Positions 1-64,000 of a stretch of 64,000 nt of DNA are shown here, one piece after another; within the stretch, counting starts at the first letter, position 1, and each line of letters opens with the position of its first letter. The notes under the pieces were generated by a model that saw nothing but the letters and a program-made list of their open reading frames with translations, was not told the origin of the DNA and did not search any database. Position numbers and translations under genes: made by a program. The DNA comes from Vulcanimicrobiota bacterium. GTDB taxonomy: Bacteria > Vulcanimicrobiota > Vulcanimicrobiia > Eremiobacterales > Eremiobacteraceae. The stretch covers positions 352,001 through 416,000 of the forward strand of contig CAWETU010000001.1 in NCBI GenBank assembly GCA_963812135.1, given 5' to 3'.

Positions 1-2912
1 GCCATCAAAAAGTCGTCGCGCGGTTGCGCGATCTCGAGATCCTCTCGTTCGTGCGCAACACGCAGACGCGCCGCGCCGAGCGCACCGAACTGAGCAAGGC
101 CCTGAGCGCCGAGGAGTCCGAGCGCGCTGCCCTCGACGCGCGCCGCGCGACGCTCGAGGCGCAAGTGAGCAAAGCACGCCACGAAGAGTATCAAGCCACG
201 CTCGCGCTGGACGAGCGCAACTCGGCGCGCGCGCAAGCGGCGGCCGACATGCAAGAGACCGCGTCAGCGCTCGCCACCGCGCAAGCGCGATACGACGAAG
301 CCGGCCGCCGCTGCGAAGCGCTCGAGCGCGAAGTCGACGCCGCCGCGCGTGAAGTCGCGTCGGCAGAGGAGCACGTGGCCGCGCTAGTGGCGTCGCTCGC
401 CCACGCCCGCGAGCAGCGCGACGAGGCGATGCGGCTGGTCGATGAACGCGCGATCGCCGAACGCAGCGCCGCGGCGCAATGGGATCAAGCCTACAGCGCA
501 TTGCGCGCCGTGGAAGACCGGCGTGCGACGCTGGCCGCATCGGCAGCCGAAGTCGACGCGACGACGCAGGCCCATCTGACGCACAAAGAGCGGGTCGGCG
601 CGACGGCGCAGCGGCTGAGCGACGAGCTCTCGGCCGCTCGCAAACGGCTCGACGCCGAACAGAAGCGCGTCACCGGCCTCAAAGAGACGCACGCGGAGCT
701 CGAACGCTCGCTCGAACGCGCTGGAGCCGAGATCGCAAAAGCGAACGCGGTGCGCGATGCGGCAGGCGATGCGCTCGAACACGCCCGCGCTGACGTCGAG
801 CGCAAACGCGCTGCCGTCGTGGAGCACGCCGCGCGCGTCGCCGCGCTGAACGATATCACGACCGCCGGCCACGACATGCCAGCGGCGGTTCGAAGCGTGC
901 TCGACGCGAGCGCCGCCGGAACGCTGGACGGGATCGCCGGCGTCGTCGCCGCGCAAATCGAGACCGACGCGGCGTACGCGCGGGCGATCGACGTCGCCCT
1001 CGGCGCGACCGCGCACGCGGTGATCACGCGGACGGCGGCGCACGCGCACGCGGCCATCGAGCATCTCAAACGTTCCAAAGGCGGCACCGCGACGTTCCTG
1101 CCGCTCGATGAAGTGCGCCAGCAAGAACTGCCGCTGCTCGTCGATGTCGGCCGGCGCGACGGCGTCATCGGACACGCGCGCGAGCTCGTGCGCTGCGCCG
1201 ACGAGATCCGGCCTGCTGTCGAATACGCGCTGGCCAGCATAATCGTCGTGGATTCGCTGCGCACCGCGCAGCGCTTGGCGCGCGAGTTCTCGCACGCGAC
1301 CGTCGTCACGCTCGCCGGCGAAGTCGCGCGCGCCGCATCCATCACCGGCGGCAGCAGCGATGACGAGCGCGGTCCGCTCGCCCGCCGCGTCGCGCTCGGG
1401 CAGCTGGAAGCCGAGCTCGCTCGCGCGCGCGCCGCCGCGCAGGCATCCGAACAAGCGCTTGCGGCGGCGCGCACGGGGCACGACAACGCGACCGCCGCGG
1501 CGGAGCGTGCCGCTCGCGCCCGCGATGAGGCGCAGGGCCGCAGGCTCGACGCGCTCGTCGCGACCGAGCGCAGCGGCGCGGAGATCGGCGGTCTCGAGCG
1601 CCACATCGCGTCGCTGGAGAAGGAGCACGACGAAGCTCGGCGCGCGCTCGAGAACATCGCGGCACAATGGCGGACGCACGACGAGCGCACGGCCCAAGGA
1701 CACGCCGCGATCGGGGCGCTCGAAGACGAACGGCGCGCCGCCGCAGGCTCGTCAGACGAACTACAGGCCGCGCTGAACGAGCTGCGCGAGCAGCATCGCG
1801 CGGCGGCGGCGAACGCGGCCGCGCTGGTCGAGCGCGTCGCACAGGCCAGCGACGATGTCGAACGCGCGCGAGCGCGCGTGATCGAGCGCCGCGATGCCCA
1901 CGCCGCGAGGCTCGAGGCCGTCACCGCAGCGCGCGCCCAGCGCGAAGAGGCACAACGCACGCTCGAGACGTCGAACGAACGACGCGAGCTCTCCGGAGCA
2001 GCGCTCCTGGCGACCGAACGCGAGGCCGAAGAGCTGCGCGCCAAGCGAGACGCGCTCGTCGGCGAAGCGCGCGAGCTCGAAGAGCGGCTCAACGCGGAAC
2101 AATCGCACAACAAGGAGCGCTCGCTGGAGCTCGAACGCCACCGGATCCGGCTCGCGGAGATCGATGCGGAGCTGGCGGTCCTGCAGCAGCAATTCGCGCA
2201 AAACCCCGCTACGCCGCAGGAATGCGACGACGTCGACGCGCGTTACGCCTCGTACGAAGGCGATGCGGATTCGGAGATCCGGCGTTTGCGCGACGAATTG
2301 GCCCGCCTCGGCGGCGTCAACCTCAACGCGCTCGAAGATCAAGCCGCCTTGCTCGAGCGTCGCGACTTCCTCCGCCAACAACTGGCCGACCTCGAACGCG
2401 CGCGAGCGAGTATCCTCGGCGTGATCGGGGAGATCGATGCGGAATCCGTCCGCCAGTTCAACGCGGTGTTCGAAAAGGTCTCGGTCGCGTTCTCCGAGAT
2501 GTTCGGCCGGCTGTTCGCAGGCGGCGTCGGCAAGATATGGCTCGCCGACTCCGACGACCCCGCCCAGGCCGGCGTCGAGATCGCCGCGCAGCCGCCCGGC
2601 AAGAAGATGCAAAGCCTCAACGCGCTGTCCGGCGGCGAGCGCGCGCTCACCGCGGTCGCGCTCATCTTCGCGATCCTGCGCGTGCGCCCGAGCCCGTTCT
2701 ACATCTTTGACGAGATCGACGCTGCGCTGGACGAGGCGAACATCGGCCGTTTCGGCGCCGTTCTCGCCGAGTTCGCCGACCGCGCGCAAATCGTGATCAT
2801 CACGCACAACAAGGCGACGATGACGCTCGCCGACCGCATCTACGGCGTCACGATGGGCGAACCGGGCGTCTCGAACCTGCTCTCGCTCGCGCTGGAGCAG
2901 GTGGGTGCCTAG
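1..2912 (+). CDS. smc: Chromosome segregation protein SMC (5' part outside window)
   Basis: Frame is open from base 3. Long coiled coils, hinge (GGTATFLPLD), ABC signature LSGGERAL, Walker B FYIFDEIDAALD, H-loop IITH. Confidence 0.96.
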   Translation, partial: HQKVVARLRDLEILSFVRNTQTRRAERTELSKALSAEESERAALDARRATLEAQVSKARHEEYQATLALDERNSARAQAAADMQETASALATAQARYDEAGRRCEALEREVDAAAREVASAEEHVAALVASLAHAREQRDEAMRLVDERAIAERSAAAQWDQAYSALRAVEDRRATLAASAAEVDATTQAHLTHKERVGATAQRLSDELSAARKRLDAEQKRVTGLKETHAELERSLERAGAEIAKANAVRDAAGDALEHARADVERKRAAVVEHAARVAALNDITTAGHDMPAAVRSVLDASAAGTLDGIAGVVAAQIETDAAYARAIDVALGATAHAVITRTAAHAHAAIEHLKRSKGGTATFLPLDEVRQQELPLLVDVGRRDGVIGHARELVRCADEIRPAVEYALASIIVVDSLRTAQRLAREFSHATVVTLAGEVARAASITGGSSDDERGPLARRVALGQLEAELARARAAAQASEQALAAARTGHDNATAAAERAARARDEAQGRRLDALVATERSGAEIGGLERHIASLEKEHDEARRALENIAAQWRTHDERTAQGHAAIGALEDERRAAAGSSDELQAALNELREQHRAAAANAAALVERVAQASDDVERARARVIERRDAHAARLEAVTAARAQREEAQRTLETSNERRELSGAALLATEREAEELRAKRDALVGEARELEERLNAEQSHNKERSLELERHRIRLAEIDAELAVLQQQFAQNPATPQECDDVDARYASYEGDADSEIRRLRDELARLGGVNLNALEDQAALLERRDFLRQQLADLERARASILGVIGEIDAESVRQFNAVFEKVSVAFSEMFGRLFAGGVGKIWLADSDDPAQAGVEIAAQPPGKKMQSLNALSGGERALTAVALIFAILRVRPSPFYIFDEIDAALDEANIGRFGAVLAEFADRAQIVIITHNKATMTLADRIYGVTMGEPGVSNLLSLALEQVGA

Positions 2913-4479
2913 CGCCCCGAATCCGGCCGCGCTATTCTCGCTATCGGACCGCACCGGTCTCGAGCCGCTGGCTCGCGCGCTCGTCGCGCGCGGCTTTCAC
3001 CTCGTCGCCACGACCGGCACCGCGAAAGCGTTGCGCGATGTGGCAATTCCGGTTGAAGAAGTCAGTGAGGTCACCGGATATCCGCCGTTGCTCGACGGTC
3101 GCGTCAAAACGCTGCATCCCAAGATCATGGCAGGCATCCTCGCGGATGAGAACGAGCCCACGCACATTGCCGAGCTTCACGCGCACGGCATCGCGCCGTT
3201 CAAGGTCGTCGCCGTCAACCTCTATCCGTTCGAGCGCGAGGTCGCGCGGCAGGGCGCGACCGAGTCCGATATCGTCGAGCAGATCGACATCGGTGGCGTC
3301 ACGCTGTTGCGCGCCGCCGCGAAGAACTTCGGCAGCGTCAGCGTGCTGACCGATGTCGCGAGCTTCGAGCAATTCCTCGAGGCGCTCGAACGCGGCGGTC
3401 CGTCACTGGAAGAGCGCCGCCGCTGGGCCGCTGCGGCCTTCGCGCGCTGCGAACAGTACGACGCGGCGATCGCCCGCTATTTCACGTCGGCGACGGGCGA
3501 TAACGAGCTGCCGGACACCCTGCACGTCGACCTGCCGATGGCGAGCCGCTTGCGATATGGTGAGAATCCGTGGGCGCGCGCCGCGTTCTACGCGGGCCGC
3601 GCCGTGCAGATCCCCACGCAGCTCTCCGGCAAAACGCTGTCGTACAACAATCTGCTCGACGTCGACTCGTGCCTCCGGCTGCTGGCGCCGCTCGACGAGC
3701 CGCGCGGTTTTCCCGCGAACGCGCGCTCGGCGCGACGCGCGATAGCCGCCATCGTCAAGCATACGGTGCCATGCGGCGTCGCGGCGCGCAGCTCATCGGC
3801 GGAGGCGCTCGCCGCGGCGCTCGGCGCCGATCCGATCTCCGCGTTCGGCGGTATCGTCGCGAGCAGCGCGCCGATCGACATCGCCGCTGCCGAGCTGTTG
3901 CACTCGCGCTTCGTCGAAGTGGTCGCGGCGCCGACGTTCGAACCCGACGCGCTCGAGCTGCTGAAGCAGAAGAAGAACTTGCGATTGCTGACGTTCGACC
4001 GCGATCTGCCGAGCCGGTTATTGACCACCGCCAAGGTGCGCTCGGCGCTGGGCGGCGTGTTGCTCGAGTATCCAGACCCTGCGGCGGAGCCCGACGAGTG
4101 GCGCGTCGTCACGACCCGCCAACCAACCGAAGCGCAGTGGCGCGATCTGCTGTTCGGTTTCGGCGTCGTGCGTCAGATCAAGTCAAACGCTGCCGTCGTC
4201 GTCGCCGACGAGCTGACGCTCGGCGTATGCGGCGGCCAGACGAACCGCGTCGCCGCGGTAGAACTCGCCTGCCAGCGCGCGGGCGATGCGGTCAAGGGCG
4301 CGGTCCTTGCAACCGACGGATTCTTCCCGTTCGCCGACGGCGTCGAAGCCGCGGCGCGCGCCGGCATCGCAGCGGTCGTGGCGCCGAGCGGCTCGATCCG
4401 AGACGCAGAGGTGGTCGCAGCCGCGCAGGCAGCGGGCATCGCGCTCGTCTTCACGACGCGCCGCTACTTCCTACATTAG
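2905..4479 (+). CDS. purH: Bifunctional AICAR transformylase/IMP cyclohydrolase
   Basis: GRVKTLHPKI, VNLYPF, EQIDIGGVTLLRAAAKN, LRYGENP, LSYNNLLD, DGFFPF motifs. Confidence 0.96.
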   Translation: MPSAPNPAALFSLSDRTGLEPLARALVARGFHLVATTGTAKALRDVAIPVEEVSEVTGYPPLLDGRVKTLHPKIMAGILADENEPTHIAELHAHGIAPFKVVAVNLYPFEREVARQGATESDIVEQIDIGGVTLLRAAAKNFGSVSVLTDVASFEQFLEALERGGPSLEERRRWAAAAFARCEQYDAAIARYFTSATGDNELPDTLHVDLPMASRLRYGENPWARAAFYAGRAVQIPTQLSGKTLSYNNLLDVDSCLRLLAPLDEPRGFPANARSARRAIAAIVKHTVPCGVAARSSSAEALAAALGADPISAFGGIVASSAPIDIAAAELLHSRFVEVVAAPTFEPDALELLKQKKNLRLLTFDRDLPSRLLTTAKVRSALGGVLLEYPDPAAEPDEWRVVTTRQPTEAQWRDLLFGFGVVRQIKSNAAVVVADELTLGVCGGQTNRVAAVELACQRAGDAVKGAVLATDGFFPFADGVEAAARAGIAAVVAPSGSIRDAEVVAAAQAAGIALVFTTRRYFLH

Positions 4480-4510
4480 TAATGTAGCGGTCGAATTTGT
4501 TCGACCGATT

Positions 4511-4846
4511 TTACGCAGGCGCGAGCGTGACCGCCGTGCCGTAGCAGAGGACCTCGGTGACGCCGGGACCGATCTCGGTGGCGTCGTAGCGCATGCTGAT
4601 GATGCCGTTCGCGCCGATCTGGTCGGCGTGGCGGATCATCAGCTCGTAGGATTCCATGCGCACTTTTTCGCACAACTCGGTATACAGCGTGATGTTGCCG
4701 CCGACGAGCTGCTGCAGGCTCGCACCCATGCTGCCGAAAATGCTGCGCGAGCGGACGACGATGCCGCGCACGATGCCGAAATTCTTCGCGACCTTGTAAC
4801 CGGGCAGTTCGAGAGCGGTGGTCACGAGCGAATGGTCGAATGCCAT
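4511..4846 (-). CDS. YbjQ/UPF0145 putative heavy-metal-binding protein
   Basis: [12 protein letters not shown]...[15 protein letters not shown]...EVLCYGTAV pattern. GGAGG RBS upstream. Confidence 0.9.
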
Positions 4847-4881
4847 GAGCGTCCTCCATCGATATTGTGAGAAAGGTTTGA

Positions 4882-5354
4882 ATGCTCGGGGTTAACGCGC
4901 CAGCGCCATCAATCCCTGTTCCCGATCAGACGGGCACGCCTCGAAGCGTCGCGGAGTTCAAAGGTTCGTGGCTGGTGCTGTGGTTCTATCCGAAAGATCA
5001 CACCAGCGGCTGAACGAACGAGGCGTCGCAGTTCCGCGACGCGTACGCGGAGTTCACCGCCGCCGGCGCACAGATCGTCGGCGTGAGCCGCGATTCAGTG
5101 CAGTCACACGAGTCGTTCGCGCGCGAGCTCGGCTTGCCGTTTCCCGCTGCTCGCCGATACGGACGAGAAATTGTGCAACGCATACGGCACGCTCGTCGAA
5201 CGCGTCGCGGAGGACGGCACGAAATCGATGGGCCTACAGCGCTCGACGTTTCTGATCGATCCGCAGCGGCGTGATCCGTCACGTGTGGCCCAAGGTGTCG
5301 GTGCCCGGCCACGTCGTGGACGTGCTCGCGACCTTGATGGGTCTCATGGGATAG
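4882..5354 (+). CDS. bcp: Peroxiredoxin BCP/PrxQ with in-frame TGA at the peroxidatic Cys (probable selenocysteine); two apparent +1 indels near 5145 and 5264
   Basis: ATG 4882 after GAAAGG. Reads [23 protein letters not shown] (family FYPKxxTPGCTxEACxFRD), then [54 protein letters not shown] 5352-5354. Confidence 0.85.
5011..5047 (+). promoter_or_regulatory. Candidate bacterial SECIS element
   Basis: TGA at 5011-5013. Perfect 7-bp stem GCGTCGC (5023-5029)/GCGACGC (5036-5042) with loop AGTTCC (G at loop position 2), 16 nt from the UGA to the loop. Confidence 0.65.
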
Positions 5355-5925
5355 CCATCGCGCCGATCGCATCGACGCGCGCGTCATCCAGCGAATAGCG
5401 CAGCTCTCCGCCCGCGAGCACAGCGTGAACGACTCCGTGCACCGAAACGGGTTGTCCGGCGCGCAGCGCAGACCGAGATCCACGCACGTCGAAACCGACA
5501 TCCACCGCATCTGCGGCGCAACATGCCATCACGCGGCGTGAGACGGTTGCGGCATGTCCATGTGAGGGCGGCGTCCATACACCCGACACGCTGACGGAGT
5601 GGCCCAACACCGCGCGAGGATCGTCGTCGAGCCGATCGAGCAGCGCGAAAAGATCTCCGTCATGCGCGCCGCCCGGCGAATGCGTCGCGACTGCGCCGAC
5701 CGGCAGCGATCCAGGAAGCGCGAGTCCAAGCGCGATACCGATCGGCAACGCGCCGGCCAACGCCGGCGTCAGGCGAATGCGTTTCACCGCGAGCACGAGC
5801 ATGGCGATGCCGAAGCTCGCGACGACGATCGGAGGCAATGCGACGAGCGTGCGTGATGCGCCCGTCGCGAACACCGTGAGCGCCAGCCCTGCGAGCGCTC
5901 CTAGCAGCGCACGGTCGCGGGTCAT
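5344..5925 (-). CDS. DUF1980/TIGR03943 (YcgQ-like) membrane protein
   Basis: N-terminal TM helices then RRVMACCAADA motif. ATGA overlap with the upstream permease. Confidence 0.75.
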   Translation of the reverse strand: MTRDRALLGALAGLALTVFATGASRTLVALPPIVVASFGIAMLVLAVKRIRLTPALAGALPIGIALGLALPGSLPVGAVATHSPGGAHDGDLFALLDRLDDDPRAVLGHSVSVSGVWTPPSHGHAATVSRRVMACCAADAVDVGFDVRGSRSALRAGQPVSVHGVVHAVLAGGELRYSLDDARVDAIGAMAIP

Positions 5926-6779
5926 GCGCACAACGCCGCGGTCGCACAGCCGGCGGCTCCGGCGAACCATGCGAGCAGCGCGCGAGGCGTGCCGTAATGG
6001 CGGCGCAAGAGCGCGAATTGTCGCGCGTCAAGCGACTGCGATGCGATCAGGAACGCGGCTTGCGCGGGCGCGGATGCGCCGATGACCTTCGCGAGGATCG
6101 CGTCGGCGGTCGAGCACGGCGACAGCAGCGCGCCGACCACCGCGCAGACAAGCGGCGTCGCGTGCGCGCGGACGATGTCAGGGAGCAACACGAGCGCGAG
6201 GGAAGCGAGGATCGCAGCAGGCAACAGCAGGCGCACGGCCGTCGCGACCTGTGCGGCGAGTCCATCGTCAGCATGACACACCGCCTGTGGCTCGTCCGGC
6301 GCCGTTCGCACGGCGATGATCGCCCACAGCGCAGCCACCGCGAGCGAGGCGGTCAGTGCGCCCGCCATCCGGGCTGCGAGGACGTGGCGTCCGAGCACAC
6401 TGGCCGTCGCTACCAGGGCGATGGGATTGCACGCGGCGCCCCACGTCAAGGCGAAGCCGGCGACCGGCGGCGGGCAGCGACGCAACGCTCGCGCGAAACC
6501 GTTCAGGCTGCAATCGCAACCAGGCGTCAGCGCGGCGACACACGCGGCGAACGCGCTACCATGAGCGATGCGCGAGATCCACGCCGCTGCGAACGCGCCG
6601 ACGAGTACGAAGGGGCCGGCTTCGAGCACGATCGACGCGGCATACACGAAGATGCGGTATGCGGCATCGCACGCGGCCGAGGCATGGGGCGCGAGCATCG
6701 CAGGACTGCAGAGCGCGCCGGCGAGTGCGCACGCGCCCGTCGCGACGAGTCGAAAGGAGGGTTGCCGGGGGTGGTTCAC
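5922..6779 (-). CDS. DUF318/ArsP-like (YcgR-like) permease
   Basis: SIVLEAGPFVLVG, PGCDCS, NPIAL, SPCSTADA; polytopic. Paired with the DUF1980 gene. Confidence 0.75.
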   Translation of the reverse strand: MNHPRQPSFRLVATGACALAGALCSPAMLAPHASAACDAAYRIFVYAASIVLEAGPFVLVGAFAAAWISRIAHGSAFAACVAALTPGCDCSLNGFARALRRCPPPVAGFALTWGAACNPIALVATASVLGRHVLAARMAGALTASLAVAALWAIIAVRTAPDEPQAVCHADDGLAAQVATAVRLLLPAAILASLALVLLPDIVRAHATPLVCAVVGALLSPCSTADAILAKVIGASAPAQAAFLIASQSLDARQFALLRRHYGTPRALLAWFAGAAGCATAALCA

Positions 6780-6793
6780 CTATCGAACCCATT

Positions 6794-8095
6794 GTGAAGC
6801 ATGCAGCCGCGCCGCGCGGAACTTTTGACGTACTTCCCACCAACGCGCGCCGCTGGCAAGCCCTCGAACGGATCGTCGATGAAGTGTGTGGCCGGTTCGG
6901 CTACGGGGAGATCCGCACGCCGATCTTCGAAAGCACCGAGGTCTTCGTGCGCACGATCGGCGAGGGCACCGACATCGTCGATAAGGAGATGTACACGTTC
7001 ACCGATCGCGGCGACCGCAGCATCACGCTGCGGCCGGAGTTCACCGCGCCGGTCGTGCGCGCCGTGCTCGAGCACAACCTGCTGCAGACGCTGCCGTTAA
7101 AGCTCTACTATCGAGGTCCTATCTTCCGATACGAACGCCCGCAGCGCGGACGTTATCGCCAGTCGCACCAGTGGGGCGTCGAGTGCTTCGGCGTCGAGGG
7201 GCCGGAAGCGGATGCCGAAGTCATCGCGCTTGGGATCGAAGTGTTGCGCGCAGCCGGCATCACCGACCATAAGCTCGAGATCAATTCGATGGGCTGCGAA
7301 TGGTGTCGCGCCGAATATCGCGCGGCGCTGGTCGCCTATCTCAAGGGACGAGGCGATGACCTGAGCGCGACGAGCCGGGAGCGCCTCGAGCGCAATCCGC
7401 TGCGCATCTTGGACTCAAAAGACGAAGGCGATCGGCGCGTGCTCGCATCCGCGCCGACCATCGACAGCTACTGGTGCGAGGCGTGCCGCGCGCATCTCGC
7501 GAGCGTGCGCGAGCTGCTCGACGCGATGGGCATCCAGAGCGAGCTGAACACGCACATCGTCCGGGGCTTCGACTATTACACGCGCACTGTGTTCGAGATC
7601 AGTTCGACGGCGTTGGGCTCGCAGAACGCCATTTGCGGCGGCGGGCGCTACGATCGGCTCGTCAAGGATATGGGCGGGCCTAGCACGCCCGCGGTCGGCC
7701 TCGCGATGGGCATCGATCGCCTGCTCATGCTGGTCGACGAGGGCAAAAGCACGAAGCTCGACGGGGCGCCGCACGTGCACGTCGCGTTCATCGCGCTGGA
7801 ACCCGAGGACGTGCTGACGCTCGTGCCGGTGATGCAAGGCTTGCGCGAGCGCGGCATCGGCGCCGACATGGACTACACGCGCCGCAAGTTGGAGAAGCAG
7901 ATCAAAGCCGCAGCCGAGAGCGGCGCGAGATTCGCTGTCATCGTCGGGGGCGATGAGCGCGCATCCGGCGAAGCTACCATCCAAGACCTGCAGACGCGGG
8001 AACGCCGCCGCGTGAAGCTCGCCGACGTCGGCGATGCGATCGCGGCCGCCTCGCACGCCGGCGCCGGCATGGAGCACGCGCATGGATCTGAATAA
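6794..8095 (+). CDS. hisS: Histidine--tRNA ligase
   Basis: PRGTFD, TPIFE, LRPEFTA, FRYERPQRGRYRQ, VRGFDYY, GGGRYD. GTG start 6794. Confidence 0.97.
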   Translation: MKHAAAPRGTFDVLPTNARRWQALERIVDEVCGRFGYGEIRTPIFESTEVFVRTIGEGTDIVDKEMYTFTDRGDRSITLRPEFTAPVVRAVLEHNLLQTLPLKLYYRGPIFRYERPQRGRYRQSHQWGVECFGVEGPEADAEVIALGIEVLRAAGITDHKLEINSMGCEWCRAEYRAALVAYLKGRGDDLSATSRERLERNPLRILDSKDEGDRRVLASAPTIDSYWCEACRAHLASVRELLDAMGIQSELNTHIVRGFDYYTRTVFEISSTALGSQNAICGGGRYDRLVKDMGGPSTPAVGLAMGIDRLLMLVDEGKSTKLDGAPHVHVAFIALEPEDVLTLVPVMQGLRERGIGADMDYTRRKLEKQIKAAAESGARFAVIVGGDERASGEATIQDLQTRERRRVKLADVGDAIAAASHAGAGMEHAHGSE

Positions 8096-8543
8096 GAAGG
8101 TCCTCGATCAACTCGTCGAGCTCATGCAGCGCGACGGGTTGGACCGGTTGCGCGTCCGCGTCGGCGATCTCGACGTCGACTTGCGCATGACGTCGCCGCG
8201 CCACGCCGACGGCGTCGCACCAAGCGCGACCGCTCCCTCGACAGCCGCCGTGTCCGCCGCAAGTTCGGCGCCGATCGCACCTAAGCCCGACGAAGCGCCG
8301 CCGAACGTCAAAAAAGTGCTCGCGCCGCTGGTCGGCGTCTTCTACCGCTCGCCCGCACCGAATGCGCCGCACTTCGTCGAAGTCGGCGACACGGTCACCG
8401 AAGGGCAGGTTTTGTGCATCCTGGAAGCGATGAAATTGATGAATGAAATCGTCAGCGAATACGACGGTAAGATCGTCAAGATCTGCGCGAAGGATGCGGA
8501 GCTCGCGTCGCTTCATCAGGAGTTGTTTTGGATCGAAACGTGA
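8082..8543 (+). CDS. accB: Acetyl-CoA carboxylase biotin carboxyl carrier protein
   Basis: APLVGVFYRSP, biotinylation motif EAMKLMNEI, Ala/Pro linker. Confidence 0.95.
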   Translation: MDLNKKVLDQLVELMQRDGLDRLRVRVGDLDVDLRMTSPRHADGVAPSATAPSTAAVSAASSAPIAPKPDEAPPNVKKVLAPLVGVFYRSPAPNAPHFVEVGDTVTEGQVLCILEAMKLMNEIVSEYDGKIVKICAKDAELASLHQELFWIET

Positions 8544-9121
8544 GCGCGCCGTCGAAGCGCAAGCGCTTCGCCGACTGCATGGCCGAGCGGTCCGATCTGT
8601 GGCGGGGCGCCGATTACGAACCATCCGTCACCGCAGCAGTCGCGGCGATCGTCCGCTGCATCCGCGCCGGAGGGCGCGTGTTTTTTTTCGGCAACGGCGG
8701 TAGCGCCGCGCAAGCGCAGCACCTCGCGGCGGAGCTCACCGGGCGTTTCTTGCTGGATCGCCCCAGTTATGGCGGCATCGCTTTGTCGGTCGACACGTCG
8801 GCGATCACCGCGATCGCCAACGACTACGGTTTCGAGCGCATCTTCGCGCGCCAACTCGAAGGCCTCGCGCGAGACGGCGACGTCGCGGTCGGCATCACGA
8901 CGTCGGGCAAGTCGCCCAACGTCATCGAGGGACTGAAGACCGCGCGCGCATTGGGCGCCGTCACGATCGCGTTCACCGGCAACGGCGGCGGCCCGGTCGT
9001 GGAGTTCGCTGACGTCGCGATCGTGGGTCCGCACGGCCCGTCGTGGAAAGTGCAGGAAGTGCAGTTCGCGCTCGGCCACATCGTCTGCGAATTGGCGGAG
9101 CTCGAGCTGGCGCAATCATGA
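8540..9121 (+). CDS. gmhA: Phosphoheptose (sedoheptulose-7-phosphate) isomerase
   Basis: GNGGSAAQAQHLAAEL, TAIANDYG, TTSGKSPNV, VQE. GTGA overlap. Confidence 0.93.
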   Translation: MSAPSKRKRFADCMAERSDLWRGADYEPSVTAAVAAIVRCIRAGGRVFFFGNGGSAAQAQHLAAELTGRFLLDRPSYGGIALSVDTSAITAIANDYGFERIFARQLEGLARDGDVAVGITTSGKSPNVIEGLKTARALGAVTIAFTGNGGGPVVEFADVAIVGPHGPSWKVQEVQFALGHIVCELAELELAQS

Positions 9122-9708
9122 AGGCCGTCTTCGTCGATCGCGACGGCACGCTCAACGTCAATACCGGCTACGTCGGCGATCCCGCAGACGTCAAGCTCGT
9201 GCCGGGCGCTGCGGAAGGCGTGCGGCTGCTCGCCGATGCGGGCTACGCGATCGTCGTCGTCTCGAACCAATCCGGCATCGCACGAGGTTATTTCACGCCT
9301 GCTGCCGCCGAAGCGGTCGATGCCCGCATCCGCGAGCTGCTCGCCGCGTCGGGCGCGACGATCACTGCGTCGTATCGCTGTCCGCACTGGCCCGAGGAAA
9401 ATCGGCCGAGCGATGTTGCCGCGTGCGATTGCCGCAAGCCGAAGCCCGGCATGCTGCTACAGGCAGCGGCCGACCTCGGAATCGATCTCTCGCGCTCCTG
9501 GATGATCGGCGACCGCCTGCTCGACATGCAAGCCGGCCGCGCGGCGGGGTGCCGCTGCGTGCTGGTCGCCGGCGTGCCGGCGCACGAGCCGCCCGAGGAT
9601 TTTTCCAGCGCGCCGCCGCTCTATCGCGCACGCGATCTCGCCGACGCAGCTCGTTTCATACTGACATCCGCGGACGCGCCTGCCGCGCGCGCAGCCGGAT
9701 CGCGATGA
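9118..9708 (+). CDS. gmhB: D,D-heptose 1,7-bisphosphate phosphatase (HAD)
   Basis: FVDRDGTLN, SNQSGIARG, CPH...CDCRKPKPGM, MIGDR. Confidence 0.93.
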   Translation: MKAVFVDRDGTLNVNTGYVGDPADVKLVPGAAEGVRLLADAGYAIVVVSNQSGIARGYFTPAAAEAVDARIRELLAASGATITASYRCPHWPEENRPSDVAACDCRKPKPGMLLQAAADLGIDLSRSWMIGDRLLDMQAGRAAGCRCVLVAGVPAHEPPEDFSSAPPLYRARDLADAARFILTSADAPAARAAGSR

Positions 9709-10775
9709 GCGCGATCGAGCCGGCCTGGGTCGCCGACCTGCTCAAGGCGATGCGCGGAGCGCGCATCGCGGTCGCCGGCGACATCATGCTCGACGAATGG
9801 TTGTGGGGCAGCGTGCGGCGCATCTCGCCGGAAGCGCCGGTGCCGGTGGTCGAGGTCAGTTCACAATCGTTCACGCTCGGCGGCGCGGGCAACGTCGCCA
9901 ACAATCTCGCGGCATTAGGCGCGAAGGTGCGTCTGGTCGGCGTCGTCGGCGACGATGCCGCCGGCAGCCGGACGCTCGAGCTGTGCAAGCAGCTCGGGAT
10001 CGACACCTCGGGTGTGTTCGTCGCGCCCGGCCGGCCCACGACGCAGAAGACGCGCATCGTCGCGCACAACCAACAAGTGGTGCGCGCAGACCGCGAGGTG
10101 ACCGCGGCGCTCGACGCGCGCTCGCGGCGCGCGCTGCTCGATCGTCTGCGCTCGCTCGATGGAGCGATCGACGGGGCGGTCGTGTCGGACTACAGCAAGG
10201 GCATGGTCAGCGCGCCGATCGTCCAGACGCTGCTCGGGCACCGTCATCGCGTCGTCGTCACGGGCGATCCCAAACCCGCCAACCTTGCTGCGTTTTCCGG
10301 CGTCGACTGCATCGCGCCGAATCTTGCCGAAACCGCAGACGCGGCGGGCATGCCGGTCGACACCGACGCGGCACTGGCGCGGGCGGCGTCGCGTTTGCTC
10401 AAGTCGACGAACACCAAGTATGTCCTCGTCACGCGCGGCGAGCACGGCATGACGCTTTTCGGCGCGCACGGCGCGCCGTTCACGGTGCCTGCGGTCGCGC
10501 GCCAAGTCTATGACGTCAGCGGTGCGGGCGACACGGTGATATCCGCCCTGACGCTGTCATTGGCGGCGGGTGCGCCGATCCGGCACGCGGTCGCCTTCGC
10601 GTCGCTGGCGGCCGGCGTCGTCGTCGAGAAACTCGGCACCGCGACCGCGACGCCGAAAGAGATCTTAGAGTTCGCGCGGCGCGAAGGCGTCGCACACCCG
10701 ATGCGCTTGGCGAGCGCGAAACGCGCATCCCGCGGGAAGTCCCGCAGCGGCAAGGGCCGTGCGCGCCGCCGATAA
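9705..10775 (+). CDS. rfaE1: Heptose-7-phosphate kinase (RfaE domain I)
   Basis: GDIMLDE, RISPEAPVPV, GGAGNVANN, SDYSKG, DVSGAGDTV. Confidence 0.93.
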   Translation: MSAIEPAWVADLLKAMRGARIAVAGDIMLDEWLWGSVRRISPEAPVPVVEVSSQSFTLGGAGNVANNLAALGAKVRLVGVVGDDAAGSRTLELCKQLGIDTSGVFVAPGRPTTQKTRIVAHNQQVVRADREVTAALDARSRRALLDRLRSLDGAIDGAVVSDYSKGMVSAPIVQTLLGHRHRVVVTGDPKPANLAAFSGVDCIAPNLAETADAAGMPVDTDAALARAASRLLKSTNTKYVLVTRGEHGMTLFGAHGAPFTVPAVARQVYDVSGAGDTVISALTLSLAAGAPIRHAVAFASLAAGVVVEKLGTATATPKEILEFARREGVAHPMRLASAKRASRGKSRSGKGRARRR

Positions 10776-11250
10776 AGTACTGCCGCGCGACGACATCGCC
10801 CGGCTGCTCCCGGCGCTGCGCGCCGAGCGCGGTACGCTCGTCTTCACCAATGGAGTCTTCGATCTGCTGCACGTCGGACACGTGCGTTACCTCGAATTCG
10901 CCCGCGCCCTGGGAGGCATCCTGATCGTCGGCATCAATTCGGATGCGTCCGTCCGCGCCCTCGACAAAGCTCCCGGCCGCCCCCTCGTCAGCGCCGCTGA
11001 ACGCGCCGAGATCGTCGCCGCGCTTGCCTGCGTCGACTACGTATGCATCTTCGACGAGCCGCGCCCGGATGCGACGCTGCGCGTGCTGCGCCCGGACATC
11101 CACGTCAAAGGCGCGGGTTACACGATCGCACAGCTTCCCGAAGCGGCGACCGTCGCGGAGATCGGCGGCAAGATCGTGCTGGCGCCGCAGGTCGAAGGCC
11201 GATCGACGAGCGATCTGCTCAAGCGCATCCGCGAAAGCGATTCGAAGTGA
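10759..11250 (+). CDS. rfaE2: Heptose-1-phosphate adenylyltransferase (RfaE domain II)
   Basis: FTNGVFDLLHVGHVRYL, GINSDASV, HVKG, GRSTS. Confidence 0.93.
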   Translation: MRAADKVLPRDDIARLLPALRAERGTLVFTNGVFDLLHVGHVRYLEFARALGGILIVGINSDASVRALDKAPGRPLVSAAERAEIVAALACVDYVCIFDEPRPDATLRVLRPDIHVKGAGYTIAQLPEAATVAEIGGKIVLAPQVEGRSTSDLLKRIRESDSK

Positions 11251-12488
11251 CGCCGCGGCTGGTCGTCACCGTCAATGGTCCCGGCGAACTGATGGGTTGG
11301 GCGCGCCCCTTCGTGCGCGCGGTCTACGAACTGGCCGCGGACACGCACGTCACGATCGTGTTCGTGCCGTGCCCCTATGCGACCGGGCGCGAGCCCCAGA
11401 CGGCGCGCGACCTTTTCCCGCGGGCGACCGTGGTGCCGCCCAAACAGTATGCGCGTTTCCTCATGGGTCGCGCCGTCGAGGGGATGGAGAAAGGCCCCGG
11501 CGCCCTGCAGTACCTCGGCGGCGATCTGTACCATGCGAAGACGATCGCGAAGCGCATGGGACTGACGTCCATGACCTACAAGTTCTCGCGCCGCAACTTC
11601 GCGCACAGCTTCGTGCGTTTTTTCGCGCTCGACGAAGCGAACGCCGCAGAGTTGCGTGCGACCGGCGCGCCGCCGGATCGCGTGCGCATCGTCGGCAACC
11701 TGGTGGCCGACTCGGTGCTCGAATCGGTGGCCTCACCGGCACCGGCGCCGAGCCGCGCGACGACGATCTGCATCTTCCCCGGCAGCCGGCCGCCGGAGTT
11801 GCGCGCGCTGTTGCCATTCTTTCTCGATGCGGTGATGCGCGTGCTGCGCGCGCGGCCCGAGCTCAGCGGCAGCGTGTCAGTCGCTCCCTTCAATAGCGAC
11901 GATGAGATCGGCGCGAGTATGCAGGCGCCGGATAGTGCGTTCGGCGGCGTGCGCGGCGAGCTCGTCGACGGCGGCAAGGCGATCGTCGTGGACGGTATCC
12001 GCTTTGCGGTTGACCGTTCGGGCAGGTACGAGGCCCTGTCGCAAGCGGCGCTCGTGATCGCGACACCCGGCACCAAATGCATTGAAGCGGCTGTGCTCGG
12101 CCGGCCGCTGCTCGTCGTGCTGCCGCTCAACCGGACCGACGAAGCCGTCGTGCCAGGAATGGCCGGGTATTTGCATCGCGTACCCGTGGTCGGCCGGCCG
12201 CTCAAACGCTGGCTGTCGCATAAGATCGAGCGCCGCTTCAAATATGTCGCGCAACCCAACATCGACGCCGACAAACTGCTGGTGCCGGAATTGCGAGGCG
12301 TGCTGAGCTCGCAGGATATCGCGGCGCGCGCTCTCTCGATGCTCGGGGACCCGGCCGGACTGGACGCGATGGGCGCCGAGCTCGCGCAACTGTATGCGCA
12401 CGACGCCGGAGCGGCGGTGCGCATGGCGCGCGAGGCGCTTTCGGTGGCGGTCGAAGCGGCGCAGCCGGCGACAGGAGCGGCATCGTAA
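11247..12488 (+). CDS. Lipid-A-disaccharide synthase (LpxB)-like glycosyltransferase
   Basis: NGPGELMGW, YLGGD, VGNLVAD, IFPGSRPPE, PGTKCIEAA, QPNI...VPEL resemble divergent LpxB-related GT-B proteins. Confidence 0.65.
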   Translation: MTPRLVVTVNGPGELMGWARPFVRAVYELAADTHVTIVFVPCPYATGREPQTARDLFPRATVVPPKQYARFLMGRAVEGMEKGPGALQYLGGDLYHAKTIAKRMGLTSMTYKFSRRNFAHSFVRFFALDEANAAELRATGAPPDRVRIVGNLVADSVLESVASPAPAPSRATTICIFPGSRPPELRALLPFFLDAVMRVLRARPELSGSVSVAPFNSDDEIGASMQAPDSAFGGVRGELVDGGKAIVVDGIRFAVDRSGRYEALSQAALVIATPGTKCIEAAVLGRPLLVVLPLNRTDEAVVPGMAGYLHRVPVVGRPLKRWLSHKIERRFKYVAQPNIDADKLLVPELRGVLSSQDIAARALSMLGDPAGLDAMGAELAQLYAHDAGAAVRMAREALSVAVEAAQPATGAAS

Positions 12489-12490
12489 CC

Positions 12491-13372
12491 ATGCCCGAGG
12501 CGACCGTCGTGATCGCCACGCGCGATCGCGCCGACCTGCTGCGCGATTGCCTCGCCCGGCTCGCGGCGCAAACGGCGCACGGGCGGTTCGATGTCATCGT
12601 GGCGGACAACGGTTCGAGCGATGATACGGAGCGCGTCGTCGCGCAGGCGGCGCCGCTCGCCAGACGCGTCTTCGTCGCGCGACCCAATCGCGGCAGCGCG
12701 CGCAACGCCGGCATCGCTGCGGCGACCGGCCGCATCGTCATCTTCTGTGACGACGACACGCTGCCGCCGGGCGGCTTCGTCGCCGCGCACCTCGCCGCGC
12801 ACGGCGCGGCAACAGATCGCGTGGTGGCAGGGCCGATCGTCAACGTGCCCGACGCGGAGCATCTGACGGCGCCGACCGCCGCGCACTATTCGCGCGCGTT
12901 TTTTTGCACGTGCAACGCGAGCGCGCCGAAAGCCGCGCTCGATGCCGTCGGCGATTTCGATGAGGCATTCGAGCTGTACGGGTGGGAAGACACGGATCTC
13001 GGCGTGCGCTTGAAGAGCGCGGGCCTCAAGCGCGTGTTCGCCTGGGATGCGTACATCTATCACGTCAAGCCGCCATCCGTGATGACGCTGGAGCGCCGGC
13101 TCGCCCTCGCTCGCGAGAAGGGCGCGATGGCCGCGCGCTTCGTGCGCAAGTCACCGACCTGGCCGGTACGTCTGGCGACCGGCGCATATGCGGCGAATTT
13201 CGCGCGCGCATCGATTGCCGGCGTGGCGCCGCTGCGGCGCCTCTATGAACGGCTCGCGCAGCCGCGCGTGCCGGGTGAGCTCTCGGGCGTGCGCGCGCTC
13301 GCCGCGGATGCGCTGGCAGACGCGACATATGTCGATGCGCTGCGCGCGGGGCTGCGGCGCGCAGATGGCTGA
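12491..13372 (+). CDS. Glycosyltransferase family 2
   Basis: VVIATRDR, DNGSSD, ARNAG, FCDDD, YGWEDTDLG. Confidence 0.9.
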   Translation: MPEATVVIATRDRADLLRDCLARLAAQTAHGRFDVIVADNGSSDDTERVVAQAAPLARRVFVARPNRGSARNAGIAAATGRIVIFCDDDTLPPGGFVAAHLAAHGAATDRVVAGPIVNVPDAEHLTAPTAAHYSRAFFCTCNASAPKAALDAVGDFDEAFELYGWEDTDLGVRLKSAGLKRVFAWDAYIYHVKPPSVMTLERRLALAREKGAMAARFVRKSPTWPVRLATGAYAANFARASIAGVAPLRRLYERLAQPRVPGELSGVRALAADALADATYVDALRAGLRRADG

Positions 13373-14384
13373 CGCCCCCCGATTTCTCCTCGTACGTCTT
13401 GACGGGCTCGGCGATGCGCTCGCGTGCATCCCCGCGCTTGCCGGTCTGCGCGCAGCGCATCCAGGTGCGGCGTTCGGCGTCGTCTGCTCGAGCGCGAACG
13501 CCGACGTGTTCTCGGATCTGATGGAGCGCGTGCATGTCTTGCCAGATGTGTCTGCGCCACGCGAAGCGCTCGACGCGGAATTGAAGCGGGCCGGATACAC
13601 GCACGCGCTTGTAGCGACCGAGGAAGTCGCGGGATACGCGCTTGCGTCGGCGTCCGGCGCGCGCCGCCGCGCCGGCTTTTGGCATCGCTTTGAAAAGCCG
13701 TTCAAGTCGCTCTGGCAATTCGCGCAGCTCACCGACCGCGTCTACCGGCCGGCGGCGTGGACCGCGCGCCCGGAGCACGAGGCGGAAACGCTCTATCGTC
13801 TCGCGCTGCCGTTCGGCGCACACGCGCCGCCGCCGCGCGACGCACGAACACTGCGCGAATGGGTGGCGCTCGACCCCGATCCATCGCAGCAGCTGACGCG
13901 CGATACGCTCGGCGTGCAAGTGGCCGGCAAGCTTGCGACCGACGGGTGGGGCCCAAGCGCGCTCGCGCAACTCTGCGAGAGCGCCCTCCGATCGTCCGAG
14001 CTGCGTGATTTGGCGCTGTTGGCGGCGCCATCCGACCAGGGCCTCGCGCACTCCGTGCTGGAACACTTTGGCGGCGACGCGCGTTCGCGCGCCCGCGTGC
14101 TACCTCCCGGACGCGTGCCCCAATGGTTCGCAGCGATCGATTCGCTCGCGGCGCTCCTCACGCCGGATACCGGCGCGGCACATGCAGCCGGCATGCTCGG
14201 AGTCCCGGTGATCGATCTCTTCGCCCAGACACGTTTCGACCAGCTCTCGCGCCAATGGCGTCCGTGGGCGGCGCCGGCGCGCTGCCTCGTCAAGCCGATC
14301 GCAGGCCCCGGCATCGCGCAGTCATTCGGCGACGAGCTGGGGACCGAGATCAAACGGTTGCGCACGCAGGACGCACGCGCGTGA
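13365..14384 (+). CDS. Glycosyltransferase family 9 (heptosyltransferase-like)
   Basis: LVRLDGLGDAL...P; TPDTGAAHAAGMLGVPVIDLF; WRPW. Confidence 0.85.
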   Translation: MADAPRFLLVRLDGLGDALACIPALAGLRAAHPGAAFGVVCSSANADVFSDLMERVHVLPDVSAPREALDAELKRAGYTHALVATEEVAGYALASASGARRRAGFWHRFEKPFKSLWQFAQLTDRVYRPAAWTARPEHEAETLYRLALPFGAHAPPPRDARTLREWVALDPDPSQQLTRDTLGVQVAGKLATDGWGPSALAQLCESALRSSELRDLALLAAPSDQGLAHSVLEHFGGDARSRARVLPPGRVPQWFAAIDSLAALLTPDTGAAHAAGMLGVPVIDLFAQTRFDQLSRQWRPWAAPARCLVKPIAGPGIAQSFGDELGTEIKRLRTQDARA

Positions 14385-15427
14385 GCCAAACGGATCGCGC
14401 ACGCGTGCTCGCGGTGTGCACCGGCGGCGGCAGCGGCGATCTGCTGGCCGCGACGCCGGCGATGCAGGCATTGGCGCGCCATTTCGGCCGGAAGCTCGTG
14501 GTGCTCGCGTCGCCGCTCGCCGCGCCGCTGCTCGACGGCCACCCAGCCGTCGAAACGACGCTGGTCGATGACGGCCGGGAGCCGGTCGACGCGATCGCCG
14601 CGCGGCTGCGCGAGTTCGGCTTCACGCACGCGGTCGTCTTCTGGTCGACGGCGCGCGTCGCAGCGATCGTCGCGCGCGCGGGCATCCCAGTGCGCGTGGG
14701 CCAGTCGCGGCGCCTGTATTCGTGGCGGTATACGCTTCGCGTGCCGGTGCGCACCGAGCGCGGCGACCAGACCAGTCACTGGACCGACGTGCAGATGGAT
14801 TACGCGCGCGCCCTGGGCGCACAGCCGATCGATTCGGATTATCGCATCGTCGTGCCGATCGATGCGGACGACCGGGCGCAAGCAAGCGAGGTGCTCCGCC
14901 GCGCCGCGCCGGATGGGCGCTTTCTCGTCTTGCACGCGGCGCGCGGCATGCGCTTGGACACGGTGCGCTGGCCGGTGGAGACGTTCGCGGCGATCGGCGA
15001 TGCGCTCGCCGACGCGTTCGGTGTGCCAGTATTGCTCACCGGCGCCGCAGATGAGGCGGCGACCATCCAACGGATCGGCGACGCGATGCACCGGCCGCAC
15101 GCAGTCATCGCAGGAAAGACCAGTCTACGCAGTCTCGCCGCACTGCTCGAACGAGCCGAGGTGGTCGTCGCGCTTGATTCGGGACCGATGCACATCGCCG
15201 CGGCGGTCGGCGCGCCGACGGTCGGTATCTTCGCGCTGCGCACGGATCTGCCGAAACGCTGGCGGCCGCTCGGCGATCGCGTGGTGATTGTCGAGCCCTC
15301 GTACGCGTGTCCGCGGTGGTGCCGCAAGGAGACGTGCAAGACGTTCGACTGCTGTCGCGCGCTCGACCCGGCCGCGATCGTCAGCGCTGCGCGCGACGCG
15401 ACGCGCAAGACCGCGAGCGTCGCATGA
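14381..15427 (+). CDS. Glycosyltransferase family 9 (heptosyltransferase-like)
   Basis: GDLLAATP, RWP, AGKTSL, DSGPMHIAAAVG, WRP, C-terminal Cys cluster. Confidence 0.9.
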   Translation: MSQTDRARVLAVCTGGGSGDLLAATPAMQALARHFGRKLVVLASPLAAPLLDGHPAVETTLVDDGREPVDAIAARLREFGFTHAVVFWSTARVAAIVARAGIPVRVGQSRRLYSWRYTLRVPVRTERGDQTSHWTDVQMDYARALGAQPIDSDYRIVVPIDADDRAQASEVLRRAAPDGRFLVLHAARGMRLDTVRWPVETFAAIGDALADAFGVPVLLTGAADEAATIQRIGDAMHRPHAVIAGKTSLRSLAALLERAEVVVALDSGPMHIAAAVGAPTVGIFALRTDLPKRWRPLGDRVVIVEPSYACPRWCRKETCKTFDCCRALDPAAIVSAARDATRKTASVA

Positions 15428-16344
15428 GCGCTCCGATCATCACCGTTCAGTTGTGCACGTACAACCGTCGCGCGCTGCTCGGCCGCGTGATGCAGGCCCT
15501 CTTCGCACAGGACCTCGATTCATCCCAATACGAGATCGTGCTTGTCGACGACGGTTCGACCGACGGCACATACGAAGACGTGATCGCCAAACTCGCGCCG
15601 ACGTGCGCGCTGACCGTCGTGCGCCAGCGCAATGCCGGCCTTGCCGCCGGTCGCAACGCCGGCATCGCGAGAGCGCGCGGCGAATTGATCATGTTCATGG
15701 ACGACGACGTGCTCGCCACGCCTGGGTTGCTGGCGGCGCACGTGCGTGCTCACCAGGCGAACTCGCGCGCGATCGTCAGGGGCGGCGTGATCAACGTCGT
15801 GTCGTTCGACGAGTTGCCGCGTGCAGCGTATTCCTGGCGCAACTACTCGGGTGCGTATTTCTGGACCACCAACGTTTCGGTGCCCCTCGCGCTGCTGCGA
15901 GAAGCCGGGGGCTTTGACGAACGCTTCCGGGAGTACGGCTGGGAGGACCTGGACGTCGGTCTGCGTCTGCGGCAGATGCATGTCCCATCGCTGCTCGCCA
16001 AAGACGCGCTCGTCTACCATTATAAGCCACCCGCGCCGCCCAGCGCGTTTTCGGCGCAGGCGCGCCAGGCGCGCGCCCAGGCACGCACCGCGGTGCAGTT
16101 CATCGACAAGCACCCGCACTGGCGCGTCGCGCTGGCGACCGGCCAAGTCGCGCCGCTGATGTGGTGGAGCGGAGTCGCGCGGGCGCTCGGGTGGCCGCGA
16201 CTGCTCGAGACGATCGCGAAGCCAGACATGTCGAGCGGTGCGCTGCCGATGGGCCTGCGCCGATGGGCCGCAGCGCGCTTCGCTCGCGCCGAATACTTCG
16301 ACGAACTGCAGCTCGCCCGCGCGCCGCGGGCGCGAAAAGCGTAA
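15424..16344 (+). CDS. Glycosyltransferase family 2
   Basis: CTYNR, VDDGSTDGT, GRNAG, FMDDD, YGWEDLDVG. Confidence 0.9.
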   Translation: MSAPIITVQLCTYNRRALLGRVMQALFAQDLDSSQYEIVLVDDGSTDGTYEDVIAKLAPTCALTVVRQRNAGLAAGRNAGIARARGELIMFMDDDVLATPGLLAAHVRAHQANSRAIVRGGVINVVSFDELPRAAYSWRNYSGAYFWTTNVSVPLALLREAGGFDERFREYGWEDLDVGLRLRQMHVPSLLAKDALVYHYKPPAPPSAFSAQARQARAQARTAVQFIDKHPHWRVALATGQVAPLMWWSGVARALGWPRLLETIAKPDMSSGALPMGLRRWAAARFARAEYFDELQLARAPRARKA

Positions 16345-16353
16345 GCGCGCAGC

Positions 16354-17379
16354 GTGCCTGCCTATCGCCGCATCCTGCTCATCCGCACCGACCGGCTCGG
16401 CGACCTCGTGCTCTCGACGCCGGCGATCGCGTCGTTTCGCCGGTCGTGGCCGGACGCGCGCATCGAGGCGCTCGTCTCCGACTACAACGAGCCGGTGATG
16501 CGTTTCAATCGCGACGTCGACGCGCTTCACGTGTTGCCGCGCACGGCCTCACGCTCGCAAGCCCGAGCGCTCGCGCGCACCCTCGGGGAAGGCGTGGACC
16601 TCGCCGTCGCGCTCGCGCCGCGCACCGCGGATTATCGGCTTGCGCTGTGGTCGCGCGCGCCGCGGCGCATCGGCTACGTCTATCGAAGGCGCTACCTCTC
16701 GCGACTGGCGGCCCGCGTGATGCTGACGGATCACGGCATCTCTGAAGCGGATCCCGACCTCGCCGATCGCTATCCCGACCGTCCGGTTGCACACGAGGTG
16801 CATCAAGTGCTCGCCCTCGTGCGTCTCGCGGGCGGCGAAACGCTCACTGATTCGCTCGTCTTCGACGTCGGCGAAGAGGCGACAGCGTTCGCGCGCGATG
16901 CAGTGCCGTCCGGCGCGATCGGCGTGAATCTCGCGCCGCGCTGGTTCGCCCCTGACTTCGGCCTGCGCGCGACTGCGACGCTCATCGAGGGTCTCGCCGC
17001 GCAGCAGAAGGACGTGCTGGTCACGTATGGCGGCGACGTGCGAGAAGCGGCGATGCAGCTGCGCGGCTCCGTCAACGCGTCCAACGTCACCTGGATCGGT
17101 GAAGCGCCGGTGCTCGATTGGGCGGCAGCGCTCGGCCGGTGCGGCGCGGTCATCACCGTTGATTGCGGCGCGGTGCACGTCGCCGCCGCGCAAGGCATTC
17201 CCGTCGTCGGCGTCTACGAACGGCAGTATTATCGGTTGAGCTCCCAGGAGTGGAGCCCATGGCACGTGCCGTCGGTCGTGCTGTGCAAACCACCCGAGGG
17301 AGCGAGCGCGCTCCCGCTCATCGACGACGTGCTCGCGGGCGTGCGGGCGCTGCTGCGCCAGCCCGCGCCCGCCGCATGA
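16354..17379 (+). CDS. Glycosyltransferase family 9 (heptosyltransferase-like)
   Basis: LIRTDRLGDLVLSTP; DCGAVHVAAAQG; WSPW. Confidence 0.87.
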   Translation: MPAYRRILLIRTDRLGDLVLSTPAIASFRRSWPDARIEALVSDYNEPVMRFNRDVDALHVLPRTASRSQARALARTLGEGVDLAVALAPRTADYRLALWSRAPRRIGYVYRRRYLSRLAARVMLTDHGISEADPDLADRYPDRPVAHEVHQVLALVRLAGGETLTDSLVFDVGEEATAFARDAVPSGAIGVNLAPRWFAPDFGLRATATLIEGLAAQQKDVLVTYGGDVREAAMQLRGSVNASNVTWIGEAPVLDWAAALGRCGAVITVDCGAVHVAAAQGIPVVGVYERQYYRLSSQEWSPWHVPSVVLCKPPEGASALPLIDDVLAGVRALLRQPAPAA

Positions 17380-17389
17380 TCCGAAGAGC

Positions 17390-18325
17390 ATGAAGCTATC
17401 GGTCGTGATCCCGACCTACAACCGCATCGATACGCTGCGGGTCGTCGTGCCGTCTCTCCTGGAGCAGACGCTGCCCGCCGGCGAGTACGAGCTCGTCATC
17501 GCCGACTCGCGCAGCACCGACGGCACGCGCGAGTATCTGGCGGGACTGGGGGCCGGCGGCCGAGTCCGCCATCTGCCCGGCGACTATACCGGCCGCGCGT
17601 CGGCGCGCAATGCCGGCATCGCCGCTGCGGTCGCGCCGCTCGTCCTGTTCACGGATGCGGACATCATCGCGTCGCCGGACCTGCTCGAGCGCCACGTGGC
17701 CGGACACGAAGCCGCGGAACGGCGTATCGCGATCGTGGGCTGCGAGCTCCAAGTCAAGTCGCTCGACGACTACCGCGTGCAGCGCGACCAGCCCGAAACC
17801 CGCAAGCCATTGCACCCGGCGGAGCGCCGGCGGCTCTCCTGGCTCTACTTCTTGACCGGCAACGCGTCCGCGCGGCGCGACGATTTGTCGGCGGTCGGCG
17901 GATTCGATGAGGATTTCACCGGTTACGGTCACGAAGACCTCGAGCTCGGGTATCGGTTGGAGAAAGCCGGCGTCGAGCTGCGATACGACGCCCGGGCGAT
18001 CAACTATCACTGGCACCCGGTCGGCTACGAAGAACAGAAGGGCAAGATGGAGCTGGCCGGCGTGTCGACGGTGCGTTTCTATCGCAAGCATCGCGACGTA
18101 GCGGTGATGGCGAACCTCGGGATGACGCCGGTCTCGCTCGCGCTCCACTCGTTGCTGCAAGCCGCCGGACCCGTGCGGCGTGCCATCGAGCGCGCGGGCG
18201 AAAGCCAAGAGTCGCCGCGCAAGAACACGTGGCCGTTCATCGCGCGACAGATCGCCTATCAATACCACTACTTGAACGGGGTGAAGCGCGCATTGCGCGA
18301 GCCCGACGGAGCGACACGCGGTTGA
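17390..18325 (+). CDS. Glycosyltransferase family 2
   Basis: SVVIPTYNR, STDGT, ARNAG, FTDAD, YGHEDLELG. Confidence 0.9.
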   Translation: MKLSVVIPTYNRIDTLRVVVPSLLEQTLPAGEYELVIADSRSTDGTREYLAGLGAGGRVRHLPGDYTGRASARNAGIAAAVAPLVLFTDADIIASPDLLERHVAGHEAAERRIAIVGCELQVKSLDDYRVQRDQPETRKPLHPAERRRLSWLYFLTGNASARRDDLSAVGGFDEDFTGYGHEDLELGYRLEKAGVELRYDARAINYHWHPVGYEEQKGKMELAGVSTVRFYRKHRDVAVMANLGMTPVSLALHSLLQAAGPVRRAIERAGESQESPRKNTWPFIARQIAYQYHYLNGVKRALREPDGATRG

Positions 18326-20112
18326 CATCTGCCGACCAGAAAAATAGATACGTCACGTGCGGCGAGCTCGGCGCGAGCGACGCTGGTGCGCGCGTCGCCG
18401 TCCGCGGCTGGGTGAACAGCACGCGCGATCACGGCGGGCTGATCTTCGTCGACGTCCGCGACCGCTACGGCATCACGCAGGTCGTCTTCGATCCGCGGAC
18501 GACTGAACAACCGTCGTACGAAGCCGCAGGCCACCTGCGCTCCGAGGACGTCATCATGGCCGCCGGCACCGTCCGGCGCCGGCCCGCCGGCACCGAGAAC
18601 GCGAACCTCAAGACGGGTGAGATCGAAGTCGCGGTCGATCAGCTCACGGTCCTCAACAAGTCGAAGACGCCGCCGTTCCCCTTGCACGGCGATGAGAACG
18701 TCGACGAAAGCTTGCGCATGAAGTACCGCTACATCGACCTGCGCCGGCCGGCGATGCAGCACAACATCGCGCTTCGCCATCGCGCGGTCAAAGCGGTGCG
18801 CGATTATCTCGATACGCAAGGCTACCTCGAGATCGAGACGCCGATGCTCATCAAGCAGACGCCCGAGGGCGCGCGCGACTTCCTCGTGCCGAGCCGCCTG
18901 CACCCCGGCGAGTTCTACGCGCTGCCGCAGTCGCCGCAGCTGTTCAAGCAGCTGCTGATGGTCGGCGGTTTTCACCGCTATTTCCAGATCGCGCGCTGCT
19001 TCCGCGACGAAGACTCTCGCGCCGACCGCCAACCGGAGTTCTCGCAGATCGACATCGAGCTGACGTTCCCGAGCCAAGAAGACGTCATCGCGGTGATCGA
19101 GGGGACGCTCGCGGCCATGTTCTCGCACGCGCTCGGCGTCGACGTGAAGCCGCCGTTTCGCCGCCTGACGTTCGAAGAGGCGATGGCCACATACGGCTCG
19201 GACAAACCCGACCTTCGGTTCGAGATGCGGCTGCACGACTTCGCGCCGGCGTTCGCAGGCACGGAGTTCAAGATCTTCGCGTCGGCGCTCGCCGCCGGCA
19301 AAGCGGTCGTGGGTCTCGTGGATCGCGGCGGCGCGAGCCGCTCGCGGCGCGAGTTCGACGCGCTCGCGGAACTCGCGGCGAGCGAATGGGGCGCCAAAGG
19401 ACTCGCATGGCTCGCGTTCGGCGCCGACGGCGTGAAGACGTCGCTGCCCAAGGCGGCGCTTACCGACCCGACACTCGCCAAGATCCGCGAGGCCGGCGCA
19501 GCCGACGGCGACGCAGTGTTCTTTGTCGCCGACGAGCGCCGGACGGCCCAGACGATCGCGGGCAAACTGCGTTTACATCTGGGAACGCAGCGCGATCTGC
19601 GCGATCCAAAGCGCTTCGAGTTCTGCTGGGTGCTGGATTTCCCGCTGTTCGAGAAAGATCCCGAGACGGGCGCGACCATGCCGATGCACCATCCGTTCAC
19701 CGCGCCCGCGCCCGGCCAGAACCTGCTCACGGACGATCCGCTCACGCTGCGCGCGCAGCACTACGACGTCGTGCTCAACGGATCCGAGCTCGGCAGCGGC
19801 TCGATCCGCATCCACGATCCGCGCGAGCAGCGCAAGGTGTTCGAGATGCTCGGTTATTCCGAAGAGGAAGTGGCGCACCGATTCGGATTCCTGCTCGAGG
19901 CGTTCGAATACGGCGCGCCGCCGCACGGCGGCATGGCGCTCGGCATCGACCGCATCATCGCGCTCATGGTTGGCGCCGAGTCCATCCGCGAAGTCATCGC
20001 CTTCCCGAAGAACCAGAAGTTCCAAGACTTGATGATCGACGCCCCGTCGACCGTCGAGCCGAAGCTGCTGCGCGACTTGCGCCTCAAGCTCGACCAGCCG
20101 CCGCAACGATGA
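18322..20112 (+). CDS. aspS: Aspartate--tRNA ligase (probably non-discriminating)
   Basis: RDHGGLIFVD, TPEGARDF, LPQSPQLFKQ, YGSDKPDLR, PPHGG, IREVIAFPK. TTG start overlaps the upstream TGA. Confidence 0.97.
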   Translation: MTSADQKNRYVTCGELGASDAGARVAVRGWVNSTRDHGGLIFVDVRDRYGITQVVFDPRTTEQPSYEAAGHLRSEDVIMAAGTVRRRPAGTENANLKTGEIEVAVDQLTVLNKSKTPPFPLHGDENVDESLRMKYRYIDLRRPAMQHNIALRHRAVKAVRDYLDTQGYLEIETPMLIKQTPEGARDFLVPSRLHPGEFYALPQSPQLFKQLLMVGGFHRYFQIARCFRDEDSRADRQPEFSQIDIELTFPSQEDVIAVIEGTLAAMFSHALGVDVKPPFRRLTFEEAMATYGSDKPDLRFEMRLHDFAPAFAGTEFKIFASALAAGKAVVGLVDRGGASRSRREFDALAELAASEWGAKGLAWLAFGADGVKTSLPKAALTDPTLAKIREAGAADGDAVFFVADERRTAQTIAGKLRLHLGTQRDLRDPKRFEFCWVLDFPLFEKDPETGATMPMHHPFTAPAPGQNLLTDDPLTLRAQHYDVVLNGSELGSGSIRIHDPREQRKVFEMLGYSEEEVAHRFGFLLEAFEYGAPPHGGMALGIDRIIALMVGAESIREVIAFPKNQKFQDLMIDAPSTVEPKLLRDLRLKLDQPPQR

Positions 20113-20122
20113 GGAGCCGACC

Positions 20123-20995
20123 GTGACCATCACGCTCGTCCGTGAACCCGATGCCGTCGACGAACGGGTGCGCGAAGCGTATCGCGACATCAAAGCGTCG
20201 TTACGCGTGCCGGTCGTCAGCAGCCTGTTCCAGGCATACGCGGCCGTGCCGCGTTTCTTGGACTACACGTGGCGTCGGCTGCGTCCCAATGTGCTCGCCA
20301 AGCCGTTCGTCGATCACGCGCGTGCCATCGGCGAGCACGCCGAGCGTTCCGCAGCGACGTGGTCCATCGGCGATCATGCAGCGGAGCTGCGCGCGCGCAA
20401 CGTCGGCGAAGGCGACATCGTGCGCATGCGCGAGATCGCCGCGCTGCTGGTCGACGTCGATCCCAAGCTGCTCGTCATCGCGCACGCGGTGCGCATGGCG
20501 ATGAGCGGCGTGCAGGTCGGCGGCGCCGGCACGGGCACGCATCAGTTCAGCGGCGACGAGGATCGTCTGGCGCGCGACTATCGCGGGCTGACCATCGCGA
20601 TCATCGAAGAGCGCGACGCGCCGCTGCGCGTGCGCACCGTGTACGAAGAGATCAAGTCGGCGACCGGCGCGCCGTTCGTCAACAGCGACTACCGCGCGAT
20701 GGCGGCATACCCCGACTGGCTCGAGCTATGGTGGCGCGACGTGAAAGCCGCGATCCACACGCCGCGCTTCGCGACGATGTGCCGCGAAGTCGACGACGCG
20801 GCCATCGAAGCCGCACGCCATCTCCCCTACGCGCTGAATCTGCGCGAGGAGTCGCTCGCGCGCGTCGAAGTCAGCGCCGACGAACGCGCGCGCATCACGC
20901 GCGCCAACGAAGCGTTCTGCCAGATGCTGCCGGCCATCGTCGTGGGTACCGCGCTCGCGCACCGTGGGTTGAACCTCCCCGAATCGCGAGCGTAA
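20123..20995 (+). CDS. DehI-family (group I alpha-haloacid dehalogenase-like) protein
   Basis: Two homologous halves (VREAYRDIK..L.VP.V...FQAYA..P.FL...W and VYEEIK...GAPFVNSDYRAMAAYPDWL...W), typical of DehI. Confidence 0.7.
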   Translation: MTITLVREPDAVDERVREAYRDIKASLRVPVVSSLFQAYAAVPRFLDYTWRRLRPNVLAKPFVDHARAIGEHAERSAATWSIGDHAAELRARNVGEGDIVRMREIAALLVDVDPKLLVIAHAVRMAMSGVQVGGAGTGTHQFSGDEDRLARDYRGLTIAIIEERDAPLRVRTVYEEIKSATGAPFVNSDYRAMAAYPDWLELWWRDVKAAIHTPRFATMCREVDDAAIEAARHLPYALNLREESLARVEVSADERARITRANEAFCQMLPAIVVGTALAHRGLNLPESRA

Positions 20996-22396
20996 GTGGC
21001 GCAGCGCGTCGCACGCGACCCGGCGCGGTCCGTGTGGGCGGGCGTCGCGCTCTTCGCCCTCTGCATCAGCGCGCTCGCGACCGATCGCTACGTCACCTAC
21101 CACTACGGGGCGGACCTCGGACTGTTCACGCAGACCATCGCGGCGGCGTTCCACGGTTTTGGGAATCAGGTCGAGCACGGCAGCCATTTCATCGTCCACT
21201 TCTCGCCGATCTACTATCTCGTCGCGTTGCCGTTCGCCGCTGCGCGCTCGCCCCTGACGCTGCAGGTGTTTCAGGCGATCAGCTGCGCGTTGGTCGCGCC
21301 ACCGCTCTACCTGTTCGCGCGCAAGCGCACGGACGCGAGGCTGGCTGCGTTGATCGCATGCACTGCGCTGCTCTATCCGCCGCTCGTGGGCATGTCGCTG
21401 AGCGAGTTCCATGAGAACGCGTTCGCGCCGGCGGCGATCGCGTGGTTGATCTGGGCGGTCGACGAACGCCGCTGGTCCCTGGCAGCGCTGTTCGCGGCGC
21501 TCGCGTTGAGCATCAAAGAGGACGAGGCGGTCATCCTCTGCACCCTCGGCGCGGCGTTCGCCGTGTGGAGCCTGCTCCGGCGCGACCGCGCGGGTGCGCT
21601 ATTCGGCGCGTCGGTGGCGCTCGCCGCGGTGGCGGTGCTCGCGCTGTACTTCGGATTCATCCAACCGCATGCCGGCGGCCGCTGGTTCATCTCCGATTTC
21701 TATCTCGCGCACACGAAGGATCTGCCGCACGGCGCGGTCGTCGTCACCGGCAGGCTCACGTTCTTGCTCGAGGTCTTCGGACCGCTGCTCTTCGTGCCGT
21801 TGATGTCGCGCTGGATCTGGCTCGCCGTGCCCGGGTTCATCGAAGTGCTCTCGTCTCGTTGGCCCGTCACCTATACCATGGGGACGCATTATGCCGGCGT
21901 GTGGATCCCGTACGTGTTGGTCGCGTTCGCCGCCGCAGTCGCGGCGCTGGGCGCGAACGACCTTGTGCGCGCGCGCAAAGTCGTCTGGGTCTGCATCGCG
22001 TTGTGCGTCCTCAATCTGGCGGTCGCAAGCCCGACGCATTGGGCGCACTACTATCGCTTGCGCAACGCGCATGACGCCGCGCTCGATCGGATGATCGCGA
22101 CGATTCCCGCCGACGCGGACGTCGGGTCCTATGACGAGGCCTTCACCCACATGTCGCTCGATCCCAACGCGCGCATCGGCATGTATATCACGCCCGATTA
22201 TTTCCTCTACGACCGGCAGTTCGACAGCATGGCGTGGCGCCGCTATATCGTGCCGCGTCTGGCCGCTGTCGTCTGCACCGGTTACTTCGTGCCGATCCGC
22301 GAGGACGATGGCCTGGTGCTCTACCAACGCGTCAAGGATGTGCCGGACGAGGTCTACGCGCGAGCACGCCGCGTCCTCCCGACGTGCAAGATGTAG
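20996..22396 (+). CDS. DUF2079 membrane protein (GT-C-like)
   Basis: DLGLFTQ, HFSPI, EFHENAF, IKEDEA; many TM helices. Confidence 0.8.
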   Translation: MAQRVARDPARSVWAGVALFALCISALATDRYVTYHYGADLGLFTQTIAAAFHGFGNQVEHGSHFIVHFSPIYYLVALPFAAARSPLTLQVFQAISCALVAPPLYLFARKRTDARLAALIACTALLYPPLVGMSLSEFHENAFAPAAIAWLIWAVDERRWSLAALFAALALSIKEDEAVILCTLGAAFAVWSLLRRDRAGALFGASVALAAVAVLALYFGFIQPHAGGRWFISDFYLAHTKDLPHGAVVVTGRLTFLLEVFGPLLFVPLMSRWIWLAVPGFIEVLSSRWPVTYTMGTHYAGVWIPYVLVAFAAAVAALGANDLVRARKVVWVCIALCVLNLAVASPTHWAHYYRLRNAHDAALDRMIATIPADADVGSYDEAFTHMSLDPNARIGMYITPDYFLYDRQFDSMAWRRYIVPRLAAVVCTGYFVPIREDDGLVLYQRVKDVPDEVYARARRVLPTCKM

Positions 22397-23257
22397 CTAC
22401 ATCTGGATCGCTTCGGTCGAGCGGCTTTCGATGAAGAGCATGTCGGCCGATGATTTCGGGAAGTCGAAATTCGTGAACGAATAGCTGATGCCGTCGTAGC
22501 GCGTCGCGCCCGGCAGGGGCACGTACGGGTCGACGGCCGGTGCGTAACCGCCGAGCACCAGCGACGCTGAGGTCGATTCGCTATCGATGACCCAGTGGCC
22601 GTGATTCATCGTGTACGTGACAATCCAGGCCACGGTCGTCGCTTGGCCGGAACGGAAAGCGCCGTCGCTCACGAGCTTGACGACCTCAAAGGTCTTCGCA
22701 TCGACCCACAGCTCGCGCAGCCGATACACTTTCGGATCGAGCAGCGGCGTCAGCTCGAGCAGATACGTGCGGCGATTATGCAGTGTCTCCACGTCGAGCG
22801 ACGCGACGTCGTAGGCGCGCTGCGCCGACGTGGCGGGCGCGAGCTTCGACAGCCCGAAATCGTAGATCGGCGAGATCTGCGGCACGCCGAACGGCTCGTC
22901 GATGTTCGGGCTGTCGTGGACGGCCAGTCCTTTGACTTTCAGCGTGAACTTGTAGGGATTGTCGGGCGGGTTGGTCGAGCTCAGCGGCTTCGAGTCGGTG
23001 GCGACGCGATCGTCGCGCGCGCGGCACCTCGACTGGAACTGCTCGATGAGCCAGCGCCCCTTTGCCTGCGTCCGCACCGTGACGACGAAGGAGATGAACG
23101 CCGGGTAGCTCTGCGCGCGCGCGAAGGCGAGCGCGCGATCGAAGATCTCGTCGGCGCTCGGATCGGATGCGGCGCGCGCCTGACCGGCGAGCGCGAACTG
23201 CAGCGCCGCACCGAAGGCGATTGCGGCGACGCGCAGATGCAGTGCCCGGCTTGCCAT
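22397..23257 (-). CDS. Secreted hypothetical protein, possible LolA-like fold
   Basis: Signal peptide ending AQARA-type; TYLLELTP...LRELWVDAKTF segment. Confidence 0.55.
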   Translation of the reverse strand: MASRALHLRVAAIAFGAALQFALAGQARAASDPSADEIFDRALAFARAQSYPAFISFVVTVRTQAKGRWLIEQFQSRCRARDDRVATDSKPLSSTNPPDNPYKFTLKVKGLAVHDSPNIDEPFGVPQISPIYDFGLSKLAPATSAQRAYDVASLDVETLHNRRTYLLELTPLLDPKVYRLRELWVDAKTFEVVKLVSDGAFRSGQATTVAWIVTYTMNHGHWVIDSESTSASLVLGGYAPAVDPYVPLPGATRYDGISYSFTNFDFPKSSADMLFIESRSTEAIQM

Positions 23258-23263
23258 AGTTCC

Positions 23264-24337
23264 TTAGCGCAGCGATCTGATGATATCGGGCGGGGCGATG
23301 ATGTACACCGTGCCGTTGGAGCCGCCCTGCCACACGCGTTCGAACTGTGCGCGCGGGTACACCCGCCGGATGGCGCCGGGTTCGGCGTACGGATCGTTCA
23401 CGATGACGTCGCCCGCCGCGTTGAAACCCCTGATGACAAGCAGGTGCCCTTCGGTCTTCGGATACGGCGTGCCATCGAGCTCGCCGGGTTTGACGGCGAT
23501 GCTCGCGATCACGGGCACCCCCCGTTTCACCAACAGCTCGACATCGGTCAGCGACGGCAGCTGGCGCACGAAGCCGGCAAGACCATGTTCGGACGCGTAC
23601 GCGACGTTGAACGGCCAGTTGCCGCAGCCGTCGTACACCGGATCGTAGACGCCGTCGGCGACGGTCGCGACGTCGACATCCCATTGCGGGTTGTTGGTGG
23701 CGCGCGCCCAGTACGCCATCACCATCGAGACGCTCGTCGGACTGCACCACGAGTCGCCGCCGCCGCCTTTCGCGTCGGGCGACGTCGGAATGCGCTGCGT
23801 GCGCTCGGGGACGTCGAGTTCGGCGACCGCGCCGGCGCGCGAGCGCTCGGCGTTCCCGCCATCGGGCGCGAGCGACGTCGCGATCGCGAATAGGTGCAGC
23901 GCGGGCAGCGAACCGGCTGTGCCGGCCAACGGCGCAGCGTGCAGTTCGAACGCGTCCGCGGTCGCATTGAGCGTGAGCGTGTCGGTGTCGACCTGTCCGT
24001 CCGCGTCTTTTTGGCCATCGACGGAGTGGCGCTTGCCCGCGTTGTCGGCGCTCCACACGCCCATCTGGTACCATCGTGTCCAGCGGCCGTCGACCCGCGC
24101 GCGCAGGCGGACGTCGACACCCGAACCGCCGGGCGTCTGCACGTTCCACGACACGACCGCGGTCTTGAAACCACCGGGCACGTCCATCTCGCGTTGCACG
24201 ACGCCAATGTCGGAGCCGACGTCGACGAAGGCGACGCGGTCATTCACGTTCGGCGCAGCGCTTGCGCCGCTCGCGAGACCCGCGCCGGCGAGCATGCCGA
24301 GCGCGGCGAGCAGAAGCGCATGTCTTAGATTTCCCAT
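23264..24337 (-). CDS. Secreted peptidase C39-like protein
   Basis: Signal peptide. Catalytic-type motifs WCSPTSVSMV, EGHLLV, IVNDP; GNWPFN. Confidence 0.85.
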   Translation of the reverse strand: MGNLRHALLLAALGMLAGAGLASGASAAPNVNDRVAFVDVGSDIGVVQREMDVPGGFKTAVVSWNVQTPGGSGVDVRLRARVDGRWTRWYQMGVWSADNAGKRHSVDGQKDADGQVDTDTLTLNATADAFELHAAPLAGTAGSLPALHLFAIATSLAPDGGNAERSRAGAVAELDVPERTQRIPTSPDAKGGGGDSWCSPTSVSMVMAYWARATNNPQWDVDVATVADGVYDPVYDGCGNWPFNVAYASEHGLAGFVRQLPSLTDVELLVKRGVPVIASIAVKPGELDGTPYPKTEGHLLVIRGFNAAGDVIVNDPYAEPGAIRRVYPRAQFERVWQGGSNGTVYIIAPPDIIRSLR

Positions 24338-25953
24338 TCCCAGCAGTTCCAGAAATCCGTCACGACCGGCGAGATCTTGAAGTTGCGCAGATCCGAGTTC
24401 GCCGCGACGACGTTCTTATCCCAATAGACGATGACCGCCGGCACGTCGTCGAGCATGAGCGACCAAGCGAGCTCATAGTCGCGGCGCCGGACCGCTTGGT
24501 CGGCCTGGCGCTCCGCGTCGAGCAACAGCGCGTCGACGCGCGGATTGCAATAGAAATCGGTGTTCGCGCCGCTGCGCGGGAAATAGTCGCAGCCCCACGA
24601 GCCGAGATTGTCCGGGTCGACGCCTTCGGTGTTCACGATCCATGCCATGTCGTACGTGCCGCCGTAGAGCGGGCCGTGTTCTGCGAAAAGCAGCGCGCCG
24701 GCGTAGTTCTTCACGGAGAGCTCCACGCCGATGGCCTTGAGCTGCTCGACGATCATCGCTTCGCTCGACTCCGCCGCCTGATTGCCCGCGGCGCTTGAGA
24801 TCGTCAGCGAAAGGCGCGTGCCCGCTTTTTCGCGCACGCCGCCCGGACCGAGCCGCCAGCCGTCGGCATCGAGGAGGCGGCGCGCCGCCGCGGGATCGTA
24901 GGGGATCGGCGGCAGCCGGTTCGCCGCCCATGAGAACGGCGGGATATCCGTCGACGCGCGCGCGCCGAAGCCGCCGTAGATCGTGTTGATGATGCGCTCG
25001 TAGTCGATGCCGCGCGCGACCGCGCGACGCACCGCGGCGTCGGCGAGGATCGGATTCTTCAGATTGAAATCGAGATGCCGGTACGCAGCGATCAGCGCGG
25101 TCGAGACGCGGATGCCGTCCACGCCTATGAGCTCGCGCACGTGGGCCTTCGGCACGCCGTCGATGACGTCGAGTTCGTGGGTGAGCAGCAGCTGGATCGA
25201 CGTGTTCGTGTTGGGGACGATCTTGATGCGCACTTCGTCGAGCCGCGGACGGCCGCGCCAATAGAGCGGGTTGGCGGCGAAGACGAGTTCGGAACCGTGT
25301 TCCCAATGTTTGAGGACGAACGGGCCATCGCCGATCGGGGACGCGTTGAACGGGATGTTGTTGAGCGTCGCGTACCCCGCGAGCAGATGCTTGGGGAGCG
25401 GCGGAAAATCGCCTTCGGAGAAAAGATAGACGGCCGGGCTGAACGGCTCGCGCAGCACCATGGTGACTTGGTGAGGATTGTCGGCGACGATGGTCTTGAT
25501 CTTGTCGAAGCCCGCCGTGCGCACGACGGGGTTCTTGCCGTCGACGATCGCGTGCCATGTGAAGATGACGTCGTCAGCGGTCACGGGCGCGCCGTCCGAC
25601 CAGCGCGCGGTGGGGCGCAGCTTGAACGTGATGCGCAGGCCGTCTTTGCTGATCAATCCGTTGGCCACGCTGGGGAAGACGGTGGCGAGCGAGGGCACGG
25701 GATGCTCTCGTTCATCGAAACGGAAGAACGGTTCGAACAGCAGCATGGTGACGTCGTCCGCCGACGCCTGATTAGAGAACATACGGATGAGCGTGTTCGG
25801 CTCTTCTTGTTCCGCGAAGCGCACGATGCCGTGGTGCGTCCAAGGATTGCCTGCATTTGTCGTAGCGGCCGAATTTGTTCGGCCGTGCGTGATGCTGCAT
25901 GCGCCCACGAACAGCGCGAGCACGACGGCAAGCGCGATTCGACCGACAGTCAC
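24325..25953 (-). CDS. Peptide ABC transporter substrate-binding lipoprotein (family 5)
   Basis: Lipobox FVGAC, WSDGAPVTADDVIFT, PIGDGPF, VRRA...ID. GTG 25953 overlaps the upstream TGA. Confidence 0.9.
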   Translation of the reverse strand: MTVGRIALAVVLALFVGACSITHGRTNSAATTNAGNPWTHHGIVRFAEQEEPNTLIRMFSNQASADDVTMLLFEPFFRFDEREHPVPSLATVFPSVANGLISKDGLRITFKLRPTARWSDGAPVTADDVIFTWHAIVDGKNPVVRTAGFDKIKTIVADNPHQVTMVLREPFSPAVYLFSEGDFPPLPKHLLAGYATLNNIPFNASPIGDGPFVLKHWEHGSELVFAANPLYWRGRPRLDEVRIKIVPNTNTSIQLLLTHELDVIDGVPKAHVRELIGVDGIRVSTALIAAYRHLDFNLKNPILADAAVRRAVARGIDYERIINTIYGGFGARASTDIPPFSWAANRLPPIPYDPAAARRLLDADGWRLGPGGVREKAGTRLSLTISSAAGNQAAESSEAMIVEQLKAIGVELSVKNYAGALLFAEHGPLYGGTYDMAWIVNTEGVDPDNLGSWGCDYFPRSGANTDFYCNPRVDALLLDAERQADQAVRRRDYELAWSLMLDDVPAVIVYWDKNVVAANSDLRNFKISPVVTDFWNCWEWEI

Positions 25954-27026
25954 TTGGCAGCGACGCGCGCGTGCCACTTCGGCGTCTGCTGCGCCGCGTC
26001 ACGCAACGCGCTCCACAGCCGCGCGCCACCGAAACGCACGACGTCATCCGCGGGAAGGCCGGCGCTTGCCTCTGCTTCGGCGATGGCTGCGCGGGCGTGC
26101 GCGTCATCCAGGCTCGACGTGTTCACCGCGACTGCGACGCAGCGCGCCGGCTTGATCGGGGCGAGCAGCGTCTCGTGCGCGCGGATCATCTCCGCCAACG
26201 GAGGCAGCGTGACGCCGTATTCCTCGATCGAGACGCGATCGGTATCGATGCACATCACGAGCAGATCGGGGGCGCATCCGTAGAGCAACCCAAGCGTCAC
26301 GGGCGCGTAGGCAGGATGCCAGAGACTTCCCTGGCCTTCGACGAGCGCGACATCGGCATCCGGCGCGACGCCCAGCACGAGCTGCTCGGCCGCGCCGGTG
26401 ATGAAATCGGAGATGACGCGGTCGACGACGATGCCTTTGCCGGCGATCAGCGTACCCGTCTGTCCGGTGGCGACGAATTCCGTCTTGTCGCCGGCCGCGC
26501 GCGCCGCGCGGTCGAGCTCGATCATCACCGACTTTTTGCCGACCGCGCAATCGCTGCCGACGGCGAGAGCGACCACTTGCGGCACGCGATACGCTGCGCC
26601 GGAGAACAACGGGATGTCCGCGGGCGGCACGCGCACATCCCAGAGGCGCGCGCCAGACGCGCGTGCGCGCGCGGCGAACTCAGGATCGTCGGCCAACAGT
26701 TGGTGCAATCCGCTCACGATCTCCAGGCCGGCGTCGATCGCGTCGACGATCTGCGGTCGAAAAGACTCTGGGATGAAGCCGCCCTGGTTCGCGACGCCGA
26801 GCAAAAGCGACGTGGGCCGCAGCGCCAGCGCTTCACGCAGCGACGCGACGATCGGCGCGGACCGGTGCAGGCGCGGCAATACGTCGCGCACGTCGCGGCC
26901 GGCGAACTCGGAATCGATGACAGCGGCGACCTCGTCGCGCCCGTATTGCATCACGCCGTGCGCGGTCTTCGCACGGCGGTCAGTGAGGTGGCCCTCTGTC
27001 AAGATCGCGTAACGGCGAGGCGGCAT
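25950..27026 (-). CDS. DUF1611 protein (DgcN-like D-glutamate N-acetyltransferase)
   Basis: AKTAHG, SGLH, GSDCAVGK, FVATGQTG, SDFITGA, VEGQGSL.HPAY. Confidence 0.88.
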   Translation of the reverse strand: MPPRRYAILTEGHLTDRRAKTAHGVMQYGRDEVAAVIDSEFAGRDVRDVLPRLHRSAPIVASLREALALRPTSLLLGVANQGGFIPESFRPQIVDAIDAGLEIVSGLHQLLADDPEFAARARASGARLWDVRVPPADIPLFSGAAYRVPQVVALAVGSDCAVGKKSVMIELDRAARAAGDKTEFVATGQTGTLIAGKGIVVDRVISDFITGAAEQLVLGVAPDADVALVEGQGSLWHPAYAPVTLGLLYGCAPDLLVMCIDTDRVSIEEYGVTLPPLAEMIRAHETLLAPIKPARCVAVAVNTSSLDDAHARAAIAEAEASAGLPADDVVRFGGARLWSALRDAAQQTPKWHARVAAK

Positions 27027-27035
27027 AATCGCGTG

Positions 27036-28049
27036 TTACGCCGCAGCCCGCGGACGGACCCCCAGACCGGGCGCGTCGGGCAGCTGCAACTGCGCGCCGT
27101 CGTACGTCACGCCGGTGAACGGATCGTCGGTGATGAGCAGCGGGCCGTCGATGTCGGCGTGGTCGGCGAGCGGCGTCAAATGCGCCGCCGCGGTCGACAA
27201 CACCGACGATTCGATCATGCAACCGATCATGACTTTCATGCCGCGCTCGCGCGCGGCGCGAATCATGCGTACGGCCGCGCGCATGCCGCCGCATTTCACG
27301 AGTTTGACGTTGATGCCGTCCACGCAGCCCGCAAGCCGGGGCACGTCGTCTTCGGTGACGGAGTCTTCGTCGGTGTAGATGGGCACGGGCGAGCGCTCGC
27401 GCACGTAACGCAAATGCTCGGGGTGCCCTGCGGGCACGGGCTGCTCGCAGAACTCGATGCCGAAACGCTCGAGCTCGCGTAGGCACGCGACCGCCTCTTC
27501 GGGCGTCCAGCCTTCGTTCGCATCGATGCGGATGGTGCCGTTGTAGATGCCGCGGATCGCTTCGAGCGTCTCGATCTCACGGCCGGCGCCGAGTTTGACT
27601 TTGAGGATCGGCATGTGGGCCGCTTCGCGAACCTTTGCGATCGTCTCGTCGATATCGGCGATGCCGATGGTGAACGAGGTTGGCTTCGCGTCGCGCGGGT
27701 CGAGCCCGAAGAGCGTGTACGCGGGCACTTCAAGCAGTTTGCCGGCGAAGTCGTGCAGCGCGAGATCGAGCGCGCACATCGCGCCCCGTTGGGTGGACGG
27801 CAGTTGCGCAAGGGTCGCGTCGACGTCGAGCAGTTTGGCGTCGTCGAGCACGACTGCTCGCAGCTGCGCTTCGATCAGCTCGACGTTCTCATCATAGCGG
27901 CTTGAAGGCGTCACCTCGCCCAGCGCTTCGATGCCGCGCGTGATGAGCCGAACGATGAGCGTCTGCGAGACGTCCTCGAAGCCACGTGCGATGGCGAAAC
28001 GATGGCGCAATCGCAATGCGAGCGGCTCGAGCTCCAGTCGCGTGGTTAT
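27036..28049 (-). CDS. Enolase-superfamily dipeptide epimerase (L-Ala-D/L-Glu epimerase / DgcA-like)
   Basis: FAIARG, LKVKLG, IRIDANEGW, EQP, DED, NVKLVKCGG, GCMIES, DIDG. Start appears to be ATA at 28049. Confidence 0.9.
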   Translation of the reverse strand: MTTRLELEPLALRLRHRFAIARGFEDVSQTLIVRLITRGIEALGEVTPSSRYDENVELIEAQLRAVVLDDAKLLDVDATLAQLPSTQRGAMCALDLALHDFAGKLLEVPAYTLFGLDPRDAKPTSFTIGIADIDETIAKVREAAHMPILKVKLGAGREIETLEAIRGIYNGTIRIDANEGWTPEEAVACLRELERFGIEFCEQPVPAGHPEHLRYVRERSPVPIYTDEDSVTEDDVPRLAGCVDGINVKLVKCGGMRAAVRMIRAARERGMKVMIGCMIESSVLSTAAAHLTPLADHADIDGPLLITDDPFTGVTYDGAQLQLPDAPGLGVRPRAAA

Positions 28050-28465
28050 TGCGGTGCCGCCCGGCGCGGCAGCGCCAAGGAGCAGATCCACAGCGGACCG
28101 ACGAGCAGATGGACCAGATTCCGCAGGAACGCCGGCTTCTTGCCTTCGTACCCGTGGCCGACGAATTGGAAGATCCAGCCGACGACGAATGCGCCCACGG
28201 CGAGCGGCCACGGCGTATATCGTCCGGCGATATACAGCGCGGCGAACGCGACGAGCGCCACCAGTGCGAGCCGGACGTCGAGCGTAAGATAGTAGATGAT
28301 GATGAGCACGCCGACGACCAGGCCAAGATCGATCGGGCCGAGCTTGACCAGTTCCAGCAGCGAGAAGAGCGCCCACACGATCAGTGGAATGCCGATCTCG
28401 TGACAGATGAGATTCCGCCGGTCCGTATGGTACATGCCGTACTCGGCGAAGTATTTGTCGACCAT
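28046..28465 (-). CDS. DUF962/Mpo1-like membrane protein
   Basis: Y...H...NL.CH.IGIP, WIFQFVGH..EGKKPAF. Confidence 0.88.
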   Translation of the reverse strand: MVDKYFAEYGMYHTDRRNLICHEIGIPLIVWALFSLLELVKLGPIDLGLVVGVLIIIYYLTLDVRLALVALVAFAALYIAGRYTPWPLAVGAFVVGWIFQFVGHGYEGKKPAFLRNLVHLLVGPLWICSLALPRRAAPQ

Positions 28466-28492
28466 AGTGATCACGCTCCGGTCACGGGATTC

Positions 28493-29146
28493 GTAAGAAC
28501 GGTCCTCGGCGCCCTCCTCGCGCTCATCCTCACCTCGACGACGGTCGCGCTGGGTGAGACGCTAGGCACCACGGTTGAAATACAGCCAGGATCACGAGCG
28601 ACTCCGATGCCCCAACCCACCCAGCCTCGTGAAACCATCATCCTTACCGACGAGTCGCTTCCGAGGGCAACTCCACCTCCGCTTGTGATCTGTTGTTCTC
28701 TTGAGATTATGACGCCGATGAGCTTCTTGTGGACTCAGGCGATGAAACCAGCCGGAGGCGTGATCGACTTCGGCGACGGGAGCCGCTCTTCGTTAACCGC
28801 TGGGCGTCGGGTCGCGCACACCTATTCGCGCTTCAGAACGTTTGTAGTAACCGTGACGCCGAGGGGTCGCAGCAATCCGGTCGTGACGCAGTCTCTTGAG
28901 ATTTCGCCGCCGATGCAGCCACCGGCGACACCACAGCTTGTCGCGCTGGCAGACGGTGCGCACTCAGGCGATAGCGTCATCTTCGTCCTTTTCTTGACGG
29001 CGATAGACGATTGCACGGCGCCCACGATCGAGTTCGGCGACGGTGCTGCCGGGACCATCCCATTTAACGGTGGGGCCGTGCACACATATCGTAGCGCCGG
29101 CGTCTACCACGCGACGGTCAATTACGATCATCGCTGCGCGCAGTGA
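28493..29146 (+). CDS. Secreted protein with two PKD-like domains (start uncertain)
   Basis: Signal-like RTVLGALLALILTSTTVALG; IDFGDG...AHTY..F.TFVVTVT and IEFGDG...VHTY...GVYHATV. Confidence 0.6.
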   Translation, partial: VRTVLGALLALILTSTTVALGETLGTTVEIQPGSRATPMPQPTQPRETIILTDESLPRATPPPLVICCSLEIMTPMSFLWTQAMKPAGGVIDFGDGSRSSLTAGRRVAHTYSRFRTFVVTVTPRGRSNPVVTQSLEISPPMQPPATPQLVALADGAHSGDSVIFVLFLTAIDDCTAPTIEFGDGAAGTIPFNGGAVHTYRSAGVYHATVNYDHRCAQ

Positions 29147-29173
29147 GAACAGCTGCGCGCCGAAAGTCAAGAC

Positions 29174-29202
29174 TTGAATTGTCCGGCGTCAAGTGCTACC
29201 GT
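29174..29202 (+). promoter_or_regulatory. Sigma70-type promoter of 6S RNA
   Basis: TTGAAT-17 bp-TACCGT with an extended -10 TG at 29194-29195. Confidence 0.6.
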
Positions 29203-29233
29203 AGGTCCACGTGCGAGCGATCGTACGAAATGA

Positions 29234-29413
29234 TCTCCCTGCGGTGTGCGTGAGCTTGCTTTGTGATTGAGCCAACGCAATCACAACGGGAGCCGATCTC
29301 CGAGCCGCTTTGAGCAAGCCCTCCTCGAGAGGGAAGCCTGTGTCCGGTTCGGGTGAGCACCCACCTGCTTAGCAGGTTCAGATCCCTTGCAGGTAACGGC
29401 ACTTCGGGGTAGA
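29234..29413 (+). ncRNA. ssrS: 6S RNA
   Basis: About 180 nt, non-coding. 5' CCCTGCGGTGTGCGT pairs imperfectly with 3' ACGGCACTTCGGGG. Contains TGAGCCAAC, GGGAG, CACCCACCTGC...GCAGGTTCA as recalled from Firmicute 6S RNAs. Flanked by promoter and terminator. Confidence 0.85.
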
Positions 29414-29419
29414 GCAAGA

Positions 29420-29449
29420 AAAACGGCTCGCGGATACGCGGGCCGTTTT
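29420..29449. terminator. Bidirectional intrinsic terminator
   Basis: AAAACGGCTCGCG-GATA-CGCGGGCCGTTTT, between 6S RNA and a convergent gene. Confidence 0.85.
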
Positions 29450-29451
29450 GA

Positions 29452-30135
29452 TTAGCGCAGCGCTTCCACCCAGCGGCTCAGCCGCGCCTCGTCAAGCTCG
29501 CCGCTCTCATCTTCCAGACTCACGAACCCGCGGAAACGCAGCGTGGCCGCCACATCGTAGCCGCGCGGCTGCATCGTCATGATCACTGCATCGCGCGAGT
29601 GGGGCTCCCACTGCACCGCCGCCGGGATCGCAAGGCGCAACCAGGCGGAATCGCATTCCTTGATCGCCCGGTTGACGTCGGCATCGTTCGCGACCAGCGT
29701 GCCCTCGCGCGGCGCCAACGCGAGGGTGACGTTGCGCAGCTTCGCATGGGCGCTCACGTATTTGAGCGCGCGGATCAGCTCGCGCCACGCGATGCCGGGC
29801 GAACCGCTTCCCGTGCCGCACCCGAAACGCAACAGCGGTGCGCCCACCGACGCGGCGTCGTCGAGCGCCTGCTTCAGCGCCTCGATCTGGGGATCCACGT
29901 CGCTATCGCCGAGCGCGATAGCCGTGTTGAGGCCCGCGATCGTCAGCTGCCGGTCGACGCACAGCTTCTTGATCTGCGCGAGATACTCTACGTCGCGCCG
30001 CGGGAAGTGCTCGTGGCTGAGATCGACGCCGCCGAGTCCGGGCTGCGCGCAGCAAATGTCGATCCACTCGAGCTGGGTGAGGTCGCCGCCCTCGATCCGG
30101 CGCGCAAAAGAGCGGGAGCTGAGCGCCAATCTCAT
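29452..30135 (-). CDS. Sugar-phosphate isomerase/AP endonuclease 2 family TIM-barrel protein
   Basis: MRLALSSRSF, GVDL, A..VGAPLLRF, FRGFVSLE; metal ligands look degenerate. Confidence 0.65.
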   Translation of the reverse strand: MRLALSSRSFARRIEGGDLTQLEWIDICCAQPGLGGVDLSHEHFPRRDVEYLAQIKKLCVDRQLTIAGLNTAIALGDSDVDPQIEALKQALDDAASVGAPLLRFGCGTGSGSPGIAWRELIRALKYVSAHAKLRNVTLALAPREGTLVANDADVNRAIKECDSAWLRLAIPAAVQWEPHSRDAVIMTMQPRGYDVAATLRFRGFVSLEDESGELDEARLSRWVEALR

Positions 30136-30194
30136 CCGGCGCCGTTCTTCGCCACGGGGTCCCGCCCTTTCGAGGCGAACATCGATCCAACGAT

Positions 30195-30689
30195 ATGTCA
30201 AAATCGAAACACAAGCCGACAGGCCCGCCGCTGCTGCTCTTCGTCTGCTCTGGGAACATCTGCCGCAGCCCGATGGCCGAGGTCATCGCCGCCCACGCGG
30301 CGCAGGCGGCAGGCCTCGACATCCGCGTCGCGAGCAGCGGCACGATGGCGCTGGTCGGGTATCCCGCTGAGGAGACGGCGGAGCAGGTGGTCGCCGAGCT
30401 CGGGCTGGCGCTGGAATCCCATCGCGCGCGACAGACGACTCGAGACCAGATCCGCGAGGCGGTGCTGGTCGTGGCCGCGACGCGCCAGCATCACGCATGG
30501 CTGCGCCTCCACGAACCGCGCGCGTCGCATGTCGCCAGCTTCGACGAGCTCACCGGACTGGGCGACATCCCCGATCCCTACGGCGCGAGCCCAGAGGAGT
30601 ATCGTGCGGTGCGCGACATGCTCGTCGCGGGCATGCCGCGCGTGCTCGCCGCGCTCAAGGCCAGACAGCGCGCAAACGCGAACGATTGA
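30195..30689 (+). CDS. Low-molecular-weight protein phosphatase
   Basis: P-loop VCSGNICRSPMAE, SSGT, DIPDPYG. Confidence 0.92.
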   Translation: MSKSKHKPTGPPLLLFVCSGNICRSPMAEVIAAHAAQAAGLDIRVASSGTMALVGYPAEETAEQVVAELGLALESHRARQTTRDQIREAVLVVAATRQHHAWLRLHEPRASHVASFDELTGLGDIPDPYGASPEEYRAVRDMLVAGMPRVLAALKARQRANAND

Positions 30690-30698
30690 CGCATTCGC

Positions 30699-31178
30699 AT
30701 GAGCGCAAGCAACGCACATATCTTCCGCATCGCCGTCGGTGCTGACCATGCAGGCTTCATCTATAAACAGAAGCTGGCCGAGCTCTTGCGGGAGTGGGGG
30801 CACGAAGTCGTCGATTTCGGCACGTACTCGACCGATCCGGTCGACTATCCGCTCATCGCGTTCAAGGTCGCCGAAGCGGTGGCGAGCGGCGAGTTCGAGC
30901 GCGGCGTGCTCACCTGCGGGTCCAGCCTCGGCATCGCCATGGCAGCCAACAAAGTGCGCGGAGCACGCGCGGCGCCGATCGCGGAGCCGTACTCAGCGCA
31001 GCTCTCGCGCCAGCACAACCACGCGAACATCATCTGTTTCGCCGAACGGTTGACCGGTTGGGAGATGGTCGTCGAGTGCTTGCGGGTCTGGCTGGCGACC
31101 GACGAAGAAGAGGGCCGGCACGCGCGTCGCGTCGCCGAGATCGACGAATACGATCCGGATAGCAAGGAGCACGTCTGA
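30699..31178 (+). CDS. rpiB: Ribose-5-phosphate isomerase B
   Basis: GADHAG, VDYP, CGS..GI.MAANKV.G.RAA, SRQHN, GRHARRV. Confidence 0.93.
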
Positions 31179-31180
31179 CC

Positions 31181-32434
31181 GTGAACGCGCGTCTGCTCGA
31201 GCATGCGCCGCTGGCGACCGAAGATCCCGAGATCTATGACGCGATTCTCAAAGAAGAAGAACGTCAGCGCAAGAATCTCGAGCTGATCGCGTCGGAGAAC
31301 TACGTGAGTCCGGCCGTTCGCGAAGCCGCGGCCAGCGTCATGACCAATAAGTACGCCGAAGGCTACCCCGGCAGACGCTATTACGGCGGCTGCGAATTCG
31401 TCGACCTCGCCGAAACGCTCGCGATCGAACGCTTGAAGAAGCTGTTCGGCGTGGACTATGTCAACGTGCAACCCCATTCCGGCGCGCAAGCGAACATGGC
31501 GGTCTATTTCGCGGCGGTCAAGCCAGGCGACACCGTGATGGGCGCCGCGCTCGATCATGGCGGCCACCTCACGCACGGCAGCAAAGTCAACTTCAGCGGC
31601 AAGCTCTACAACGCGGTCGGCTACACGGTGAATCAGAAGACCGAGCAATTCGACTACGACGAGATCCGCGCGCTCGCCAAAGAGCACAAACCGAAACTGC
31701 TCGTAACCGGTTGGAGCGCGTATGCGCGCATCCCGGATTGGCAGGCGTTCGCGGATATCGCGCACGAGGTCGGCGCGGTGATGATGGCCGACATCGCGCA
31801 CGTCGCAGGCCTGGTCGCGACAGGCATCCACCCGTCGCCCGTCGGGATCGCCGACTACGTCACGACCACCACGCACAAGACATTGCGCGGCCCGCGCGGC
31901 GGCGCGGTCATGTGCGACGTCGAACGCGGCAAGCTGATCGCCAAGAACGTCTTCCCGGGTATCCAGGGAGGCCCGTTGATGCATATCATCGCCGCAAAAG
32001 CAGTTGCCTTCAAAGAAGCGCTGCAGCCTGAGTTCGCGGACTACGCGCGCCAAGTGGTCAGCAACGCGAAGGCGCTGGCACAGAGTCTGCAATCGCATGG
32101 GCTGCGCATCGTCACCGGCGGCACCGACAATCATCTGATGCTCGTGGACGTTTCGGTGCGCGGCCTGACCGGCAAGGACGTCGAGACCTACCTCGACGAG
32201 ATCGGTATCACCGTCAACAAGAACACGATTCCGTTCGACAAGAATCCACCGACGGTCGCCAGCGGCATCCGCATCGGCACGCCGGCGATCACCACGCGCG
32301 GCATGAAAGAAGCGCAGATGCGCGAGATCGCCGACATCATGGGCGCGGCGATGGACGACATCGCCTCGCGGGCGCACGTGGCGCGGCTGCGCGAGCGCGT
32401 CTACGAACTGACCGCGCAGTTCGACGTGCCCTAA
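31181..32434 (+). CDS. glyA: Serine hydroxymethyltransferase
   Basis: [35 protein letters not shown]. Confidence 0.98.
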
Positions 32435-32445
32435 AGCTGGACCCT

Positions 32446-32922
32446 ATGAAAGAGATGTTGCCGCAGGTGCCCGAGCCGGCCGGTCACGATCGCCCGTCCT
32501 GGGATGAGTACTTCATGGCGATCACGCGTGCCGTCGCGACGCGCGCGACGTGTTCGCGCCGCGCAGTCGGCGCGGTGATCGTCAAGGACAAGCGCATCCT
32601 CGCAACCGGATACAACGGCGCGCCGATCGGCATGCGGCACTGCGACCACAGCGCCGGCGGCGACATGCGCGATGGCCATTGCGCGCGCTCCACGCACGCC
32701 GAGCAGAACGCGCTGGTGCAAGCGGCGCGCCACGGGACGTCCATCGCCGGCGGCACGATGTACTGCACCGATCATCCGTGCTTGACATGCGCCAAGCTGA
32801 TGATCAACGCCGGCCTGACCCGCATCGTGTACGAGGATTCATATCCGGACGACCTTGCCGCCGCGATGCTGCTGGAGGCGCGCGTGCAGCTCGATCGGCT
32901 CACGGACCGGCGCACGTCGTGA
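32446..32922 (+). CDS. dCMP/cytidine deaminase family (ComEB-like)
   Basis: RPSWDEYF, RATC, TGYNG, HAEQNA, PCLTC. Confidence 0.9.
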   Translation: MKEMLPQVPEPAGHDRPSWDEYFMAITRAVATRATCSRRAVGAVIVKDKRILATGYNGAPIGMRHCDHSAGGDMRDGHCARSTHAEQNALVQAARHGTSIAGGTMYCTDHPCLTCAKLMINAGLTRIVYEDSYPDDLAAAMLLEARVQLDRLTDRRTS

Positions 32923-33974
32923 TCGTGCTGGCTGCCGCCGCATTGCTGGCGGGGCCGATCCGCTTCAACGTCAGCATCTACGCGCTATGCATCGCGACGT
33001 TCGTGATCGCATTCGCGGCCTGCGCGCTCGTGACGCCGCTCGTGATCCGGGCCGCGATCCGCCTGGGTCATTTCGACGAACCGGACGGCGACCGTCGCAT
33101 CCACAGCGAGCCGACGCCGCGTTTAGGCGGCATCGCCATCTATCTCGGGTTCACGCTCGCGCTGTTCGTGACGCTCAACGTGGCCTTGAGCAACAACACG
33201 GTCATCAGCAAGTACCTGGACACGCCGGATCTCGCCAAGCTCATCGGGCTGCTCTTCGGCGGCACGCTCATGATGGGCGTCGGGCTGTGGGATGACGTGA
33301 TGAACATGCGCGCCCGCAATAAATTCATCGCGCAGTTCGCCGTCGCGCTGATCGCCGTGCTCTTCTATGGTTTCACGATCTATCATCTGCGCCTACCGCA
33401 CTTCGGGCTCGTCGAGCTCGGCTGGTTCGGCATCCCGTTCTCGCTGTTCTGGTACTTAGGAATGGTGAACGCCATCAATTTCCTGGACGGCCTCGACGGA
33501 CTGGTCGCCGGCTACACGACGATCGCGTGCATCGCGCTCACCGTCATCTCGCTGCTCAAAGGGCAGTATCTCGTGGCGATCACGACCTGCGCGCTGGCCG
33601 GCGCCGCAGCGGGGTTCTTGCCGTTCAACTACAGCCCTGCGCGCATCTTTATGGGCGACGGCGGTTCGCTCTTCATCGGGTTCGTGTTGGCGACCATCGG
33701 CGTGATGGGCACGGAAAAGCAAGCCGTCGCTATCTCGTTGGTCGTGCCGCTGCTGATCCTGGCGTTGCCGATCCTCGACACGGCAAAAGTCATCGCGCGA
33801 CGCTTGCACAAGGGCGCGCCTATCTCAGGGGCCGATCGCGAGCACGTGCATCATCAGCTGCTCGATCTCGGGCTGTCGCAACGTCAGGCGGTGCTGCTCA
33901 TCTACGCGGTCTGCGGCATCCTCGGCGTCGTCGCGATCGTGCTGTCCCTTCCCAAAGGGCCGCATATCTTTTGA
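32919..33974 (+). CDS. Undecaprenyl-phosphate GlcNAc-1-phosphate transferase (WecA/TagO, MraY family)
   Basis: RRIH..PTPRLGG, GLWDD, NAINFLDGLDGL, FMGDGGS, DREHVHH. Confidence 0.92.
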   Translation: MIVLAAAALLAGPIRFNVSIYALCIATFVIAFAACALVTPLVIRAAIRLGHFDEPDGDRRIHSEPTPRLGGIAIYLGFTLALFVTLNVALSNNTVISKYLDTPDLAKLIGLLFGGTLMMGVGLWDDVMNMRARNKFIAQFAVALIAVLFYGFTIYHLRLPHFGLVELGWFGIPFSLFWYLGMVNAINFLDGLDGLVAGYTTIACIALTVISLLKGQYLVAITTCALAGAAAGFLPFNYSPARIFMGDGGSLFIGFVLATIGVMGTEKQAVAISLVVPLLILALPILDTAKVIARRLHKGAPISGADREHVHHQLLDLGLSQRQAVLLIYAVCGILGVVAIVLSLPKGPHIF

Positions 33975-35140
33975 TGTGTCCGCTCAAGGTCGCCGTCGTC
34001 TTCGGCACCCGGCCCGACGCGGTCAAGATGGCGCCGGTCGTCCACGCGCTCGCGCTCGACGCGCGCTTCGAATGCGTGCCGATCGCCACCGGGCAGCACC
34101 GCGAGTTGGCGGACGAAGTCCTCGCGCTGTTCGGAATCACGCCCGAGCACGATCTCGAGGTCATGACCGAGGGTCAGTCGCTCACCGAAGTGACCACGCG
34201 TGTCCTCGAACGCCTGTCACCGCTGTTGGAGGACGAGCGTCCCGATGTGGTCCTCGTCCACGGCGATACGTCCACCTCGACCGCCGCCGCTCTCGCTTCC
34301 TATTATAAGAAGATTCCCGTCGGGCACGTCGAGGCCGGGCTGCGCACCGACACCATCTACGAACCGTTTCCCGAGGAGATGAACCGCCGTATGACCGGCG
34401 TCATCGCGACCCATCATTTCGCGCCGACGCCGACCGCCCGTCAGAACCTGCTGCGCGAGGGCAAAGACCCGCGCAGCATCGTGGTCACCGGCAACACCGT
34501 GATCGACGCGTTCTTGTGGGTGCACGAGCGGATCACGCCCGACGACACGCCGGCGATCGCGACGAAACGCATGATCTTCGTCGAAGCGCACCGCCGGGAG
34601 AATCTCGGCGAGCCGTTTGAGGCCGTTTGCCGCGCGTTGCGATCGGTCGTGCGCGCCCATCCCGATGTGTCGCTGCTGTGGCCGGTCCACCCGAATCCCT
34701 CAGTCGTCGAAGTGGTGCGCCGCAATCTTGAAGGCCAAGACCGAGTCCATCTCGTGTCGCCGATGAGCTATCGCAAGCTGGTGGGTGCGATCGGTCGCTG
34801 CACGCTTGTGGCGACCGATTCGGGCGGACTGCAAGAAGAAGCGCCGTGCCTGGGCAAGCCGGTGCTCGTCTTGCGACGCGTCACCGAACGCCCCGAGGGC
34901 GTGGCCGCAGGCACGCTGCGCCTTGTCGGAACCGATGAAGCGACGATCGTCGCGGCGCACAACGAACTGCTCGATGATGATGCCGCGTATCAGCGTATGG
35001 CCCACGCCGCGAATCCGTACGGCGACGGGCAGGCCGCGCGACGCATCGCCGACGCGCTGTGGGCGTTCCATCGCAACGGCGCGCTGCCCGACGAATTCGA
35101 TCCTTCGCTGCCGCCGACGCTGCCGTCCGCGGCGCGATGA
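33974..35140 (+). CDS. wecB: UDP-N-acetylglucosamine 2-epimerase (non-hydrolysing)
   Basis: FGTRP, TGQHRE, HGDT, GHVEAGLRT, PEEMNR, TDSGGLQEEA, NPYGDG. Confidence 0.96.
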   Translation: MCPLKVAVVFGTRPDAVKMAPVVHALALDARFECVPIATGQHRELADEVLALFGITPEHDLEVMTEGQSLTEVTTRVLERLSPLLEDERPDVVLVHGDTSTSTAAALASYYKKIPVGHVEAGLRTDTIYEPFPEEMNRRMTGVIATHHFAPTPTARQNLLREGKDPRSIVVTGNTVIDAFLWVHERITPDDTPAIATKRMIFVEAHRRENLGEPFEAVCRALRSVVRAHPDVSLLWPVHPNPSVVEVVRRNLEGQDRVHLVSPMSYRKLVGAIGRCTLVATDSGGLQEEAPCLGKPVLVLRRVTERPEGVAAGTLRLVGTDEATIVAAHNELLDDDAAYQRMAHAANPYGDGQAARRIADALWAFHRNGALPDEFDPSLPPTLPSAAR

Positions 35141-35337
35141 GCGGCAAGCCGCCGCTCTCGCTCGCCAGTCTTGGCGCCATCGGTTTTTCGCTGATCGCCA
35201 ACGTCATCGCCGGCGGGCTGCTTGGGTTCGCGGCGTACAAATTTCTCAACTGGGGATGGGCGGTGCCGGTCGGCATCCTCGTCGGCTTCGTCTCCGGTTT
35301 CTTGTCGATGTTCCGCCAACTCAGCCAGTTGCAATAG
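35137..35337 (+). CDS. AtpZ/ATPase gene 1 small membrane protein
   Basis: Two TM helices, 66 aa, directly upstream of the atp operon. Confidence 0.7.
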   Translation: MSGKPPLSLASLGAIGFSLIANVIAGGLLGFAAYKFLNWGWAVPVGILVGFVSGFLSMFRQLSQLQ

Positions 35338-35394
35338 CGCGAGCGTTCGCGGGGGAGGCCCCGTTCCGGAACCGCACGAAACAGCGCTATTCCT

Positions 35395-35811
35395 ATGGAA
35401 GGCTTCCGCACGTTCCAGGCAGCGGTGGCGTCGCGCAGTCTGGTGGTCGGGGCTATCGCTGCGGTCGCGTTGGCATTGGGCCATCAGTACCTGCCGGCGG
35501 TTGCGCTTATCGCCGGCGTCCTCATCGGCCTGGCCTATCTTTTCCATATCGCTACAAGCTTCAACCGGCTGGTGAAAGGCGGCAAGCGCTATTTGCCGTT
35601 CCTGACTATCGAGTCGGTGCTGCGGGTGCTGCTGGCCGGCGCCGCGCCGTTCTTCATCGTCGGCCGCGGTCCCGCGCTGGGGTATTTCAGCTACCTTGCC
35701 GGATTTGTCGCACCGCTTGCAGCGGCGATAATCACCTACAAGAATAGAATCGATGTCGAGTCTGCCCAAACGCGCCGGACCGACGACGGCGTCACGTCGA
35801 TCGCCGGCTGA
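35395..35811 (+). CDS. atpI: ATP synthase protein I-like
   Basis: Four TM helices, immediately upstream of atpB. Confidence 0.65.
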   Translation: MEGFRTFQAAVASRSLVVGAIAAVALALGHQYLPAVALIAGVLIGLAYLFHIATSFNRLVKGGKRYLPFLTIESVLRVLLAGAAPFFIVGRGPALGYFSYLAGFVAPLAAAIITYKNRIDVESAQTRRTDDGVTSIAG

Positions 35812-35819
35812 AGGAGACG

Positions 35820-36545
35820 ATGCACGAGACGATCGGGGAACATCCGCTCTGGCGGATCCCCTTCCTGCCTGGCAGCCTCAGCACCGTTCACGCAGACACG
35901 GTGCTCATCACGTGGCTCGCTATGGCGATCGTCTTGGTGGCGCTCGGCGGGCTCGCCCGTCTGCACCCGGTCACGCAGCTCACCAAGCGCTACACGATGC
36001 TCGAACTCATCGTGTCCGCGCTGAGCAATCAGGTGGAGACGATTCTCGGACGCAACGGCGTGCCGTTCGTGCCGTTCATCATCTCGCTGTTCCTGTTTAT
36101 CTTCGTGATGAACGAGATCGGGGTCATACCGTTCGTCGGCAAGTCGCCGACCGCCGACCTCAACACGACCGCAGCGCTTGCGCTCTTCGCGATCGGCCTG
36201 GTCTGGGGCGTCGGCATCTATCGCAAAGGGCTCGGATACTTCGGGCATCTGGTCATTCGGCCGCTCGGGTTGGGGATCCCGATGTTGCCGATCATGATCA
36301 TCGACGAATTGGCCCGCCCCGTCACGCTTGCGATGCGGCTGTTCGGCAACATCTTCGCGGGCGAGGTGCTGTTGCTCGTGGTAGCCGCCGTGATCGCCGC
36401 GCATCTCGGAGCACTGTCGGTCGCGGCGACCGGTCTGCCGATCCTGGTCTACGCATTCAATTTGATCATAGGCGCGATCCAAGCGCTCGTATTCACGCTA
36501 CTGACAATCGCATACCTTATCGCACCGACCTCTGACGAGCACTAA
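35820..36545 (+). CDS. atpB: F0 subunit a
   Basis: SPTADLN, RPVTLAMRLFGNIFAGE, IQALVFTLLT. Confidence 0.96.
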   Translation: MHETIGEHPLWRIPFLPGSLSTVHADTVLITWLAMAIVLVALGGLARLHPVTQLTKRYTMLELIVSALSNQVETILGRNGVPFVPFIISLFLFIFVMNEIGVIPFVGKSPTADLNTTAALALFAIGLVWGVGIYRKGLGYFGHLVIRPLGLGIPMLPIMIIDELARPVTLAMRLFGNIFAGEVLLLVVAAVIAAHLGALSVAATGLPILVYAFNLIIGAIQALVFTLLTIAYLIAPTSDEH

Positions 36546-36554
36546 GGAGCAGAC

Positions 36555-36839
36555 ATGGAAAACACTATTCTCGTCGCCACGGTCATCATGGCCTTCGCCC
36601 TGATGGTCGGATTCGCGGCGTTCGGTTCCGCGATCGGCGACGGCATCATCGGCAGCAAGGCCGTCGAATCGATCGCGCGCCAGCCCGAAGCACGCGGAAA
36701 TATTTTCTTCTTCTACTTCCTCGGCTTCGGGATCCTGGAGGCGTTCCCGATCATCGCGATCGCGCTCGCCTTCTTCCTGGTGATCGGCGGCGGCGGCTTC
36801 GGCGTGTTCTCGCAGCTCAAGCCGTTGCTCCCGCACTAA
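36555..36839 (+). CDS. atpE: F0 subunit c
   Basis: GSAIGDG, IARQPEA, ILEAFP. Confidence 0.96.
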   Translation: MENTILVATVIMAFALMVGFAAFGSAIGDGIIGSKAVESIARQPEARGNIFFFYFLGFGILEAFPIIAIALAFFLVIGGGGFGVFSQLKPLLPH

Positions 36840-36846
36840 ACGCGAC

Positions 36847-37281
36847 ATGCTGCTCTCGTTCGACGGCACGCTCCTCGTCCAGATCCTGAACTTCGTGGTG
36901 TTCTGGGTGCTCCTGAACTATCTGTTCATCGCGCCGACCCGCAAGGCGATCGAAGCGCGTCAGCGCTTCATCGCCGAGCAGTACGCGCAAGCCGACGCGC
37001 TCGCCGCGCAAGCGCGGGATCTGCAGGCGCAGGCGGACGCGACGCTCGACGAGGCGCGCCGCACCGTCGATGAAGCGATGCGTGCCGCGGCGACCCAAGC
37101 GTCGGACGAAGTCCACGCGATCGAGCGGAAAGCCTCGGAGGAGGCGGCGGCCGCCGTGACCCGCGCGCACGCAACGGTCGAGGACGAACGCGCGCAAGCG
37201 ATCTCGAAGCAGGGGCCGTTCGTCGACGAGCTCGCCCGCACGATGGCACAGCGCGCGCTGAGCATCGAGCAGGTGGCGTAA
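36847..37281 (+). CDS. atpF: F0 subunit b/b' (first copy)
   Basis: TLLVQILNF...LNYLFIAP...IEAR, then a coiled coil. Confidence 0.85.
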   Translation: MLLSFDGTLLVQILNFVVFWVLLNYLFIAPTRKAIEARQRFIAEQYAQADALAAQARDLQAQADATLDEARRTVDEAMRAAATQASDEVHAIERKASEEAAAAVTRAHATVEDERAQAISKQGPFVDELARTMAQRALSIEQVA

Positions 37282-37282
37282 G

Positions 37283-37780
37283 GTGGACTTCTCTACCTTC
37301 ACGGATCCGATCTTCATCGCGAAAGTCATCGACTTCGCGCTGTTGGTCGGTGTGATCGCGTTCCTGTATCAACGCGTCGGCAGGGTTGGCTCGCCGCGCA
37401 GCAAGAGGCGCAGAACAAGGCCGTTGAAGACGCTGTCGCGGAGCGCGTCGCGGCTGAGAAGGCCGTCGCAGACAGCGACCCAAGCAATCGTGCAGGCGAA
37501 GATCGATGCGGCGCGCATGCTCGAGACCGGCAAAGCGCAGGCTGCGCGTCTGATCGTCGAGGAGCGCAACGCGGCCTTGGATCACGCGCAGCGCATCTTG
37601 GCCCACGCCAACGGCGAGCTCGAACGCGAACGCTATCGCGTGCGCATCGAGCTGCTCGAGGACACCGTGGAGCGCGCGACGTCTCACGCGCGCGACATCA
37701 TCAAGCGCGACGTCACGCCCGCGAAGCAGCACGAGCTGGTCGAAGGCCTGCTGGGCGGTCTCGAGGCGCGGCGTGCTTAA
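37283..37780 (+). CDS. atpF: F0 subunit b (second copy), with a compensated frameshift pair near 37382 and 37474
   Basis: N-terminal TM helix. The alternate frame over 37382-37474 reads GWLAAQQEAQNKAVEDAVAERVAAEKAVAD (coiled coil). Confidence 0.8.
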   Translation: MDFSTFTDPIFIAKVIDFALLVGVIAFLYQRVGRVGSPRSKRRRTRPLKTLSRSASRLRRPSQTATQAIVQAKIDAARMLETGKAQAARLIVEERNAALDHAQRILAHANGELERERYRVRIELLEDTVERATSHARDIIKRDVTPAKQHELVEGLLGGLEARRA

Positions 37781-38357
37781 GGAGACGATCGCGCGCCGCT
37801 ACTCCGCCGCGCTCTTCGCGCTCGCAACTGAAGACAAGTCGCAGCGCAAGACCGTCGAGGAGCTCGACGCGTTCGTCCATGCGCTCGAGGAAGACCCGGA
37901 TCTCGCGCGCTTCTACGAATCGCCCGTCATCGACCGCGGCGCCAAACAGCAGATGTTGGTGGCCGCGCTCGCGGGCGCGAGCGAGCTCGTCACCAACTTC
38001 ATCATTTTGCTCGTGCGCAAGCGCCGCGAAAACCTTATCCGCATCGTCGCGCGCCAGATGCACGAGCTGCTCGACAATTTCACCGGCAGAGAACATGCGG
38101 TTATCGACACGCCGTCGCCGATGGGCGCGGAAGAGCTCGCCGAGCTCGCGCGCCGGCTCTCATCGGTCTACCAGCGGACCATCGTGCCCGAAGTGAAGGT
38201 CCAGCCGGCGCTGCTCGGCGGCATCACGGTGCAGGTCGGGGATCGCTATGTCGACGCCAGCGTCTCCGGAAAACTCGAAGAATTACGCCGCCACTTGCTC
38301 GCCAGCGCGGATGCGTGGCCCGCCACGTCAACCAACGGAAAGCGAACGGTCGAATGA
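37773..38357 (+). CDS. atpH: F1 subunit delta
   Basis: IARRYSAALF, LLGGITVQVGDRYVDASV. Confidence 0.93.
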   Translation: MLKETIARRYSAALFALATEDKSQRKTVEELDAFVHALEEDPDLARFYESPVIDRGAKQQMLVAALAGASELVTNFIILLVRKRRENLIRIVARQMHELLDNFTGREHAVIDTPSPMGAEELAELARRLSSVYQRTIVPEVKVQPALLGGITVQVGDRYVDASVSGKLEELRRHLLASADAWPATSTNGKRTVE

Positions 38358-38381
38358 ATTCGACCGCTACAGGGGATTGAA

Positions 38382-39893
38382 ATGATCAACGCCGACGAAA
38401 TCGCCGGAATACTCAAACAGCAGATCAAGAGCGCGCGCACCGAGGTGCACGAGGACGAGGTCGGCACCGTCATCGAGGTGGGCGACTCGATCGCGCGCAT
38501 CTATGGCCTGAGCGCGGCCGAAGCCGGTGAACTCGTGCAGTTCCCCAACGGCTTGTTCGGCATCGTGTTCAATCTGGAAGAAGACAACGTCGGCGTCGTC
38601 ATCATGGGTCCCGACAACGACATCAAAGAAGGCGACACGGTGCGCCGCACCAAGCGCATCGTCTCGGTCCCCGTCGGCGAAGGCGTCATCGGCCGCGTCG
38701 TCAATCCGCTCGGCCAGCCGCTCGACGACAAAGGCCCGGTCAACACGACACGCACGCGTCCGCTCGAGACGCAAGCGCCGAACGTCGTGCAGCGGCAGAG
38801 CGTGCACGAGCCGTTGCAGACCGGCATCAAGGCGATCGACGGCCTCATCCCGATCGGCAAGGGCCAGCGCGAGCTGATTATCGGCGACCGGCAAACGGGC
38901 AAGACAGCGATCGCGCTCGACGCGATCATCAACCAGAAGGGCAAAGACGTCATCTGCATCTATGTGGCGATCGGCCAGAAGACGTCGACCGTCGCGCAGA
39001 TCTACAAGATCCTCACCGACGCCGGCGCGATGGACTACACGACCATCGTCGCGGCGAACGCGGCTGACCCGGCGAGCCTCCGTTACATCGCGCCATACGC
39101 CGGCTGCGCCATGGGCCAAGAGCTGATGTACGCGGGCAAACACGTGTTGATCATCTACGACGATCTTTCCAAGCACGCGCAAGCGTATCGCGAGATCTCA
39201 CTCGTGCTGCGTCGGCCGCCCGGGCGCGAAGCATACCCCGGCGATATCTTCTACCTGCACTCGCGCCTGCTCGAGCGCGCCGCGAAGCTCTCGGACGAGC
39301 TCGGCGCCGGTTCCATGACCGCGTTGCCCGTCATCGAGACGCAGCAGGGCGACGTGTCGGCGTACATCCCGACGAATCTGATCTCCATCACGGATGGCCA
39401 GATCTACCTCGACACCAACCTGTTCTATCAAGGCATCCGGCCCGCGATCGACGTCGGCTTGTCGGTGTCGCGCGTCGGCGGCAACGCGCAGACCAAGGCG
39501 ATGAAAGCCGTTGCCGGCGCGCTGCGCCTCGAGCTCTCGCAGTACCGCGATCTCGCGGCGTTCTCGAAGCTCTCGTCAGATCTGGATAAGGCGACCCAAG
39601 CGCAGCTCTCGCGCGGCGAAAAAGTCACCGAGACGCTGAAGCAGCCGCAGTTCGAGCCGCTCGACCTCGATAAGCAGGTGATCCAGATCTACGTCGCCGT
39701 CAACGACTATCTGGCGGACATCCCGACCGACCGCGTGCGCGAATTCCAAAAGCAGTTCTACGAGTTCTTGCAGACGGCGCACCCGGATATCCCGAAATTC
39801 ATCACCGAGCGCAAGGAGCTCAACGACGACATCAAGGCGAAGCTCAACGCCGCGATCGTCGAATTCAAGCAGCGCTTCAAGGCGACCGCATAA
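38382..39893 (+). CDS. atpA: F1 subunit alpha
   Basis: [28 protein letters not shown]. Confidence 0.98.
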
Positions 39894-39896
39894 CGC

Positions 39897-40796
39897 ATGC
39901 CCACGCTCCGTCAACTGCGCGATCGCGTCAAGTCGCTCAAGAACACCCAGCAGATCACGCGCGCCATGAAGATGGTGGCGGGCGCGAAGATCCGCCGGGC
40001 GGAGCTCGAGATGCGCGCCGCGCGCCCGTACGCGGCGGCGATCGGCGAGATGCTGACGCAGTTGGCATCGTCAGGCGGTAGCAGCCTCAGCCATCCGCTG
40101 TTGGAATCGCGCGCGGTGAAGACGCGCGGCATCTTGCTGATGACCGCCGACAAAGGACTGGCGGGCGCGTTCAACTCGAACCTGGTGCGCGAGGCGCTCG
40201 TGCAGGCGCGCCGGCAACCGCAGGCCGAGTTACCGGCTGAGCTGCCCTTCCCTTTGACGTCTCCAGTAAAACTGTTCCTCGTCGGGACGAAGGGGCGCAC
40301 GCAGCTGCGGCGGGCGCCGTATGAAACGGCGGTCTCGTGGCCGCTGCTCGGCAAGCCGTTCGCCGAACTCGCGAAAGAGGTCGCGGCCAATGTGTCCGAG
40401 GCGTTCACGTCCGGCGCCGTCGATTCAGTGACGCTGGTCTCGAGCCGTTTCGTCAGCACACTCGTGCAACGTCCGACGGCCATGCCGTTGCTGCCGATCG
40501 CGGCCGCCGGCGCGGCGCCGCGCGATGCGTCGAAGAACTCGTTCGAATTCGAGCCCGACGTCACATCGGTGCTGACCGCGCTGCTGCCGAAATATCTGGA
40601 ATTCACGATCTTCCAAGCCTTGCTCGAGACGCAGGCATCGGAGTTCGCGGCGCGCCTGATCGCCATGACCAACGCGACCGACAACGCGGGCAAGCTGATC
40701 GACGAGATCACGCTGCTCATGAACAAGACGCGTCAAGCGTCGATCACCAAAGAGATCCTCGAGATCGTCGGCGGCGCCGAAGCTTTGAAGGGATAA
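39897..40796 (+). CDS. atpG: F1 subunit gamma
   Basis: ITRAMKMVA, DKGLAGAFN, AMTNATDNA, RQASITKEILEIVGG. Confidence 0.97.
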   Translation: MPTLRQLRDRVKSLKNTQQITRAMKMVAGAKIRRAELEMRAARPYAAAIGEMLTQLASSGGSSLSHPLLESRAVKTRGILLMTADKGLAGAFNSNLVREALVQARRQPQAELPAELPFPLTSPVKLFLVGTKGRTQLRRAPYETAVSWPLLGKPFAELAKEVAANVSEAFTSGAVDSVTLVSSRFVSTLVQRPTAMPLLPIAAAGAAPRDASKNSFEFEPDVTSVLTALLPKYLEFTIFQALLETQASEFAARLIAMTNATDNAGKLIDEITLLMNKTRQASITKEILEIVGGAEALKG

Positions 40797-42224
<1,428 letters not shown>

Positions 42225-42230
42225 CGGATC

Positions 42231-42674
42231 GTGGCGACGACCACCCATCTCTCGATCGTGACGCCGTCGTCGACGAAATTCGACGGTCCGGCGGAGATCG
42301 TCGTCGCGCCGGGCGCCGCCGGCGATCTGGCGGCGCTGCCCAACCATGCGCCCATGCTGACGACGCTGCGCATCGGAGTCGTGAATGCGGGCGTCTACGA
42401 TAGTACGTCCGGTGAGACGGCCTCAGGTCCAGCCACCGCGCGCGTGGCGTTCGCCGTCGACGGTGGGTTCATGGAGGTCTTGCCGGACCGGGTCATCGTG
42501 CTGACGGACGCCGCCCTCTCAAAGGATGAGGTGGACGTCGAGGCGACGCGCGCCGAGCTCCAGCGGGCCGAGGAAGCGCTCGCGCAGAAGACAGCCGCTG
42601 ATGATTCCCGAGAACGTCGTGCTGTGGCATGGGCGCGTGCCAAGCTTGAGGTCGCCGGCCGCGCCATCGACTAG
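42231..42674 (+). CDS. atpC: F1 subunit epsilon
   Basis: IVTP, LPNHAPM, VDGGFMEV. Confidence 0.92.
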   Translation: MATTTHLSIVTPSSTKFDGPAEIVVAPGAAGDLAALPNHAPMLTTLRIGVVNAGVYDSTSGETASGPATARVAFAVDGGFMEVLPDRVIVLTDAALSKDEVDVEATRAELQRAEEALAQKTAADDSRERRAVAWARAKLEVAGRAID

Positions 42675-44033
42675 ATGATCGATTCGCTCGACGGCCTGTC
42701 CACACGGCTGGTCATCGACGGTGGCCGCCGGCTTGAGGGCGTGCTGCAGGCGCCCGGCGCCAAGAATGCGGCGCTGCCGATCATGGCCGCGTCGATACTC
42801 GCCGAGGGCGAGGTCGTGCTGCATCGCGTGCCGCGCATCACCGACGTCGACGTCATGACCGCGATCCTCGAGAGCCTTGGCGCGCGCGTGCGCGAGCAAT
42901 CCGGCGGCACGCTCATCATCGATACGTCGTCGGTGAATTCATTCGCAGCGCCGTACGCGCTCGTGAGCCGTCTCAACGCATCGTTCGACGTCACCGGCGC
43001 GCTGATCGCGCGTTTCGGTCGCGCCGAAGTGCCGCAACCCGGCGGCTGCGTCATCGGTCCGCGCGCGGTCGATCTCCATCTCAAGGGCTTCGAAGCGCTC
43101 GGCGTCGACATCAACCTCGAACACGGCGCGATCATCGCGAACGCGCAAGACGGGCTCGCCGGCGCGAACGTCACGTTGTCGAAGCGCTCGGTCGGCGCTA
43201 CCAAGAACATCATGCTCGCCGCGACCAAAGCGCGCGGCACCACCGTCATCGAGAACGCCGCACAGGAGCCGGAGGTCGTCGATCTCGCAGACTTCCTCAA
43301 CGCGCTCGGGGCGCGCATCCGCGGACAAGGCAGCCCGACGATCACCATCGACGGCGTGCGCAAGCTCCATGGCTGCGAGCACACGGTCATCCCAGATCGC
43401 ATCGTGGCCGGCACGTACCTCATCGCCGGCGCCATCACGGCCGGCGACGTCACGCTCGAGGGGCTGGACCCGACGATGGTCGAGGCGTTGAGCCTCAAGC
43501 TGCGCGCCACGGGCGCAACCGTCGACTCCCACGGCGTCAGCGTGCGCGTAAAGGGGATTCCTCTTTGGCAACCCGTCGACGTCGTGACGGCGCCATATCC
43601 GGGGTTCCCGACCGATATGCAAGCGCCGTTCGTCGCATATCTGAGTTTGGCAAAGGGAACGTCGCTCGTCGAAGAAACTATATTCGACGCGCGATTCGTC
43701 TACGTGAGCGAGCTCGCTCGCATGGGTGCGGACATCAAGGTCTCGGGTCGCAACGCAGTCGTCACCGGGGTCGACAAGCTCAAGGACGCGGTCGTCGAAG
43801 CGCCCGACATCAGAGCGGGCGGCGCACTTGTGCTGGCAGCCCTTGCGGCGCAAGGCACGTCGCAGATCGGCGGCTTGGAATTCGTGGATCGCGGCTACGA
43901 GTTCATCGAAGAGAAGCTGCGAGCGCTCGGCGCGTCGGCGATGCGCGTGAGCGGACTCGCGCCCGTGCTGCCGCGCGCGGACATCACCGTGACGGAGACG
44001 CTGCCCCGGGTAGTGACGCCGTTCGCACCATGA
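42675..44033 (+). CDS. murA: UDP-N-acetylglucosamine 1-carboxyvinyltransferase
   Basis: GAKNAALP, PGGCVIGPR (active-site Cys), SVGAT, PGFPTDMQ, DIRAG, DRGY. Confidence 0.96.
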   Translation: MIDSLDGLSTRLVIDGGRRLEGVLQAPGAKNAALPIMAASILAEGEVVLHRVPRITDVDVMTAILESLGARVREQSGGTLIIDTSSVNSFAAPYALVSRLNASFDVTGALIARFGRAEVPQPGGCVIGPRAVDLHLKGFEALGVDINLEHGAIIANAQDGLAGANVTLSKRSVGATKNIMLAATKARGTTVIENAAQEPEVVDLADFLNALGARIRGQGSPTITIDGVRKLHGCEHTVIPDRIVAGTYLIAGAITAGDVTLEGLDPTMVEALSLKLRATGATVDSHGVSVRVKGIPLWQPVDVVTAPYPGFPTDMQAPFVAYLSLAKGTSLVEETIFDARFVYVSELARMGADIKVSGRNAVVTGVDKLKDAVVEAPDIRAGGALVLAALAAQGTSQIGGLEFVDRGYEFIEEKLRALGASAMRVSGLAPVLPRADITVTETLPRVVTPFAP

Positions 44034-44065
44034 CGGTCGAGTGAGCTCGACCGCTACAGATATAA

Positions 44066-45052
<987 letters not shown>

Positions 45053-45082
45053 CGGCCGAATTCATTTGACGGTAGGGGGCGA

Positions 45083-45892
45083 ATGATGAAATTCTCTTTC
45101 GTGTCTCGCGCATTGATTATCGTGGGCGCGGCGCTCGCATTCGCCGCTGCGGCCGGCGCGCCGTCGTCTGCGGACTCATTGTCGAACATCCGCACTCGCG
45201 GCACGCTCAACATCGGCGTCAAGGCCGATGTGATCGGCTTCGCGTATCTCAACCCGAAGACGGAGCACTATGAGGGATACGAGATCGATATCGCCCACGA
45301 GCTCGCCAAGCGGCTGCTCGGCGATCCGAACAAGATCTCTTTCACCGCCGTGACGCCCGGCACGCGTGGCACGCTGCTCGACAGCGGCGATGTGGACATG
45401 CTCATCGCGACCTTCAGCGTGACGCCGGAACGCAAGATCGTGTTCAATTTCAGCCCGCCGTACTACACGGACGGCATCGGACTGCTCGTGCCCAAGATGT
45501 CAGGCGTGAAAGGTCTGTCGGATCTGAGCGGCAAGCCGATCGGCATCGCCAAAGACACCGACACCGCCAGCTCGCTCATGGCCAAGGCCGGCACGGACAC
45601 ATTGTTGACCTTTGCGGCGTTCGACACGTACGGTCAAGTGCTCTCGGCGCTCGAGAACGGCAAAGTGCAAGCGTTCTCGACGGATGCGTCGATCCTCAAG
45701 TCGTATGCGCAGCAAGATCCGCGCATGATCGTGCTGCCTGCGCGCTACAGCAGCGAGCCCTACGGCGTCGCGACGAAAAAAGGCGACGACGCGCTCGCGA
45801 AGTGGGTCGCGGATCAGATCACCGATATGGACAAGTCAGGCATGCTCGCCACGTGGCAGCGCACGTGGGGGATTTCTCAAAGCGCTCGCTAA
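45083..45892 (+). CDS. Amino-acid ABC transporter substrate-binding protein (GlnH/PEB1-like), orphan
   Basis: Signal peptide; GVKAD, EG.EIDIA, ATFSVTPERK, FS.PYY, EPYGVA. Confidence 0.88.
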   Translation: MMKFSFVSRALIIVGAALAFAAAAGAPSSADSLSNIRTRGTLNIGVKADVIGFAYLNPKTEHYEGYEIDIAHELAKRLLGDPNKISFTAVTPGTRGTLLDSGDVDMLIATFSVTPERKIVFNFSPPYYTDGIGLLVPKMSGVKGLSDLSGKPIGIAKDTDTASSLMAKAGTDTLLTFAAFDTYGQVLSALENGKVQAFSTDASILKSYAQQDPRMIVLPARYSSEPYGVATKKGDDALAKWVADQITDMDKSGMLATWQRTWGISQSAR

Positions 45893-45918
45893 GAGCGGGC
45901 GCCCTCGTGGCGTGAGTC

Positions 45919-46113
45919 TTAGGCGGCGGAGCGCAGCCGGCGCACGATGCTCGCGCCCGCGCGCATGACGCGCCGGCGGGCCCGCTCGACCCGGCTTGTG
46001 GCTTTGCGACGGAATTCGTGGCCGACGCCGATCGGCACGAGCGCCGAGTAGACCGCCGTCAGGACGACGCCGAGCCCGGCGTAGAATAGCAGGCCGCGAA
46101 AGCGGGACATCAT
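45919..46113 (-). CDS. Small hypothetical protein (64 aa; TM plus basic helix)
   Basis: MMSRFRGLLFYAGLGVVLTAVYSALVPIGVGHEFRRKATSRVERARRRV...; purine-rich GGAAAAGAG upstream; fills the intergenic gap. Confidence 0.55.
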   Translation of the reverse strand: MMSRFRGLLFYAGLGVVLTAVYSALVPIGVGHEFRRKATSRVERARRRVMRAGASIVRRLRSAA

Positions 46114-46170
46114 GGCAATCTCTTTTCCAAATGCGCGACGTCGCCCTCCGGCCGCAGAACCGTACCTGCG

Positions 46171-46785
46171 ATGCGGGTAGTACGTACGACGGGCGTTCCA
46201 GACGGCGCAACGCTGAGCGATGCGGCCGCCTGCATCGCCGGCGGCGGCACGCTGATATTCCCGACCGAAACCGTCTATGGGATCGGGTGCGCACCGGACG
46301 ACGGCGACGCGGTCGCCGCCATCTTTCGCGCCAAACGCAGACCCGCCGACAAGCCGCTGGCGATCCACTTCGCATGGCCTGAGCAGGCCGCGCAATTCGC
46401 GCGCGTGCTCACGCCGAGCGCTCGGCGCATCATCGAACGGTTGTGGCCCGGACCTGTGGCGATCGTCGTCGAGCGCGCGCCGGACACCGCGCGCGCGGCC
46501 GCGCTCGGCGGACCGACCATCTCGCTGCGTTGTCCGGACGACGCGGCATGCGCCGCGATCTTGCGCGCGACCGGCCCGCTCGCCGCCACATCGGCCAACA
46601 TCTCCGATCAACCGGCGTATGACGGCGAGCAAGCGGAGCTCGACGCGCTGCCGGACGCGACGCTTGCGATCATCACAGGGCCGACTCGTCTGCGGCAAGA
46701 AAGCACGGTGGTTGATTGCACCGGTGACATGCCGCGCATCCTGCGCCTCGGCGTCGTGGACGAGGCGACGATCGCATCCGCTTGA
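46171..46785 (+). CDS. tsaC: L-threonylcarbamoyladenylate synthase (TsaC/YrdC)
   Basis: FPTETVYG, K.RP..KPL, WPGP, ATSANIS, STVVD. Confidence 0.93.
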   Translation: MRVVRTTGVPDGATLSDAAACIAGGGTLIFPTETVYGIGCAPDDGDAVAAIFRAKRRPADKPLAIHFAWPEQAAQFARVLTPSARRIIERLWPGPVAIVVERAPDTARAAALGGPTISLRCPDDAACAAILRATGPLAATSANISDQPAYDGEQAELDALPDATLAIITGPTRLRQESTVVDCTGDMPRILRLGVVDEATIASA

Positions 46786-46798
46786 GTAGCACTGCGCC

Positions 46799-48644
46799 AT
46801 GAGAACCAGACGGCTCATCGCCGCGAGCCTCGCGCTGGCGGTCGCGTTGGGCGTGATGCCGCGCGCCGCGCGCGCCGATCTGCAGATCGGCCGTTTCTCC
46901 GTGCAGTTCCGCAACTCGAACTACAATCTGAAGACCGGCGATATCGTGCTCACGGGCGGCGTGAGCGGCAAAGGACCGGACGGCGACTTCCGCGCGGACC
47001 GCGCGTTCGGCAACCGCGAACGCCAAGAGATCACCCTTGTCGGCAACGTCGTCGCGCATCGCAAGACCGCGACCGCGCCGGTCGAGTTGCGCAGCGACAC
47101 GGCGACGATCGACGAGCGCAGCCGCACGTATATCGCCACAGGCAACGTCAGCGCCATCGTCGGTCCGCGAACGATGAGCGCCGACTCGATGCGCCTCGAC
47201 GATGCCGCGCACGTGTTCACCCTGAACGGTAACGTGCATATCACCGAGCCGCCCGGACGGTCGCTGACGACCGGCGAGTTGGTCTATCATGACGATACCG
47301 GCGACATACAGGTGCCCGGCCCGTTGAGCGGCACGATGGAGAACGGCGATTTTCGTGCCGACGGCGCTGCGGGCAACGTGAAGACTCGGCAGCGTCACGC
47401 TCACCGGCGGTGTGGTCGTGCATTCCGGCGCCGCGAACGGCCCGAGCAAAGAGCCAATCGCGTTGTACGCGGACGTGCTGCACTACGACGGGCAAGCCAA
47501 GACGATCACCGCGACGGGCGACGTGAAGGTCGAGCAAGGCACGCAGGTCGTCACCGCACCGGTGCTGCGCCTCGACAACGCGACCGGCGACCTCCATCTC
47601 AGCGGCGGCGTGCACGGCGAACAGCCGCCCGATCGCAGCTTCGACACCAAAGAGCTGACGTATAACGTCAATAGCGGCGCGATCACCGTGCCCGGCCCGA
47701 TCAAAGGCCGCGCGCGCGAGGGCGACTTCGCGGCGGACGTCGTGCACGGCAACATGAAACTGCGCGTGTACGACCTGCTCGGCCACGCCATCGTGCGCAC
47801 GTCAGGCAAGGGCGCCAAGACACAGGACCGCACGCCGACCGCGTTGTCCGCCGACCACATCCACATCGACGAACTTGCTAAACGTTACGTCGCCGACGGC
47901 AACGCGACAGTGGCGCAGGCCGACCGAACGGTGAGCGCGCCGCTGCTGACCTTCGACGACAAGATCCACGTCGTCAAGATGACCGGCGGCGTGCACGCCA
48001 CGGAACAGCCGGATCGCAGCGCGGACACGGCCGAGGTCATCTATCACACCGACACGGGCCAGGTCAGCGCCCCATCGCAGATCGCAGGCCGTTCAAGCAC
48101 CGACGCGTTTCGCGCCGATCGCGCGATCGGCAATACGAAGACCGACATCTACGATCTCGAAGGCAACGTCGTGATGCGCCGCCAGACGCCGCGCGATAAA
48201 GACCCGACGGTCTTGACCGCGCGCGACGTGCGGATCAACGGCAAGGCGAAGACGTACACGGCGACTGGTCAGCCCAAAATAGTGCAAGGCACGAGCACGA
48301 CGACCGCACAGATCATCACGTTCAACGACGCCACGAACACCGCGCACATGAGCGGCGGTGTGCACGCCGAACAGCCGGGCGGCCGGACATTCGACACGCC
48401 GGAGCTGACCTACAATACCAAGAGCGACGATTTCAAGATGCTCGGCGGCATCACCGCGATCTTCCCGTTGTCGAAGCCGACTCCGACACCCACGCCATTT
48501 CCGTCGCCGAACAGCAGCCTCTCGCCGCAAGTGCCGTCGCCGTTCTCAAACACTTCGACGCCCGCCCAGTACGCGACGCCGTCGCCGACGCCGCCTCCGA
48601 CCCCGACGCCAAGCCCCACGCCGTCGGCGTCACCGACGCATTAG
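46799..48644 (+). CDS. Secreted protein with four tandem LptA/OstA-like repeats and a Pro/Thr-rich tail (one apparent +1 indel near 47386)
   Basis: Signal peptide ending ARA-D. Removing one base joins GNVKT to GSVTLTGGVVVH, fusing ORFs 46799 and 47412 into about 614 aa. LptA-type motifs (ATGNV, L.GNV, TA..L.Y) recur. Confidence 0.75.
46982..48470 (+). repeat. Four ~121-127-aa protein repeats
   Basis: Units start GDFRADRAFGN (46982), GDFRADGAAGN (47345), GDFAADVVHGN (47721), DAFRADRAIGN (48102). Each ends G(G/N)VH....P..R(S/T)..T.E..Y. Confidence 0.85.
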
Positions 48645-49924
48645 GGTTCGAAGAATTTCCGGTCCTTGAGCTCGTCCGGCAGGTGCTGCTGGTCGATTTT
48701 CGCATCGGGAAAATCGTGCGCGTACTGGTAGTCCTTGCCGTAACCGAGCTGCTTCATGAGGCCGGTCGCCGCGTTGCGTAGATGCAGCGGCACCGGCAAC
48801 GTGCCCGTCTCTTCGATCGCTTGCTGGGCGGCGCCGTACGCGCGCAAGCCGGAGTTGCTCTTCTTCGCGAGCGCAAGATAGAGCGTCGCTTCGACGAGCG
48901 GGAACATCGCTTCAGGCATGCCGATGGCGTGCGTGGCGTAATGCGCCGCGGTCGCTATCGGCAGCGCTTGCGGGTCACCAAGACCGACGTCTTCGCCGGC
49001 GAGGATCACCAGACGCCGGGCGATGAACATCGGGTCCTCGCCCGCCTCGAGAATGCGCGCGAGCCAGTAGACTGCCGCGTCCGGATCGCTGCCGCGAACC
49101 GACTTGATGAACGCGGAGATCAGATCGTAGTGCTCGTCGCCGGCGCGATCGTATCGCAACGCCCGACGCTGCATCGCCTCTTCGACATCGCGTGGTCCGA
49201 TGACCGGTGCGCCAGGATCGCGATTCGACGCGATCTCAAAAGCGAGCTCCAACGCGTTGAGCGCCGAGCGCGCATCACCATCCGCAAGCGCGATGAGCTT
49301 CGAACGCGCGTCGGCGTCGAGCCGCGCCGCACCGGCGAGACCACGCTCGGGGTCGGCGAGCGCGCGGTCGATGATCGCGCCGATCTCCTCGGCTCCGAGC
49401 TGGCTGAGCACGAACACGCGGCTGCGTGAGAGCAGTGCGCTATTCACCTCGAACGACGGGTTCTCGGTGGTCGCGCCGATGAACGTGATGTCGCCGCGCT
49501 CGACGTTCGGCAGGATCGCGTCTTGCTGCGCCTTGTTGAAGCGATGGATCTCATCGATGAACACGATCGTGCCGCCGCGCGCGCGCACGCGGCGCGCATC
49601 GGCGACGATGCGGCGCAGATCGGCGACGCCGGCGCTGACCGCTGAGAGCGCGACGAAGCGTGCACCAACGGCTTTCGCGGCGAGGCGCGCGAGCGTCGTC
49701 TTGCCGCTGCCGGGCGGTCCCCACAGCACGAGCGACGGGATCTTGCGTTGCTCGATCGCGGTGCGCAACGCGGTGCGCGGTCCGATGATGCGTTGCTGGC
49801 CGACGAACTCGTCGAGCGTGCGCGGACGCATGCGCGCGGCCAAAGGCGCGCCCGCGGGCAATGGCTCGTCGCCGCTCTCGCTCGCCGTCGGCGTCGTTTC
49901 GAACAGACGCGGTTCGTCAGCCAT
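48641..49924 (-). CDS. rarA: Replication-associated recombination protein A
   Basis: PLAARMRP, WGPPGSGKTT, DEIHRFNKAQQD, GATTENP, SAFIKSVRGSD, VPLHLRNA. Confidence 0.96.
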   Translation of the reverse strand: MADEPRLFETTPTASESGDEPLPAGAPLAARMRPRTLDEFVGQQRIIGPRTALRTAIEQRKIPSLVLWGPPGSGKTTLARLAAKAVGARFVALSAVSAGVADLRRIVADARRVRARGGTIVFIDEIHRFNKAQQDAILPNVERGDITFIGATTENPSFEVNSALLSRSRVFVLSQLGAEEIGAIIDRALADPERGLAGAARLDADARSKLIALADGDARSALNALELAFEIASNRDPGAPVIGPRDVEEAMQRRALRYDRAGDEHYDLISAFIKSVRGSDPDAAVYWLARILEAGEDPMFIARRLVILAGEDVGLGDPQALPIATAAHYATHAIGMPEAMFPLVEATLYLALAKKSNSGLRAYGAAQQAIEETGTLPVPLHLRNAATGLMKQLGYGKDYQYAHDFPDAKIDQQHLPDELKDRKFFEP

Positions 49925-49933
49925 GCGTGCTGC

Positions 49934-50671
49934 TCAACGCCGCAGGGCGGCGACGGTGCGCATCCAGCTCAGGATCTCGCCGACGGTGACTTTGGACACG
50001 CCCCGCTCCCGGTTCCGGAACGCGATCGGCACTTCGACGATGCGCGCGCCGGCAGCCGCGGATTCGTAGAGCAGCTCCGGCACCATCGAGTAGCCGGTGG
50101 AGCGCAGCGTATCGAGACGCATGCGGCGCAAGAGCGCAGCAGAATACAACCGAAAGCCGGACGTGCAATCGCGGATGCGCAGGCGCAACATCGCACGCGC
50201 CATGCCGTTGGCCACCGAGCTGTTCAATTTGCGCGCCATCGAGAAATTTTCGACCGTGCCGCCCGGCGCGTAGCGCGACCCGATCACCAGGTCCGCGTCG
50301 CCGCGATCGAGGTGCGCGATCATCGCAGGCAATTCGGCGGGATCGTGCGAGCCATCCGCATCCATCGTGGCGATCGCGCCATAGCCCGCCTCAAGACCGT
50401 AACGGAAACCGGCGACGTACGCCGTGCCAAGGCCCAGCTTGCCTGACCGTTTGACGAGTGCGACGCGCGGCTCGTTGACGCGCATCGACTCGACGAGTTC
50501 GCCGGTGCCATCGGGCGATGCGTCATCGACCACGAGCGCATCGGCGCGCGGCGACGCCGCGAGCACTGCCTGCACCGTGGCGCGGATGTTGTCGCGTTCT
50601 TGATACGTCGGCAGCACCACCAAGCAACGCTGCGCGGTCGCCGGATCCGGAGAAGTCACGGGCTCAAGCAT
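49934..50671 (-). CDS. Polyprenol monophosphomannose synthase (Ppm1/DPM1-like GT2)
   Basis: VVLPTYQE.DNI, VDDASPDGTG, KLGLGTAY, MDADGSH, GSRY..GG, DCTSGFR, EVPI.F..R..G.SK. Confidence 0.88.
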   Translation of the reverse strand: MLEPVTSPDPATAQRCLVVLPTYQERDNIRATVQAVLAASPRADALVVDDASPDGTGELVESMRVNEPRVALVKRSGKLGLGTAYVAGFRYGLEAGYGAIATMDADGSHDPAELPAMIAHLDRGDADLVIGSRYAPGGTVENFSMARKLNSSVANGMARAMLRLRIRDCTSGFRLYSAALLRRMRLDTLRSTGYSMVPELLYESAAAGARIVEVPIAFRNRERGVSKVTVGEILSWMRTVAALRR

Positions 50672-50713
50672 TCGGCGCCGGGGTTCGCCCGACCCCGCCG
50701 CGAAACAGCGCGT

Positions 50714-51907
50714 GTGACCGTCTATCTCGACAATGCCGCCACCACCGCGCTCCACCCGCAAGCGCTCGACGCGATGCTGCCGTTCCTGCGCGCCGACTAC
50801 GCGAATCCCTCGAGCCCGCACGCGTCTGGACAGCGCGTGCGGCGCGCGCTCGACGATGCCCGCGAGCGCACGGCGGCGGCGATCGGCGCTCGTCCGGAAG
50901 AGATCGTGTTCACCGGCAGCGGGTCCGAAGCGGACAGTCTCGCGATCTTTGGGGTGCTCGCGCGCGGTGCGCCCGGTCGCTTCATCACCACCGCCATCGA
51001 ACATCACGCGGTGTTGCACGCCGCCGACGTGCTGCGCGAACGCGGACTTGAGGTCACCGTCGTGCCCGTCGACCAGCACGGAGTCGTCGTCGAGCCGGCG
51101 CTCGTCGAAGCGCTGCGTGCCGGCGATCGAGATCGCAAGACCACATTGGTCAGCATCATGCACGCGAACAACGAGATCGGCACGATTCAGAACATCGCAC
51201 GGCTCGCCGCGCTCGCGCACGAACACGGCGCGCTGGTGCACACCGACGCGGTGCAAACGGCAGGTCATATCCCGCTCGACGTCAAGGCGCTCGGCATCGA
51301 CGCGCTTTCGATGTCCGCGCACAAGTTCGAAGGACCAAAGGGTACCGGCGTGTTGTACCTGCGCGATGGGGTGAAGCCCGCGCCGCTCATCGTCGGCGGC
51401 GCGCAAGAAGGCGGGCGGCGCGCGGGCACGGAGAACGTCGCCGGCATCGTCGGTCTCTCGGTGGCGCTCGACCTCGCTACGAAGAATGTCGAAGGGCAAG
51501 CGGCCGTGACGCGCGCGTTACGCGACCGGCTCATCGATAAGGTTCTCGAAGAGATCCCCCACGCGTTCCTCAACGGCGCGCCACGCGAACGTCTTCCCAA
51601 CAATGCGAGCTTGCGATTCGACGGCATCGAAGGTCAGACGGTGGTGCTGGCGCTGGACGTCGCCGGCTTCGAAGTGTCGACCGGCAGCGCGTGCACGTCC
51701 GGCTCGCTCGAACCGTCGCACGTCCTGAGCGCCATCGGGCTGGATGCGAGGCAGGCCCGGGGCACAGTCCGCTTTTCGCTCGGCCGGACGACATCGGCGA
51801 GCGACGTCGAGCGTTTGCTTGGGGCGTTACCGGGTATCATAGAGAAGTTACGCGCGCTTGCAGGCGCGCTCGTACTTGGGGGAGGTCCTTCGCACACCCG
51901 AGAATGA
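50714..51907 (+). CDS. iscS: Cysteine desulfurase (IscS/NifS group I)
   Basis: YLDNAATT, NPSS.H, NNEIG, HTDAVQ, SAHKF.GPKG, STGSACTS. Confidence 0.93.
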   Translation: MTVYLDNAATTALHPQALDAMLPFLRADYANPSSPHASGQRVRRALDDARERTAAAIGARPEEIVFTGSGSEADSLAIFGVLARGAPGRFITTAIEHHAVLHAADVLRERGLEVTVVPVDQHGVVVEPALVEALRAGDRDRKTTLVSIMHANNEIGTIQNIARLAALAHEHGALVHTDAVQTAGHIPLDVKALGIDALSMSAHKFEGPKGTGVLYLRDGVKPAPLIVGGAQEGGRRAGTENVAGIVGLSVALDLATKNVEGQAAVTRALRDRLIDKVLEEIPHAFLNGAPRERLPNNASLRFDGIEGQTVVLALDVAGFEVSTGSACTSGSLEPSHVLSAIGLDARQARGTVRFSLGRTTSASDVERLLGALPGIIEKLRALAGALVLGGGPSHTRE

Positions 51908-51920
51908 CTGGGGTCCTCGC

Positions 51921-52322
51921 ATGAGCACGCAAGATTTCATGTGGCTGGCAATCGGGCTCGCCAGCCTCATCATCGCCGGGAGCCTCGCATTCGTCTTCAT
52001 CCGCATGGGGATGCTGCTGACGCGGGCGGAGGCGACGCTTGCCAAAGCGGATGCGAAGCTCGACCAGCTCGACGTGCCCGTCATGAAGACGCTGGATCAT
52101 ATCGGCGGCATCGCCGACAGCGTGGACAGCATGGTCGCCCGCGTTGATCGCGTGACCGCGGTCGCGGAGCGAGCCGCAGGCGCGGTCGACAAAGCGACCG
52201 ATGCGGCCAGCGCGAGCATCGCGCCGACGGTCGCCAAGATCGCCAGCTTGATCGCCGGCGTTAGCGCCGGCGCGCGCGCATTCCTCACCCGCGCGCGCGG
52301 CAAGGACAACGGATCGAATTGA
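51921..52322 (+). CDS. DUF948/YtxG-like membrane-anchored coiled-coil protein
   Basis: N-terminal TM helix then heptad repeats; lies upstream of YtxH. Confidence 0.65.
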   Translation: MSTQDFMWLAIGLASLIIAGSLAFVFIRMGMLLTRAEATLAKADAKLDQLDVPVMKTLDHIGGIADSVDSMVARVDRVTAVAERAAGAVDKATDAASASIAPTVAKIASLIAGVSAGARAFLTRARGKDNGSN

Positions 52323-52336
52323 AGGAGAGACAACAC

Positions 52337-52681
52337 ATGGATAACGACAACAGCAACTCCGGCGTCGGATTCCTCTCAGGACTCGTGATCGGCGCGTTCG
52401 CCGGCGCAGTGCTCGCGCTCGTGCTCGCGCCCCAAACGGGCGAGGAGACGCGCGAGTTGATCTCAGGCAAGGCGCAAGAGGCGCGCGGCAAGGCGCTCGA
52501 TATGGCCTCAGACCTGCGAGACCTCGCCAATCAGCTCGCCGACGATCTGCGCAAGCAGGCCGAGGAGCTCGCGAAGAAGACGCGCACGGCGTACGAGACG
52601 ACCGCCAAGCGCGCCGACAACGCGGTGAGCGCGGCGAAGCACGCCGCCCAGTCCAAGATCGACGAGATCCAGAACGGTTAG
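52337..52681 (+). CDS. YtxH-domain protein
   Basis: GFLSGLVIGAFAGAVLALVLAPQTGEETR. Confidence 0.88.
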   Translation: MDNDNSNSGVGFLSGLVIGAFAGAVLALVLAPQTGEETRELISGKAQEARGKALDMASDLRDLANQLADDLRKQAEELAKKTRTAYETTAKRADNAVSAAKHAAQSKIDEIQNG

Positions 52682-52688
52682 GGCGGGC

Positions 52689-53036
52689 GTGGATATCAAC
52701 GTCGACGTCAAGGAAGTCCCTGGCAAGAACGGGGTGCGCGTCGTCGATCTCAACGGCGAGATCGACGTCTACACCTCGCCGCGCGTCAAGGAGACGATCA
52801 GCGAGCTGATCGATCAGGGCCACTACGACCTGATCATCAATCTTGAGAACGTCCGCTATATCGATTCGACGGGTTTGGGCGTGCTGATCGGCGGCCTCAA
52901 GCGCGTCCGCGAGCACAGCGGCACCGTGAATCTCGTCTGCACGAATCCGCAGATCAAGAAGATCTTCGACATCACCGGCCTCGTGAAGATCTTCGGCATC
53001 TATGACTCCGAGGCCAACGCGAGCGCATCGCTATGA
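52689..53036 (+). CDS. rsbV: Anti-sigma factor antagonist (STAS)
   Basis: GEIDVYTSP, YIDSTGLGVL (phosphorylatable Ser), FDITGL. Confidence 0.9.
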   Translation: MDINVDVKEVPGKNGVRVVDLNGEIDVYTSPRVKETISELIDQGHYDLIINLENVRYIDSTGLGVLIGGLKRVREHSGTVNLVCTNPQIKKIFDITGLVKIFGIYDSEANASASL

Positions 53037-53458
53037 TCTCACCGCAGGACGCGCGGGTGGAGAGCAGCATCGAGCTGCGGCTCCCCGCGAAAGCGGAGTG
53101 GGTGGGAGTCGCGCGCCTCGCGATCGCCGGCATCGCGAGCCGTCTCGGTCTCGACATGGAAGAGATCGACGATCTGAAGCTTGCGGTGTCCGAGGCGTGC
53201 AACAACTGCATCCAGTTCGCGCATGCCGGCGACGAGGTGCTGATCACCAACACCATCTATCCCGACCGGCTCGTGGTCACGGTTCGGGATCGCGTCGACG
53301 CAAGCGCCGCGGGCCTCACACAACGCCGCCTTGGCGCGGCCAAAGAAGGCGGCTTGGGCGTCTTCTTGATCCGGACGCTGATGGACGAGGTCAGCTATGA
53401 GACCGATGCGCGCACCGGATCGCGTCTCACGATGACCAAACGCCTCAAGAAATCGTAG
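53033..53458 (+). CDS. rsbW: Anti-sigma factor Ser kinase
   Basis: PAKAEWVGVARL, DLKLAVSEACNN, EGGLGVFLIRTLMDEV. Confidence 0.88.
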   Translation: MISPQDARVESSIELRLPAKAEWVGVARLAIAGIASRLGLDMEEIDDLKLAVSEACNNCIQFAHAGDEVLITNTIYPDRLVVTVRDRVDASAAGLTQRRLGAAKEGGLGVFLIRTLMDEVSYETDARTGSRLTMTKRLKKS

Positions 53459-53466
53459 GACCGCGC

Positions 53467-54270
53467 GTGGGCGTTTCACCGAGACCGTCACACGGCGAGC
53501 GTTTCGATCGGGAACGCACGCGGGCGTTGTTCGCATCGTTCGCGACCACCCGCGACGGCGAGGTACGCGAGACGCTCGTCGTGGCGCATCTCAATCTCGT
53601 GCGTTATCTCGCGTCGCGCTTCGCCAATCGAGGCGAGCCGCTCGACGACCTCATCCAAGTCGGCACGCTCGGCTTGATCAAAGCGATCGACCGGTTCGAG
53701 CCGCAGCGCGGTCTGGAATTCACGACGTATGCGACCCCGACGATCATCGGCGAGATCAAGCGCCATTTCCGCGACAAGGGCTGGGCCATCCGCGTGCCGC
53801 GCCGTCTGCAGGAGCTCAACGCGGCCGTCAATCGCGCGCTGGACACGATGTCGGCGCAGCTCGGCCGTTCTCCGAGCGTGGCGGAGCTCGCGCAAAAGCT
53901 CAACGCGAGCGAAGAGGAGGTCATCGAGGCGCACGAGCTCGGACAGGCCTACGCGCCCCTGTCGCTCGACGTCGAGCTGGCGGGCGACAGCGAAGGCAAA
54001 GCCGCCACGTTGATGGATTACTTGGGTCGCGATGATCCGGACATGAAGCTGCTCGAGAACAAGGACCTGCTGGAGCGGGCGTTCGAGCGGCTCGACCGGC
54101 GCGAACGCGTCATCGTCTATCTCCGCTATTACGAGAACGCCTCACAATCCGACATCGCGCGGCGCCTGCAAGTGTCGCAGATGCACGTGTCGCGCCTGCA
54201 GCAGCGCGCGCTCGCCAAGATGAAGGGCCTCCTGGTCCAAGAAGAGTCGCGCCCCGAACACGCAAACTAG
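53467..54270 (+). CDS. sigB: SigB/SigF-family RNA polymerase sigma factor
   Basis: DDLIQVG..GLIKAIDRF, GEIKRHFRD..W..RVPRRLQE, SQMHVSRLQ; follows rsbVW. Confidence 0.88.
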   Translation: MGVSPRPSHGERFDRERTRALFASFATTRDGEVRETLVVAHLNLVRYLASRFANRGEPLDDLIQVGTLGLIKAIDRFEPQRGLEFTTYATPTIIGEIKRHFRDKGWAIRVPRRLQELNAAVNRALDTMSAQLGRSPSVAELAQKLNASEEEVIEAHELGQAYAPLSLDVELAGDSEGKAATLMDYLGRDDPDMKLLENKDLLERAFERLDRRERVIVYLRYYENASQSDIARRLQVSQMHVSRLQQRALAKMKGLLVQEESRPEHAN

Positions 54271-54278
54271 TCCCTGAC

Positions 54279-56927
54279 ATGACCTCCGCGGAGATCCGAC
54301 GTTCGTTCGTCGACTTTTTCGTCGCGAAACAACACCGGCACGTGCCTGGCGCGAGCCTGGTCCCTGACGCGCTGTCGACGACGCTGTTCACGATCGCCGG
54401 CATGGAGCCGTTCGTGCCGCAATTCCTGGGCGAAGCCCCGCCGCCGGCGCCGCGCGTGGTCACGGTGCAGCGATGCCTGCGGGTGGCGGGCGGCAAGAAC
54501 GACATCGAAAACGTCGGCCGCAGCGGCCGCCATGGCACGTTTCTCGAGATGCTGGGCAATTTCTCGTTCGGCGATTACTACAAACGCGAAGCGATCGCGT
54601 GGGCGTGGGAGTATCTGACCAAGACGCTGCGTATGCCGGCGGACCGGCTCTACGCCACCGTCTACGTCGACGACGACGAGGCGGCGGAGATCTGGCAGCG
54701 CCACATCGGGCTTGCGCCCGAGCGCGTCACGCGCATGCGCGAGGACAATTTTTGGGATATGGGTCCGACCGGTCCATGCGGTCCATGCTCGGAGATCTTC
54801 TACGATCTCGGTCCCGAGGCCGGCTGCGGCAAGCCGACCTGCGGCGTCGGCTGCCCGGACTGCGACCGCTACGTCGAGTTCTGGAATCTCGTCTTCCAAC
54901 AGTACGACCGGGATTCGAGCGGCAGGCTGCACCCGCTTCCCAAGCAGTGCATCGATACCGGCATGGGCTTCGAGCGCCTATGCATGATCCTCGCCGGCAA
55001 GACATCGATATTCGACACCGATGTGTATCAGTCGATCATCGCGACGCTCCCCCCGGTCGGCGCATCGCGGCTTGCGCAAGAGGAACAGGCGGTCCATAAG
55101 CGGATCATCGCGGATCATGCGCGCGCCTGCGTGTTCTTGGTCGCAGACGGCGTCGTGCCGAGCAACACGGACCGCGGGTACGTGCTGCGCTTCCTCGCGC
55201 GCCGCGCGATCCGCAGCGGCACGCTGCTCGGTTTTCCTGAAGGCTTCTTCTCGAGGCTGACGCCCGTCGTGATCGCCTCGTTGATCAGCGGCTACCCAGA
55301 GTTGGGCGGCGTGGACGAGCGCGTGCGCGGAGTGCTCGAAGCAGAAGAAAAGCAGTTCAGCGCCACGTTGGCGCGCGGGTCCGCTCGTTTGGCGGAGCGC
55401 ATCGAAGCGTTGCGCCGCGCCGGTGCGGGCGAGTTGCCGGGCACCGATGCGTTCGAGCTCTACGACACGTATGGGTTCCCGCTCGATCTCACGCGCGAGA
55501 TCGCTTCGGAAGCGGGTTTGTCGATCGACATGGCCGGCTATCACGCGGCGATGGAAGAGCAGCGGGAGCGCGCTCGTGCCGACGCGATCGCCAAACGGGG
55601 CGAAGTGCGCGTGGCGCGGCCGCCATCGGGCGACGTCGAACAGTCGACATTCGTCGGATACACCGGCCTTGAGGCGAAAGCGACGATCGTCGCCCTCTTC
55701 GATCGCACCGGCGCGGCCGTCGAGCGGCTGGACGGAGGCGCCGAAGGCATCGTGGTGCTCGACACGACGCCGTTTTACGCGGAGCGCGGTGGCCAAGTCG
55801 GCGACCGGGGCGTGCTGGCCGGTGCCGCAGCGGCGTTCGACGTGCGCGACACGCAATATGAAGATAAGACGCATCGGCGCATCATGCACCGGGGCACGGT
55901 GAAATCGGGGACAATCGCAGTCGGCGACCAAGTGGACGCGCTGGTCGATCCCCATTGGCGGCGCGAGATCCGCCGGCACCACACCGTGACGCACCTGCTC
56001 CAGCGCGCGCTCAAGGAGGCGCTGGGAGACGCGGTCGCCCAGCGCGGCAGCGCCGTCTTCCCCGAGCGGACGCGTTTCGATTTCGACTCCCCAGTCGGCG
56101 CGCTTTCACGGCAGCAGCGCGCCGAGGTGACGTCGCGCGTCAACGAACTTATCCGCGACGACTATCACATCGACGAGCAGACGATGCCGTTCGCCGAAGC
56201 GATCGCGCGCGGCGCCGTGCACATGAAGGGCGAGAACTACGGCGACATCGTGCGCGTCGTGACGTTCGGACCGAGCATCGAGCTGTGCGGCGGCACGCAC
56301 GTCTCGTCCACTGGCGAGATCGGACACTTCGTGCTGCTCGGCGAGTCGGCGATCGGCGCCGGCATCCGGCGGGTCGAGGGCGTCGTCTCCGAAGCGGCTG
56401 ATCATTATGTGGACACGATGCGCGATGCGGTCGACGAAGTCGGACACGCGCTGTCGACGTCGGGCGATCAGGTTCCCGAGGCCGTCTCACGTCTCGCGCA
56501 GCGGCAGAAAGAGCTCGAGCGCAAAGTCGCGGCGTTACAATCGCAGCTCGCGTCGCAGCGCGCGACCGAGTACGTCGCAGCCGCGAAGGAAGTGGCGGGC
56601 GTGAAGTACGTCGCTGTGGCGCCTGGCGACGAAGCCGGCGTCGGCGCCCGGGATCTCGCCGATTCCATCCGCGCGCAATTGCCCGACGGCGTCGTCGTCG
56701 TGGCGGCGCCGGAAAACGGCAAAGTGTCGGTCGTTGTCGCCGCAGGGGGCGCGGCTGCCCGCAAAGGCGTTTCGGCCAAAGACGTCCTCGCGGCCATCAT
56801 CCCGCACGTCGACGGCAAAGGTGGCGGCAATCCGGCGATGGCACAGGGCGCCGGCAAGAATCCGGCGGGCATCGACGCGGCGCTGGCCGCGGTGCCGAGC
56901 GCGATCGAGAAAGCCGTTCGTGCGTAA
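54279..56927 (+). CDS. alaS: Alanine--tRNA ligase
   Basis: HGTFLEMLGNFSFGDY, GPCGPCSE, DTGMG.ER, H.VTHLL, ELCGGTH, GKGGG. Confidence 0.98.
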   Translation: MTSAEIRRSFVDFFVAKQHRHVPGASLVPDALSTTLFTIAGMEPFVPQFLGEAPPPAPRVVTVQRCLRVAGGKNDIENVGRSGRHGTFLEMLGNFSFGDYYKREAIAWAWEYLTKTLRMPADRLYATVYVDDDEAAEIWQRHIGLAPERVTRMREDNFWDMGPTGPCGPCSEIFYDLGPEAGCGKPTCGVGCPDCDRYVEFWNLVFQQYDRDSSGRLHPLPKQCIDTGMGFERLCMILAGKTSIFDTDVYQSIIATLPPVGASRLAQEEQAVHKRIIADHARACVFLVADGVVPSNTDRGYVLRFLARRAIRSGTLLGFPEGFFSRLTPVVIASLISGYPELGGVDERVRGVLEAEEKQFSATLARGSARLAERIEALRRAGAGELPGTDAFELYDTYGFPLDLTREIASEAGLSIDMAGYHAAMEEQRERARADAIAKRGEVRVARPPSGDVEQSTFVGYTGLEAKATIVALFDRTGAAVERLDGGAEGIVVLDTTPFYAERGGQVGDRGVLAGAAAAFDVRDTQYEDKTHRRIMHRGTVKSGTIAVGDQVDALVDPHWRREIRRHHTVTHLLQRALKEALGDAVAQRGSAVFPERTRFDFDSPVGALSRQQRAEVTSRVNELIRDDYHIDEQTMPFAEAIARGAVHMKGENYGDIVRVVTFGPSIELCGGTHVSSTGEIGHFVLLGESAIGAGIRRVEGVVSEAADHYVDTMRDAVDEVGHALSTSGDQVPEAVSRLAQRQKELERKVAALQSQLASQRATEYVAAAKEVAGVKYVAVAPGDEAGVGARDLADSIRAQLPDGVVVVAAPENGKVSVVVAAGGAAARKGVSAKDVLAAIIPHVDGKGGGNPAMAQGAGKNPAGIDAALAAVPSAIEKAVRA

Positions 56928-57639
56928 CCAAGCGCGCGCCGCGCGATACTGGATCGCGCTGAGTCTTGTCGCGGTCGCATACTGGTCGACCGCGCCGGCA
57001 AGCGCGGCGCCGGCAGCGCCGCCCACCGCTGCCAAGGTGCTCGCGAAGTACCGCGCGGCGATGGCGGATCTTCCCAAGCCGTCGAACATGATCTTCACGT
57101 ATAGCGAGACGCGCACCGGCCCGACGCGCATCGTGAGCGGGCTGCACCGCGTCTATCGCGACAAGGATGGCAACCAGCGCAACGATACGCTGGCGATCAA
57201 CGATCAGCCGATCCGGCCGCCGAGCACGCAGACATTCCAGCGCGCGTCGTGGCCGTACTTCGCCGATCAGTTCGATGCATCGCCATCGGACTACGACGTG
57301 AAGTTCGCTGGCATGGCGACGGTCGACGGGCGGCGTGCGTACGTCTACGGAACGAAACGGCTCACGGCGGCGCCGTTCGCGATCACGCAGTTGGCGCTCG
57401 ATCCGGCGACCGGCCTTCCGCTTCGGGAGCTGTTCACGGTCGCCACGAGCGATTGCACCGGCGATGGCGAGATCGATTTCATGCTGGTCGGCACCTACGT
57501 GCTCCCATCGGCCGTCTCGGCGCAATGCACCATGAGCGGTACCGGCCAGTTCAAAGACGCGATGCGCTTTTCCGACTATTCATTCCCCGCGGCGATCCCA
57601 GCTGACGTGCTGCACCCGAACGGAACGCCGGCGGGATGA
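56920..57639 (+). CDS. Secreted hypothetical protein, possible LolA-like fold
   Basis: Signal peptide; YDVKFAG...VDGRRAYV...LALDPATGLP; FSDYSFP. Confidence 0.55.
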   Translation: MRNQARAARYWIALSLVAVAYWSTAPASAAPAAPPTAAKVLAKYRAAMADLPKPSNMIFTYSETRTGPTRIVSGLHRVYRDKDGNQRNDTLAINDQPIRPPSTQTFQRASWPYFADQFDASPSDYDVKFAGMATVDGRRAYVYGTKRLTAAPFAITQLALDPATGLPLRELFTVATSDCTGDGEIDFMLVGTYVLPSAVSAQCTMSGTGQFKDAMRFSDYSFPAAIPADVLHPNGTPAG

Positions 57640-58808
57640 GGGTGCTCGCGCGCTGGTCGCCGCTCATCGTGTTCATCCTCGCCTTCGCGGCGTATTGGAT
57701 GTCGACCGGCGGCATGCACGCGTACTACGACAACTTCGTGCGGCTCGCATACGCGTTCGTGCACGGGCGGTTATGGATCGATTGGCCCGGCCCCGCGATC
57801 GAAGCGTTGGAATACAACGGCCAGCATTACGTGATCGAAGGGCCGGTGCCGGCGCTGTTGTGCATCCCGTTCGTGCTGCTCTATGGACTCGACGCGAACC
57901 AGGCGGTCGTCTGCGCGATCGCAGCAGCCATCGGCGTTTCCGCCGCTTGGGCGATGCTCGGACGGATGGGCGTTTCGCGCGTAGTGCAGTTGTGGACGAC
58001 GATCTTTCTCGGCTTCGGCACCGTGTATTGGTGGTGCGCCGCATTTGGTTCGCTGTGGATGTACGCGCACATCGCCGGCGCGATGTTCGCGCTGCTCGCG
58101 CTGGCTGAATGGTATGGCCGCCGCCGGCCATGGCTGCTCGGCGTGCTGTTCGCATGCGTCGCGCTGTCGCGTTTCCCGATGGCGCTCGCGGGCATACCGT
58201 TCGTGATCTGGCTGATGGTCGAGACGCCGAAAGGCCAGCGCCTCAAGGCATTCGCGGAGGTCGCCGCGGGCGCGCTGCCGTTCTTCTTGTTGTTCTTGCT
58301 GTATAACTATGGCAGATGGCACACGTTCAGCGACATCGGCTACACGACGTGGTTCCATCAGGATCCGGTCGGCTCGAGGACCGGCAGTCCGTTCGGCCTG
58401 CGCTTCTTGCCGGCGAATCTGTTCAGCTTCTTCCTGCTCGCGCCCGACTTCTCGCCGGATCCGCCGTGGCTCAAACCGACTGGGTTCGGCGTCGCGCTCA
58501 CCTTCACGAGCCCGGCGCTCGCGCTCGCGTTCTTCGCGCCGGCGCGCAACCGTGAGACGTGGTTCTTGTGGTCGGCGGTGCTGCTGACCGCGCTCCCGTC
58601 GCTGCTCTACTACGTCAACGGCTTCGAGCAGTTCGGCATGCGGCATTCGCTCGATTTCACGCCGTTCATCATCCCGCTCGTCGCGCGCGGTTTCGAGCGT
58701 GTCAAGTACGCGTTCTCGTACGTGTTGATCGTGTGGTCCGTGCTCGCCAACGCATGGGGTGTCTGGTACTCGTGGGCCTACCACGCGTACGCGGTCGTGC
58801 CTCGGTAG
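57636..58808 (+). CDS. Polytopic membrane protein, GT-C glycosyltransferase-like
   Basis: About 10 TM helices, LSRFP, YNYGRW, QFGMRHSLD; ATGA overlap. Confidence 0.6.
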   Translation: MRVLARWSPLIVFILAFAAYWMSTGGMHAYYDNFVRLAYAFVHGRLWIDWPGPAIEALEYNGQHYVIEGPVPALLCIPFVLLYGLDANQAVVCAIAAAIGVSAAWAMLGRMGVSRVVQLWTTIFLGFGTVYWWCAAFGSLWMYAHIAGAMFALLALAEWYGRRRPWLLGVLFACVALSRFPMALAGIPFVIWLMVETPKGQRLKAFAEVAAGALPFFLLFLLYNYGRWHTFSDIGYTTWFHQDPVGSRTGSPFGLRFLPANLFSFFLLAPDFSPDPPWLKPTGFGVALTFTSPALALAFFAPARNRETWFLWSAVLLTALPSLLYYVNGFEQFGMRHSLDFTPFIIPLVARGFERVKYAFSYVLIVWSVLANAWGVWYSWAYHAYAVVPR

Positions 58809-58809
58809 A

Positions 58810-59529
58810 GTGCCTCCAGTCTCGTTCGCATGGCCGCTCACCCCGCTCGCCGATTCGATTTGGACGGCAAGCGTGCCGATCCGCTTCGCCGGCGCGTGGT
58901 TTCCGCATGTCATGACGGTTGTGCGGTCGCGCGCGGGGTCGCTGCTGCTGCATTCGCCATGCGAGTTGTCCGCCGGCTTGTTGGGCGGTCTGAAAAACCT
59001 CGGACCGGTCGACGACGTCGTCGCACCAAATTGGTTCCACGATCTCTACCTCGCCGAATACCGGGCGGCGTTTCCGACGGCGACGTTCTGGGGGCCTTCG
59101 AGATTACAAAAAGCGCTCGGCGCGCGCGTCATCGATCGCGTTCTTGACGGCGATTCGACAGCGCCGTGGTTTGAGGCGTTGCCGCATACCACGATAAAGG
59201 GGTTGCTCACGTTCGATGAGAGCGTGTTCTTCCACGAGCCGACCCGCACGCTCATCGTCGCTGATTTTTTGATGAACCTGTCGACGGAAGCCGATGCGCC
59301 GGCGTTTACGCGATTCGCGTTCCGCATATCGCGCGCCGACACAGGACTCCAAGTGTTTCCGATCCTGCGCTGGCTCAGCGTCTCGAACCGGGCAGCGCTG
59401 AGGAGCGCCGCCGAGCAAATGCTGGAGTGGCGACCCGAGCGGATCGTTGTCGGTCACGGAAACCCGATCACGCAGGACGCGATGCCCCGGTTGCAGGTGG
59501 CGTTTCGCTGGCTGGTGCCTCACATATAA
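58810..59529 (+). CDS. DUF4336 family protein
   Basis: MTVVR, LLHSP, VAPNWFHDLY, E.VFFH.PTRTLIVAD, W.PERIVVGHG. Confidence 0.85.
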   Translation: MPPVSFAWPLTPLADSIWTASVPIRFAGAWFPHVMTVVRSRAGSLLLHSPCELSAGLLGGLKNLGPVDDVVAPNWFHDLYLAEYRAAFPTATFWGPSRLQKALGARVIDRVLDGDSTAPWFEALPHTTIKGLLTFDESVFFHEPTRTLIVADFLMNLSTEADAPAFTRFAFRISRADTGLQVFPILRWLSVSNRAALRSAAEQMLEWRPERIVVGHGNPITQDAMPRLQVAFRWLVPHI

Positions 59530-59568
59530 AGGTCACGCGCCAGGAGTCCGGCGAACGCGGCGCCCGAC

Positions 59569-60276
59569 ATGGCCGATCCGAAACCGGTGCTGCCCGCGAA
59601 GATCCTCGTCGTCGACGATGAGGCGACGATCCTCCAAACGCTGCGCTATAATCTTGAGAAAAACGGCTACTCGGTCTGCACGGCGGGCGACGGCCGGCGC
59701 GCGCTTTCCGTCGCCGAGCTCGAGAAACCCGATCTGATCGTGCTCGACATCATGTTGCCGGAGCTCGACGGCATCGAAGTGTGCCGCGAGATCCGCAAGC
59801 GCTCGACGACGCCGGTGCTCATGCTCACCGCGAAAGACCAAGAGATCGACAAAGTGCTCGCGCTTGAGATCGGCGCCGACGATTACATCACCAAGCCGTT
59901 CTCCGTCTACGAGCTGTTGGCGCGCATCAAAGCGCATTTGCGCCGTCTTCAGACGACGCAAGTCCCGGCGGAGACCGGCGTCGTCAAAGGCGGCGACATC
60001 GAGCTCGACGCGGGCCGGCATCGCGTCACCAAGGCCGGCGCGATCATCGAACTTGCGCCCAAGGAATTCCGCTTGCTGCAAGTGCTGCTCGAGAACAAAG
60101 GGCGTGTGGTCACGCGTCAAGCGATGCTCGACCGCGTGTGGGGCTACGATTTCTACGGCGATCTGCAGACCGTCAACGTACACATCCGCTGGTTGCGCGA
60201 GAAGATCGAAGACACCCCGAGCGAACCCAAATACATCCTCACCGTGCGCAGCCGCGGGTATCTCTTCAAAGAGTAG
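59569..60276 (+). CDS. phoB: OmpR-family response regulator (PhoB/PhoP)
   Basis: VVDDE, LDIMLP, GADDYITKPF, TVNVHIRWLREKIE; pho/pst context. Confidence 0.85.
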   Translation: MADPKPVLPAKILVVDDEATILQTLRYNLEKNGYSVCTAGDGRRALSVAELEKPDLIVLDIMLPELDGIEVCREIRKRSTTPVLMLTAKDQEIDKVLALEIGADDYITKPFSVYELLARIKAHLRRLQTTQVPAETGVVKGGDIELDAGRHRVTKAGAIIELAPKEFRLLQVLLENKGRVVTRQAMLDRVWGYDFYGDLQTVNVHIRWLREKIEDTPSEPKYILTVRSRGYLFKE

Positions 60277-60294
60277 CCAACCCAAGCGGCTCAC

Positions 60295-61392
60295 ATGCCG
60301 CTTTTCGATCCGTTCCGGAAACCAACTAAGGCGCCCGGCCATGCCGCTGCAAGCCCGCCTGACCGCAGCGCTGCGCTGTCCGAGCGCTTCGACGCGCTCG
60401 TCGACGCGTTGCCGGTCGGCGTCATCGTGGTCGGCGAAGACGGCCGCGTCACGGTGTTCAACCCCGCCGCCGAGGAGATCTTCGGCGTGCCGCGCGAGCG
60501 CGCGCTCGGGCGCACCCTCATCGAGAGCGTGCGCAGCTTCGAGCTCGACCGGCGCCTCTCCAACGCGTTGCGCGGCGGCGTCGAGCAAACGGCGGAACTC
60601 ACCTATAACGCGGGAACGGAGCGCAAGCTCGAGCTGACGACACGGCCGCTGCGCGGCACTGAACCTCCCCGCGAGGCGGTCGCCGTCGTGCACGACATCA
60701 CGCGCGTGCGCGAGCTCGAGGCGATCCGGCGCGACTTCGTCTCGAACGTCTCACACGAGCTGCGCACGCCGTTGACCTCGGTCAAGATCATCGCGGAGAC
60801 GCTGCAAGGCGGCGTCGACGAGAAGACGGCGAAAGATTTTCTGAACGACATCGCGCGCGAGACGGAGCGCATGATCGCCCTCGTCGAAGACCTGCTCGGA
60901 CTCGCCAAGCTCGAGAGCAGCGCGCCGGCCAGTCCGTTCGCGCCGGTCGATCTGTGCGAGCTTTGCCGCGAAGTCGTCGCGACGCAAGCGCTGCGCGCGA
61001 AGCAGTTGCACATCGACCTGCAAGTCCGCACCCCGCAGGAGCCGATCGTCATGATGGGCGACCGCGCGAAGCTCGTGCAGGTGGTCGTCAACTTGCTGGA
61101 CAACGCGCTGCGGCTCACGCCTGCGAACGGCCACGTGTCGGTCGCGGCCAAGAGTGACGACGGACACGCCGAGCTCAGCGTCAAAGATGATGGCCCCGGC
61201 ATCCCGTCCTCGGCATTGCCGCACATCTTCGAACGCTTCTATGTCGTCGATCGATCGCGTGCGCGCGCGTCGGCCGGCACGGGTCTCGGGCTTGCGATCG
61301 TGAAGCATATCGTGGAGCAACATGGCGGCACGGTGGTCGCTGAGAGCGAGCTGGGAATGGGAACGACGCTCCGTTGCCGATTCAAGATTTAA
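60295..61392 (+). CDS. phoR: PAS sensor histidine kinase (PhoR-like, no TM segments)
   Basis: PAS domain, DFVSNVSHELRTPLT, NLLDNA, D.G.GI, FERFY.VD..R, GTGLGL. Confidence 0.85.
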   Translation: MPLFDPFRKPTKAPGHAAASPPDRSAALSERFDALVDALPVGVIVVGEDGRVTVFNPAAEEIFGVPRERALGRTLIESVRSFELDRRLSNALRGGVEQTAELTYNAGTERKLELTTRPLRGTEPPREAVAVVHDITRVRELEAIRRDFVSNVSHELRTPLTSVKIIAETLQGGVDEKTAKDFLNDIARETERMIALVEDLLGLAKLESSAPASPFAPVDLCELCREVVATQALRAKQLHIDLQVRTPQEPIVMMGDRAKLVQVVVNLLDNALRLTPANGHVSVAAKSDDGHAELSVKDDGPGIPSSALPHIFERFYVVDRSRARASAGTGLGLAIVKHIVEQHGGTVVAESELGMGTTLRCRFKI

Positions 61393-61403
61393 GCGGTCCA
61401 TAG

Positions 61404-61432
61404 TTTACAAATGTCCCGCTCCGGCCTATAAT
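61404..61432 (+). promoter_or_regulatory. Sigma70 promoter of phoU
   Basis: TTTACA-17 bp-TATAAT. Confidence 0.8.
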
Positions 61433-61473
61433 GCAGGGGTACCTTTTTTCATCCCGAGAGGAGCCGGGTTTTT

Positions 61474-62208
61474 TTGGGTCGCGAAAACTTCCATCGAATC
61501 CTAGACGAAACGCAGCAGGACACGCTGCGTCTCGGCAGTCTTGTCGAAGACGCAACCGCGAAGGCGGTCGATGCGCTGACGCGCTCGGACGTCAAGCTCG
61601 CCGATGAGATCCTCGAAGCCGACGACATCGTCGACGATCTCTGCGTGCGCATCGAGACCAATTGTCTCAACCTGCTCGCGTTGCAGCAGCCAATGGCCTC
61701 CGACCTGCGGACCATCGCGGCGATGCTCGACATCATCATCGACCTCGAGCGCATCGGCGATCACGCGTGCGACATCGCGCAGATCACGAAGAACCTCGCC
61801 ACCGAACCGCAGCTCAAGCCGTTCATCGACATCCCGTTGATGGCCACCGCGGCGCGCGAAATGTTGCGCGAGTCGCTCGACGCGTTCGCGCAGCACAACG
61901 CCGATATCGCGCACAAAGTGCCGGCCAAAGACGACGAGGTCGACCGGCTCTATCGCGCGGTGTTCAAAGAGCTGATCGAGTTCATGGCGAAGGATCCGCG
62001 GGCCATCAGTCGCGGCAGCAACCTGATCCTCGTGGCGCTGTATCTCGAACGCATCGCCGACCACGCGACCAACATCTGCGAGCGGGTCGTGTACATGGTC
62101 GAAGGCGTGCCGAAGCACCTCAAGCGCTCGGTCGTCGAGATCAACCAGGCGATCGCTCACTCGGACAGCCTGAGCGGACGCACCGTCGGGGACACCGCGG
62201 CTTCGTAA
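61474..62208 (+). CDS. phoU: Phosphate signalling protein PhoU
   Basis: QQPMASDLR, DLERIGDHA, DDEVD, YLERIADHATNI.E. TTG start with GAGGAG RBS. Confidence 0.95.
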   Translation: MGRENFHRILDETQQDTLRLGSLVEDATAKAVDALTRSDVKLADEILEADDIVDDLCVRIETNCLNLLALQQPMASDLRTIAAMLDIIIDLERIGDHACDIAQITKNLATEPQLKPFIDIPLMATAAREMLRESLDAFAQHNADIAHKVPAKDDEVDRLYRAVFKELIEFMAKDPRAISRGSNLILVALYLERIADHATNICERVVYMVEGVPKHLKRSVVEINQAIAHSDSLSGRTVGDTAAS

Positions 62209-62255
62209 GAGCCAATTCCGGTACACGTTGGATAAATCGGGTCGTTCCGAGGCGC

Positions 62256-62294
62256 CTTAACCCGCGCTTAAGGCTGTCTTAACATCGTCTTCAA
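62256..62294 (+). promoter_or_regulatory. Pho box (four direct repeats, 11-bp period)
   Basis: CTTAAC (62256), CTTAAG (62267), CTTAAC (62278), CTTCAA (62289) upstream of pstS. Confidence 0.78.
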
Positions 62295-62375
62295 GCCCCT
62301 AAGGTACGGTCGTAGTGGTGCATTTTTTCACTAACTGCCGCGCGATTTTTCGCGCGTAGGAGCGCTCGAAAACCA

Positions 62376-63410
62376 GTGAAGAATCTGACTCTCACAGCGA
62401 TCATTTCGGCCGGCCTCGTCGTCGGCATCGCCCTCCCTGGTGTCGCGCTTGCCGACACGCAGTTCCTCGGCGCTGGTTCCACGTTTGATGCGCCGTTCTT
62501 CTCGCGCGCGTTCTATAAATACAGCCAAGACCACACCGGCGTTACGGTGAACTATGCGAGCATCGGCTCTGGAGGCGGTATCTCGCAGTTCACAGCCAAG
62601 ACCGTCGATTTCGGCGCCTCTGACGTGCCACTGACCAAGACGGAGCTTTCGGCGGCGACCGACGCCAACGGCGCAGTCGTCCAATTGCCTGTGACGTTGG
62701 GCGGAGTATGCATATCGTACAACGTGCCGGGCACGCCCAAGCATATCAAGATGACGCCCGCAGTGCTCGCGAACATAGCCCTAGGCCACGTGACGAATTG
62801 GAACGATCCGTCGATCGCCGCGGTCAACCCAGGCGTAAAGTTCCCGAATCTCGCGATTCTTTGGGTACATCGCGCCGATGCCAGCGGCACGTCGTACATC
62901 TTCACCGACTACATGTCGAAGATTAATCCCGAGTGGAAGACAAAAGTTGGAGTGGCTAAGTCAGTCAACTGGCCCGTCGGTGTCGGGGCCAAGGGTAACG
63001 AAGGCGTCGCCGGGCAACTGAGCAACTCTCCAGGCTCTGTTGGCTATATCGAGCTGGCCTACGCGCTGCAGAACGACATCGCGTATGCGGCCCTGCAGAA
63101 CAAGGCCGGCGCATACGTTCTACCTTCGATCGACTCGGTCCGCGCTGCCGCCGCTCAGAAGCCGGCGGTCAATCCGAACGATTTCTCGATCGTCGACCTG
63201 GATGGCAAAGACAGCTATCCGATTTCAGGATACTCCTGGATTATGGTATGGAAGAACCAGCCCGATCCGGCACGCGGCAAGCAGCTCACGGAGATGCTCA
63301 AGTGGCTTGTCACGGGCGGACAGCAATTAGCCACCGCTGTGAATTACGTCGATCTACCCGAGAACGTCCAAAGGGAGGCACTTAACGCCCTCGGATCGAT
63401 CCATTCCTGA
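62376..63410 (+). CDS. pstS: Phosphate ABC transporter substrate-binding protein
   Basis: GAGSTF, GSGGG, DFGASD, HRADASGTS, KGNEGV, YPISG. Confidence 0.96.
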   Translation: MKNLTLTAIISAGLVVGIALPGVALADTQFLGAGSTFDAPFFSRAFYKYSQDHTGVTVNYASIGSGGGISQFTAKTVDFGASDVPLTKTELSAATDANGAVVQLPVTLGGVCISYNVPGTPKHIKMTPAVLANIALGHVTNWNDPSIAAVNPGVKFPNLAILWVHRADASGTSYIFTDYMSKINPEWKTKVGVAKSVNWPVGVGAKGNEGVAGQLSNSPGSVGYIELAYALQNDIAYAALQNKAGAYVLPSIDSVRAAAAQKPAVNPNDFSIVDLDGKDSYPISGYSWIMVWKNQPDPARGKQLTEMLKWLVTGGQQLATAVNYVDLPENVQREALNALGSIHS

Positions 63411-63468
63411 CGCTGTGCAGATCATTAACAATCGTCAATAGGTCACCAACGAGGTCGAAGAGGCGGTG

Positions 63469-64000
63469 ATGCGCCAGGCGACAAAGCCTGACCCCGTACC
63501 GCCTCAGCCCTTTTCAGCAGCGAAGACGGGGTTCATGTCGCAAGACGGCGTCGAACTGGTTGGTGCGTCTCCGGACGTGGCCGCGCGACGAGCCCGTTCG
63601 CACGGCTCGCCGTTCGGCGACCGACTGTTCATGCTGGTCCTCCACGGCGCTGCTTGGCTTGTCATCGCGATCATCTTCGCGGTGTTCGTGGTGCTCTTAC
63701 AAAAATCGCTTCCGGCGATTCACCAGATAGGCCTGAAGGCGTTTACGACGCTTTGGGATCCTAACGGATCCCACTACGGCGTACTGACATTCATCTACGG
63801 CACCGTCGTGACATCGGCTGTCGCACTGTTGGTCGCCGGACCTATCGGAATCGGTGCGGCCTTGTTCCTGGCCGAGCTTGCGCCGCGAAGACTTGCGACG
63901 CCGGTCGCCATGCTGATAGAGCTGCTGGCGGCCGTTCCAAGCGTCGTCTACGGGTTGTGGGGATTGTTCGCGCTCACGCCCGCGATTCGGCTCTTCATGG
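63469..64000 (+). CDS. pstC: Phosphate ABC transporter permease (3' end outside window)
   Basis: Hand translation: IYGTVVTSAVALLVAGPIGIGAALFLAE...IELLAAVPSVVYGLWG. Confidence 0.93.
   Translation, partial: MRQATKPDPVPPQPFSAAKTGFMSQDGVELVGASPDVAARRARSHGSPFGDRLFMLVLHGAAWLVIAIIFAVFVVLLQKSLPAIHQIGLKAFTTLWDPNGSHYGVLTFIYGTVVTSAVALLVAGPIGIGAALFLAELAPRRLATPVAMLIELLAAVPSVVYGLWGLFALTPAIRLFM

Follow-up and report, generated by a model that had tools for sequence, protein, structure and literature searches.

A BCP/PrxQ-type peroxiredoxin gene with a predicted selenocysteine codon, missed by annotation in the genome of an Eremiobacterales bacterium

Gene content of the locus

The window, a stretch of 64,000 nucleotides with a G+C content of 66% (assembly GCA_963812135.1, contig CAWETU010000001.1, positions 352,001 to 416,000), contains on its plus strand at positions 4882..5354 a BCP/PrxQ-type peroxiredoxin gene that as assembled is spread over three reading frames. 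From the ATG at 4882, frame 0 runs for 43 codons to a TGA (5011-5013, codon 44) and goes on with TNEASQFRD...LGLPFP. Translation yields a first segment in frame 0 (4882-5145), a second in frame +1 (5147-5266) that contains STFLIDPQ, and a third in frame +2 (5268-5351), followed by a TAG stop codon (5352-5354). A putative Shine-Dalgarno-like site on the same strand, GAGAAAGG (4869..4876), ends 5 nt upstream of the ATG, and alignment places AGGAAGG or AGAAAGG at the same position in relatives. Convergently transcribed is a 208-aa orf of membrane-protein character (5344-5970, minus strand), which shares 11 bases with the end of the peroxiredoxin gene and is followed by a hydrophobic 285-aa orf (5922-6779, minus strand).

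The catalytic motif of the peroxiredoxin is P-K-D-H-T-S-G-U (4990-5013), so that the TGA (5011..5013), a predicted selenocysteine (Sec, U) codon, occupies the peroxidatic cysteine (CP) position of a PxxxTxxU motif. A first-pass annotation, made from the sequence of the window, had placed this TGA at the cysteine of PxxxT/SxxC, had observed that the fold goes on past it, and had noted a serine in place of the usual second cysteine. All three observations hold: the first by translation and by the corresponding column in 16 relatives, the second by homology that runs through frames 0, +1 and +2, and the third by the serine at +5 from the TGA (U-T-N-E-A-S).

The Pfam model AhpC-TSA (PF00578) matches segment 1 with 89.1 bits over positions 1-85 of its 124, and segment 2 over positions 86-118 with 20.4 bits, under the cut-off of 26; segment 3, which is too short to score, has no Pfam match. 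Intact orthologs score 126-130 bits over the full length of the profile (1-124). The nearest NCBIfam models are PrxQ and thiol peroxidase (BCP), both under their equivalog cut-offs (126 bits versus 260 and 94 bits versus 140, respectively), and the window protein is therefore better described as similar to these subfamilies than as an equivalog of either. Among solved structures, BCPs are the nearest, namely 5enu (1.4e-41) and entries for Xanthomonas BCP (approximately 1e-37). In the alignment, the U column falls on the CP cysteine of their FYPKDxTPGC motif, and the conserved arginine is retained in the QRSTFLID of the frame +1 segment, which aligns with their RSTFL. At the alignment position of the resolving cysteine of Xanthomonas BCP, which we take to be in helix 3, the orthologs have arginine. 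The cysteine of EKLCNAYG is not conserved, being replaced by tyrosine in two of the aligned sequences (L024 and L025), and for that reason is unlikely to be catalytic.

Selenocysteine machinery and other predicted selenoproteins

The genome that contains the window (G000) was assembled into six contigs totalling 2.79 Mb and is estimated to be 98.4% complete. It encodes selA (C1:622181-623509, minus strand, 523 bits), selB (C1:620259-622109, minus strand, 298 bits) and selD (C1:531860-532789, 381 bits), each over the curated cut-off, and a 94-nt tRNA-Sec(UCA) (C1:612205-612298, minus strand) with an 8-bp acceptor stem and a long extra arm, recognized both by ARAGORN and by Rfam (75.7 bits with RF01852, of which the gathering score is 47). 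The selA gene adjoins selB, the tRNA-Sec gene, on the same strand, follows about 8 kb downstream, and selD is about 90 kb away. Thus a search for selA, selB, selC and selD, proposed together with the suggestion that this organism may decode Sec, found all four, and the suggestion is supported by this machinery, by the alternation of TGA with cysteine codons and by a constrained SECIS-like hairpin, both described below. Another 94-nt tRNA called by ARAGORN, a tRNA-Cys(GCA) with a long extra arm (C1:1985591-1985684), was considered as a Sec-like tRNA-Cys and rejected: its acceptor stem has three mismatches, Rfam gave no match at E <= 0.01, and it is probably a false call.

The alpha subunit of formate dehydrogenase (FdhA, C1:445237-448167, 1047 bits) is, as predicted from its gene, a canonical selenoprotein of G000: there is exactly one in-frame TGA, in the context ...NQARIUHSSTVPG..., and a 7-bp hairpin (GGUGCCC-GGUCU-GGGCACC) is found 11 nt past it. 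The genome has 13 matches to AhpC-TSA that exceed the Pfam cut-off, and three of these contain one TGA. Besides the window gene, these are C1:1282250-1282600, with an N-terminal hydrophobic leader and the TGA at the CP position of FFPKAFTEG-U-T, and C1:1200743-1201114, with the TGA at the CP position of YVLDHTLG-U-Y; both orfs are otherwise intact, and both are candidates for further selenoproteins. A genome-wide scan for in-frame TGA codons accompanied by coding signal and a hairpin was abandoned in favour of family searches: in strict form it returned 45 candidates and missed the window gene, and in relaxed form it returned 2833 candidates and was far too noisy.

Distribution of the TGA codon among relatives

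Matches to the peroxiredoxin were found in 39 of 40 relatives searched, the best match containing one TGA in 25 of them and no TGA in 14; the relative without a match has a genome that is 72% complete. In the window's own family (f1, 24 genomes), the best match has a TGA in 21 genomes and no TGA in two, and one genome has no match; in the sister family (f2, 15 genomes, all with a match) it has a TGA in three and none in 12. The single genome of a third group (f3) has a TGA in a weak match. Sixteen relatives have the TGA at the CP column, as confirmed by translation (G001, G002, G003, G005, G006, G011, G020, G013, G032, G040, G014, G015, G016, G022, G018 and G009), all with orfs that are otherwise open and conserved and that, counted from the probable start codon, are 138 to approximately 160 aa long. 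The close orthologs are all intact with about 156 aa (156-162 aa), and within the genus the amino acid identity downstream of the TGA is 78-83%. Two of the 16 genomes (G013 and G016) are unpublished, and a third genome (G010) enters only the count of 40 relatives; the conclusions are unchanged if all three are dropped.

Many other homologs have a cysteine codon (TGC or TGT) at the CP column, so that TGA and TGC/TGT alternate there, as the first-pass annotation had proposed to check among orthologs. Alternation of Sec and cysteine is a standard signature of selenoprotein families. A maximum-likelihood tree was built from 43 sequences (15 U, 28 C); five changes between U and C are needed to account for it, at least three of them forced by well-supported branches, and one Cys form (L033, of genome G021) is nested inside a U clade. 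Outside the phylum, an Armatimonadota MAG encodes a homolog (L063) with the TGA at the CP column (FYPKDDTPG-U-TVEACAFRD) and its own 6-bp hairpin downstream; therefore, the Sec form of BCP is not restricted to Eremiobacterota.

If the TGA were an ordinary stop, that is, a nonsense mutation of the cysteine codon, there would be no Sec and the peroxiredoxin would be truncated or dead throughout the lineage. A single substitution suffices to turn TGC or TGT into TGA, and the case for insertion of Sec is built on sequence comparison. However, the recurrence of the TGA at the same column in the 16 translated relatives is not due to chance, their frames downstream of it are open and conserved, and the genome of G000 possesses the full Sec machinery together with the canonical FdhA gene containing UGA.

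The hairpin downstream of the UGA codon

A candidate bacterial SECIS element was identified at 5023..5042 (plus strand), where the stem strands GCGUCGC (5023-5029) and GCGACGC (5036-5042) enclose the loop AGUUCC (5030-5035). Folding predicts a 7-bp stem and a 6-nt loop containing G, beginning 9 nt past the UGA. By itself, in a stretch of 50 nt, the hairpin is not exceptional for a G+C-rich composition (z = -1.54; 16 of 200 shuffled sequences were as stable), which would be in keeping with an ordinary stop, and it is partly fixed by the conserved peptide ASQFRD. Comparison with relatives provides stronger evidence. The hairpin holds the longest stretch of the orf (17 nt) that is invariant among the seven U-form orthologs of the genus and that of G011. 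Of the third codon positions, one of six is variable within the hairpin and 123 of 150 are variable outside it (p = 0.0014 by a one-sided Fisher test, a generous value, as are those of the comparisons of U and Cys forms, because the sequences are related). Only three of 151 six-codon windows are equally frozen, and all three overlap the hairpin; its sole variable site is a C/U opposite G, where pairing is kept. The mean fold energy of the 42 nt past the codon is -13.5 kcal/mol for 16 U-forms versus -8.8 kcal/mol for 29 Cys-forms, and among sequences with the peptide E[AG][SAT]QFRD it is -14.8 kcal/mol (n=8) versus -8.6 kcal/mol (n=24), although a few Cys-forms fold equally well (L050 at -15.4, L064 at -14.5). 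The aligned sequences thus show an RNA-level constraint on the hairpin, and synonymous sites are frozen exactly where a SECIS element would be expected, which argues against an ordinary stop; taken with the evidence from relatives, it leaves that explanation very improbable.

The orthologs L035-L041 (from G014, G015, G016, G022, G018 and G009), which belong to other genera of the window's family, form a second group with a different hairpin, GUCAGC-GGUCU-GCUGAC, located 22 nt past the UGA; its loop is GGUCU, GGUCA, GGUCC or GGUCG. The Cys form nested inside the U clade (L033 of G021, near position 1629 on the minus strand) has TGT at the CP column and yet keeps the full GUCAGC-GGUCU-GCUGAC hairpin, which suggests that Sec was recently converted to Cys here and that the SECIS element is a relic. 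It is tempting to combine these observations into one account, in which the family f1 keeps a 1-Sec BCP near-universally (TGA in 21 of the 23 genomes with a match), served by two unrelated SECIS solutions and with L033 as a relic; the combination as a whole is put forward tentatively, at slightly less than an even chance.

The two frame breaks of the peroxiredoxin gene

The first frame break, from frame 0 to +1, is located at 5140..5146 (plus strand) and consists of one extra T or C in TTTCCC: where G000 has GTTTCCCG, six relatives have TTCCCG or TTTCCG. The second, from frame +1 to +2, is located at 5264..5267 (plus strand), where G000 has one extra base in CAGC, outside any homopolymer (CAGCGG versus CA-CGG in the same six relatives). 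In this alignment both insertions are confined to G000. A frame uninterrupted apart from the UGA is found in all 16 translated relatives and not in the G000 assembly. Apart from the two extra bases, the gene keeps its start codon, Shine-Dalgarno-like site, UGA, hairpin and catalytic residues.

The strain of the window was sought in public sequencing runs, none of which holds it (the best share of words was 0.16), and the four runs from which contigs were taken (X1-X4) gave contigs of relatives only. Contigs from X4 that are 85-92% alike have one letter fewer at 5143 (two of two contigs), and three contigs from the same run that cover the second break have one letter fewer at 5264 or 5267 (depth 20/20). 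A record from X2 (record 15), approximately 98% alike over 4939-5200, also has one letter fewer than the window, with the gap unlocated, and is silent on 5140-5146.

Insertions of this kind are not confined to the peroxiredoxin gene. Long orfs with a coding-type GC pattern, taken from 800 kb of a genome of the same genus (G005), were compared with G000 by tblastn; 512 orfs matched, 186,681 amino acids were aligned, and 30 raw frame changes in G000 were classed by eye on the pairwise alignments. A single extra base in G000 accounts for 19, a single missing base for one, a ten-base gap for one and a two-base insertion for one, the remaining eight being gene ends or ambiguous. Two more single extra bases were identified through orfs of other relatives. 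In coding sequence a single-base insertion breaks the frame approximately every 25 kb, and the excess of insertions, 19 to 1, is explained more readily by a technical artefact than by mutation or decay. The reciprocal scan of G005 gave 10 raw breaks in 255 orf pairs (four "+1" and six "-1"), counted without alignment inspection, so that the break count alone does not set G000 apart; with many-contig relatives there were three breaks in 171 pairs, all near the N-termini of the queries. An initial scan with orfs of G002, G003 and G006 was marred by antisense "shadow" orfs and by gene-end effects, its relative-versus-relative control giving 16 clusters versus 21 unfiltered and four versus 10 filtered; only the sites that were checked by alignment were retained from it.

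The gene for SecA (G000:C5:291362-293652) is in three frames, with two single-base insertions and 85-93% identity on all sides of them. The matches to the SecA model are three consecutive pieces of one gene, and the genome has no other copy. The MetE gene has one break and an acetyl-CoA ligase gene has three; both are located within C5:291-334 kb, where nine frame breaks in about 43 kb point to locally poor consensus quality. Other affected genes are those for IleS, in its C-terminal extension, and for an LptC/LptA-like protein. The latter is in the window at 47382-47387 (C1:399382-399387), where a single extra base (GTGAAGACTCGG versus GTCAAG-CTGGG in relatives) splits a gene whose counterpart in G002, G005 and G006 is a single orf of 613-648 aa.

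The only SecA of a free-living bacterium cannot credibly be encoded in three frames, and the two insertions in the peroxiredoxin gene are read as consensus errors of the assembly for this reason and because of the excess of insertions. The predicted Sec-BCP/PrxQ gene is thus probably intact in the organism itself. The first-pass annotation had cautioned that two downstream indels could signify either a pseudogene or a sequencing error; the caution is warranted, as the assembly does contain two frame-shifting indels, but their pattern favours an error of sequencing or assembly. That two errors would fall 120 bp apart is unlikely if errors are evenly spread, but they are clustered elsewhere as well, with two breaks in SecA and three in the acetyl-CoA ligase.

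Alternatively, the family may consist of true selenoproteins while the copy in this strain is a genuine and very recent pseudogene, both 1-bp insertions being real and other peroxiredoxins perhaps sufficing. The orf as assembled is broken twice, and several lesions in one gene, here no more than 120 bp apart, are what a dead gene typically shows; the second insertion, moreover, is outside any homopolymer. The genome has 12 further AhpC-TSA matches above the cut-off, two with a TGA, that could compensate, and selenoprotein gene loss is described as common in bacteria (PMC1794560). Against this, the gene has no other mark of decay, with start codon, UGA, hairpin and catalytic residues in place; its shifted segments still closely match the orthologs; lesions of the same type, nearly always +1, are present in genes that cannot be dead, the only SecA among them; and both extra bases are absent from six close relatives and from the metagenome contigs of relatives. 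A recent pseudogene is accordingly considered unlikely, and consensus error is the preferred explanation.

Least probable are two further readings, in which programmed +1 ribosomal frameshifting causes the frame changes or TGA is reassigned genome-wide. Homology does run on in the shifted frames, but relatives encode the same protein in one frame, there is no conserved shift site, and none of the six aligned relatives shares the shifts. As for reassignment, TGA also terminates genes in this lineage (it is the stop codon of the G001 ortholog, for example), and the homologs have cysteine at the column in question, not tryptophan or glycine. Given how frequent single-base insertions are in the G000 assembly, its apparent pseudogenes should not be trusted at face value.

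Predicted function and comparison with known peroxiredoxins

By the sequence evidence assembled here, the gene at 4882-5354 is a genuine and ordinary gene for a BCP/PrxQ-type Sec-peroxiredoxin, a thiol peroxidase with the thioredoxin fold, that annotation has missed. SelB carrying Sec-tRNA(Sec) would bind the hairpin at 5023-5042 and insert Sec at codon 44, and the mature enzyme, approximately 156 aa long, would reduce peroxides by way of a selenolate that is converted to a selenenic acid intermediate. In view of the lack of a resolving cysteine, with serine at +5 and arginine at the helix-3 position, this 1-Sec enzyme would be recycled by an external thiol reductant.

Three known systems may be compared with the predicted enzyme. 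PrxU of Eubacterium acidaminophilum, reportedly characterized by Sohling et al. in 2001, is said to be an experimentally founded Sec-containing thioredoxin-dependent peroxiredoxin. The window protein resembles PrxU (NCBIfam NF040737, peroxi_PrxU) in being a predicted Sec-containing peroxiredoxin, but it belongs to a different subfamily: the PrxU model, of 233 positions versus the approximately 156 aa of the orthologs, gives only 41 bits with the window protein and 65 bits with its ortholog, where the cut-off is 270. The second system comprises the Cys-type BCP/PrxQ enzymes (Xanthomonas campestris BCP, 3gkk and 5iiz; 5enu), with which the ortholog aligns over its full length (E-values of 1e-37 to 1e-41), sharing the motifs FYPKDxTPG(C/U)T and RSTFLID; the difference is that the solved enzymes use cysteine where the window gene has U.

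The third comparison is with the Sec-Prx family itself. The first-pass annotation had stated that Sec-containing peroxiredoxins exist in bacteria, and PMC1088965 and PMC13188914 bear it out: Prx (PF00578/COG1225, TxxU) is a known prokaryotic selenoprotein family, among the oldest and most abundant. The Sargasso Sea set includes 43 Sec-Prx genes under COG1225 (PMC1088965), and a review of 2026 has the entry "Peroxiredoxin (Prx) PF00578 TxxU" (PMC13188914). The window gene shares with this family the Pfam domain, the PxxxTxxU motif, a predicted Sec at the peroxidatic position, the existence of Cys homologs and a stem-loop directly past the UGA. It differs in its host, which is among Eremiobacterota soil MAGs, in having no resolving cysteine, in its lineage-specific candidate SECIS element with the loop AGUUCC, and in the two frame-breaking bases of the G000 copy. 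Bacterial SECIS elements are described as stem-loops directly past the UGA with a small apical loop containing G (PMC1088965). The window hairpin resembles this fdhF type in its position, in its form, in the G of its loop and in being inside the coding region, whereas its loop AGUUCC is unlike the GGUCU loop of the FdhA hairpin in the same genome.

Conclusions

The novelty of these findings is modest: the host phylum, an uncultured one of soil, and the lineage's own SECIS variants are new, but the Sec-Prx TxxU family itself is old. According to the first-pass annotation, Sec decoding is not known to have been highlighted for this lineage, and in the literature searched no pairing of Eremiobacter* with selenocysteine was found, although the supplements of surveys may list the phylum; publications that pair eremiobacter* with seleno* appear, by their titles, to be unrelated, and those found for WPS-2 or Eremiobacter concern Selenomonas for the most part. 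General knowledge of selenoproteins is left unchanged. What is corrected is the annotation, which had missed the window gene, no fewer than three predicted Sec genes in other parts of the genome, and the counterparts of the window gene in many relatives; the phylum is also added to the map of selenium use. G000 and most of its family are predicted to decode UGA as Sec and to use it in an enzyme of peroxide detoxification whose gene is overlooked by standard callers. If the tentative account of the family f1 is true and both hairpins work, these orthologs would constitute a natural series on the replacement and loss of SECIS elements, and a widespread soil phylum would have a conserved requirement for selenium.

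Follow-up and report, generated by a model that had tools for sequence, protein, structure and literature searches.

The plus-strand region at positions 46799–48644 of the window, the 64,000-nucleotide stretch of DNA analysed here, encodes a single exported protein built from four tandem β-jellyrolls of the LptA/OstA type, whose reading frame is broken in the assembly by one surplus base. We consider it likely that, in this diderm soil bacterium of the phylum Eremiobacterota, the protein takes the place of LptA: one secreted four-jellyroll chain with a disordered Pro/Thr tail that would act as a covalent bridge across the periplasm. Public names of close relatives point to Candidatus Eremiobacteraeota, and electron microscopy and genomics are reported to indicate a diderm envelope with an LPS outer membrane in Eremiobacterota (PMC9758169; bioRxiv 10.1101/534180).

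One gene interrupted by a surplus base

The program-made list of open reading frames places two overlapping frames on the plus strand, 46799–47665 (288 aa; frame A) and 47412–48644 (410 aa; frame B), frame B being +1 with respect to frame A. Frame A reads sensibly up to ...GDFRADGAAGNVKT, which ends at position 47386, and is Arg-rich nonsense downstream. Frame B contains a TGA stop at 47379–47381, and its meaningful sequence, ...GSVTLTGGVVVHSG..., starts at 47388. Because frame A stops making sense after 47386 and frame B is readable from 47388, past its TGA, the frame switch must lie within 47382–47392. An alignment of the window DNA with five same-genus orthologs revealed exactly one surplus base in this interval, which is absent from all relatives and best placed at about 47384–47385. 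Four public soil runs were compared with the gene. The closest, X1 (mostly at least 99%), has no contig over 47351–47505; the sole public contig that crosses the break (X3 record 16; 498 nt, ~95% identical) has one base fewer at 47385.

The protein P0005 (613 aa), which comes from another assembly, is identical to the first half of the window protein at 194 of 195 positions and to the second half at 409 of 418. It runs uninterrupted across the break site, where it reads GNVK-L-GSVTL. All five complete same-genus orthologs are likewise single frames without stops, and a sixth, in genome G004, is truncated where contigs end. The corrected product would thus be about 613 aa long, the same as P0005. 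The out-of-frame run of frame A (47387–47665, plus strand) lies outside the protein and makes the first frame look 288 aa long; the GTG at 47412 that opens the second frame is likewise not a genuine start.

The extra base most likely arose during sequencing or assembly: P0005 is intact at 98–99% identity, and the TamB-like gene in this genome suffers a comparable break, lying in two frames where relatives have a single one of about 1,740–1,790 aa. Two of the five long envelope genes compared in the window's genome, the four-unit gene and the TamB-like gene, are frame-broken; the genes for the WaaL-like/LptC protein, the LptD-like protein and the SLH porin are intact. Programmed frameshifting was rejected, since orthologs, the X3 contig and P0005 all lack the extra base. 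It is very improbable that the gene is a true pseudogene in this strain or that the frames represent two separate genes. The extra base is present in the assembly and X1, the nearest run, does not cover the site, but frame B remains open past the break and is 98% identical to intact P0005 over 418 codons. Frame B lacks a credible start or signal peptide of its own, the break falls inside a β-jellyroll, and the frame-split TamB-like gene points to assembly indels. A preliminary description of this DNA had joined the two frames by correcting a single indel, naming separate frames in orthologs as an observation that would count against it. The ortholog DNA alignment, the X3 contig and P0005 all agree on one gene with one indel, and the five complete orthologs, P0005 and 20 database clusters of 581–632 aa are all single chains.

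Jellyroll architecture and the history of the units

The gene opens with a putative signal peptide of 26 aa (46799–46876), read from the sequence as MRTRR, a hydrophobic core and ARA, after which the chain continues with DLQIG. The remainder of the frame A part (46877–47386) covers the first jellyroll and the opening part of the second. It consists of a 35-aa N-terminal edge piece, unit 1 (46982–47344; single-unit profile E 2.3e-51) and residues 1–14 of unit 2. Frame B supplies the rest of unit 2 (47388–47720; profile positions 14–125, E 3.1e-44), followed by unit 3 (47721–48101; profile positions 1–125, E 1.3e-53; alignment A3) and unit 4 (48102–48473; profile positions 1–124, E 1.1e-51), which closes with a conserved C-terminal edge (...FDTPELTYNTKSDDFKMLGGITAIFPLS). 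A Pro/Thr/Ser-rich tail of 56 aa, predicted to be disordered yet with a few conserved positions, precedes the stop codon (48474–48644). All of these features lie on the plus strand. The four units of ~121–127 aa share 31–41% pairwise identity, and the single-unit profile matches each of them in the window's genome at E 1e-44 to 1e-53.

Both halves of the gene exceed the Pfam cut-offs for LptD_N (PF03968; 28.9 bits for the frame A part and 51.2 bits for the other half, cut-off 20.4) and for LptC (PF06835; 40.9 and 64.5 bits, cut-off 21). The NCBIfam LptC equivalog TIGR04409 scores 51.7 and 84.7 bits on the two halves, over its 38-bit cut-off, which explains why public records name relatives ‘LptC’. 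The LptA equivalog TIGR03002 reaches 27.6 and 54.7 bits on the two separate halves, under its cut-off of 71.7, and we counted this against an identity as LptA. The single-unit profile aligns with the LptA chain 8onu_A in the PDB (profile 4–119 with chain 13–129 of 133; E 4.7e-6). Because it covers the entire LptA chain, one unit corresponds to one jellyroll, with a shifted register.

We modelled the intact ortholog P0002 (79% identical), together with 21 relatives, using AlphaFold2 (mean pLDDT 84, pTM 0.69). Residues 26–555 are all-β in the model and form one continuous, linker-free β structure; residues 558–622 have a pLDDT below 50 and are predicted to be disordered. The N-terminus is modelled as a helix (residues 2–18) and a low-confidence segment (19–25), with the first strand starting at residue 26. 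Sequence and model together point to a cleavable-type signal with no anchor, and hence to a secreted soluble protein. Using VIA-align, residues 31–152 of the model superpose on LptA (2r1a_C) with a Z score of 17.2 and an rmsd of 2.0 Å over 122 of 135 residues. Residues 420–559 match LptC (6mit_C) with Z 16.2, residues 32–200 match the N-terminal domain of LptD (4q35_A) with Z 13.5, and the comparison with LptH (4uu4) gives Z 15.6. Extended MORN arrays also superpose on ~200 residues spanning two adjoining jellyrolls (Z ~13.5, rmsd ~3.4 Å), which fits a predicted sheet that continues over the domain borders. A Foldseek search with the whole four-jellyroll model retrieved LptD chains at low TM scores, so that per-domain alignment with VIA-align was needed. 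No match to the C-terminal barrel family PF04453 was found in the window's genome, and the chains end instead in a disordered tail of 56–65 aa. The exported, barrel-free chain of four LptA/OstA-type repeats proposed in the preliminary description is thus borne out by Pfam, the unit profile, the P0002 model and VIA-align, and the repeats do adopt the β-jellyroll fold in that model.

A survey of 31 related genomes with the unit profile revealed marked differences in unit number. Four units per chain occur in the window's own genus, g1 (five complete genomes plus the window), and in genus g6, in which the second unit is degenerate. Chains of genera g2, g5, g7, g9 and g10 contain two units; those of g3 and g8 contain one, and g4 has a single elongated unit. 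The sister family f2 encodes single-jellyroll proteins or two adjacent single genes. In a tree of 41 units, a ‘last unit’ clade (support 96/89) is separated from an ‘upstream’ clade (support 88/90). The former unites single-unit proteins, the second unit of two-unit proteins and the fourth unit of four-unit proteins. The terminal units of four-unit chains are orthologs of the two units in two-unit proteins, and the units of g6 pair with units 1, 3 and 4 of g1. The tree indicates that the end units are old and orthologous, and that modules were inserted between them before g1 and g6 separated; the four-unit form predates this split.

The 22 four-unit proteins have a mean column identity of 72%, which is unevenly distributed. 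Conservation is 0.87 in the first jellyroll (56 of 129 columns invariant), 0.85 in the C-terminal edge, 0.75 in the second jellyroll and 0.74 in the third; in the C-terminal tail, 5 of 65 columns are invariant. Docking ends joined by a spacer-conduit middle would give this pattern of conserved ends and a looser centre. Part of the survey draws on the unpublished genomes G010, G013 and G016. They underlie, wholly or in part, the two-unit finding for g5 (G010) and for one of the two g2 genomes (G016), both the one-unit form and the continuous WaaL-like/LptC frame of g8 (G013), and five rows of the 41-unit tree. G010 also supplies two of profile A3's 17 rows, so that the 8onu_A alignment, the unit counts and the database-wide unit search draw on it in part. 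With these genomes set aside, four-unit chains are found in G001–G006 and G011, two-unit chains in G007, G012, G014 and G015, and one-unit chains in G008 and G017, and the main conclusions stand.

Lpt inventory and the proposed periplasmic bridge

The window's genome is 98.4% complete and comprises six contigs. The four-unit gene is flanked by rarA and by a gene of the Sua5/YrdC (TsaC) family (46171–46785, plus strand; PF01300, E 4.8e-44), which ends 13 bases before the start codon. It therefore lies outside an lptC-lptA-lptB cluster, which we also counted against an identity as LptA. The tsaC family gene lies upstream in three genera, including g2 (L012) and g6 (L008), and this neighbourhood says nothing either way on the cargo. 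The genes lptC, lptB and lptF/G are located ~120 kb upstream, and the lipid A and Lpt operons 70–120 kb away. One operon encodes FabZ, LpxA, LpxB, an LpxB-related protein, a WaaL-like protein with LptC, LptB, LptF/G, DUF3084 and an OmpM-like SLH porin with a coiled-coil stalk; LpxC adjoins it. LptB scores 327.6 bits with TIGR04406 (cut-off 240), and the two LptF/G copies score 257 and 274 bits. The anchored LptC, encoded beside lptB, occupies residues 436–606 of P0058 (TIGR04409, 50.1 bits; cut-off 38).

The second LptF/G adjoins an 814-aa protein with a signal peptide, a Pro/Thr linker, a jellyroll and a long β region. Its sequence matches to LptD are weak (NF002997, E 3.3e-6; 7omm_A, E 0.002), and AlphaFold produced a poor model from an 11-sequence alignment (mean pLDDT 44.8, pTM 0.26). 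A Foldseek search with this model returned LptD chains to rank 25 (best E 2e-11), with TM scores of only 0.10–0.20. We regard the protein as a weak candidate for the LptD-like outer-membrane component. When the genome was searched with PF03968, PF06835 and the unit profile, the matches were limited to the four-unit gene, LptC and the N-terminus of the LptD-like protein; a further free-standing LptA-like gene did not appear. This leaves the four-jellyroll protein as sole candidate for the bridge's periplasmic part, and given this inventory it most likely represents the LptA bridge in covalent form. The inventory of lptABCDFG called for in the preliminary description thus yielded LptB, LptC, two LptF/G and an LptD-like protein. 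That account was also right to place LPS-type genes in the window, where we see a GT9 heptosyltransferase-family gene, GT2s and a PfkB kinase, and to state that the gene is not beside lptB or lptC.

The most likely mode of action is as follows. After Sec export, the four jellyrolls would stack head to tail into a continuous β-sheet trough, which is the arrangement adopted by separate LptA molecules in E. coli. At the inner membrane, its N-terminal edge, which is highly conserved, would dock on the C-terminal edge of LptC; at the outer membrane, the conserved C-terminal edge would meet the N-terminal jellyroll of the LptD-like protein. A lipid A-based glycolipid, the presumed substrate, would then be pushed along the trough by LptB2FG. 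Fusion would give every bridge exactly four LptA units, with covalent assembly replacing concentration-dependent oligomerization, and the one- and two-unit chains of sister genera would probably oligomerize to an equal length.

The cargo is probably such a lipid A glycolipid. Searches of the window's genome did not detect LptE, LpxK or the KdtA N-domain, so the cargo may differ from classical Kdo-LPS; the same families are equally silent in a control, the LPS-making bacterium Synechococcus. It is also conceivable, if unlikely, that the chain is a conduit or chaperone for a non-LPS cargo such as another glycolipid, phospholipids or surface lipoproteins, with or without the Lpt ABC transporter. 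The gene's position outside the lpt operon would fit this, and was the sole basis on which the preliminary description suggested another lipid, as would the failure to detect LpxK, KdtA-N and LptE; however, the LpxK and KdtA matches are equally missing from the control. Furthermore, the genome also encodes LpxA, LpxB, LpxC, LptB, LptC, LptF/G and the LptD-like protein, and no free LptA-like gene besides this one was detected; assigning it to another lipid would leave the LPS pathway without a bridge. A precedent for other cargo is the Lpt-like fusion of Thermotoga maritima, an organism without LPS genes, which is proposed to move other lipids (PMC10160955).

Comparison with known systems helps to place the protein. 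It shares the OstA-type β-jellyroll with E. coli LptA (YhbN; 2R19/2R1A) and P. aeruginosa LptH (4UU4), with rmsd values of 2.0–2.1 Å over 122 residues. Like these proteins it appears to be secreted and soluble, and the role expected of it is theirs, namely the periplasmic Lpt segment between LptC and LptD. Whereas LptA is one jellyroll that self-associates head to tail and is encoded in lptC-lptA-lptB, the window protein has four jellyrolls per polypeptide and a Pro/Thr tail, is encoded behind tsaC and scores below the NCBIfam LptA cut-off. The fold is also common to LptC (3MY2; 6MIT chain C), which superposes on the last jellyroll with Z 15–16. In contrast to the window protein with its cleavable-type signal, LptC has an N-terminal membrane anchor, and an anchored LptC is encoded separately, beside lptB. 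LptD differs by its C-terminal outer-membrane β-barrel. Automatic family names (LptC, LptA, LptD/OstA) are thus shown to be unreliable for such proteins.

In the T. maritima protein G4FGC1, a ‘pABC permease’ described in the same paper, LptF/G-, LptA- and LptD-like parts are fused (PMC10160955). As in that chain, jellyroll modules that are separate in E. coli are joined in one polypeptide here; unlike in that chain, the multiplication is confined to LptA-type modules, with LptB, C, F, G and D remaining separate proteins. The window protein would resemble AsmA-like bridges such as TamB and YhdP in forming a single-chain hydrophobic β-trough of sufficient length to span much of the periplasm, but they belong to another family and have another energy source, and TamB-like proteins are encoded separately in this genome.

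Covalent multi-jellyroll chains recur beyond these genera. Database clusters of relatives fall into 20 at 581–632 aa (plus one fragment of 497 aa) and 34 at 346–410 aa. A unit-profile search of 1.84 billion representatives returned 4,372 proteins at E ≤1e-3. Among the best 147 of these, 42 are at least 600 aa long and 38 are 400–599 aa, and 12 of the 13 long proteins scanned carry LptC, LptD_N or OstA_2 domains only. Many chains of 850–960 aa open with an LptC-like membrane anchor, and Atlas taxon leads for them are limited to Margulisiibacteriota and Aminicenantota. Three such metagenomic LptC-(LptA)n chains (P0078, P0081 and P0076; 855–959 aa) consist of LptC-, LptD_N- and OstA_2-type jellyrolls only, with 4–6 unit matches. 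They are distant relatives and, unlike the window protein, start with the LptC-like anchor, from which a single chain could reach outward from the inner membrane. The multi-jellyroll architecture is therefore not unique. Our literature searches found no description of a tandem or multi-jellyroll LptA, and the accessible portion of a Bacteroides preprint (10.64898/2026.10.02.756314) contains nothing on tandem LptA.

Bridge length and its implications

An Lpt machine with one LptA is reported to measure ~16 nm, compared with an E. coli periplasm of 21 nm (PMC5575297). Dividing these 16 nm by the four stacked jellyroll layers of that machine gives ~4 nm per jellyroll, from which we infer a machine of ~28 nm for the four-unit chain. 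The preliminary description had interpreted the covalent tetramer as a lipid conduit of fixed length, possibly a ruler for a wide periplasm. The conduit part of this proposal agrees with the single four-jellyroll chain and with an inventory that fits a bridge; the ruler part is not supported. Unit number does vary by genus, with modules inserted between conserved end units, and the OmpM-like SLH porin with its coiled-coil stalk is encoded beside the Lpt operon, all of which would suit a rod that sets the length of an unusually wide periplasm. Yet a change in width should alter other envelope-spanning parts, and none of those compared changes with unit number. TamB-like proteins, which are envelope-spanning β-troughs, were found in all 31 genomes searched. 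Their uncut open frames measure 1,733–1,790 aa in four-unit (G002–G006, G011), two-unit (G007, G010, G012, G014) and one-unit (G008, G017) genomes alike; outliers are G000, G001, G013, G016 and G024, which are shorter owing to contig ends or frameshifts, and G015, which is longer at 2,548 aa. We saw no covariation between unit number and TamB-like length.

Covariation with the OmpM-like SLH porin was also rejected. SLH proteins occur in 20 of 31 genomes, a patchy distribution; the large porin accompanies a single-jellyroll LptA in genera g11, g12 and g18 of family f2, and it was not found in several two-unit genera in the 31-genome search. In addition, one- and two-unit proteins can oligomerize to the length of a four-unit chain. 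A ruler is thus improbable, and an equal bridge length reached by 4 x 1, 2 x 2 or 1 x 4 units per chain is favoured by the sequence comparisons. The stronger statement that the Lpt bridge of the whole family is fixed at exactly four LptA jellyrolls, in any of these combinations, remains tentative.

The covalent tetramer bears on two questions, how many LptA copies make up an LPS bridge and whether the bridge is stable or assembled on demand. A selected and conserved tetramer, together with sister genera that encode one or two units, provides a ready-made comparative series. As a reagent, it would offer a monodisperse LptA rod of defined length for solving the structure of a complete Lpt bridge, sidestepping the heterogeneous oligomerization that hampers structural work on whole bridges. 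If the bridge is indeed fixed at four, the tetramer would be the first natural read-out of LptA stoichiometry, and the long LptC-anchored metagenomic chains would represent the same solution carried further. It would also mean that a fully covalent, non-exchanging LptA segment is workable, which would argue for a stable rather than a transient bridge in these organisms.

Low-complexity segments and LptA-like chain architectures

An LptD-like protein of 814 residues is encoded outside the window on the minus strand of the same genome, G000 (G000:C1:466981-469425; positions 4981-7425 of locus L014). A Pro/Thr/Ser-rich linker of about 100 residues is flanked by its signal peptide on one side and its jellyroll on the other, and the Pro/Thr tail at the C-terminus of the four-jellyroll LptA resembles this linker. 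Both low-complexity segments, the linker of the LptD-like protein and the tail of LptA, would be located close to where the bridge meets the outer membrane.

Two further architectures of LptA-like chains were observed. In the sister genus g4 (locus L032 of genome G009 and L052 of G018), the LptA-like protein carries LLAAC, a possible lipobox, as well as a Pro/Thr linker at its N-terminus. A partial internal duplication of about 40 residues makes its single jellyroll longer. This duplication is an alternative route to altering the same LptA-like module. The second architecture is that of a metagenomic family of 855-959 residues (database proteins P0067, P0072-P0078, P0081, P0083 and P0113; positions 2986-5565 of locus L055), whose members have a membrane anchor at the N-terminus, begin like LptC and contain several LptA-like jellyrolls. 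It is possible that these proteins are single-chain Lpt bridges spanning from the inner to the outer membrane.

The TamB-like gene of G000 is spread over two frames, whereas its relatives have a single frame of about 1,740-1,790 residues. The break lies outside the window at about G000:C1:295,277-295,284 (positions 7277-7284 of locus L059). Such a frameshift in a second long envelope gene, besides that of the four-jellyroll LptA, suggests assembly indels.

Probable lipopolysaccharide synthesis genes

In the glycosyltransferase cluster at window 9423-18325, a kinase of the PfkB family (9423-10775) is accompanied by three GT2 genes and by a member of the GT9 heptosyltransferase family (14123-15427). 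Beyond it are a GT4 WecA/MraY-like gene (32550-33974) and a UDP-GlcNAc 2-epimerase (33527-35140). The cluster, the GT4 gene and the epimerase probably serve the synthesis of the LPS core or O-chain. Across the whole genome of G000, LpxA, LpxB and LpxC were found; LpxK, the N-domain of KdtA and LptE gave no match there, and likewise none in the Synechococcus control. G000 may make its lipid A by a Kdo-less pathway of the cyanobacterial type.

The Lpt operon neighbour and the WaaL-like/LptC frame

Adjoining the Lpt operon, outside the window, is a minus-strand gene for an OmpM-like protein of 888 residues (G000:C1:272239-274905; positions 1239-3905 of locus L013). It comprises an SLH domain, a coiled-coil stretch of about 45 residues and a large beta region whose last residues are YFTVKF. 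The spread of SLH proteins is patchy (20 of the 31 related genomes).

Another minus-strand locus beyond the window, G000:C1:278400-280259 (L013 7398-9260), encodes a WaaL-like (Wzy_C) membrane protein together with an anchored LptC. The two share a continuous frame of 620 residues in the window's genus g1 (G002, G003, G005 and G006) and in the sister genera g6 (G011) and g8 (G013, unpublished); in the remaining genera, they are adjoining but distinct ORFs. The junction carries a lipobox-like motif, LLAGC. The shared frame may represent a ligase–LptC fusion, tying the final step of LPS assembly to export.
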